Shown here in pieces: positions 1 through 34,793 of a stretch of DNA of 34,793 nucleotides; position 1 is the first letter of the stretch; each line of letters begins with the position of its first letter. Both the position numbers and the translations under genes were made by a program. Origin of the DNA: Oscillibacter sp. (GTDB lineage Bacteria > Bacillota > Clostridia > Oscillospirales > Oscillospiraceae); NCBI GenBank assembly GCA_022796315.1, contig JAAWIL010000001.1, forward strand, positions 1-34,793, written 5' to 3'. The notes beneath the pieces were generated by a model. The model worked only from the letters and a program-made list of their open reading frames with translations, ran no database searches and was not told the origin of the DNA.

Positions 1-26
1 AGTCCACCGTCAGGCCGTTTCACGGC

Positions 27-81
27 CCCTGGGGCGCCTATGCGCCCCAGGGTTGAAAAGAAGCATTTGCTTCTTTTCAAC
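27..81. repeat. Two adjacent perfect inverted repeats (11-bp and 13-bp stems); terminator or REP/MITE-like element
   Basis: ccctggggcgc/gcgccccaggg (27-52) and gttgaaaagaagc/gcttcttttcaac (52-81), downstream of the minus-strand membrane gene. Confidence 0.6.
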
Positions 82-174
82 TGCGGTGACTATAAAAACT
101 TTATTTGAGGGAATGCTCTGCACTTTACAGGAACCTGTGCAAAGAGGCGGCGGGCAGCATGGGGCAGACGCCTG

Positions 175-735
175 TCAGGATGCCTGCGCATGGCTGTTTG
201 CCTTTCGCGTGTTCCAAATCGGGGTCAGGCGGCACAGGATCTTGGCCCCCAGCAGGCCGCAGATCACCCCGGAGGCTGCCGCGACACAAAGGTACAACGC
301 CAGGGCGAAGCCGGACAGGCGGAATACAATGAGATTTGCGGTAAAGGCAGCTGCCATGGAGGCGGCGCCATTGGCGGCAGGCATGGAGGATTCCGGGGGC
401 AGGGCTCTTTTCCGCGCGGTCCAGAGGATCAGGTCTATGACAATTCCTGGCGCAATATAGCCGATGGGGGAGAGGGCACCCATGCTTCCCACCATGCCAA
501 AGGCAAGCGCAAGGACGCTCTGCACCGCGCCCATGACAGCGCCGCAGCCGGCATGGGGGATGAATGCGGCCGCAATCACCAGGAACATCAGGGAAAAGCC
601 GGTTCCAATGCCCCCCGGAATGTGCAGCGCGTCCGTGATGAGATTGGCAGCCGGCGCAATCAGCCGCTTTGAAAACAGCCCCAAATCACAGCACAGGGCC
701 AAAAAGATCATCTGCCTGAGCGAAAATTTTTTCAT
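175..735 (-). CDS. ECF transporter S-component-like membrane protein (186 aa)
   Basis: Start MKKFSLRQMIFLAL at 735 with AAGAGG upstream; several hydrophobic Gly/Ala-rich helices and size typical of S components; the ORF-track extension to 1053 runs through the riboswitch. Confidence 0.7.
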   Translation of the reverse strand: MKKFSLRQMIFLALCCDLGLFSKRLIAPAANLITDALHIPGGIGTGFSLMFLVIAAAFIPHAGCGAVMGAVQSVLALAFGMVGSMGALSPIGYIAPGIVIDLILWTARKRALPPESSMPAANGAASMAAAFTANLIVFRLSGFALALYLCVAAASGVICGLLGAKILCRLTPIWNTRKANSHAQAS

Positions 736-866
736 GATGAACGCCTCTTTTCTCGGATCGGTATCCGTGCTTTCAAACATCGGAAAACAGTCTTGGACAG
801 CCGCGGCGCGCGATGGCGGCCGGGAATCCGGAGCGGTTTGTGTGAAATTCCACATATGACAGGCTG

Positions 867-907
867 AAAAAAGCGGACGCTTTCGCTGAAAACGAAAACG
901 CCCGCTT
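867..907 (-). terminator. Intrinsic terminator; riboswitch expression platform
   Basis: Minus strand AAGCGGGCGTTTTCG-loop-CGAAAGCGTCCGCTT then T run, between aptamer and CDS. Confidence 0.8.
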
Positions 908-937
908 CGCCAAGGGAGTCCTTGACGTTTCGGAGTG

Positions 938-1050
938 TTCTCCTTTTCAAGTGAGAAGGTCCTGCGGTTTCCCGCAGAGCCCCGGAGGGGGAAGTTCCCC
1001 CTCGGCTGGACTGCCGTGGCAGATGCTTTAGGCCGGCCAGCTCGGAGATC
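938..1050 (-). ncRNA. Molybdenum cofactor (Moco) riboswitch, RF01055-like
   Basis: Minus strand CTCCGAGC..CCTAA..ACGG..CCAGCC, 8-bp P3 (985-1003), CTGCGG-GAAA-CCGCAG P4, 3' TTGAAAAGGAG closing P1; matches the recalled Moco motif; adjacent to a molybdoenzyme operon. Confidence 0.8.
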
Positions 1051-1096
1051 CATATTTCACATTGTCAGGAATACTCGGTAATGCGGTTCCACAGAA

Positions 1097-2422
1097 TCAA
1101 AAGCCGCTTCTCCCTGCGGAGGATTCCAGGACCTGGGGCAGCGGCGCCCTGGGGGCCTCCAGCTGCTGAATGTATGCGGTCAGAGACCGCTGCAGGGCGG
1201 CATATTTTCCGGAATCTCCGGCCTCAGCGGTCTCCCATGGAATGGGCGCGCCCTTTTGCAGCTGGTCCAGCATCTCTGTGACGCCGTCCATGGTATTGAC
1301 GAACTGCGCGCCGGCGATGCGTCCGCCGTAAAGGAGAACACGACGGTAGCCGCCACAGCTGTGAGACGCTAAAACCTGATAATCCAGCCCCTTCAGATCC
1401 TGCTCAGTCTTTCCAAAGGCAACGACGGGTGTCTGACCGATATAGGTGAGAAATACCGCCATAGATCCGGTGAACTCTTTTTCCTGGCCCGCACAGTTCG
1501 CCCCGGCCACCATGCCGCCGCGGGCTGCGGGCTCCCAGAACAGGTTCAGCGCCGGCTTTCCGCTGAGACGGTCCGGAGATTCCGTGCAGTCCCCGCAGGC
1601 GTAGATGTCCGGCAGATTGGTACGCATGTGTGAATCCACCCGAATGCCGCCCAGCTCGCCCAGGGCAATGCCGGTTTTCCGGGCAAGCTCCACCTGGGGG
1701 CGCACGCCAATCCCCCAGAGAATCAGGTCGCAGGGGATGACCCGCCTGGAGGTGCGGACGGCCTGGACGCGGCCATTGCCTTCAACACCCATGACGGATT
1801 CGCCGCTATAGACCTCCAGACCGTTGCTGCGCAGGGCCTTAACCACTTCGCCGGCAGTCTCCTTGTCAAAGGACCGCATGCTGATCCAGTCCAGCGCCTC
1901 CACCACGGTGACCCGCTCATAGCCGCGTTCCTTGAGGGCAAGGCCGCCCTCCAGTCCAATCGCTCCGGAGCCCACAACCACCGCGTGCTTTCCCGGGTAA
2001 GCGACAATCGCTTCCACATCGTCAATGGTTTTCAGGACGAAGTTTCCGGGGAGAGTGGTTCCCTTCATCCGGTGCAGCCGGATGGGGAAGCTTCCCGTGG
2101 CCACAATCAGCTTTCCGTAGGAAAATTCTTCACCGCCGGCGGTGGACACGGTCTTGCGGTCCGGGTCGATGATGGTGACTTCGTCGTTCAGGCGGAGCTG
2201 AATGTTGTGGGTGATATAGTCCTCAAAGGTTTTTACCAGAATCTTCTCTTTAGACAGCTCTCCGGAGAGATAGTCTGGAAGTGCCGGGGCCGCATACTCC
2301 GGATGCACCTCTTTTCCAAGGATCATAATGGACATCTCAGGGCGCAGTCTGCGAGCCGTCAAGGCCGCGCTGTTGCCGGCGACTCCGTTTCCGATGATCA
2401 GCAGATCGACATTGTGCACCAT
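1097..2422 (-). CDS. FAD-dependent pyridine nucleotide oxidoreductase (NADH oxidase/NirB/AorC-like, 441 aa)
   Basis: IIGNGVAG (FAD), ATGS, VVGSGAIGLE (NAD), TNLPDIYACGD; ATG at 2422 in TAATG overlap with the upstream stop. Confidence 0.88.
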   Translation of the reverse strand: MVHNVDLLIIGNGVAGNSAALTARRLRPEMSIMILGKEVHPEYAAPALPDYLSGELSKEKILVKTFEDYITHNIQLRLNDEVTIIDPDRKTVSTAGGEEFSYGKLIVATGSFPIRLHRMKGTTLPGNFVLKTIDDVEAIVAYPGKHAVVVGSGAIGLEGGLALKERGYERVTVVEALDWISMRSFDKETAGEVVKALRSNGLEVYSGESVMGVEGNGRVQAVRTSRRVIPCDLILWGIGVRPQVELARKTGIALGELGGIRVDSHMRTNLPDIYACGDCTESPDRLSGKPALNLFWEPAARGGMVAGANCAGQEKEFTGSMAVFLTYIGQTPVVAFGKTEQDLKGLDYQVLASHSCGGYRRVLLYGGRIAGAQFVNTMDGVTEMLDQLQKGAPIPWETAEAGDSGKYAALQRSLTAYIQQLEAPRAPLPQVLESSAGRSGF

Positions 2423-3321
2423 TAGACGGTCCCCCTTGTCAGATTCCTGCGCTCCAGGGCTTTTAAGTGTTTTGAGAGCGCTGTCAGCTCTTCCGGTGTA
2501 CACGGTTCGCCTAAACAGGCGGTCAGCAGCTGGGCCAGCCGCTGCTTGGGCTTGCTGGCGGAAAACCCGGTTTTGTTCCAGGCGACCCCGAGTGCCGCAA
2601 ACACAGGATCGCCTCCGCCGTCGAAGGGGGAGGACGCGGGGGCCTCCGGGGAGACCGGGCAGCCGGCGGACAGGAACCGCACAGGGCGGCTCCGTCCGCT
2701 CTGCGGCAGATTCCTGGAGCGGATCGCCTCCTGCCAAAGCTCCACGCAGAGCGGGGTAAAGCGGCGGCTGTCCGCAAGGGGAATCGCCCCGTCCCCCTCC
2801 GCGATTACAGCGCAGATCCCTTTGTTCAGCAGGCGTTGGGCAATGTACTCGCCAGCAATGACAAAACAGCGGTCTTCTGTTACGGATTCCCGGCTTACGG
2901 TCAGCAGCGCCGCATCCTCAAAGCGGCGCACGGCCAGCAGGGAGGAGGCGTTTCCCACCGGATTCTCAAAGGTGATCTCACCCTGACAAATCCGCAGGCG
3001 CAGAGGCTGCGGACTGCTCCCGGTGATGAAGAGCATGTCGATTCCGGCACAGCGGAGCGCGGCGCCGAACCGGCCCTCCGCAGCGGCATGATGTACAGCT
3101 CCGCGGCGCAGGCAGCTCCAAACCATGGCCCCGGAGCCGGGGACGCCTGTTCCGGTCAGCGGGCCCGTGCTGAAGGCAACAGCTTCGGGGTCCAGCTCCC
3201 ACAAAAAGCGCATCTCTTCAAAGTGCAGGCTCCAGCAGCCAAATTGTCCGGCAGAGACCTCCTTGACTGCGGCCGTCCGGTTGAGCAGGTCAATCAGCGC
3301 GTATCGCACGATTCTCTGCAT
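2422..3321 (-). CDS. Degenerate, shortened aldehyde:ferredoxin oxidoreductase (AOR)-like subunit (299 aa)
   Basis: TGPLTGTGVPGSG and GRFGAALRCAGIDMLFITGSSPQP match the AFOR N-terminal domain; about half normal AOR length; TAATG coupling at both ends. Confidence 0.72.
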   Translation of the reverse strand: MQRIVRYALIDLLNRTAAVKEVSAGQFGCWSLHFEEMRFLWELDPEAVAFSTGPLTGTGVPGSGAMVWSCLRRGAVHHAAAEGRFGAALRCAGIDMLFITGSSPQPLRLRICQGEITFENPVGNASSLLAVRRFEDAALLTVSRESVTEDRCFVIAGEYIAQRLLNKGICAVIAEGDGAIPLADSRRFTPLCVELWQEAIRSRNLPQSGRSRPVRFLSAGCPVSPEAPASSPFDGGGDPVFAALGVAWNKTGFSASKPKQRLAQLLTACLGEPCTPEELTALSKHLKALERRNLTRGTV

Positions 3322-3800
3322 TAGTTCACACCCCCTTCCGTCGGATTCAGCAGGTTTTGCGCATATTTGCTGCGGAGATCCAGGCTGGCCTGATGGACGT
3401 CCTCAAACCGCAGCGCCTGAGTGGGACAGACCTTGACGCAGACGGGGTCGCCGCCGCAGAGATCGCAGGTGACAAAGGCCTCCTGATCCCGGTCGTATGT
3501 CACTGCGCCCACTGGGCACATCACCCTGCATGCCGCGCAGGCAAAGCAGTCCTCCGTCCTGCGGCTGACCACACCGGTTCCGGGGTCCTTGTCAATGATC
3601 CCCCGCATACAGGCGGATACGCATACCGGTTCCGCGCAGTGCTGGCACACCACGGCGTACTGCGTGTCGATCCCGCCGGCGCGCCGGATGCGGATACGGG
3701 CGTCTGAGGGCATCACGGTTCCCTTTTTTGCGATGGAGCAAATCATCTGGCAGGCGCCACAGCCAGTACATTTTGCGCGGTCAATCGTTAGAATTTTCAT
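3321..3800 (-). CDS. 4x[4Fe-4S] electron-transfer subunit (AorA/HydN-like)
   Basis: CTGCGACQMIC, CQHCAEPVCVSAC, CFACAACRVMCP, CDLCGGDPVCVKVCP. Confidence 0.92.
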   Translation of the reverse strand: MKILTIDRAKCTGCGACQMICSIAKKGTVMPSDARIRIRRAGGIDTQYAVVCQHCAEPVCVSACMRGIIDKDPGTGVVSRRTEDCFACAACRVMCPVGAVTYDRDQEAFVTCDLCGGDPVCVKVCPTQALRFEDVHQASLDLRSKYAQNLLNPTEGGVN

Positions 3801-3833
3801 GTCAACTCTCCATGGCAGACCTTGCGCGCCCCG

Positions 3834-4343
3834 TCATGGCCGGGCGCCGGGCGGCTTGAAGGTTCCGTCTGCGTAGCGGCTGCGCAGAATGGCAGAAATC
3901 TCCTCCACGGTTCCGCACAGGATGGCCTCTGCGGGACAGTTGCGGGCGCAGGCCGGCAGATCGCCCTCATCAATGCGGTTATAGCACATGGTGCATTTCT
4001 GCATCAGGCCGTTGGCGCCAAACTGCGGCACGCCAAAGGGACAGGCCCACAGACACTCGTGGCAGCCAATGCACGTTTTCTGGTTGCCCAAAACGATTCC
4101 GTCGCTCCGCTTGCGGAGGGCGCCGGTGGGACAGGCCTTGACGCAGGGGGCGTCGCCGCAGTGCTGGCAGGGGATGGGGAGGAAGCTAAGATGCGCATCC
4201 TCGCCGCTGCCGCACTCCACCTCGGCCACCATGGTGAAGCGCGGGCCGGCGGGCAGGCTGTTCTCCAGCTTGCAGACCGTCTCACAGGCACGGCATCCCA
4301 TACACCGCTTGGTGTCCACGTAAAGAATCATCTGCTTTTCCAT
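3834..4343 (-). CDS. 4x[4Fe-4S] DmsB/NrfC-type beta subunit
   Basis: CMGCRACETVCK, CQHCGDAPCVKACP, CIGCHECLWACP, KCTMC..PACARNCP; follows the Mo subunit. Confidence 0.92.
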   Translation of the reverse strand: MEKQMILYVDTKRCMGCRACETVCKLENSLPAGPRFTMVAEVECGSGEDAHLSFLPIPCQHCGDAPCVKACPTGALRKRSDGIVLGNQKTCIGCHECLWACPFGVPQFGANGLMQKCTMCYNRIDEGDLPACARNCPAEAILCGTVEEISAILRSRYADGTFKPPGARP

Positions 4344-4356
4344 CTTGTGTCCCTCC

Positions 4357-6579
4357 TCACATCTTTTGAACTTCTACCAGGGTGTTGAAGTAGGAACCGG
4401 TATTGCCGTCCAGCAGCGGATGATATTCCTGCATGATGCCGTGCTCCTGCAGGATATCCCGGGGACCGGCGGGATACACGCCCGTCAGCTTGTTGACGCT
4501 GCCGCCCAGCTTTACCCACATGCCGCTGCTCATCTCGATGACGCCGCTTTTGACGCGCACACCAACCCGCGCAATGATGTTTTTCAGCTCTCCCCGGTCG
4601 TTGAAGATCCGCACCAGGTCGCCGTCCTGGATTCCGCGGGCGGCGGCGTCCTCCCGGCTCATAAAGATCCGCGCGGGGCCTTCGATTTCCTGAATCCAGG
4701 GGAGGTTGTAGTACTGTGAGTGGGTCCGGAAGGCGGGGTGCTGGGAGATGACGTTCAGCGGATATTTTTTCGCCAGCTCCGGTGTGGCATAGACGCTTTC
4801 CGCCGGTTCCTGGAATTCGGGCACGGGGTTGAACTCCCCCGGGAAGGTCTTCCCGCGGGTCTCCATCATGGAGGAGTACAGCTCCACCTTGCCGGAGGGC
4901 GTGTCAAAACCGTTTTGATACGGAATCTTCGGGCACCACTTCTCGGGATTGCGGACCGGCCCATGGGGGGAGACCGCCGCGTCCACGTCGCATTCCTCCC
5001 CGATCAGCATGCGGATGTAGTCCAGTCCGGTCCGCTCGCGGGGAAAGTACTTCTCGTACCCCAGGCGGCGGCCCAGTTCCTCAAAGATCTCAATATCAGG
5101 CACGCACTCATAGGGCGGCTGACAGACCGGGACAAGGATCTGATTGTAGGGGTGCCAGTAAGAGGGGTGCAGACCGTACTGTTCCAGGTAGTGACAGGCG
5201 GGAAGCACCAGATCGGCGTAATCGGTGTCATCCGTCATGAACTGTTCGACCGTCACAAACATGTCCAGCATGTTGACGGCCTCAATCGTGTAATCCACAT
5301 GGGGCTGCTGAGAGATCAGTCCGCCCCGGAACGAAAGGATGCCCTTGATCGGCGGCTCCTTGGCCTCGTGAATGGCTGCGGCGATGGCGGCGATGTTGAT
5401 CAGCCGGGTCTTTCGGATCTCGGCCCCCTCGGGTTCCGTGACATTGGCCCAGTGGGCAAAACCGGTCAAGTTGGGGAATCCCATGCCGGAGATGAAGTTA
5501 TAGTTGCCGCTCTCCTTGCCAAAGCTGCCGCACACGGCCGCCAGACAGGCCAGCGCGCGCTGAGCCTGGTGGCCGTTGCTGTAGCGCTGCTGGCCATAGC
5601 CGGTTTCAAAATGCGATTTGGTCGTGGCCAGCAGCTCTGCGGCCTGGATGATCTGCGCTTTGGGGATGGTTGTCACCTCCTCCGTGCGCTCCGGCGTCCA
5701 TTCCTCTGCCAGCGCTGCAAGCTCCGCAAAGCCCACCGTGTGCTCCGCAAGGAACGCCTTGTCCTGTAGGCCCTGCTTGATGATCCAGTGGATCATCCCC
5801 AGCGCCATTGCCCCATCCGTACCCGGCCGGGGCCGCAGGTGCAGGTCTGCCTTGGCGGCGACCCCTGTTGTGTAGGGATCCACCACGATCAGTCTGGCGC
5901 CGCGCTCCTTGGCCCGGTATAGGAAAGGAAAGATATGCGGGTTTGTGGCAGAGCAGTTTCTGCCCACCAGGAATACGGTCTCGCAGTGCTCGGACCAGAT
6001 GGCCGGGTCCATGGTGTACTGGCTGCCGACGCTGCAATAGGAACCGGCCGCGCCGGACAGCAGACAGAAGCTGCCTGCCAGTTTGCTGGCGCCCATCAGG
6101 TTCCACAGACGTGCGCTGACCGCCTTTGCCATGTGCTCCCGGTTGCCGGAGTAGCAGTATTCCACCAGTGCCTCGCTGCCATATTGTTTCTGGATGCCGG
6201 TGATCTTTTCCACCATCCAGTCCATAGCCTCGTCCCAGGTAATCCGCTTGAACTTGCCCTCACCCCGCTTTCCAACCCGCAGCATGGGGTATTTCACACG
6301 GTCGGGGCTGTTGATCTTTTCCACGTTGGCAAAGCCCTTGAGGCACAGATGTCCGCGGGTAATCGGGTGTTCCGGATTGCCCTCAATTTTGATGACCTTT
6401 TCGTCCTTTACGTAGACCAGCTCGCCGCAGGTGTCGTAGCAGTTGTGCGGACAGCAGGTTTTTACCACACGGTCCGCAATCACCTTTTTGCCGCCCAGCC
6501 ACACGGGCACGTTGGCTCCGGCGGCGTACCGGTCCAGATCCTCGCATTTTCGCCAAGGAATGGGATGATAGCTCTCCAT
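4357..6579 (-). CDS. DMSO-reductase-family bis-MGD molybdoenzyme catalytic subunit, cytoplasmic (740 aa)
   Basis: CPHNCYDTC..HLCLKG Fe-S motif, RITWDEA, PRPGTDGAMALG, DTDYADLVLPA, C-terminal HSQ motif; no Tat signal; start MESYHP with AGGGG RBS. Confidence 0.92.
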   Translation of the reverse strand: MESYHPIPWRKCEDLDRYAAGANVPVWLGGKKVIADRVVKTCCPHNCYDTCGELVYVKDEKVIKIEGNPEHPITRGHLCLKGFANVEKINSPDRVKYPMLRVGKRGEGKFKRITWDEAMDWMVEKITGIQKQYGSEALVEYCYSGNREHMAKAVSARLWNLMGASKLAGSFCLLSGAAGSYCSVGSQYTMDPAIWSEHCETVFLVGRNCSATNPHIFPFLYRAKERGARLIVVDPYTTGVAAKADLHLRPRPGTDGAMALGMIHWIIKQGLQDKAFLAEHTVGFAELAALAEEWTPERTEEVTTIPKAQIIQAAELLATTKSHFETGYGQQRYSNGHQAQRALACLAAVCGSFGKESGNYNFISGMGFPNLTGFAHWANVTEPEGAEIRKTRLINIAAIAAAIHEAKEPPIKGILSFRGGLISQQPHVDYTIEAVNMLDMFVTVEQFMTDDTDYADLVLPACHYLEQYGLHPSYWHPYNQILVPVCQPPYECVPDIEIFEELGRRLGYEKYFPRERTGLDYIRMLIGEECDVDAAVSPHGPVRNPEKWCPKIPYQNGFDTPSGKVELYSSMMETRGKTFPGEFNPVPEFQEPAESVYATPELAKKYPLNVISQHPAFRTHSQYYNLPWIQEIEGPARIFMSREDAAARGIQDGDLVRIFNDRGELKNIIARVGVRVKSGVIEMSSGMWVKLGGSVNKLTGVYPAGPRDILQEHGIMQEYHPLLDGNTGSYFNTLVEVQKM

Positions 6580-6617
6580 ATTGATTCCCCTTTGTTTTAT
6601 TCGTACTGCTCTCCGTC

Positions 6618-8546
6618 TTATTTGTAGTGGATTGCGCGCCCCTCCACGGCCAGGGCGGCTTCCTTCATCGCCTCCGCAACAGTGGGGTGCGCGTGGATGG
6701 TTTGAATGATATCCTCCACGCCGGCTTTCATCTTCATAGCCATGGCGCCCTCCGCGATGAGATCCGTGGCACGGGCACCCAGGATGTGGACGCCCAGGAT
6801 CTGGCTGGTCCTGGCATCCGCAAGGATTTTGACCCAACCGCCGGTCTGGCCCATGATTACAGATTTTCCATTGGCCTCCAGGGGGAACTTTCCGACTTTG
6901 TAGTCCAGCTTCTGCGCGTTTGCTTCTTCCTCGTTGAGTCCGACACAGGCAAATTCCGGTGTCATATATACACAGGAGGGACATACCCGCTCGTCATATT
7001 TTGCCTCTTCCCCGAGGGCATTCTCTGCGGCGATCTCACCCATGGCAGACGCCGTGTGTGCCAGCATGGTCTTTCCGGTGCAGTCTCCGATGGCATAGAT
7101 TCCGGGAATGTTGGTTTCAAGCCGGCTGTTTGTCACAATGTGGCCGCGCTCGGTTTCCACTCCGGCGGCCTCCAGGTGCAGGGAGGCGATATTGCTCCGG
7201 CGTCCCACGGCCACCAGCACCTTCTCCGCCTCAAAGGCCGTCTCCTTGCCGGTCTTCAGTCTGGTCCGCACACGGGCGCCGGTCTCGCAGGCTTCCAAGC
7301 CGGTCACCTGGGTCTCCAGAGAGAAGCGGATTCCCTGTTTTTCCATCATGCCCTGTGCCGCCCGCGTCAGTTCATCATCCATCATGGGCAGGATGCGGGG
7401 CATCATCTCCACAATGGTGACTTGGGTTCCAAAAGCGGCATAGGTGCATGCCAGTTCGATGCCGATCACACCGCCGCCGATGATAACCATGGATTTGGGC
7501 AGCGCGTCCAAGGTCAGCGCGCCAGTGGAATCCACGCAGTTTGGAGTTTCCGCGAGTCCGGGAATCGGCGGCATGACCGGAATGGAGCCTGACGCCAGAA
7601 TAAACCGGTCCGCCTGGACCTCCAGCGTCTCTCCGCCGGCTTTGACAACGGAAAGCGTGTGGGCGTCCCGGAAGGAGGCGCGGCCCTCCAAAACCTCTAC
7701 GCCGTGAGCGGCCAGCAGCCCCTCCACGCCGGAGATCAGCCGGGCGGAAACTGCGGCGCGGTGGGCCTGCACGGCTGCCCAGTTGATGGAGAGATCACGG
7801 GCGCGGATTCCCACGGTTTCGCCATGCTTTGCGGCGGTATAGACCTCCGCGCTGTGGAGCAGCGCCTTGGTGGGAATACATCCGACGTTGAGACAGGTCC
7901 CTCCCAGCGTTTTCATCTCGATCAGCAGGACGCTGGCGCCCAGTTGTGCGGCCCGGATCGCCGCGACATATCCGCCGGGGCCGCCGCCGACGACAACGAC
8001 CCTTGTGGCTTTGGGAACTGCCGGAGCGTGGCTGGTTCCGTCAGATTCAACGCAGGCGAGAAGATCGTCCTTTTTCACAGACGCGCCCGCTTGCGCGGCG
8101 ATCTGGATCAAGGTTCCGCTTACGGGGCTTGCAACATCCGTATTCATTTTCCCGGCGGCTACAGACACCAAGGGCTCCCCCTGCTTTACCAGATCCCCCT
8201 CCGCCTTATGCCACATTTTCACGCTTGCGGGGCCGCCGGTTTTTGGCAGCTTGACGGGTACCACCTCGCCGGCCGGGATGAGAGGGCCCTGTTCCGGCGG
8301 CGGTGCGTTTCCCTCCGCTGCTGTTTCGAGGGCGCAGACGGGGGCTCCGCCCGGGACGGTCTCTCCGTTCTGCATGAAAATTTCCAAAACCTGTCCGCTG
8401 AATGGGCTGGCGACTTCCCGCGTTATCTGCATGGGTCCCACAAGAACCCTGCACAGCAGGTCTCCCTTCTGTACGCGGTCGCCGGCCTTTACCTGCCACT
8501 GCTTCAGGGTGCAGGCTGACTTCATCACTGAAATGGTCTGTTTCAT
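6618..8546 (-). CDS. lpdA: Dihydrolipoamide dehydrogenase with two N-terminal lipoyl/biotinyl-like domains
   Basis: GGGPGGYVAAIRAAQLG, GGTCLNVGCIPTK redox disulfide, GGGVIG, HAHPTVAE; two W-x-x-x-x-GD-x-V..SP-x-SG repeats at N-terminus. Confidence 0.93.
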   Translation of the reverse strand: MKQTISVMKSACTLKQWQVKAGDRVQKGDLLCRVLVGPMQITREVASPFSGQVLEIFMQNGETVPGGAPVCALETAAEGNAPPPEQGPLIPAGEVVPVKLPKTGGPASVKMWHKAEGDLVKQGEPLVSVAAGKMNTDVASPVSGTLIQIAAQAGASVKKDDLLACVESDGTSHAPAVPKATRVVVVGGGPGGYVAAIRAAQLGASVLLIEMKTLGGTCLNVGCIPTKALLHSAEVYTAAKHGETVGIRARDLSINWAAVQAHRAAVSARLISGVEGLLAAHGVEVLEGRASFRDAHTLSVVKAGGETLEVQADRFILASGSIPVMPPIPGLAETPNCVDSTGALTLDALPKSMVIIGGGVIGIELACTYAAFGTQVTIVEMMPRILPMMDDELTRAAQGMMEKQGIRFSLETQVTGLEACETGARVRTRLKTGKETAFEAEKVLVAVGRRSNIASLHLEAAGVETERGHIVTNSRLETNIPGIYAIGDCTGKTMLAHTASAMGEIAAENALGEEAKYDERVCPSCVYMTPEFACVGLNEEEANAQKLDYKVGKFPLEANGKSVIMGQTGGWVKILADARTSQILGVHILGARATDLIAEGAMAMKMKAGVEDIIQTIHAHPTVAEAMKEAALAVEGRAIHYK

Positions 8547-8563
8547 AACAACCCCCCCATGAG

Positions 8564-8604
8564 AAAAGCCATGCCGATCCGGTTTGACATCGGCATGGCT
8601 TTTT
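8564..8604. terminator. Intrinsic terminator-like hairpin inside the operon
   Basis: Perfect 15-bp arms aaaagccatgccgat/atcggcatggctttt between the AhpD-like stop and the lpdA RBS. Confidence 0.8.
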
Positions 8605-8612
8605 GTTAGATA

Positions 8613-8963
8613 TTAGTCAAAATCATGCTCGAATTCATCCAGCGCGGCATTTAACACTGCGGCGCTGTAAGCGACGCTGGGACCGCCGCCAAAGGCAATG
8701 GCCACCTCGGCAGCCGCCATGATTTCCTGCCGTGTGGCGCCGGCGGCATAGGCGCCGCTGGTATGTACACAGATGCAGTACTGGCAGCGGTTGTAGATCC
8801 CGATTGCCACGCCGATCAGCTCCTTGGTTTTGGAGGAGAGGATGTCGCCGCCCGCGCTGCCGTCCAGATCCATGAACTTCTGCATAAAGGCAGAATCCAT
8901 GCCGGAGAGTGCGCCCACACCGTTTGTAAAATCATTCAAAATTTCTCTCGCATTGATTGCCAT
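8613..8963 (-). CDS. Carboxymuconolactone decarboxylase/AhpD-family protein with CxxC
   Basis: LSSKTKELIGVAI..RCQYCICVH..GATRQEI..AIAFGGGP; GGAGG RBS. Confidence 0.9.
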   Translation of the reverse strand: MAINAREILNDFTNGVGALSGMDSAFMQKFMDLDGSAGGDILSSKTKELIGVAIGIYNRCQYCICVHTSGAYAAGATRQEIMAAAEVAIAFGGGPSVAYSAAVLNAALDEFEHDFD

Positions 8964-9020
8964 TTGACTACCTCCAGTAATGTAAAATGAATCGTATTTC
9001 TTCGCTTGACTGTGGAAAGA

Positions 9021-9049
9021 ACTATATCACTTAGCATACTAATTGTCAA
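9021..9049 (-). promoter_or_regulatory. SigA promoter of block A with a dyad in the spacer
   Basis: TTGACA-17 bp-TATAGT; spacer holds the imperfect palindrome TTAGTATGCTAA. Confidence 0.8.
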
Positions 9050-9219
9050 TCGTTTCTGGAAGGTCCTTCCTCGATGGATCGTACAAGCTTTTTTGGATTT
9101 TTCGTGCATATTGCTGTAAAGCGGAGGGGGATATTTTAAATATTGAGAAGCGAATACAGAGATCAAGTGAGTTTTTCCATATTGCGGTACAGGCGCCATC
9201 TTTTACCGCGATAATGCTT

Positions 9220-9302
9220 TATCGGATTCTCCTATATCTGGATTTCTGTTATTTAATTGTCAATAATTTGTATTACCTGACTTGAACAATATCCAGTATA
9301 AT
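9220..9302 (+). promoter_or_regulatory. Possible LysR (MtaR/MetR-like) box and -10 element for block B
   Basis: TATCG-N7-CTATA at 9220-9236 resembles TATAG-N7-CTATA; TATAAT at 9297-9302 has no good -35. Confidence 0.35.
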
Positions 9303-9370
9303 TAAATTAAAATCTCATGCAGAACTTATGCAGTTCAACGGCCAAATCCGACATGGGGGTGATGCGCACA

Positions 9371-10963
9371 ATGGGCAAGCCAAAATTTGTAACTGCCGCT
9401 GAAGCGGTTTCACACATCAAGCGTGGAGATACCGTTGCAATCTCCGGCTTTATTGGTATGGGGCACGCGGAAGAGATTACATATGAGCTGGAACGGCGCT
9501 TTTTGGAAACGAAGGCGCCCGGTGATCTGACAGTCGTGTGGGGCTCCAGCCAAAGCAATACCAAGGACCGGATTGGCTGCGACCGATTCTCCTATCCCGG
9601 TTTTGTCAAACGGGCAATCGTGGGTCACATTGGAATGCAGTATCACTTGTCCGAAATGGCGGCCAATAATGAATTTGAGGCGTATAACATCCCTATGGGC
9701 GTTCTGATTCATATGCTGCGCGCCCGGGGCGGAAACAAGCCCTGTATCACTACGCCGGTTGGCCTTGGGACGTTTGCGGACCCGCGTGAGGGCGGCGGAA
9801 AGCTGAATCAGCGAACCGTTGAAAACGGACCGGATTACGTTTCTGTTGTGGAGATGGACGGCAAAGAGTATTTGCAGTACAGGACCTTTGACGTCAACGT
9901 CGCAATCATCCGCGGCACTACGGCTGATACACATGGCAATATCACTATGGAGCATGAGGGAATTCTGCTGGAGACGCTGGAGTATGCCGCAGCGGCCCGG
10001 GCCTCCGGCGGCATTGTGATCTGCCAGGTGGAGCGGACCTGCCAGACGAATACGATGAATCCTCAGGATGTCCGGGTTCCCGGAATATTGGTGGACTATG
10101 TGGTGCAGACCTCCGATGTGGAGAAGTTCCACAAACAGACCTATAACATCTCCTACAACGGCGCTTTGAGCGGAGAGATTAAGATTCCCGTGGATTCCGT
10201 ACCGCCGCTGGAGATGAGCGTCCGCAAAATTATGGCCCGCCGGGCAGCTATGGAGCTGGTTCCTGGCTCTGTGGTTGATTTGGGCATGGGGGTTCCCGAC
10301 GGGGTCAGTAATGTCGCCGTTGAGGAAGGTCTGGACAGCGAGCTCATGATGCTGGTGGAATGCGGTGTTATCGGAGGTTCGCCCTGTTCTGGGTTTGACT
10401 TTGGCTGCGCTTACAATCCGGAGGCGATGATTCCCCAGCCCGCTCAGTTTGATCTGTTGGATGGCGGCATTGTGGATCTGGCGGTCCTGAGTATGGCAGA
10501 GCTCGATCAGTATGGCAATGTCAACGTATCGAAATTCGGCCCCCGCATTTACGGCGCTGGCGGGTTTATCAACATAGCCCAGAACTGCAAGACGTTGGTT
10601 TTTGTGGGAACAATGACGACGGGCGGCTTGAAAGCGGAGATTCGTGACGGCGGTATTCAGATTACACAGGAGGGCCGCAGTAAAAAGATGGTTCCTCTGG
10701 TGGGACATAAGACCTTCTCTGGACAGCAGGCGCAAAAAATGGGGCAGAAGGTTCTCTATGTGACCGAGCGGGCAGTGTTTGAAATGCGTGAAGAGGGTCT
10801 GACGCTGATTGAAATTGCTCCAGGCGTTGACCTGGACCGGGATATTCTGAAGCAGGTGGACTTTACACTCAACATTGCGGAGGACCTGCGTCTGATGGAT
10901 CAACGCATTTTCCGGACGGAACCCATGGGGATCTATGATGAGATTATGGCAAAAGGTGAATAA
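9371..10963 (+). CDS. Family I acyl-CoA:acetate CoA-transferase, single chain (YdiF/Pct-like, 530 aa)
   Basis: VGLGTFADPR, IIRGTTAD..GN, DLGMGVPDG, catalytic Glu in VECGVIGG, GNVNVSKF, GGFINI, YVTERAVF; GGGGGTGA RBS. Confidence 0.93.
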   Translation: MGKPKFVTAAEAVSHIKRGDTVAISGFIGMGHAEEITYELERRFLETKAPGDLTVVWGSSQSNTKDRIGCDRFSYPGFVKRAIVGHIGMQYHLSEMAANNEFEAYNIPMGVLIHMLRARGGNKPCITTPVGLGTFADPREGGGKLNQRTVENGPDYVSVVEMDGKEYLQYRTFDVNVAIIRGTTADTHGNITMEHEGILLETLEYAAAARASGGIVICQVERTCQTNTMNPQDVRVPGILVDYVVQTSDVEKFHKQTYNISYNGALSGEIKIPVDSVPPLEMSVRKIMARRAAMELVPGSVVDLGMGVPDGVSNVAVEEGLDSELMMLVECGVIGGSPCSGFDFGCAYNPEAMIPQPAQFDLLDGGIVDLAVLSMAELDQYGNVNVSKFGPRIYGAGGFINIAQNCKTLVFVGTMTTGGLKAEIRDGGIQITQEGRSKKMVPLVGHKTFSGQQAQKMGQKVLYVTERAVFEMREEGLTLIEIAPGVDLDRDILKQVDFTLNIAEDLRLMDQRIFRTEPMGIYDEIMAKGE

Positions 10964-11010
10964 CGTTTCGCCGTTGTGATTCAAAATTACAGAAATAGGA
11001 GGGCTTAAAA

Positions 11011-12162
11011 ATGTCTGCGATTGTTGAGGCAAAAGACTACATCTGCACCGAGGAGCTGGCAGAACTGCGGCTGAGAATACGCAAGTTTGCGGAGGACGTA
11101 CTGGCCCCGAAAGCCAGGGAGATTGATGAACATGGATTTGACAGAGAGCACTATCAAAAGGTCATGGACGCAAAACTGGCGGCCATTGCGGTCAGCAAGG
11201 CCGATGGGGGAGAGGGCGCCGGTACGGTTGGCCGCTGCGTAGTTCTGGAGGAGATGAGCAGAGTTTGTCCCTCTACTGCGCTTACGTTCCTGGTTGGCGG
11301 TATGGGAATGTATTCCTCCATTGCGACCGAAGAGCAGAAACGGAAATATTATTATCCCTGGATTGGGGGCAAGATTTTGCCGGCGTTCTGCCTGACTGAG
11401 CCCGGTTCCGGTTCGGATGTCGCCGCCAATGCTGCGACTGCGGTTCGCGATGGAGACGAATATGTGATCAACGGCGTTAAGACCCTGACTACAAACGGCG
11501 CCAGTGCCGATATTCTGAACGTCTGGGCCGTCACCAATCCTGAGGTTCCTGCGTCCAGGGGGATGTCTGCCTTTGTGGTAGAGAAGGGGACTCCCGGTGT
11601 AACCGCAAAGGTCCAAAAAACCATGACTCTGCGCGGTGCGGAAGTGGCGGAAATCAAGTTTGAAAATTGCCGGATTCCCGCAGAGAATCTGCTTGGCGAA
11701 GAGGGCAAGGGGTTCAAATATGCTATGAGCGGTATTGCCGGCGGCCGGATCAACGCGGCGGCTTGTTCCATCGGAATTGCGCAGCATGCGCTGGAACTGG
11801 CGGTAGCCTACGCGAAGAGCCGGGTCCAGTTCAAGCAGCCCATCGGCAGCAACCAGGGACTCGGCTTTGAGCTGGCTGACATGAAGTGCAAGCTGGAGTC
11901 CGCCAGAGCCTTGGTATTCAAGGCCGCCGCCATGATTGATGCCGGCCTGCCCGAGGCGGGCGAGTTCGCGGCGCTGGCAAAGATTGAGGCAACGGAGGCC
12001 GCGCAGTTCTGCGCGGATCGCTGCCTCCAGATTCATGGAGGCTTTGGCTGCACCACCGACTGTGACGCGGAGCGCGTTTACAGAGACGCACACGCCGGCA
12101 GAATTTATGACGGCACCACCGACATTTTGAAGATGATTGTCTCTCGTTCTCTCCTGAAATAA
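11011..12162 (+). CDS. Acyl-CoA dehydrogenase (short-chain/butyryl-CoA type)
   Basis: FCLTEPGSGSD, INGVK, GRINAAA, RVQFKQPI, QIHGGFG, RIYDGT. Confidence 0.93.
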   Translation: MSAIVEAKDYICTEELAELRLRIRKFAEDVLAPKAREIDEHGFDREHYQKVMDAKLAAIAVSKADGGEGAGTVGRCVVLEEMSRVCPSTALTFLVGGMGMYSSIATEEQKRKYYYPWIGGKILPAFCLTEPGSGSDVAANAATAVRDGDEYVINGVKTLTTNGASADILNVWAVTNPEVPASRGMSAFVVEKGTPGVTAKVQKTMTLRGAEVAEIKFENCRIPAENLLGEEGKGFKYAMSGIAGGRINAAACSIGIAQHALELAVAYAKSRVQFKQPIGSNQGLGFELADMKCKLESARALVFKAAAMIDAGLPEAGEFAALAKIEATEAAQFCADRCLQIHGGFGCTTDCDAERVYRDAHAGRIYDGTTDILKMIVSRSLLK

Positions 12163-12332
12163 GCAACTCAGAGAATGCGCGTCAGAAAACAGCGAATCGG
12201 GAACAGTCTCTTTGTGATGGAAACATCTTTGTTATGTTTCCGGCCTGCAAAACTTCCGGCGCTTATTCGCGCATACGCATATTGAGGGAAGCCGTATGTT
12301 CTCAAATATGCAGAAAAATAGGAGGATTTTCA

Positions 12333-13427
12333 ATGAAAAGGCTTTTGACTCTGATCCTGGTGCTTTTGATGGTCATGAGTATGCTGAGCGGCTGCGGCGG
12401 TTCGACGTCTCCCGGCAGCGGCGGCAGTGATGATGGGAGCGCCGCTCCCGCAAATGCGGTTGTCATTAAGTTTGCCCATGCCGGCGCGATTATGGAGGGC
12501 GATCCCCAGCACGAGGGCGCCCTGTACTTTGAGAAGATCCTGGAAGAGCGGTCCAACGGCTATTATGACGTTCAAGTTTTTGGCAGCACGCAGCTGGGAG
12601 ACACGGTGACCAAACTGGAGGGCATTCAGTCCGGGATCATTGAGATGGGGGATATTGAGTCCGGCCCCACGGTCAGCTTTGTTCCTGCGGAGGCGCTGTG
12701 GGACATGCCCTACATGTTCGTGAGCTGGGACCACGCCCATGACATGATTGACGGTGAGCTGGGCGACATGGTGGCGGAAAAGTGGCTGGACATCGGTATT
12801 GAGGTTCTGGGCTACAATGACGGCGGTTTCCGGCATTTCTCAAACTCCAAGCGTCCCATCTGTACGCCTGCGGATCTGAACGGCGTGAAGATCCGCACCA
12901 TGGAATCTGAGGTGATGGTGGCGGCGCTGAACGCACTGGGCTGTTCGGCTATGCCTCTGGCCTTTGGCGAGGTTTACTCCGCCCTGCAGCAGGGCGCCAT
13001 TGACGGTGTTGAAACCCCGTATAACCTGATCTTCTCCCAGGCCTACTATGAAGTGGAGAAGTACATCTCTCCCACTGGGCATTTCTTCTTCCTGCGCCAT
13101 TATCTGGCGAATTCCGACTGGCTTGCTTCCCAGCCTGAAGACATGCAGGCCCTGATCAGGGAGTGCGCTGCCGAGGCCTGCGCAAAGCAGCGCGAACTGA
13201 ACTATGCGGCCCAGCAGCAGTATAAGACCGATCTCGTTGATAAGTATGGTATGGAGCTGAACGAGGTGGATATCGCGCCCTTTATTCAGATTGCACAGGA
13301 GGAGTTTTGGCCTACACAGTATGAGCGGATCGGCAAGATTCTTGGAGATGGCACGGCAGAGTCCGGCAAGGCGGTTATGGATATGATTGCCGAGTCTGCA
13401 AAGGAGTACACGTACGATTTAGCCTGA
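12333..13427 (+). CDS. dctP: TRAP substrate-binding lipoprotein (364 aa)
   Basis: AGGAGG RBS, lipobox LSGC, GFRHF, KIRTMES, EVYSALQQGAIDG. Confidence 0.93.
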   Translation: MKRLLTLILVLLMVMSMLSGCGGSTSPGSGGSDDGSAAPANAVVIKFAHAGAIMEGDPQHEGALYFEKILEERSNGYYDVQVFGSTQLGDTVTKLEGIQSGIIEMGDIESGPTVSFVPAEALWDMPYMFVSWDHAHDMIDGELGDMVAEKWLDIGIEVLGYNDGGFRHFSNSKRPICTPADLNGVKIRTMESEVMVAALNALGCSAMPLAFGEVYSALQQGAIDGVETPYNLIFSQAYYEVEKYISPTGHFFFLRHYLANSDWLASQPEDMQALIRECAAEACAKQRELNYAAQQQYKTDLVDKYGMELNEVDIAPFIQIAQEEFWPTQYERIGKILGDGTAESGKAVMDMIAESAKEYTYDLA

Positions 13428-13436
13428 GTGTTTGAA

Positions 13437-13478
13437 AACAGGGCTAAGCGGCAGAGAACTCTGTCGCTTAGCCCTGTT
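13437..13478 (+). other. Long hairpin between dctP and dctQ (mRNA stabiliser or attenuator)
   Basis: aacagggctaagcggcaga..tctgtcgcttagccctgtt, about 19-bp stem with one G-U pair. Confidence 0.65.
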
Positions 13479-13496
13479 CGGGAAGGAGCGTTGTTT

Positions 13497-13967
13497 TTGA
13501 AAGCTATTGAAAAAACCGTTCGGGTATTTCTGGCGATTCTGATGATTGCCATGACCGTGCTGACCTTCTATCAGATCATTATGAGGTTTATCTTCGACAA
13601 TCCCTCCTCATGGAGCGAGGAGGCCGTCAGGTTTCTGTTTGTCTGGGCGAGTTTTGTTGCGGCAGGCATCGGAATTAAGGAGCATATACATATCGGTATT
13701 GATGTGGTGGTGGGGTTGTTTCCACGGAAGCTGCAAGTGGCCGCCGGTATGCTGGTTGATCTGGCGGTTGCCGGCTTTGGAGGGTGGCTCTCCTATGTTG
13801 GTTCGCTCCTGACGTATAATTCGCGAAATCAGTTTACCCCGGCGCTGCAGCTGTCCAGAAGCTGGCTGTATGTTCCTGTGGTGCTGTTTGGCGTGATGGT
13901 GGTGATCTTCAGCGTCATGGAGTGCGTGAAGAAGGCGAAGGTGCTGCGGAAGGGGGAGAACTGCTGA
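13497..13967 (+). CDS. dctQ: TRAP small permease
   Basis: QIIMRF..SWSEEAVRFLFVW..HIGID; TTG start inferred from GGAAGGAG RBS. Confidence 0.88.
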   Translation: MKAIEKTVRVFLAILMIAMTVLTFYQIIMRFIFDNPSSWSEEAVRFLFVWASFVAAGIGIKEHIHIGIDVVVGLFPRKLQVAAGMLVDLAVAGFGGWLSYVGSLLTYNSRNQFTPALQLSRSWLYVPVVLFGVMVVIFSVMECVKKAKVLRKGENC

Positions 13968-15247
13968 TGGTTGCTGCGCTGTTGATCGTACTGCTCATTT
14001 GCTTTGTATTGAACGTACCGATTGCTTTTTCTATGGTACTGGCCTCGATTGCGGCCATTTTTGCCAGCGGCGGCATGCTTCCGGCCACGATCATTCCTCA
14101 ATATATGGTAGCCGGGGCGAACTCCTTCGTTCTGCTGGCAATCCCCTTTTTCATGATGGCCGGAGCGCTGATGGAGGGCGGCGGCGTTTCCAAGCGGATC
14201 GTTCGCTTTGCGGAGACCTTGGTGGGGCATCAGCACGGCGGACTGAGCGCGGTTTCAATTGTGTCCTGTGCGATTTTTGCCGCAATTTCCGGCTCTACAC
14301 CCGCTACCGCCGCAGCGGTCGGCGGGCTGACAATTCCGGAGATGGAGCAGAGGGGCTATGACAAGCCCTATGCCTCTGCAACGGTAGCGTCTGCCGCCTG
14401 TCTGGGTGTGATTATTCCGCCCAGCACCACAATGGTCATCTATGGCGTTACGGCAAATGTCTCCATTGGAAAGCTGTTAATCGGCGGTTTTGCCCCTGGC
14501 GTTTTCCTGATGATTCTGCTGTTGATTGTCAACTATTGCTATGCGAAAAAGCTGGGATATCCAACCGGAAAACGGTGCTCGGCGCGCGAGGTTTGGATTG
14601 CGTTTAAGGATGCGTTTTTTGCGCTGCTGATGCCCGTGATCATTTTGGGCGGAATTATGACGGGGGTGTTTACCCCTACGGAGTCCGCCTGCGTGGCAGT
14701 GGTCTATGGATTCTTTGTGGGATTCTTTATTTATAGAGAATTGAAACTCTCCGATATCGTCCCCATGATGTACAAGGCGGCGCTGAACTCCGCCATGATC
14801 ATCCTTCTGATTGCCGTGGCAAATGGATTCGGATACATTCTGACGGTTAACCAGGTTTCCGCTGTGGTCAGCAATTTTCTCCTTGGTTTGACGGATAATG
14901 CGATCATCATGTTTTTCCTGATCATTGTGCTGTACCTGATCCTGGGAACCTTTATGGACACCACGGCAATCATTATGCTGGCCGTTCCGATGCTGGCGCC
15001 GGTTGTGCAGAGCTTGGGCGTGGACCCCATCCACTTTGGTGTGGTAACGGTGTGCGCGCTGGCCACCGGCATGGCCACTCCCCCGGTGGGGATCTCCCTG
15101 TTTGCGACCTGCAGTGTTGCCAAAATTTCTATGGGATCGCTTTGCACGAGGATTCTGCCCTTCCTGTTTACGCTGATTGCCGGACTGTTTATTTTGGCCG
15201 TCTGTGAACCTCTGGTTACGTTGGTTCCCAATCTGTTGATTGGCTGA
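13967..15247 (+). CDS. dctM: TRAP large permease (426 aa)
   Basis: LLAIPFF, FAAISGS, IIPPS, GVFTPTES, TPPVG; TGATG overlap. Confidence 0.94.
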   Translation: MVAALLIVLLICFVLNVPIAFSMVLASIAAIFASGGMLPATIIPQYMVAGANSFVLLAIPFFMMAGALMEGGGVSKRIVRFAETLVGHQHGGLSAVSIVSCAIFAAISGSTPATAAAVGGLTIPEMEQRGYDKPYASATVASAACLGVIIPPSTTMVIYGVTANVSIGKLLIGGFAPGVFLMILLLIVNYCYAKKLGYPTGKRCSAREVWIAFKDAFFALLMPVIILGGIMTGVFTPTESACVAVVYGFFVGFFIYRELKLSDIVPMMYKAALNSAMIILLIAVANGFGYILTVNQVSAVVSNFLLGLTDNAIIMFFLIIVLYLILGTFMDTTAIIMLAVPMLAPVVQSLGVDPIHFGVVTVCALATGMATPPVGISLFATCSVAKISMGSLCTRILPFLFTLIAGLFILAVCEPLVTLVPNLLIG

Positions 15248-15305
15248 GCAGCTGTTTCTCTGGGCGGCATCTTTCAGGAGATGGTACGTTCCGTTTGAGC
15301 CTTCC

Positions 15306-15389
15306 GGGCAATCCTAACCACCACATGGCCGGTGGTTAGGATTGCCCCAAAAGACTGCCGCGAGTGAGTGGGACGCGGCAGTCTTTTTT
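15306..15389 (+). terminator. Perfect 17-bp hairpin followed by an intrinsic terminator
   Basis: gggcaatcctaaccacc/ggtggttaggattgccc, then aaaagactgccgcg/cgcggcagtctttttt. Confidence 0.8.
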
Positions 15390-15450
15390 GGGCATCTGAG
15401 AGGCGGACCTGACTCAACTTTGATTGGAAAATTTAAATCGAGCTTTGGCC

Positions 15451-15478
15451 TTGAATTTTTTCGGGAAAAGTATATAAT
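15451..15478 (+). promoter_or_regulatory. Probable SigA promoter for the LysR gene
   Basis: TTGAAT-16 bp-TATAAT. Confidence 0.5.
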
Positions 15479-15541
15479 AAAGAAAAAGGAGCTGCACATT
15501 CTTGCGGGAGCTGCGCTGAAAAACACTGCGCGAGGTGAGAT

Positions 15542-16498
15542 ATGACATTTCAACAGTTAAAATATGTTCTTGCCGTTGCAAATTGCGGGTCCATTAACCG
15601 CGCGGCAGAAAAAATGTTTGTTTCACAGTCCGGCGTTAGCTCTGCGCTGTCTGATCTGGAAAAGGAATTCAATACGACGCTGTTCATCCGTGGCAGCGGC
15701 AGTACGGGAACCGTTTTGACGAAGGACGGCCAGCATTTCTTAAAGTACGCAAAGTCTATCCTGGACAGGCAGGAGGCCTTAGAGAATTTTTATTCCAGCC
15801 AAAAAAACCCCGTGAAAACATTTTCGATTTCCTCTCAGCATTATCAATGTGTCTGCGCCGCATATATCAAGTTTGTCAATCAGATGAGCGGAAGTGAATA
15901 CCACTTTACGTATAAAGAGTGCGGAATGGACGATGTGATTGACGATGTACATGCCCTCCGCGCGGATCTTGGCATCATCATTACCTCGAATCTTACGGAA
16001 GACATGACAAATTACTACCTGAACCGGCGAAACCTGTCCTTTGAGGCGGTTACCACCATACAGCCCTGCGTGTTTCTCTCCAAAAGTCATCCTCTGGCCA
16101 GTGAGAAAAGTCTGCGAGTCGATGATATTTTGAAATATCCATATGTCACATTTTCCAACAATCAGGACACCCCGATTGATTTCTCTGAAGGGATTAACAA
16201 GTTGTCGTTGCAGCGCAATCGACAGTCAATTATCACCAACGATCGTGCCGCCATGGTGAATCTTTTGTGCAACAGCAACTGCGTCTCAACCGGCAGCGGC
16301 TTCCTCCTGGAAAACATATCGGACAGGCGGCTTATCTCCATTCCCTTGGAGGACAGTATGGAACGGATGGTACTGGGTTGGGTTAAGCCAAAGAGCAGTT
16401 ATTTGAGCGAGGATGGGAAGCTGTTTCTTGAAATTCTCCATTCCGTGGTCGATGAGGCGAAAACATATACAAGGCGAATTTGGGATAAGCAATGGTGA
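15542..16498 (+). CDS. LysR-family regulator, MtaR/CpsY-like
   Basis: LysR HTH (GSINRAAEKMFVSQS..LE); FSISSQHY, IDDV, FSE, DRA..NLL, SIPL motifs recalled from streptococcal CpsY/MtaR. Confidence 0.9.
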   Translation: MTFQQLKYVLAVANCGSINRAAEKMFVSQSGVSSALSDLEKEFNTTLFIRGSGSTGTVLTKDGQHFLKYAKSILDRQEALENFYSSQKNPVKTFSISSQHYQCVCAAYIKFVNQMSGSEYHFTYKECGMDDVIDDVHALRADLGIIITSNLTEDMTNYYLNRRNLSFEAVTTIQPCVFLSKSHPLASEKSLRVDDILKYPYVTFSNNQDTPIDFSEGINKLSLQRNRQSIITNDRAAMVNLLCNSNCVSTGSGFLLENISDRRLISIPLEDSMERMVLGWVKPKSSYLSEDGKLFLEILHSVVDEAKTYTRRIWDKQW

Positions 16499-16566
16499 GG
16501 GTCCCGCCGCTCTGTCCGCTTCAAATGATGCTTTTTGCGTTTGCGGGAAATAGGCTTGGGCACCGG

Positions 16567-16613
16567 AAAACATACGGCAGAGGGGCTGTGAGCGCCCTTG
16601 CCGTATGTTTTTT
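16567..16613. terminator. Bidirectional intrinsic terminator
   Basis: aaaacatacggca..tgccgtatgtttttt between convergent lysR and lplA. Confidence 0.82.
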
Positions 16614-16642
16614 CTTGGCTTGCGGTATTTAAAAGAGGGGAG

Positions 16643-17635
16643 TCATGTATAGAGCAACAGATCTTGCAGGTCCTTCTCGGTCATTCCGTTGATGAAAAAG
16701 GGGACGTGGAAGGCGCGCAGCGCGTCCTCCATATCTGATCTGAGCGCCAGACCGACCAGCCGCTGCTCCAATTCGTGAATATCTCCGTTTCCAAAAAAAT
16801 CTCCAAAAAAACGGATTTCCGCGATATGGCCATCCTGCACATTCAGGTGTACTTCTATGCTGCCCCATGGAAACCGCTGCTCGCTGCGCATTTCATAATC
16901 TGCATAGTATCCGTAGTTCCATTTCCAGGTTGCATATTTGGCCTTTTGCAGTTCAGAAATGGCCCGCATGTCCTGTTCTGAGAGGCGATACCGCTGCACT
17001 GTCTTCCCGGAGGAGGAGAAGATCTCGTGTGCAAGCGCTTCCTTAAATGCCTCCATGGAGATTGGCACATTGGTATGGTCTTGTATCGTTGTTACGCGGC
17101 TGGCTACGGAAGAAATCCCCCTGGATTGAAATTTAGCGGTTCGGGGCCTCAATGCCGCCGACAATACATCCAGATTTGAATGCAGCAGGATGCAGCCATG
17201 ATAGAGCAGCCGTCCGTCATTTGAGAATTGCGCACATCCAGAGAACTTTTTTCCATCAATTAAAAGATCGTTGCGTCCATTAAACTCCGCCTGGATGCCC
17301 CATTTCTTCAAAACCTGAATGACAGGTTGGGCAAAATGGAGAAAATTAAGGGAATCCATGCCCGTTTGACTGCTCAGCAGTGTGTAATTCAAATTCCCGA
17401 TATCGTGGTATACAGCGCCTCCGCCCGAAAGACGGCGGGCAACCTTGATCTGTGCCTCATCTACATAGGATTGATTGATTTCCTCGGCTGTATTCTGAAA
17501 TCTTCCCACAATAATAGAATTTGTGTTTTGCCATAACATCAGAAGTTCCTGCTGTTTGTCCAGCGTTTGAAAGAGATGTTCCTCAAGCGCCAGATTGAAA
17601 TAGGGGTCCAAAGAGGGGGATTCTAAGAAAAGCAT
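16643..17635 (-). CDS. lplA: Lipoate-protein ligase A
   Basis: PYFNLALEE, RRLSGGGAVYHDIGN, GRNDLLIDGKKFSG, C-terminal FFGDFF domain. Confidence 0.95.
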   Translation of the reverse strand: MLFLESPSLDPYFNLALEEHLFQTLDKQQELLMLWQNTNSIIVGRFQNTAEEINQSYVDEAQIKVARRLSGGGAVYHDIGNLNYTLLSSQTGMDSLNFLHFAQPVIQVLKKWGIQAEFNGRNDLLIDGKKFSGCAQFSNDGRLLYHGCILLHSNLDVLSAALRPRTAKFQSRGISSVASRVTTIQDHTNVPISMEAFKEALAHEIFSSSGKTVQRYRLSEQDMRAISELQKAKYATWKWNYGYYADYEMRSEQRFPWGSIEVHLNVQDGHIAEIRFFGDFFGNGDIHELEQRLVGLALRSDMEDALRAFHVPFFINGMTEKDLQDLLLYT

Positions 17636-17727
17636 ACCATGTCCTCGCTCATATAGATCTGCGGATCGTTACGCTCTCCGCAGTGCCATTTTTCTGTTGA
17701 GACGGTTCGGAATATGCCTGGCTGGCA

Positions 17728-18171
17728 TCAGCTCTCGCAGTCAGAAATTCTCTCGACATTGTGGATAATCTGCGCCATTACACGTTTGAAAACATCCAAG
17801 TCCTCAGGGGAAATGTCTTTCGTTCCGTCCTTGTTGAACGCTTCAACAATCGGAAAAAGCGCATCGAGCGCGGCTTTTCCCTTTTCTGTCAGAGCGATCA
17901 ATTTGGAACGAAAATTCTCGGGGTCGCCCGTTCTCGTGACCAACCCATGATTCTCCAGGCGTTCGATTAAATGCACGACAGAAGGCTCACTGATTACCAT
18001 CGTGTGGGCCAGATTCTTTTGTGATATTTTATGATGCTGGTCAATAAAATAGAGAGCTGTCCACTGTGTTCTGGTCAAATCCTGCTTTTTGAACTGGTTA
18101 TTCATCGCCTCACCAACAGCCTTTGCGCCGTTGTTGGTAAGAAAGGCGATACAGTCATGTACATCAAACAT
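17728..18171 (-). CDS. MarR-family regulator (147 aa)
   Basis: LTRTQW..ISQKNLA..LIERLENHGLVTR..LTEKG; start MFDVHDC inferred. Confidence 0.88.
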   Translation of the reverse strand: MFDVHDCIAFLTNNGAKAVGEAMNNQFKKQDLTRTQWTALYFIDQHHKISQKNLAHTMVISEPSVVHLIERLENHGLVTRTGDPENFRSKLIALTEKGKAALDALFPIVEAFNKDGTKDISPEDLDVFKRVMAQIIHNVERISDCES

Positions 18172-18298
18172 CTCGCTTCCCCGCTTCTCATCAAAATCCT
18201 GCGCGTTTCTTGCGCTCACCCAATGGATGCACGCTGCCTTCCCGTCCTGAAGGCAGCGGTTCACCACATCATTGAAATCCATTATACAGGGAATCAAG

Positions 18299-18469
18299 TT
18301 GAAAAAAGCGCAAAATGCACTTTTCAATCAGCCGGCCGCCGGTCCGCTGGCGTGTGAAGCGCGCTTGATTCCCCGTGAGGTACAAGTCAGGGCCGTGTAC
18401 GTGGCCTCCAGCGGCGATTGACCGACGCTGGGCGTTCCAAAATATCATAGGATATTTTGGAACTTACTT
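18299..18469 (-). ncRNA. Candidate structured small RNA or 5' leader of unknown family
   Basis: Follows a consensus-like promoter; 13-bp perfect hairpin, long-range stem enclosing two small stems, terminator-like hairpin at 18299-18327. Confidence 0.35.
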
Positions 18470-18475
18470 GACTAT

Positions 18476-18504
18476 AGTATAAGCTGCTTTTTGCCATTGG
18501 TCAA
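18476..18504 (-). promoter_or_regulatory. SigA promoter upstream of marR-lplA
   Basis: TTGACC-17 bp-TATACT. Confidence 0.7.
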
Positions 18505-18605
18505 GAATGATATCCAATGGAACAACCTCAAATGGACAAGGGATTGGGATGAAAGAAGAAATGATGGGTGGACAGAAGGAAACCGGGACCATTTTTGAGA
18601 AGAGG

Positions 18606-18644
18606 GCGGGCTGCCGCCTGCCTTTTATACAGACGGCAGCCCGC
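18606..18644 (-). terminator. Hairpin after the second dctP
   Basis: gcgggctgccgcctg/cagacggcagcccgc; weak U tract. Confidence 0.55.
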
Positions 18645-18710
18645 GGAACATCAAGAAAGCGAGATGCCTTTGCGAACCCGGATTTGAACCGCTATCGGTG
18701 CCCTAATCGA

Positions 18711-19781
18711 TTATTGATGCTGGGCATCAATAATTGATTGGATGAACTCCGCGCCGATTTGATCAGAGAACTTGTCATACACGGGCTGCGCTGCGTCACG
18801 GAATGCCTGCCGCTCCTCCACGCTCAGCTCGATAATCGTGGTCTTGCCGGCGTCCAGAATCATCTGTTTGCACTCCTCGTTCTGCTTTTGCACCAGCTCC
18901 CACTCATCCAGCACGATTTCCTCGCACACCTTGTCCAGCGCCTCCTGGTATTCGGCGGGCAGTGCCTCATATGCGCTCTTGGAGACCAGCAGCGGAATCA
19001 CGTCGAAGATGTGGGCGGTTTCGATTACATAGCCCTGTACCTCATGCATGCCCTGGGTGTAAATATTGAGGTAGGGATTTTCCTGGCCGTCAATCGCGCC
19101 CTGCTGCAGGGCGGTGAACACCTCGGAAAAGGCCATAGGCACAGCGTTTGCGCCGATCGTGTTGAAGTGTGCCATGTGGAGCTCACTCTCCATGGTCCGG
19201 ATCTTCAGACCCTTCATATCGGCGGGCGTGCGGACGGGGGTCTTGGTAGTGGTCAGATGACGGCTGCCCTGATACCAGGAGCCCTTCCACAGGAAGCCGG
19301 CTTCGGCCAGCTCATCGCGGATCGGATCAATGACGTCGGTGTTGAGCACTGCTGCCGCGCCCTCAAAATCGGTGACATCCTCGATTAAGTAGGGGAGCTC
19401 CAGCGCGGAGACAGAGGTGGAGTAGCCGCCCAGCATTCCCACGTTGGGAATCGTCGCTTCAATGGTGCCGAACTGCATGCCCTCCAGGGCCTCGCGGTTG
19501 CCGCCAAGCTGGGAGTTGGGGTAAACCTCGATCACAAGATTTCCATCGGTGGCCTCCAGAACGCGCTCTGCCAGCAGCAGGGCTGCGTCGTTTACAGCGG
19601 TGGTATCTGCGCAGGTGTGGGCCAGGCGCCAAACAATCTTCTCGCCGCTTTCGGTGTTCTCTACCTGAGTGTTCCCACCGTCATCCGCGGGGGGAGTATC
19701 CGTAGTGCCGCCGCAGCCCATCAGAGACGCTGTCATGATACATGTCATGATCATGCATGCAAACATTTTCCATCTTTTCAC
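18711..19781 (-). CDS. dctP: TRAP substrate-binding lipoprotein
   Basis: GTG start with AGGAGG, lipobox LMGC, YPNSQLG, KIRTMES, EVFTALQQGAIDGQENP. Confidence 0.93.
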   Translation of the reverse strand: MKRWKMFACMIMTCIMTASLMGCGGTTDTPPADDGGNTQVENTESGEKIVWRLAHTCADTTAVNDAALLLAERVLEATDGNLVIEVYPNSQLGGNREALEGMQFGTIEATIPNVGMLGGYSTSVSALELPYLIEDVTDFEGAAAVLNTDVIDPIRDELAEAGFLWKGSWYQGSRHLTTTKTPVRTPADMKGLKIRTMESELHMAHFNTIGANAVPMAFSEVFTALQQGAIDGQENPYLNIYTQGMHEVQGYVIETAHIFDVIPLLVSKSAYEALPAEYQEALDKVCEEIVLDEWELVQKQNEECKQMILDAGKTTIIELSVEERQAFRDAAQPVYDKFSDQIGAEFIQSIIDAQHQ

Positions 19782-19886
19782 AGTCGCATCCTCCTTAAAT
19801 TGTGTTTCAATTCGTATTTGTTGCGCGTCTGTGCACCTGCTCTCTCAATATTCCCGGATAGAAACGTTTTTGTACTTGCAGTGTGG

Positions 19887-21335
19887 TTACTTTTTCGGGT
19901 CCTCAACAATCTCCGTAATTCCGGCAATATCTGCCGCCATTTCCGCATATTTTTCATAGGGCGTCGTAGCGCGGATGACCAGCTTTGCCCCATCCGGGGA
20001 GCCGCCGCCGTGGATAAATGCCAGCAGTCCGCCGGCGCGGGCGTACCACTCGCTCAGCCGTGCCGCGCGGGCTCGAGTCTCGGCGCTCACATTGGGATTT
20101 GCCGAAATTGCCTTCATCACCTTGGGGCCAATTACGGGGTCCATGCAGTCGGTGTAGTTGGGGAAGCATCCGGTCTCTGCGATGCCGCCGCCGATGTCCT
20201 GAAGGATTCGGCGCAGCTCTGCATAATTCTTACCGGCGTAGCACTTGTTCACACACGCGATCTTGGGGTCGGCAAACCAGACTCCGGACGCGTGCTGATA
20301 TCCTGCCAGCATCGCGCCCAGTCCCAGACCATAGGTGGTTTCGCTGATCAGCGTCATATCCATCAGCTTATCCTTAAACACCTTGGTGGAAAGACCGTTG
20401 CTGCGGGCCATCAGCATGGCCGCACCGGTCATGATGTCCCCCTGTCCGGCCACGCAGCTGCCGATGCAGGCCCGGTAGTTGCCCACAAACCGGTTGATCG
20501 CCTCGCCGGAGTACGCATATTCCCCGCAGAGGAACACCCGCTCATTGGGGATAAAGCAGTCCTCAAAGATCAAGTAGGAGGACTGGTCGGCGTACTTCAT
20601 ATCGTCCCAGCCCTGGCGGCCCTCGCTGGCGTCCGTCTGCACAATGGTCAGCCCCTCAATGTCCCGGGGAACCACAAAGGCCACGGCGTAATCCTTGTCG
20701 GCTTCCTTGTAGCCGGTGCCGGGGCTTACGAAGATCTCCTGACACACGCCGGCATGGGCAATCATGGTCTTGGTGCCGCTGACCACAATGCCGTCAGGGC
20801 GGACCTCCTTGATATGTACGCTTGCGTCGGGATTCGGCTGCTGTCCGGCGGACTTGGAGCGGTCGCCCTTGGCGTCGGTCAGAGCGCCGGCCACCTTCAA
20901 GCAGCGGTCCTCCGCCGCAAGAATCCAGTTTTTCAGCCGCTGATGATAGTTGGTTCCCTTCTCCTGGTCAATATCATAGGTCACCGACCACAGCACATTC
21001 ATAATGTTGTGCCCCACACAGACGCCTGCCATGCAGGTGCCCACGTGATTGAACATCAGCCGCTTCATCTCCACGCTCTTTTTCAGGGAATCCGGCCCGT
21101 CTGTATTCAGCGTAATCCAGCGCACCACCTGCTTTCCGGAAAGGGACGAGGTTGCCTTCAGTACGCTGTCATACTGCGGGTCCTGCAGCAGATCGTACGC
21201 GCGGGCTTCGTTTTCCACCAAGCCCTTTGTGGCGGGATCGGTCACCAGATCCTCAATAAAGTGCCCGTTTTTAAACACGTTGGGCCGCATCGCGCGTAAA
21301 TCGCGATAATAGTCCTCTCTCGTTTTAAATGCCAT
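19887..21335 (-). CDS. 4-hydroxybutyryl-CoA dehydratase/HpaB-family FAD (Fe-S) protein, divergent (482 aa)
   Basis: GALTDAKGDRSK, DGIVVSGTK, DYAVAFVVP, FEDCFIPNERVFLCGE, QDIGGG, HGGGSP. Confidence 0.87.
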   Translation of the reverse strand: MAFKTREDYYRDLRAMRPNVFKNGHFIEDLVTDPATKGLVENEARAYDLLQDPQYDSVLKATSSLSGKQVVRWITLNTDGPDSLKKSVEMKRLMFNHVGTCMAGVCVGHNIMNVLWSVTYDIDQEKGTNYHQRLKNWILAAEDRCLKVAGALTDAKGDRSKSAGQQPNPDASVHIKEVRPDGIVVSGTKTMIAHAGVCQEIFVSPGTGYKEADKDYAVAFVVPRDIEGLTIVQTDASEGRQGWDDMKYADQSSYLIFEDCFIPNERVFLCGEYAYSGEAINRFVGNYRACIGSCVAGQGDIMTGAAMLMARSNGLSTKVFKDKLMDMTLISETTYGLGLGAMLAGYQHASGVWFADPKIACVNKCYAGKNYAELRRILQDIGGGIAETGCFPNYTDCMDPVIGPKVMKAISANPNVSAETRARAARLSEWYARAGGLLAFIHGGGSPDGAKLVIRATTPYEKYAEMAADIAGITEIVEDPKK

Positions 21336-21384
21336 AGTATTCTCCCCTTTCATTGTAATTCTCGCGGATTTATGCGGCGCCGGC

Positions 21385-22281
21385 TCACATCTGAATCAAT
21401 CTGTACAGACGGGCCCAATCCGCGTCACGGTAGCCCTCGATCCGCCGGAAGTCCTCCTCCTTCAGGTGCTTGAAGCGCTTCTGGGCCCTCAGGTAGGTCT
21501 CTACCGGCTTGAATTCCTTGGGTGTCATATTCAGCTTGTACTTGCCGTCCTCATACTCCGCCAGATACCACAGGCCGCACTCGACTGCCATTTTGCCAAT
21601 TTCGATGGTTTTTTCTGCGGAATATCCCCAACCGGTTGGGCAGGGCGCCATGATGTGAATGATTCTGGTGCCCTTCATGGCCTTGGCCTTGGCGACCTTC
21701 TCCATAAAGTCCTTGGGATAAGAGGTGCTGGCCGTTGCGATGTAGGGAACTCGATGTGCCGCCATGATTTCAAAGAGGGATTTTTTGAAGGTGTTGTCAC
21801 AGCCCTTGGAGCAGATACCGGCCGGGGTGGTGGTTGTGGAGGCTCCGTAGGGAGTGGCGCCGCTTCTTTGTACGCCGGTATTCATGTACGCTTCGTTGTC
21901 ATAGCAGATGTAAAGGATATTGTCGTTCCGCTCCGCCGCGCCGGACAGAGCTTGCAGGCCGATGTCAATGGTGCCGCCGTCGCCGCCGATTCCGAGATAG
22001 GTTACATCCTCATCCCAGCCTAGGGCCTCGCCGCCCACCGCCATGCCGGCCAGCGTAGAGGCCAGCGCGGGGAACGCCGTGACCGCGTTGGGGACAAAGA
22101 CGGCGCTCTCCGGATAGACAGAGGTGGTCGCCGCAAAGCAGCAGGCGGGACAGGCCAGCACCGTCTTCTTTCCCAGTACCTTCATGGTAAGCCTGGCAGC
22201 CAGCAGCGCGGCGCAGCCCTGGCAGCTCTTCTGACCGTAGATCAATTCCTCATCCGGTAAATCCTTAAACACGATAGCCAT
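21385..22281 (-). CDS. porB: 2-oxoacid:ferredoxin oxidoreductase beta subunit (TPP-binding)
   Basis: CQGC, GGDGGTIDIG..YDNEAYMNTG, PCPTGW. Confidence 0.92.
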   Translation of the reverse strand: MAIVFKDLPDEELIYGQKSCQGCAALLAARLTMKVLGKKTVLACPACCFAATTSVYPESAVFVPNAVTAFPALASTLAGMAVGGEALGWDEDVTYLGIGGDGGTIDIGLQALSGAAERNDNILYICYDNEAYMNTGVQRSGATPYGASTTTTPAGICSKGCDNTFKKSLFEIMAAHRVPYIATASTSYPKDFMEKVAKAKAMKGTRIIHIMAPCPTGWGYSAEKTIEIGKMAVECGLWYLAEYEDGKYKLNMTPKEFKPVETYLRAQKRFKHLKEEDFRRIEGYRDADWARLYRLIQM

Positions 22282-22284
22282 TTG

Positions 22285-23469
22285 TTACCACCTCTTTCCA
22301 ATGAACTGCACTTCGTCTTCACACTTGCCGTCGCTCAGGTTCCGCAGGATGTCAAACATCTCCAGAATGTGATCCTTGGAGACGTCGCGGCCGCCCAGCC
22401 CGCAGATGAAGTTTGCGGTCTTTGTGCCGCACTGGCCGCCGCTGTACAGGGAGGATGTTACATCGCTGTAAATGGTTCCGTCATAGCCGAAGGAGATGCT
22501 TTTGTCCGTAACGCCCAGTGCCTTGTAGCGCCCGGCAATGGAGGCGAAGAACTCCTTGGGGAAGGGCCGGAAGCTCCTCAGCTTAATCATGCCGGCCTTG
22601 CGGCCCTGTTCCCGCAGCTCATCCACCACCACGCGGGCTGTGCCGGCTGCGCTGCCGGTGACCACCAGCACCTGCTCTGCGCCCTCGCACCGGTACTCCT
22701 CATACATGCCGTGGTAGCTTCTGCCAAAGAGCTTGGCGTATTCGGCATCAATCTCGGCGATTTTCTTCTTCGCGGTCTCAAAGGCCTGGCACTGCTGGAT
22801 GCGCCCCTCTGTGTGGAGGGCCGGCCCGATGGTGCCGCAGAGAACCTTGGGGTCCGCCAGGTCCAGCTTGTTGCTGGTGACAAAGGGCGGAAGGAACCGG
22901 TCCACATCCTCCTGATCCGGGATTTCCACCAGGTCGTAGGTGTGCGTCAGTGTAAATCCGTCCAGGTTTACCATCACCGGCAGCATCACAGTGGGGTCCT
23001 CCGCCAGTTTGTAAGCCTGGATCATGGTGTCCAGCGCCTCCTGACCGCTCTCTACGTAGATCTGAACAAAGCCGCTGTCGCGCATGGCCATGGCGTCCCG
23101 GTGGTCGCCGTAGATATTCCAGGGGGTTGCTGTGGACCGGTTTGCGTCGGCCATCACAATCGGGTGGCGGGCGCCGCTGACGTAGCTCAGCATCTCACAC
23201 ATGTATAGAAGTCCCTGAGAGGACGAGGCTGTGAACACCCGCGCACCCATCATGGACGCGCCCAGAGAGGCTGCCATGGCGCTGTGCTCGCTCTCTACCA
23301 TCATGTACCGGGCGTCAGACTGGCCGTCGGCAATGAAATCCGCCAGTTTTTCCACCAGCGTGGTCTGCGGCGTGATGGGATAGGCCGCAATCACCTGGGG
23401 CCGGGCCAGACGAACGCCGTGAGCCGCCGCTTCGTTTGCGGACAAAAATGCCTTGGTTCCCATACTCAC
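22285..23469 (-). CDS. porA: 2-oxoacid:ferredoxin oxidoreductase alpha subunit
   Basis: AAYPITPQT, VESEHSA, TASSSQGL, RPFP, GLGGRD. Confidence 0.93.
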   Translation of the reverse strand: MSMGTKAFLSANEAAAHGVRLARPQVIAAYPITPQTTLVEKLADFIADGQSDARYMMVESEHSAMAASLGASMMGARVFTASSSQGLLYMCEMLSYVSGARHPIVMADANRSTATPWNIYGDHRDAMAMRDSGFVQIYVESGQEALDTMIQAYKLAEDPTVMLPVMVNLDGFTLTHTYDLVEIPDQEDVDRFLPPFVTSNKLDLADPKVLCGTIGPALHTEGRIQQCQAFETAKKKIAEIDAEYAKLFGRSYHGMYEEYRCEGAEQVLVVTGSAAGTARVVVDELREQGRKAGMIKLRSFRPFPKEFFASIAGRYKALGVTDKSISFGYDGTIYSDVTSSLYSGGQCGTKTANFICGLGGRDVSKDHILEMFDILRNLSDGKCEDEVQFIGKRW

Positions 23470-23765
23470 TCGCCCTCCTTTACCATCTCAATGCAGCTCC
23501 GCGGGCACTCGTTGGCGCAGATGCCGCAGCCCTTGCAATAATCCATGTCCACCGTGAGCTTCTCACCGTCTTTGCTGATGGCCCCCTCCGGACAGTAGAT
23601 GAAGCAGAACAGGCAGCGGATACATTTGTCATGGTCGAATTTGGGTGCGAATGTCCGGTAGCCGGAGTTTGGATTTACCAGATGACCGGCCGGAAAGCTG
23701 GCTCCAAAGGGGATCTCCTCCATGGAAGCCGGGGCCTGAAAGGCTAAGTCGCGCTTCGGTTTCAT
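23466..23765 (-). CDS. porD: 2-oxoacid:ferredoxin oxidoreductase delta subunit
   Basis: CIRCLFCFIYCP, DYCKGCGICANECP. Confidence 0.92.
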   Translation of the reverse strand: MKPKRDLAFQAPASMEEIPFGASFPAGHLVNPNSGYRTFAPKFDHDKCIRCLFCFIYCPEGAISKDGEKLTVDMDYCKGCGICANECPRSCIEMVKEGE

Positions 23766-24328
23766 TTCGTTTTGCCTCCTTTCACCATCTCGTAGGCCAT
23801 CCGTGTGACCTTCTTGTTTTTCTCCCGCAGGGCCTTGGACATAGATCCGTCAATGGCGGCCTCCAGGGATTCCAGCGTTACCAGATCCGTGCCGCCCACG
23901 GCGGCGCCCATCATGATGGTGTTGACAATATTGGCCCCCAGTTCCTGAAGCGCAATGGCGGTTGCGTCAATGGTAACCAACTGGCGTACCTTGTCAAACC
24001 CGGGGCGCTTGCGGAACTCTGCCGCCGGTTTCGCGGAGTTGATGAATACGGCGCCGTCCTCTTTCAGTCCCTCCAGAATGTCGGTAACATCCAAGAGGGT
24101 CTCATCCAGGACGATGACGCAGTCACAGGCATACACTTGGCTGTGGTCGGTGATGGGCGTGCTGTCAATCCGTGTGAATCCCAGGACCGGCGCGCCACGG
24201 CGTTCCGGTCCGAAGGACGGAAACGCCTGCGCGTACTTTCCGCAGTGAAGGGCGGCTGCGTAGCCCAGCAGACGCGCGGAGGTGAATCCGCCGTTGCCGC
24301 CTCTCCCATGCCATCTGATTTCTTTCAC
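23762..24328 (-). CDS. porC: 2-oxoacid:ferredoxin oxidoreductase gamma subunit
   Basis: EIRWHGRGGNG, FGPERRGAP, NTIMMGA; GTG start with GGAGG. Confidence 0.92.
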   Translation of the reverse strand: MKEIRWHGRGGNGGFTSARLLGYAAALHCGKYAQAFPSFGPERRGAPVLGFTRIDSTPITDHSQVYACDCVIVLDETLLDVTDILEGLKEDGAVFINSAKPAAEFRKRPGFDKVRQLVTIDATAIALQELGANIVNTIMMGAAVGGTDLVTLESLEAAIDGSMSKALREKNKKVTRMAYEMVKGGKTK

Positions 24329-24394
24329 GATAATTCCTCCAAATTCTATAATTTTGGACTGCCGTCTGTCCCTGCCGGCTGAAACGGCAGCCTT

Positions 24395-25675
24395 TTAAAT
24401 CAATCCCAGCAGCTTTGGCAGGAACAGCGACAGCTGCGGAATCGCGATGATCAGGACTAGAAGCGCTGCCAGAAGGCCAATCATTGGCCAGACCTCCTTG
24501 ATTACGCTCTCCAGCTTCGCGCCGGACACCTTCTGCGCCACAAAGAGATTGACACCCAGGGGGGGAGTCAGGAAGCCAATGCAGAGGTTTACGCACATCA
24601 CCAGACCAAAATAGGTCAAATCGTAGCCCATCGCGCTGGCAATAGGAGACAGCAGCGGCGCGAAGAGGATAATGTTGGATGTGGTGTCGATGAACATGCC
24701 GGCGATGAGCAGGATGAAGTTCATCATCAGCATCACGACAATGGGGGACTCGGAGATCCCCAACAGCATATTGGTCAGCAGCGTGGGCACCTTTTCCAGA
24801 GTCAGTATCCGGCCGAAGGTGCTGGCGCCGCCCATCACCACCATGACGCTGGCAGAGAGCACTGCGGCCTCTAGCAGGCCGTCCAGAAATTTTTTCATTG
24901 TCAGCTGGCGATAGACGAACTTGCCCACCACCAGGGCATATACCACACCGACCACCGCGGCCTCTGTGGGCGTGAAGATGCCTGCGTAGATCCCGCCCAG
25001 TACGATGACCGGCATGAGGATTGCCCAGATGGACTTCTTCAGCACGGCAAGTTTGTTAATGCCCTCGATGGGCTGCCCCACATACCCGCGTTTTCTGGAG
25101 ATATATTTGTTCCAAAAGATCAGCACCAGACCCATTAAAAGGCCGGGAATGACGCCGGAGGCAAACAGGCCGGTCACGGAAACACCCACCGTTGCACCGT
25201 AGACAATCATGGGAATGGAGGGGGGAATCACCGGGCCGATGGTAGAGCCGCTGGCCAGAAGTGCGCCGCAGTACTCCGGGTCGTATTTTTGCTGGCGCAT
25301 GGCGGGGATCATGATGGTGCCGATTGCCGCCACACAGGCGGGGCCGGAGCCGGAAATGGCAGCGAAGAACATGCAGGCCACAATCGCCGCAGTGCCGAGG
25401 CCGCCGGGCTTATTCCCCACCAGGACCTCCGCAAGCTCGATCAGACCCTGTGCAATGCCGGTCTTTTCCATGATGATTCCCAGGAGCATGAAAAAAGGGA
25501 TCGCCATCAGGGCATAGTTGTCAATAGAGGTGACCATTGCCTGCGCCAGCATGTTCAGCATGGTGGAGGGATAGCCGGCAATAATGACGCACAGCGTGGA
25601 AATTGCCAGGCTGATGGCGATGGGAACTGTCAAAACCAAACAGACGGCTAATGAACCGAAGAGGACTGCTACCAT
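24395..25675 (-). CDS. dctM: TRAP large permease
   Basis: LMAIPFF, FAAISGSG, VIPPSIP, GIFTPTEA, TPPLG. Confidence 0.94.
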   Translation of the reverse strand: MVAVLFGSLAVCLVLTVPIAISLAISTLCVIIAGYPSTMLNMLAQAMVTSIDNYALMAIPFFMLLGIIMEKTGIAQGLIELAEVLVGNKPGGLGTAAIVACMFFAAISGSGPACVAAIGTIMIPAMRQQKYDPEYCGALLASGSTIGPVIPPSIPMIVYGATVGVSVTGLFASGVIPGLLMGLVLIFWNKYISRKRGYVGQPIEGINKLAVLKKSIWAILMPVIVLGGIYAGIFTPTEAAVVGVVYALVVGKFVYRQLTMKKFLDGLLEAAVLSASVMVVMGGASTFGRILTLEKVPTLLTNMLLGISESPIVVMLMMNFILLIAGMFIDTTSNIILFAPLLSPIASAMGYDLTYFGLVMCVNLCIGFLTPPLGVNLFVAQKVSGAKLESVIKEVWPMIGLLAALLVLIIAIPQLSLFLPKLLGLI

Positions 25676-25677
25676 AC

Positions 25678-26223
25678 TTATTCACCGCTCCCTTCTGCGC
25701 CGGCCGCTGTCGCTGTCGGGGAGGGGGCGGCCGGTGCTCCGCTTTTAAGGCTCTTGACTGCCGGGATTACGCCATATTGCAGGGTCCGAATTGCCATGCC
25801 TCCCATGCCCAGGACACCGGCCAGATACATCACCCACACAGGGATGAACTTCGCGCCGGAGAATACCTGGTGCTGCGCAATACACTGCATCATCATCAAA
25901 TAAATCAGATAGCACAGGTAGCTGGACACGGCAATCAGCATCAGATCGCCAATGATGAACAAGATCGTCTTGGTGTGCCTGCCCGGCAGAAATTCTGCGG
26001 CAAAGCTCACACGCAGGTGTTCGCTGCCCTTGCATGCGTAGCTCATGCCGGCAAATGTCACATAGACGAACATCAGCCGGGTCACCTGCTCCATCCAACC
26101 CCAGGCCAAGCCAAATAGATAACGGGCAACGACTTGGATAAACATCATTGCCACGAGTGCCGTAAGCACTGCATAAATGATATATTTTTCAAGATTGTTC
26201 AGAATTTTCTTTACAAGATCCAA
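25678..26223 (-). CDS. dctQ: TRAP small permease
   Basis: QVVARYLF..WMEQVTRLMFVY..HLRV; TTG start with AAGGAGG. Confidence 0.88.
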   Translation of the reverse strand: MDLVKKILNNLEKYIIYAVLTALVAMMFIQVVARYLFGLAWGWMEQVTRLMFVYVTFAGMSYACKGSEHLRVSFAAEFLPGRHTKTILFIIGDLMLIAVSSYLCYLIYLMMMQCIAQHQVFSGAKFIPVWVMYLAGVLGMGGMAIRTLQYGVIPAVKSLKSGAPAAPSPTATAAGAEGSGE

Positions 26224-26316
26224 GCTTACTCCCTCCTTCTTATTGATGAATATCCTTGGGATATTCAAAAGTCCTTTCGGATATTCAAATTCTATGGGAC
26301 GCCTCCGAAGCCGGGC

Positions 26317-27324
26317 TTACTTCTTCCACAGCTCCCGGTTGATGACGGTGCCGGGGTCCTGATCCAGCAGCAGGTTTACCACTACATCGGCAGTCTGCTC
26401 GATCAAGTCGTCGAAGGCGTCGTCGGAATAGTAGCCCACGTGCGGGGTGGAGAGGACATTGGGCAGCTCCAAAATCTTGCGCTCAATGCCGGAGGGCGGC
26501 TCGGTGGTGTAAGCGTCAATGGCGGCGCCGCAGATCTCGCCGCTGACCAGCGCGTCATAGAGATCCTCCGGATTGCACAGCGCTCCCCGGGCAGTATTGA
26601 CGAAAATGGCGGTGGGCTTCATCTTTTGGAAGGCCTCTTTGTTAAAGATGCCCTCCGTGCTGGGCAGCAGAGGAACATGGAGCGTGATGTAGTCGGACTC
26701 CTTCAGCAGGGTGTCAAAGTCAACGGGTTCCACGCCGGTCTCCCGGATCTGTTCGGGGGGTACGATGGCGTCATAGGCAATCACGCGGCAGCCAAATCCG
26801 GAGAACATCTTTGCGACATAACGGGCGATCCGCCCATAGCCATACAGGCCGATGGTGGATTTGGAGAAGCGCTTGACCGGAGCTACGCACTTATAGCCGC
26901 CGCTCCATTTGCCCGCCTCGATCCATTTGATCAGCTTGGGCATCCGCCTCTGCTCCGCCATAATCAGGGAGACCACGTGTACGGCGACCTCTTCCAGGCA
27001 GTAGTTTGGAACGTTGCAGACCAATACGCCCTTTTCCGTTGCAACAGGCAGATTGGCGCTGTTATAGCCGATACCGTAAGACACCACGGCCTTCAGCTCC
27101 GGCAACAATCCATCATAGATGCGATCCGTCATAAACTGGAACTGTGTAATGAGGACCTCCGCGCCTTTGGCGGCGGCGATCAAAGTCTCGTCGTCCTGCG
27201 GCTCATCAAATAGGAAGGTAAATTCCACTTCCGGCAGCTTTCGCTCAAGAGTTTCCTTCATGATTCCGAGACTGGCCTCCGTCATAACTCCGAGGGTGCC
27301 AGTCATCACAACGTTTCTGCGCAT
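26317..27324 (-). CDS. D-isomer-specific 2-hydroxyacid dehydrogenase (CtBP/SerA-like)
   Basis: NVPNYC.EEVA, GLYGYGRIA, NTARG, EPP, TPHVGYYS. Confidence 0.92.
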   Translation of the reverse strand: MRRNVVMTGTLGVMTEASLGIMKETLERKLPEVEFTFLFDEPQDDETLIAAAKGAEVLITQFQFMTDRIYDGLLPELKAVVSYGIGYNSANLPVATEKGVLVCNVPNYCLEEVAVHVVSLIMAEQRRMPKLIKWIEAGKWSGGYKCVAPVKRFSKSTIGLYGYGRIARYVAKMFSGFGCRVIAYDAIVPPEQIRETGVEPVDFDTLLKESDYITLHVPLLPSTEGIFNKEAFQKMKPTAIFVNTARGALCNPEDLYDALVSGEICGAAIDAYTTEPPSGIERKILELPNVLSTPHVGYYSDDAFDDLIEQTADVVVNLLLDQDPGTVINRELWKK

Positions 27325-27535
27325 AAATCATTCGCCTCCAACATTCATAAAATTCAGGAAATTTACGGGGTAGGGGAGACTGCTTCCTTTTAATACCACC
27401 CCCTTTGCCGGATGTGCCGCAGCACCCTTCCCGTATTCTGGATTGCGCCGCTGTCCGGGAGATCCCAGCTATCACTTACAGGCTGGCGCCGCTGTGTTTG
27501 AATCCAACTTGCGCGCACAGAGTCCGCGTCGATAT

Positions 27536-27654
27536 ATCATATCATCAGATGATATGGGTAAATGCGTTGGAAAACAGTGATTATCAACAGAAATATCATT
27601 TAGTCATAATAGAAAGTGTAAAATTTTAATAATCATATCATCAGATGTTTGCAA
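27536..27654 (-). promoter_or_regulatory. Two FadR-type operators and probable promoter of block C
   Basis: atcatatcatcagatg repeated at 27536 and 27632; first copy lies in the perfect dyad catatcatc-a-gatgatatg; second abuts TTGCAA on the minus strand. Confidence 0.72.
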
Positions 27655-27796
27655 GACAAATACAGGTACAGAAAAAATGACATTGGAAAACAGATGGAGT
27701 CCCTGACTGCTCCAGACAGACACCAAAGAGCGCGGTTTGTGCCGGGAGTCTGGAAAAGCTGGGACAAACCTCCGGAGTGGCAGCCGCGAGAGTCCG

Positions 27797-28501
27797 TCAT
27801 CTGTCAATGTTCAAGCGGATAATATTGCCAGTTACCTCGTCCAAATGGGCGGTTGTGGCCTCCAGACAGCGAATTTTATCCTGCGCCTTCAACGCGTCCA
27901 AGATGGCCTGGTGCGCCACATGGGCGGCCTCGGCAATATCGCTGTAACACATGATCTTATACAGCAGCTCACTGCGCATCCGATAGATCATCCGTTCAAT
28001 TTGAATCAACAGGGGATTTCCGGTGCAGGTTAAAAGCAGCTTGTGAAAAGCCCGGTCAGCCTGAACGCAGGCCTCCAGTCCGTTTTTATAGTCCAGCTGG
28101 TCCACAAGGGCCTGCAGCTCAGACAGCACCTTGGGGGAGAGCTTGTTGTAGATCAGCATCATGGTGCCGGTCTCAACTACCCGGCGCAGCTCAATAAAAC
28201 TATGAAAATTGGCATTCGGCATGTAGCCGATAATTTCAAAAAACTGTTCCGCAGTTTGATCGGTGATGAAGGTGCCCTCTCCCTGCCGGATCTCCACCAG
28301 GCCATAGGCGGCCAAAATCCGCATCCCCTCCCGCAGGGAAGACCGGCCTACGCCGATCGTCTCAGCAAGAATTGCCTCATTGGGCAGCTTATCTCCAACC
28401 ACATACTGGCCGCTCTGGATGGCGGCTCTGATGTAACTGATCACCTGATCTACAGCGCCCATGCGGCCAATATGCCTGTGCTCGTCCATTGGTTTTACCA
28501 T
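27797..28501 (-). CDS. GntR/FadR-family regulator
   Basis: GDKLPNE..GVGRSSLRE..RQGEGTF, FCD domain DRAFH..GNPLL; start 28501 or 28489. Confidence 0.92.
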   Translation of the reverse strand: MVKPMDEHRHIGRMGAVDQVISYIRAAIQSGQYVVGDKLPNEAILAETIGVGRSSLREGMRILAAYGLVEIRQGEGTFITDQTAEQFFEIIGYMPNANFHSFIELRRVVETGTMMLIYNKLSPKVLSELQALVDQLDYKNGLEACVQADRAFHKLLLTCTGNPLLIQIERMIYRMRSELLYKIMCYSDIAEAAHVAHQAILDALKAQDKIRCLEATTAHLDEVTGNIIRLNIDR

Positions 28502-28547
28502 AATCATCACCACATACATCTGCTCATCTGATCTTCGCCCTGCGTAT

Positions 28548-28577
28548 ATGTTACCTCGATTTCTCATCAGCTGTCAA
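28548..28577 (-). promoter_or_regulatory. Promoter of the GntR gene
   Basis: TTGACA-18 bp-TAACAT overlapping the operator-like tcatcagctgt. Confidence 0.5.
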
Positions 28578-28962
28578 CGATTTTTTAAAAGAACGTATTT
28601 TTTTGTCATCAATGCCAGATTGCTGCATGTTTTTTTAGAGACAACGACCGAAAAAGAAAATGCACGGCGCCATGCGGAAGGGGATCGATTGAAAGGGAAG
28701 ATGGGCGTTTGATCCGCTGCGGGCCAAGACCCCTTGTCCCTGAAATTGTGGAGCCGCGTTTTGGCACTGCCTTGGATCACCCCAACGGCCGCGCCTCCGC
28801 AAAAGGCGCCGGACATCCCATGAACCATTTCCGGGCGGCCGGCGAACCGGATGGCGCCGCTGAGGGGAACAGCGGCAGGATTCGACTTTTTTCCCAATGC
28901 CAATTGAAATTGGCAGACAATTTCTTCCAATTCGTATATGCTTGGTACTGGAGGTGTTATCT

Positions 28963-29277
28963 ATGCCCAAATCAAGAAGTGCATACAGAAAATTCCCCAA
29001 TGTGAGCAGCTACCTGAGCGAGAAGATATTTGGGAGAAGGAAGGCGATGAAAGTATCGCAGAGCGCGCTTGCGGAGAGGACCGGTCTCACCCGGAACTGC
29101 ATCCAGCAAATGGAGTGCTATGAACATCTGCCGCTGCCGTCCACCATGTTCAAGCTGATCCAGGCCCTGGAATTCAGCGACGAAGAGACTGCGCGGTTTT
29201 GGGAAGAGCTTGAGGAGGCGTATCATCAGGACAGGGTGCTTCAAGAGGCGAACGCCGAGACGCCGCAAAAAGTATGA
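28963..29277 (+). CDS. XRE-family HTH protein (104 aa)
   Basis: GGAGG RBS; RRKAMKVSQSALAERTGLTRNCIQQME; perfect dyad tgccaatt-ga-aattggca upstream (28898-28915). Confidence 0.85.
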   Translation: MPKSRSAYRKFPNVSSYLSEKIFGRRKAMKVSQSALAERTGLTRNCIQQMECYEHLPLPSTMFKLIQALEFSDEETARFWEELEEAYHQDRVLQEANAETPQKV

Positions 29278-29333
29278 CGCGTCCGCGCGTGTGGCCCCGC
29301 TGAACCTGTGTGCGCTAAACGGGAGGTGTTTTC

Positions 29334-29570
29334 GTGTACCGCTATGAACCATTTCAAATGAAGCATTCCCTTTCCCACAGCTCCTATGGCATTCTTGGCA
29401 AAGAAGAACAGGACGGAATCTGGATCACGGTGGCGGTCGCCGCCGCCTTTTCCGATAACCGGGAAGCCGTCTCGCGCCTGGCGGAAACGTGTACACGCCT
29501 GAGCCTTTCTCCGGAACAGCTTTTGGATGTGGTTGCGGATTTTATCACACAGGAAACGATGGATGCGTAA
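29334..29570 (+). CDS. Small conserved hypothetical protein (DUF6514-like)
   Basis: GGGAGG RBS, GTG start; YGI..S.NRE.V..L..LSPEQLLDVVADF pattern recalled from memory. Confidence 0.65.
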   Translation: MYRYEPFQMKHSLSHSSYGILGKEEQDGIWITVAVAAAFSDNREAVSRLAETCTRLSLSPEQLLDVVADFITQETMDA

Positions 29571-29617
29571 CACCCGTTCCTGCGTATTCGGACCGATGAA
29601 AAAGGCCCCGTGCCGCC

Positions 29618-30517
29618 TCAGGACGGGGGTCCCCCCCGGAGAGGCGCGCCGGGGAAGGATAAGTGAATTTCCAGCCTGCCGCCGGCGATGTTGGCGGACA
29701 CCCGGCCGCCCATCTGCTCCATCAGTTCCCGCACGATGGAAAGGCCCAGGCCGGCGCCGCCCTTTGCCCGGGCGGGGCTGCCCTGATAGAAGCGGTCAAA
29801 CAGCCGCTCCGGGTCCGGCCGGGGGCCGGGGGGCAGGTCGTTGGAAAAGCAGAGCTCCCCGTCCCGGCCGGAGATGGCCAGCCCACCGCCGCCGTGGCGC
29901 AGGGCGTTGACAAGCAGGTTCCGGTACACCCGCCCCAGAGCCTCCGGACTGGCCCAGACCTTCAGGTCCTCCCGGTCAAACCGCAGCTCCGGCTCCACCC
30001 CCGCCGCCTTCAGCTGGGGGTAACACTCCGCCAGGGCGTCCCACAGGGGCGGCAGGGCCGCCAGCTCTCCGCACGCCAGGGGCAGAGAGCCGCTTTGCAG
30101 GCGCGTGTAGAGGAACAGCTCCTCCAAAAGGCCCTCCAGCTCCTCCAGCCGCTTTTTTACGATGCCCAGGGACTCTCCCTGCCGGTCCGGCTCCCGCTCC
30201 AGCAGCTGCAGGTAGCCCATGGCCCCGGCCAGCGGGGTGCGGATGTCGTGGGAGACGCAGGCCATGGTGTATTTCAGCTCCTGCTCCCGTTTCTGCGTCT
30301 CCAGGCGGAGCCGCCGCCCCTCCTCCAGCCGCAGGTTCACCGCCCGGCACAGCCGCCGGGGGGCCGCGCCGGACATCCGCACTGTCAGGCGCAGGTTGCT
30401 CTCCGCCGGGGTCTCCTCCAGAATCCGGGCCATCTCCAGCATCTGGGCGCGGTAGGCCCACAGGCGCGCCAAGGCGAGCCCCAGGGCGGCCAGGGCGAAC
30501 AGCAGGGAAGGCAGCAT
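29618..30517 (-). CDS. Sensor histidine kinase with a single short N-terminal TM segment
   Basis: VSHDIRTPL, NLLVNALRH, LFDRFY, GAGLGLSIV. Confidence 0.93.
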   Translation of the reverse strand: MLPSLLFALAALGLALARLWAYRAQMLEMARILEETPAESNLRLTVRMSGAAPRRLCRAVNLRLEEGRRLRLETQKREQELKYTMACVSHDIRTPLAGAMGYLQLLEREPDRQGESLGIVKKRLEELEGLLEELFLYTRLQSGSLPLACGELAALPPLWDALAECYPQLKAAGVEPELRFDREDLKVWASPEALGRVYRNLLVNALRHGGGGLAISGRDGELCFSNDLPPGPRPDPERLFDRFYQGSPARAKGGAGLGLSIVRELMEQMGGRVSANIAGGRLEIHLSFPGAPLRGGPPS

Positions 30518-30532
30518 GGAAATTCCTCCTTA

Positions 30533-30675
30533 GAGCCTGTATTCATAACCGGGGAATGCCGGATGGGGCCCCGCGAAATCGAAGATTTCGTGGGGAGAGG
30601 AAGAAACGGAACTGAGTGAACTTCCTTCTGGCGAAGACGGTTCGGACGGTGTTCAGCGGGTGTGAATACAGCCTC
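30533..30675. mobile_element. 143-bp MITE, IS5/PIF-Harbinger-like
   Basis: TIRs gagcctgtattcata / tgtgaatacagcctc (13/15 match); TTA duplicated at 30530-30532 and 30676-30678. Confidence 0.8.
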
Positions 30676-31482
30676 TTAAAGATCCTGCTTCGCCATGGAC
30701 AGCAGGCTTCCGATTCCGTAGACCGCCGCCCAGGCGATGGTGCATGCCAAAACCGTTCCAATCGGAGCAAGCCCGCTCTCCGGCATGTGGATGCCCTTCA
30801 CCACGGCGGCGAGAAAATACTGCTCCACGGGAGGCCAGCGCAGCAGCCTGCCCAGCGCTGCCGCCAGGGCGGCCGTCAGCCCGCTCCCGGACACCAGGGA
30901 CAGGATGATGCCCAGGGTGCTGCCTCTGGTCAGCGCGACCAGGACCAGAGCCATGAGGCCGAAGGCCCAGTGGGGCAGCCACATCCAGAGCGTATACCGC
31001 AAAATTTCTGAAATCGAATCCGGCGCCGGGTACATCTGGATCAGCATGGGGACCAGCAGCATCAGCAGGACGGATAACACCGTCAAGATTCCGCTGTAAA
31101 CGCCCGCCAGTACGATTTTTGACAGCACATAGTCCCGGCGGCGGGGCCTGACAGAACAGATATTTTTGATAAATCCGCTGGAAAAATCGCCGTTGACAAA
31201 CAGCGTCATTCCAATCCCCGTCATGACCAGCAAAAAGCCGCTTCCCAGAGTTTCGTGCATCAGATCCAGCTGGGAGAGATTGTGGATATACTCGCTCATC
31301 ATGCGGTCGGATTCCGTGATTTCCGCCCCCTGGGCCTCCATCGCGTCCATCATTTCCGAGTCCGCCACCGCGTAAGCCATGACGGTCACCAGGATCAGCA
31401 TCACAGCCGTCACGGCCAGAATCACGTAAAAGCTCCGGCTCCGAAACAGCCGCCGCAGGTCCATACACAGCAGATTAAACAT
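30676..31482 (-). CDS. ABC-2 type exporter permease (268 aa)
   Basis: About 6 TM helices, DFSSGFIKN..R..YVLSK; start overlaps the ATPase end. Confidence 0.88.
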   Translation of the reverse strand: MFNLLCMDLRRLFRSRSFYVILAVTAVMLILVTVMAYAVADSEMMDAMEAQGAEITESDRMMSEYIHNLSQLDLMHETLGSGFLLVMTGIGMTLFVNGDFSSGFIKNICSVRPRRRDYVLSKIVLAGVYSGILTVLSVLLMLLVPMLIQMYPAPDSISEILRYTLWMWLPHWAFGLMALVLVALTRGSTLGIILSLVSGSGLTAALAAALGRLLRWPPVEQYFLAAVVKGIHMPESGLAPIGTVLACTIAWAAVYGIGSLLSMAKQDL

Positions 31483-32386
31483 GACCGCCGCCTCCCATCC
31501 GCTCCAGAAAATATGCCTCCAGGTCCTGCCGGTGCAGGCCCATCTCCTCAATGGAAATCCCCGCCTGGGTGAGAAGCCGCCCCACGGCCTTGGTGTCCAC
31601 GGCCTCATAAATGCGCAGCTCGCCCTCCGGACGCATCTCCCAGCGCTTGAGGCGGAGCTCCCGCTCCAGCAGGGCCGCCGCCCTCTGGGGCTGGTCCGCT
31701 TTCAGGTGCAGGTAGTCGGCGCAGTTCTGCTCCAGCCCGGCGGCGGTGATCTGCTCCACCATCCGGCCCTCCTGGATGATGCCGTACCGGGTGGCGATTT
31801 TGCTCAGTTCCCCCAGGATGTGGGAGCTCACCAGGATGGTCAGGCCCCGCTCCCGGTTCAGCCGCAGCAGGAGCTCCCGCATCTCCCGGATGCCCTCCGG
31901 GTCCAGGCCGTTGATGGGCTCGTCCAGCAGCAGCAGGTCCGGCCCGCCCAGCAGGGCCAGGGCCACCCCCAGGCGCTGCTTCATGCCCATGGAGTAGTGG
32001 CGTAAGGGCTTTTTCTCCGCGGCGGACAGGCCCACGGTCCTCAAGATCTCCTCCACCTGCCGCGCCGGGCTGTCCAGACCCAGCAGGGCGGCGTGCAGCC
32101 GCAGGTTCTCCCGGCCGCTGAGGCCGGGGTAGAGTCCCGGCTGTTCAATGAGCACCCCCACCCGGCGGCGGGCCACCGGGTCCTGGACGGGCTTGCCGAA
32201 AATCAGCGCCTCCCCCTGGGTGGGCCGGGCCAATCCGCAGAGGAGTTTTAAGGTGGTGGACTTGCCCGCGCCGTTGCGGCCGATAAAGCCGTAGATGTCC
32301 CCCTGTTCCACCCGCAGGTCCAGGTGGTCCACGGCCCATTTGTCCCGGTACCGTTTGGACAGGCCTCTTGTTTCGATCACTGCCAT
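31475..32386 (-). CDS. ABC transporter ATPase, BcrA/LanF-like (303 aa)
   Basis: GRNGAGKST, YSMGMKQRL, LLLDEPINGLDP, SSHILGE. Confidence 0.94.
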   Translation of the reverse strand: MAVIETRGLSKRYRDKWAVDHLDLRVEQGDIYGFIGRNGAGKSTTLKLLCGLARPTQGEALIFGKPVQDPVARRRVGVLIEQPGLYPGLSGRENLRLHAALLGLDSPARQVEEILRTVGLSAAEKKPLRHYSMGMKQRLGVALALLGGPDLLLLDEPINGLDPEGIREMRELLLRLNRERGLTILVSSHILGELSKIATRYGIIQEGRMVEQITAAGLEQNCADYLHLKADQPQRAAALLERELRLKRWEMRPEGELRIYEAVDTKAVGRLLTQAGISIEEMGLHRQDLEAYFLERMGGGGHV

Positions 32387-32444
32387 AGGAACCCCCTCCT
32401 TTTTTGTTTGCAGGCTCAGTCTGGCAGACAAGTGCCCAAATATC

Positions 32445-32472
32445 GCAAAGGAAAGGTAAAGAAAGGGTAAAG
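32445..32472 (-). promoter_or_regulatory. OmpR-type direct repeats upstream of the ABC genes
   Basis: CTTTAC, CTTTAC, CTTTGC at exact 11-bp period. Confidence 0.55.
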
Positions 32473-32473
32473 T

Positions 32474-33145
32474 TTACTCGGCCAGCTTGAACCCGATGCC
32501 CCACACGGTCTGGATGTAGCCGTCCGTTCCGCTGGGCCGGAGCTTGGCCCGGATGTTGCTCATGTGGACGGTGATGGTCTTGTCCTCCACGGCGCAGGCC
32601 TCCTGCCAGACCGCCTCATAGATCTGCTGCTTGGTGAAGACCCGCTTGGGGCGGCCGGCCAGCAGCTCCACGATCCGGAACTCGTGGGCGGTGAGATTGA
32701 CCGGCTGGCCGGCGGCGGTCAGGGTCATCTCCTCCAGATTCAGGACCCAGTCCCGGTAGCGCAGGGCGGTTTCCGCCGGGAGGGCGCTGACGTGGCGGAG
32801 CTGGACCAGGATTCTGGCCCACAGCTCCTCCAGCTGGCAGGGCTTGGTGAGGTAGTCGTCGGCCCCCAGGCCCAGCAACTCCACCTTGTCGGCCAGCTCG
32901 CTTTTGGCCGACAGAACGATCACCGGCGTCCGGCTGGTTTTGCGGATTTCCGCAATCAGCGCGCTGCCGGACAGTCCCGGGAGCATCAGGTCCACCAGCA
33001 GCAGATCCACCCCGCCCGCCTGCCAGAGGAGCCGCCCCTCGGTGCCGGAAAAGGCCTGGAGGCACTGGCAGCCCTGCCGGCGCAGGTACTGGGCGGTGGA
33101 GTTGTTGATGTCGGTATCGTCTTCAATAATTAGAATGCGGGGCAT
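32474..33145 (-). CDS. OmpR-family response regulator
   Basis: IIEDD, VDLMLPG, GADDYLTKP, IQTVWGIGFK. Confidence 0.95.
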   Translation of the reverse strand: MPRILIIEDDTDINNSTAQYLRRQGCQCLQAFSGTEGRLLWQAGGVDLLLVDLMLPGLSGSALIAEIRKTSRTPVIVLSAKSELADKVELLGLGADDYLTKPCQLEELWARILVQLRHVSALPAETALRYRDWVLNLEEMTLTAAGQPVNLTAHEFRIVELLAGRPKRVFTKQQIYEAVWQEACAVEDKTITVHMSNIRAKLRPSGTDGYIQTVWGIGFKLAE

Positions 33146-33254
33146 GGGAAGGGCCTCCTCAGTCGTTTTTGAAGATTATACCGTATTTTGGAGGGGAAGG
33201 AAATCCCCTGGAAAAAAATCCGGGCCGCGCGGCAAAAAAAGTTCAAATCCCCCC

Positions 33255-33285
33255 TTGACTCTCACACGGTGGTAGATGTTAAGAT
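33255..33285 (+). promoter_or_regulatory. MerR-type promoter
   Basis: TTGACT-19 bp-TAAGAT with the dyad tctcac-acg-gtg-gt-aga. Confidence 0.8.
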
Positions 33286-33323
33286 GTCCTTGAGCTCAAG
33301 AACACGAAGATGTGAGGTGCCTC

Positions 33324-34142
33324 ATGCTAAAGATCGGAGAATTTTCAAAACTGTCCAGAATCAGCATCCGTATGCTGCGCCGGTACGACGAGGTGGGCCT
33401 GCTGACGCCGGAGACCACCGATGCCTTCACCGGCTACCGCTACTACAGCGAGTACCAGCTTCCCGCCGCCAACCGCATCACGGCCCTGAAGCAGATGGGC
33501 TTCGGTCTGGCGGCCATCGCCGAGATCCTGCGGTGCTGGGACGACCCCACAGCGCTGGAGCGGTGCCTCGCCGTGAAGCGGGCGGAGGTGGAGACGGCCC
33601 TGGCGGAGGAGGCGCAGCGGCTGCGGCTTCTGGATACAGCCCTGGAGCGGCTGAGAAAGGATGAAGACAACATGAAGTACGATGTGACGGTCAAGACGAT
33701 TCCGGAGCGCTGTGTGGCCAGCGTCCGGCAGGTGATTTCCAACTACGACCGGGAGGGGGATCTGTGGGGCATCTACTGCCAGGAGACCGCCGGGATGAAG
33801 ATCCAGGACGGGGAGCCGATGTTCTGCGCCGCCGTGTACCACGACGGGGAGTACAAGGAGAGCGACGTGGATGTGGAGATCCAGAGGAGCGTGAAGGGGA
33901 CGTACCCCGACACGGAGCACGTGAAGTTTAAGACCGCCCCGGCGGTGCAGGCGGCCTCCGCCACCTTCCGGGGGAGCTATGACCAGATTGGGGGGATCAA
34001 TGAGGCCGTGGCCGCCTGGGTGCGGGAGAACGGCTGGGCCTTTGACGGGCCGATGTTCAACATCTACCACATCGGCCCCTATCAGACCCGGAACCCGGAG
34101 GAGTTTTTGACGGAGGTCTGCTACCCCGTGCGGAAGGAGTAA
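33324..34142 (+). CDS. MerR-family regulator with GyrI-like domain (BmrR-like)
   Basis: LKIGEFSKL..MLRRYDEVGLL..TGYRYY; C-terminal GPMFNIYH..TEVCYPV. Confidence 0.93.
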   Translation: MLKIGEFSKLSRISIRMLRRYDEVGLLTPETTDAFTGYRYYSEYQLPAANRITALKQMGFGLAAIAEILRCWDDPTALERCLAVKRAEVETALAEEAQRLRLLDTALERLRKDEDNMKYDVTVKTIPERCVASVRQVISNYDREGDLWGIYCQETAGMKIQDGEPMFCAAVYHDGEYKESDVDVEIQRSVKGTYPDTEHVKFKTAPAVQAASATFRGSYDQIGGINEAVAAWVRENGWAFDGPMFNIYHIGPYQTRNPEEFLTEVCYPVRKE

Positions 34143-34169
34143 CCGGGGAAGGACCGCCCCGGAACGTCG

Positions 34170-34197
34170 AGACCGCCGCCCGTAAAGGCGGCGGTCT
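34170..34197. terminator. Hairpin between convergent merR and xre
   Basis: agaccgccgcc/ggcggcggtct, 11-bp stem. Confidence 0.65.
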
Positions 34198-34423
34198 ATT
34201 TCCGTTTGCGGGGCGGATAGGGGCGGCGCTCGTCGGTGCGGCCCAGGAGATAGTCTACACTGGTGCCGTAGTAATCTGCCAGCCGTTCTGCCAGCTCCAG
34301 GGGCAGGGGGCGCTCCCCCCGCTCGTACTTGGAGTACAGGCTCTGGTCGCACAGCAGCTCCGCCGCCACCGTTTTCTGCTTGAGATCCAAATCCTCCCGG
34401 AGATCTCGAATGCGTAAGTTCAT
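34196..34423 (-). CDS. XRE-family HTH regulator (75 aa)
   Basis: RIRDLRED..QSLYSKYERG..SVDYLLGRTD. Confidence 0.92.
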   Translation of the reverse strand: MNLRIRDLREDLDLKQKTVAAELLCDQSLYSKYERGERPLPLELAERLADYYGTSVDYLLGRTDERRPYPPRKRK

Positions 34424-34512
34424 TGTATCACCCGAGATCAGTATATTTTGTACATATTGTCCTATTGAATTTTTGGACTAATTGTCCTAAAACATATATA
34501 GAGGTGATCTGA

Positions 34513-34677
34513 ATGAATCTGAATAGGCCATATTTCCTACTGTTCAACGCTATTACAGATGCGTTGTGCATGCTGGAAAACCAGAATTATGGGCATTCGC
34601 GGGAGACCTTACGATGCGCCCGGCAGAAGGCGGAGGAGTTGATTCTGGCTGAATCGGACGATGCGCCGGACGGTTGA
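34513..34677 (+). CDS. Small hypothetical protein (54 aa), absent from the ORF track
   Basis: GAGGTG RBS; MNLNRPYFLLFNAITDALCMLENQNYG..QKAEELI; divergent from xre; hairpin at 34660-34691. Confidence 0.65.
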   Translation: MNLNRPYFLLFNAITDALCMLENQNYGHSRETLRCARQKAEELILAESDDAPDG

Positions 34678-34701
34678 CCGTCCGGCGCATCAAATTTCTT
34701 A

Positions 34702-34793
34702 GAGCCTGTTTAGGATCTCAGCGTGCGGGGATTGGCGAGGGGATTTTTTGTCCAGCAAGGCAAAAAGCCGCCGCAATCCTGGCGGATTGCAAG
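34702..34793. mobile_element. Probable left end of a second MITE/IS, cut by the window edge
   Basis: TTA+GAGCCTGT start identical to the left end of the 30533 element. Confidence 0.5.

What the first reader, a model, noticed from the sequence alone, without database searches (positions are those of the whole stretch)
1097..6579. Chimeric complex: DMSO-reductase-family head on an AOR-type Fe-S/NAD(H) module
Seen: Mo subunit, DmsB-like, second 4x[4Fe-4S], shrunken AOR, FAD/NADH oxidoreductase; the last three are TAATG-coupled; no membrane anchor or Tat signal. Known: Fe-S, AOR, FAD protein is the aorABC layout, and Aromatoleum AorA polymerises into a wire capped by NAD-linked AorC. Inference: the AOR electron wire has been reused to link an unrelated Mo enzyme to NAD(H), a soluble five-subunit architecture I do not recognise as described.
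Basis: partly seen in the sequence, partly recalled or inferred. Interest (0 to 1): 0.82.

Follow-up and report, generated by a model that had tools for sequence, protein, structure and literature searches.

The report
Molybdenum enzyme on a dead-enzyme scaffold
This conserved gene cluster encodes an unstudied molybdenum-type enzyme that is likely wired to NADH through iron-sulfur and flavin proteins likely borrowed from a tungsten aldehyde enzyme, whose stripped-down remnant is kept and predicted to act as a scaffold, and it sits beside a lipoate-based thiol relay, so it likely reduces an oxidised sulfur compound.

Summary
In detail: five genes on the minus strand, the last three TAATG-coupled, no Tat signal or membrane helix. 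The order is conserved across Bacillota: 13 of 25 loci long enough to judge are five-gene and 9 are a fused four-gene form. The 299-aa 'shrunken AOR' is a conserved pseudoenzyme family: AOR fold, no tungsten site, usually no cluster ligands, dN/dS 0.13-0.37. It shortens along one branch of the enzyme's tree, down to a probable two-helix remnant fused to the polyferredoxin. It is predicted to bind that polyferredoxin (0.88, best control 0.00; possibly from likeness to solved AorAB). The link between the two Fe-S proteins and filament formation are untested. Best reading: a soluble NAD(H)-linked Mo enzyme of a new subfamily acting, with a lipoate/AhpD relay, on an oxidised sulfur compound; substrate inferred only. 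Three look-ups found no earlier scan report of it.

The parts
4357..6579 (-). Mo/W-bis-PGD catalytic subunit, 740 aa, uncharacterised subfamily; FS0 ligands C43/C47/C51/C79, metal ligand likely C172; no Tat signal
3834..4343 (-). FeS1: DmsB-like 4x[4Fe-4S] subunit, 169 aa, with a C-terminal extension (likely a helix) that is absent in two-gene relatives
3321..3800 (-). FeS2: AorA/WorS-like 4x[4Fe-4S] polyferredoxin, 159 aa, all 16 Cys invariant in 17 of 17 homologues, C-terminal helix
2422..3321 (-). AOR remnant (pseudoenzyme), 299 aa: N-terminal domain plus last helices of an AOR, about 250 residues deleted; predicted structural subunit on FeS2
1097..2422 (-). FAD/NAD(H) oxidoreductase, 441 aa, AorC/NarC/PadH type; lacks the redox Cys of CoA-disulfide reductases
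6618..8546 (-). Dihydrolipoamide dehydrogenase with two N-terminal lipoyl domains (second keeps the lysine, first lacks it); redox CxxxxC intact
   Evidence: (541.8 bits, cut-off 408.8)
8613..8963 (-). AhpD-like CMD-family protein, 116 aa, CxxC motif
   Evidence: (TIGR00778)
9021..9049 (-). sigma-70-like promoter match (11 of 12, extended -10) upstream of the CMD gene; consensus match only
878..894 (-). terminator-like stem 200 bases after the FAD gene; consensus match only (17 found, 8.9 expected)
16643..17635 (-). Lipoate-protein ligase LplA; within a few kb of the cluster in relatives, here separated by a CoA-transferase/TRAP block
   Evidence: (404.9 bits, cut-off 280)
17728..18327 (-). 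MarR-family regulator, conserved beside the cluster in close relatives (L004, L005, L009, L012)

Best explanation
The five genes likely encode one soluble cytoplasmic oxidoreductase in which a Cys-ligated Mo/W-bis-PGD enzyme of an uncharacterised subfamily is likely wired to NAD(H) through its DmsB-like subunit, an AorA-like polyferredoxin and an AorC-type flavoprotein, while the AOR gene between them has lost its tungsten site and is predicted to survive as a structural subunit. Proposed path (inferred): NADH to FAD to FeS2 to FeS1 (joined by C-terminal helices as in AorA, WorS and HycB3/B4) to FS0 to Mo. The remnant would cap the FS1 face of FeS2, where AorB sat in the ancestral operon. The enzyme likely works with a second relay, NADH to Lpd to lipoyl to AhpD-like dithiol. 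Most likely chemistry (inferred, about 0.35): the Mo centre removes an oxygen from an imported oxidised sulfur anion (sulfinate, thiosulfinate or sulfoxide type) and the dithiol relay reduces the resulting sulfenate or disulfide to a thiol, giving a fermenter an NADH sink. Shown: genes, motifs, synteny, loss of AOR cofactor residues, purifying selection. Predicted: remnant-FeS2 binding. Inferred: FeS1-FeS2 link (about 0.7), direction, substrate class.
For: Synteny: of 25 loci with at least 63% Mo identity and at least 3.2 kb downstream, 13 are five-gene and 9 four-gene fused (10 and 7 after dropping five near-duplicates). Remnant family: 29 clusters at E<=1e-30, 262-431 aa. Its model aligns 291 of 299 residues to 1aor residues 1-544 (Z 27.2, rmsd 3.5). 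dN/dS 0.37, 0.13, 0.37 in 3 of 3 pairs. Complex prediction FeS2 + remnant: 0.88 in three runs, best of 3 controls 0.00; the mark was reached by 116 of 157 solved complexes and 2 of 215 mismatched pairs (rough here, own alignments); runs share at least 86% of contacts, partner pLDDT at least 83. Like complexes are solved (AorAB, WorSL, WOR5, BamBC), so the pass may be from likeness. The predicted interface includes the remnant's most conserved residues G57, G59, P61, L217, S218 and FeS2 residues 8-16 and 123-129 around C11/C14/C125. 13 of 18 full-length AOR loci have an upstream polyferredoxin, closer to FeS2 than to FeS1 in 13 of 13. FeS1 lacks its tail in the three two-gene loci (one clade). 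CMD plus a lipoyl carrier in 14 of 17 loci with at least 7 kb upstream: Lpd fusion in 9, GcvH-like with LipS-like synthases in 5. AhpD and OsmC are reduced by lipoyl systems (PMC8945050, passages). Distant relatives carry OsmC and an ABC binding protein whose best NCBIfam hit is SsuA (106 bits, cut-off 163.5).
Against: The FeS1-FeS2 junction was not modelled or tested. The remnant is dispensable as a separate gene in one clade, and one clade keeps only Mo + FeS1; L032/L034 place the head beside a different module. The remnant's last two helices (258-291), which seem to be what the fused clade keeps, are not in the predicted FeS2 interface, so capping FS1 does not explain that remnant. CMD is missing within 9-10 kb upstream in L008, L010 and L042, and CMD and Lpd were found elsewhere in only 1 of 4 genomes whose loci lack them. 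The OsmC directly downstream in distant relatives has one Cys only. No substrate evidence is direct; no characterised homologue lies above about 220 bits. MoeA was not found in this 88.7% complete genome.
Confidence: 0.6

Rival explanations
1. Two separate units share an operon. Mo + FeS1 trades electrons with a soluble carrier; FeS2 + remnant + FAD protein is an independent NADH diaphorase serving that carrier or the thiol relay.
For: Mo + FeS1 occurs alone in L027-L029 and beside other modules in L032 and L041/44/46. The gene gaps differ: 33 bases between FeS1 and FeS2, overlaps among the last three. No test of the junction.
Against: Strict order Mo-FeS1-FeS2 in 22 of 25 long loci. FeS1 keeps a C-terminal tail where FeS2 follows and lacks it in the two-gene clade (one event). 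Such helices join polyferredoxins in AorABC, WorABCSL and HDCR.
Confidence: 0.2
2. Same complex, run as an oxidase of a reduced or intermediate sulfur species (for example sulfite or a sulfinate) with NAD+ as acceptor, the lipoyl carrier collecting electrons or sulfur as in the sHdr-LbpA pathway.
For: Deeper relatives carry a GcvH/LbpA-like carrier, LipS1/LipS2-like synthases and HdrB/C-like genes, a lipoylation set first described in sulfur oxidisers (PMC10332631, passages). AorABC itself reduces NAD+.
Against: No HdrA, TusA or DsrE among the 33 cluster proteins scanned. [quoted passage not shown] Close carriers are fermentative gut Clostridia, which as a rule need electron sinks (general knowledge).
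Confidence: 0.2
3. The remnant has a new binding or catalytic role (ligand sensing, carrier docking) rather than being only a scaffold.
For: New conserved residues replace the tungsten-site motifs in the ~300-aa branch (W68, E82, R84, E149, D150 invariant in 10 of 10). Two deep members keep CxxCxxxC (2 of 35).
Against: In 36 sequences only four glycines are invariant; dN/dS is 4-7 times that of the Mo gene; nearly the whole protein is deleted in one clade.
Confidence: 0.1
4. The AOR gene is a decaying pseudogene with no function.
For: All cofactor residues are lost, it evolves fastest of the five genes, and it is deleted in some lineages.
Against: Intact frame and translational coupling in all 13 five-gene loci at about 20-46% identity; dN/dS well below 1; confident fold (pLDDT 80, pTM 0.82).
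Confidence: 0.04
5. It is a divergent fermentative nitrate reductase or formate dehydrogenase.
For: Same three-part layout as clostridial Nar; best PDB hit is FdhF of HDCR (219 bits).
Against: Far below every family cut-off (NasC 207/1100, NapA 86/904, Fdh-alpha 263/666). The His after the metal ligand of FdhF/FdhH is replaced by a Leu here, and the FdhF 'RGQNNVQG' motif is absent. No nitrite- or formate-handling genes were seen in the neighbourhoods annotated.
Confidence: 0.04

Closest known systems
AorABC of Aromatoleum aromaticum (PDB 8c0z; PMC10413684, read: first two parts of the text, Discussion, passages)
   Same: Gene order polyferredoxin - AOR fold - FAD protein; AorA-like FeS2 with C-terminal helix; soluble; NAD(H)-linked.
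   Different: The AOR subunit here is half-length and lacks tungsten and (in the window) cluster ligands; catalysis is taken over by a DMSO-reductase-family head with its own Fe-S subunit. That paper suggests swapping AorB for other activities as an engineering idea, not as a natural system.
Clostridial fermentative nitrate reductase NarABC (PMC9124969 and PMC3082573, passages) and the CooS-4Fe4S-FAD/NAD clusters
   Same: A catalytic head + 4Fe-4S electron-transfer subunit + NADH-oxidase-type subunit, cytosolic, no anchor.
   Different: One Fe-S subunit rather than two, no AOR remnant, a Nap/Nas-type head (recalled), no lipoate/AhpD genes described.
HDCR (FdhF-HycB3-HycB4-HydA2; PDB 7qv7; seen only through passages of PMC10413684 and PMC12318220) and WorABCSL (PDB 9mqx; PMC12318220, passages)
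   Same: DMSO-reductase-family head on two different polyferredoxins (HDCR); modules joined by C-terminal helices.
   Different: The far end here is an AorC-type flavoprotein; the head lacks formate-dehydrogenase residues; filament formation untested.
AhpD / lipoyl protein / Lpd peroxidase relay (PMC8945050, passages)
   Same: CxxC AhpD-like protein, lipoyl domain, dihydrolipoamide dehydrogenase.
   Different: Lipoyl domains are fused to Lpd; no AhpC in the cluster; coupled to a Mo enzyme.
sHdr-LbpA sulfur oxidation system with sLpl(AB)-LipS1/S2 (PMC10332631 and bioRxiv 10.64898/2026.10.01.755906, passages)
   Same: In deeper relatives: stand-alone GcvH-like carrier, LipS1/S2-like synthases, lipoate ligase, HdrB/C-like genes.
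   Different: No HdrA, TusA or DsrE in those clusters; CMD, GlcD/GlcF-like proteins and a Mo enzyme instead; the window has none of the LbpA/LipS genes.
Phenylglyoxylate:NAD+ oxidoreductase PadEFGHI (names from NCBIfam; function recalled)
   Same: FeS2 resembles the PadI N-terminus and the FAD protein resembles PadH, below cut-off.
   Different: TPP-dependent head; shows again that the polyferredoxin/FAD pair is a general plug-in to NAD(H).

Membership tests
DMSO reductase (Mo/W-bis-PGD) family | Fe4S4, molybdopterin and dinucleotide-binding domains | tested here: met
   PF04879, PF00384, PF01568 all over cut-off
DMSO reductase (Mo/W-bis-PGD) family | Protein ligand to the metal at the family position | tested here: met
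   C172 invariant in 49 of 49; aligns with the Cys/Sec of FdhF, FdhH, PsrA and acetylene hydratase
DMSO reductase (Mo/W-bis-PGD) family | Bound metal (Mo or W) and bis-PGD | not testable with these tools
   moaA, moaC and modA homologues on contig C4; moeA not found; mobB/moeA/mobA-like genes follow the cluster in L005
AOR family, active tungsten enzyme | AOR fold | tested here: met
   Foldseek E 5e-14 to 2e-10 to nine AOR-family chains; Z 27.2, rmsd 3.5, 291 aligned to 1aor
AOR family, active tungsten enzyme | W-bis-MPT and Mg-binding residues, catalytic Glu/His | tested here: not met
   Positions matching AorB Arg75, Asn92, Arg181 are replaced in the profile alignment to 1aor; the region holding the catalytic residues is deleted
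AOR family, active tungsten enzyme | [4Fe-4S] ligands CxxCxxxC plus a distal Cys | tested here: not met
   Absent in the window protein; motif present in 2 of 35 remnants, from G788 and G574
AorABC nanowire enzyme | aorA-aorB-aorC order with an AorA-type polyferredoxin carrying a C-terminal helix | tested here: met
   helix 139-155 in the model of the L010 homologue, best structural matches 9mqx_G and 8c0z_C
AorABC nanowire enzyme | AorC orthologue | tested here: inconclusive
   Same fold family and position, no redox Cys, but 8c0z_E scores 112.6 bits against 172.4 for an NADH oxidase; no tree built
AorABC nanowire enzyme | Catalytically active AorB | tested here: not met
   see AOR rows
AorABC nanowire enzyme | Filament formation | not testable with these tools
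   needs mass photometry or EM
Clostridial NarABC nitrate reductase | Mo head + 4Fe-4S subunit + NADH-oxidase-type subunit, no anchor | tested here: met
   against the description
Clostridial NarABC nitrate reductase | Nitrate-reductase-type catalytic subunit | tested here: not met
   NasC 207.5/1100, NapA 86/904, NarG 91.8/1084 bits; clostridial NarA itself was not compared
Formate dehydrogenase / HDCR | His after the metal ligand and the conserved active-site Arg motif | tested here: not met
   FCLL here against LCHA/VXHG; RGQNNVQG motif unmatched
sHdr-LbpA system | LbpA-like carrier with LipS1/LipS2 and ligase | tested here: inconclusive
   Present in G486, G788, G574, L031/32 (LipS1 243.5/230, LipS2 231.3/270); not found in the window's genome, which has lipoyl-Lpd and LplA
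sHdr-LbpA system | HdrA-like subunit and TusA/DsrE sulfur transferases in the cluster | tested here: not met
   none among the 33 proteins scanned or the 34 window proteins
AhpD/lipoyl/Lpd relay | CxxC AhpD core, lipoyl-lysine domain, Lpd redox disulfide | tested here: met
   CxxC in all 13 full-length CMD homologues printed (L055 is partial); at least one GK lipoyl site and GGxCxxxxC in 9 of 9 Lpd fusions
AhpD/lipoyl/Lpd relay | Actual lipoylation and dithiol exchange | not testable with these tools
   needs anti-lipoyl blot and assay

The most novel reading that the evidence does not exclude
A new lipoate-dependent pathway: a Mo enzyme reduces sulfinates or related S-oxides with NADH, and a lipoyl/AhpD relay finishes the reduction to the thiol. 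The Mo heads polymerise on an AOR-type nanowire whose tungsten enzyme was hollowed out stepwise into a scaffold, a natural case of the head swap proposed for engineering AOR wires.
Probability: 0.2. Interest if true: 0.87.

Novelty: new variant of a known kind. Interest (0 to 1): 0.67.

Why it matters
If correct, it shows how polyferredoxin/flavin wires change heads in nature: a new catalytic module is added and the old one is kept as a shrinking scaffold, with intermediates still visible (two members with cluster ligands, 400-aa, 300-aa and probable two-helix forms). I found no AOR-family pseudoenzyme in the searches run. It also defines a compact, uncharacterised Mo-enzyme subfamily in gut and sediment anaerobes, tied to a dedicated lipoate system; few lipoate-dependent systems are known (PMC10332631). 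Named cultured carriers of the Mo subunit exist (Oscillibacter sp. PC13, Neomoorella humiferrea, Dehalobacterium formicoaceticum, Desulfitobacterium sp.), so substrate and architecture are directly testable.

Tried and rejected
Literature searches found no description of this cluster: molybdopterin oxidoreductase, CMD, Lpd, lipoate ligase, AOR; 4 of 5 terms: 0 papers; 0; truncated/pseudoenzyme AOR: 0; listings unrelated; lipoate papers; two read as passages, neither names it. The library omits most subscription journals; no supplements were read. Earlier scan notes: searches gave one unrelated finding (3 of 110 words) and two blanks. Hypothesis that the fused two helices are the FeS2-binding surface: not borne out, they are outside the predicted interface. 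Homology of those helices to the remnant's C-terminus is only moderate: ranks 2, 3, 4, 7, 87, 159, 488, 993 of 2823 (rank 1 is most likely the window's own remnant, which lies in the decoy set); hhalign probability 26%, E 0.0007. The downstream membrane ORF (735-175) as an anchor: rejected, no Pfam hit and no homologue in any fetched locus. The CoA-transferase/TRAP/Por block as part of the pathway: rejected, not conserved beside the cluster. Remnant profile in five genomes without an adjacent remnant: 0 of 5, but no positive control in that call and the genomes are incomplete. Expression: contigs at 95% or more from 4 mouse-gut RNA runs (3 studies) cover 14-19 of 30 bins, but DNA carry-over is not excluded and no silent stretch was laid, so it is not used as evidence. 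Atlas search gave generic family clusters only. PMC10100899 passages gave no placement for this subfamily. Pairing Mo and remnant proteins by equal longest-contig length (labels) is circumstantial; the final tree uses only direct synteny plus one accession-adjacent pair.


Full report
OBSERVATION. The five genes are on the minus strand at the stated limits: Mo subunit 6579-4357, FeS1 4343-3834, FeS2 3800-3321, AOR remnant 3321-2422, FAD protein 2422-1097. The last three overlap as TAATG. None has a membrane helix, and 0 of 49 Mo homologues has a Tat motif. Directly upstream on the same strand are an AhpD-like CMD gene and a dihydrolipoamide dehydrogenase with lipoyl domains; a promoter-like match precedes the CMD gene. 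The Mo gene is the only PF00384 match in the genome, and the remnant is its only AOR-like sequence found.

THE HEAD. The Mo subunit defines a compact subfamily: 44 full-length clusters at 63-99% identity plus a 43-53% shell, then a drop to 38% and below (best 120 of 166 listed). It reaches no NCBIfam cut-off. Its best solved relatives are FdhF, PsrA and acetylene hydratase at 201-219 bits. C172 is invariant and aligns with their metal ligand; the formate-dehydrogenase His and Arg motifs are absent. It is rare and patchy: 2 of 401 genomes in the family draw and 4 of 401 in the phylum draw, own genome included.

SYNTENY. Of 25 loci with at least 63% Mo identity and at least 3.2 kb downstream, 13 have Mo-FeS1-FeS2-remnant-FAD, 9 have Mo-FeS1-FeS2-FAD with an extended FeS2, 1 has Mo-FeS1 only, and 2 have the head beside a different module. 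Five of these are near-duplicates (L007, L014, L015, L017, L037); without them 10 and 7. The shorter loci and the 43-54% group were left out of this count. A named Syntrophomonadaceae pair has accessions three apart (HHW61764 Mo, HHW61767 remnant). In the roughly 50% group (L041, L044, L046, L049) Mo-FeS1 is followed by OsmC, an ABC transporter, and 8 kb later an Fe-S + FAD pair without a remnant.

THE REMNANT IS A PSEUDOENZYME. A profile of 10 remnants finds 29 clusters at E<=1e-30 among 1.84 billion representatives, 262-431 aa long; full-length AORs start at 1e-19. The model (pLDDT 80, pTM 0.82) matches only AOR-family chains and aligns 291 of 299 residues across 1aor residues 1-544, so about 250 residues are deleted internally. 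Positions matching the pterin- and Mg-binding residues named for AorB are replaced. The CxxCxxxC cluster motif survives in 2 of 35 remnants, both in the sister branch of the Bacillota tree. dN/dS is 0.37, 0.13 and 0.37, against 0.075, 0.018 and 0.083 for the Mo gene (dS 0.57-1.6, partly near saturation). On a 22-row tree of the Mo subunit one branch runs 403, 407, 330, about 300 aa, then one starred clade with no separate gene; a second starred clade has lost FeS2, remnant and FAD gene. Each loss is one event, not several.

In the clade without the gene, FeS2 gains a tail of about 30-60 residues (plus linker) that folds as two helices (167-181, 187-203; pLDDT 86-92 in the best of five models, the other four averaging 61-64), like the remnant's last two helices (258-270, 276-291). 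A profile of remnant C-termini ranks 4 of 8 tails in the top 7 of 2823 sequences and the other 4 at 87-993. With the position, this makes an in-frame deletion-fusion likely but not certain.

BINDING. FeS2 + remnant scored 0.88 in three runs, best of 3 controls 0.00; the mark was reached by 116 of 157 solved complexes and 2 of 215 mismatched pairs (rough here, own alignments). Runs share at least 86% of contacts; partner pLDDT at least 83. Like complexes are solved, so the pass may come from likeness. The interface covers FeS2 around C11/C14/C125 and includes the remnant's best-conserved residues. It does not include the last two helices, so their partner is unknown. The FeS1-FeS2 junction, the heart of the chimera claim, was not tested. 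Indirect support: fixed gene order, and FeS1 ends right after its last cluster in the two-gene clade while keeping a tail elsewhere. C-terminal helices join polyferredoxins in AorABC, WorABCSL and HDCR.

ORIGIN. FeS2's best solved matches are WorS and AorA; FeS1's are ArrB, NrfC and FdhB. 13 of 18 full-length AOR loci from the phylum have an upstream polyferredoxin, closer to FeS2 than to FeS1 in all 13. The FAD protein lacks the redox Cys of CoA-disulfide reductases but is not closest to AorC by score, so its orthology is open.

THE LIPOATE LINK. Of 17 loci with at least 7 kb upstream, 14 carry the CMD gene and all 14 also a lipoyl carrier: Lpd with fused lipoyl domains in 9, a GcvH-like protein with LipS-like radical SAM genes in 5 (11 of 14 after dropping L014, L015, L031). 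The deep clusters (G486, G788, G574, L032) add GlcD/GlcF-like genes and, in most, HdrB/C-like, MFS, archaemetzincin-like and sigma-54 regulator genes. Two different lipoyl kits thus travel with the same Mo enzyme and CMD. AhpD is reduced by lipoyl proteins with NADH. Against universality: L008, L010 and L042 lack CMD upstream, and CMD + Lpd + LplA were found unlinked in 1 of 4 genomes tested (G441).

MECHANISM. Inferred: NADH to FAD to FeS2 to FeS1 to FS0 to Mo, with the remnant holding the place of AorB. In parallel NADH to Lpd to lipoyl to the CMD dithiol. Two 2-electron relays, an oxygen-transfer-type metal site, thiol proteins in most neighbourhoods (CMD; one-Cys OsmC; DsrE in L048) and an SsuA-like importer in distant relatives point to an oxidised sulfur anion reduced in two steps. 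I put the single complex at about 0.7, a functional tie to the relay at about 0.7, reduction of an S-oxygenated compound at about 0.35, and the oxidative direction at about 0.2. No substrate evidence is direct.

COMPARISON. It works like clostridial Nar or the CODH-4Fe4S-FAD/NAD clusters and, with two polyferredoxins, like HDCR. It is not a member of the nitrate-reductase, formate-dehydrogenase or active AOR families by the tests above. The AorABC paper proposes exchanging AorB on the wire as an engineering idea. Ten literature searches found no account of this cluster or of a dead AOR subunit, within a library that lacks most subscription journals.

VERDICT. Real and conserved. A new variant of a known kind: the plug-in NAD(H) module is known; the AOR pseudoenzyme series, the Mo subfamily and its lipoate/AhpD partnership appear undescribed. 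Interest 0.67.

Noticed in passing
L097, L098, L102, L104 (G486, G788, G574) and L031/L032: Deep relatives replace lipoyl-Lpd + LplA by a GcvH/LbpA-like carrier, LipS1/LipS2-like radical SAM genes, a lipoate ligase, HdrB/C-like and GlcD/GlcF-like genes, suggesting that GlcDF or HdrBC can stand in for dihydrolipoamide dehydrogenase.
   Followed up: partly
L032:12891-18453: The same Mo + FeS1 head is followed by a degenerate second molybdopterin-family gene, another Fe-S protein with a C-terminal tail and NiFe-hydrogenase-like subunits: possibly an H2-driven version of the enzyme.
   Followed up: no
L041, L044, L046, L049: Roughly 50%-identical relatives sit with a one-Cys OsmC, an NMT1/SsuA-like ABC transporter with three permeases, a TPR protein and a separate Fe-S + FAD pair.
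   Followed up: partly
L048 and L051: More distant members: L048 with two DsrE genes and a sodium:solute symporter; L051 with Mo-FeS1-FAD directly and a full AOR on the opposite strand.
   Followed up: no
L098:7313-8416 and L102:7966-8928: These two AOR remnants keep CxxCxxxC and a distal Cys, so they may still bind a [4Fe-4S] cluster without tungsten.
   Followed up: partly
L006:455-6363: A Cys/Met PLP lyase, NhaC-like and YfcC-like transporters and a YgeY-like M20 hydrolase precede CMD-LplA-Lpd-Mo; a possible hint of a sulfur amino acid substrate in one genome only.
   Followed up: no
window 9317-27324: A block with CoA transferase, acyl-CoA dehydrogenase, two TRAP systems, a 4-hydroxybutyryl-CoA dehydratase/HpaB-family gene, PorCDAB and a 2-hydroxyacid dehydrogenase; GC 0.546 against 0.627 for the genome; part of it separates lplA/marR from the CMD gene.
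   Followed up: no
window 175-735 (-): Hydrophobic 186-aa ORF with no Pfam or NCBIfam hit, resembling an ECF S-component by eye (recalled); not conserved in related loci.
   Followed up: partly
window 6579-6470 (-): The Mo subunit has an N-terminal extension of about 35 residues before the FS0 motif that is well conserved in the Bacillota members; its role is unexplained and it could be a docking site.
   Followed up: no
window 29618-33145 (-): Response regulator, ABC ATPase of the lantibiotic-protection type, an unannotated 271-aa ORF and a histidine kinase: looks like an ordinary peptide-sensing module.
   Followed up: no
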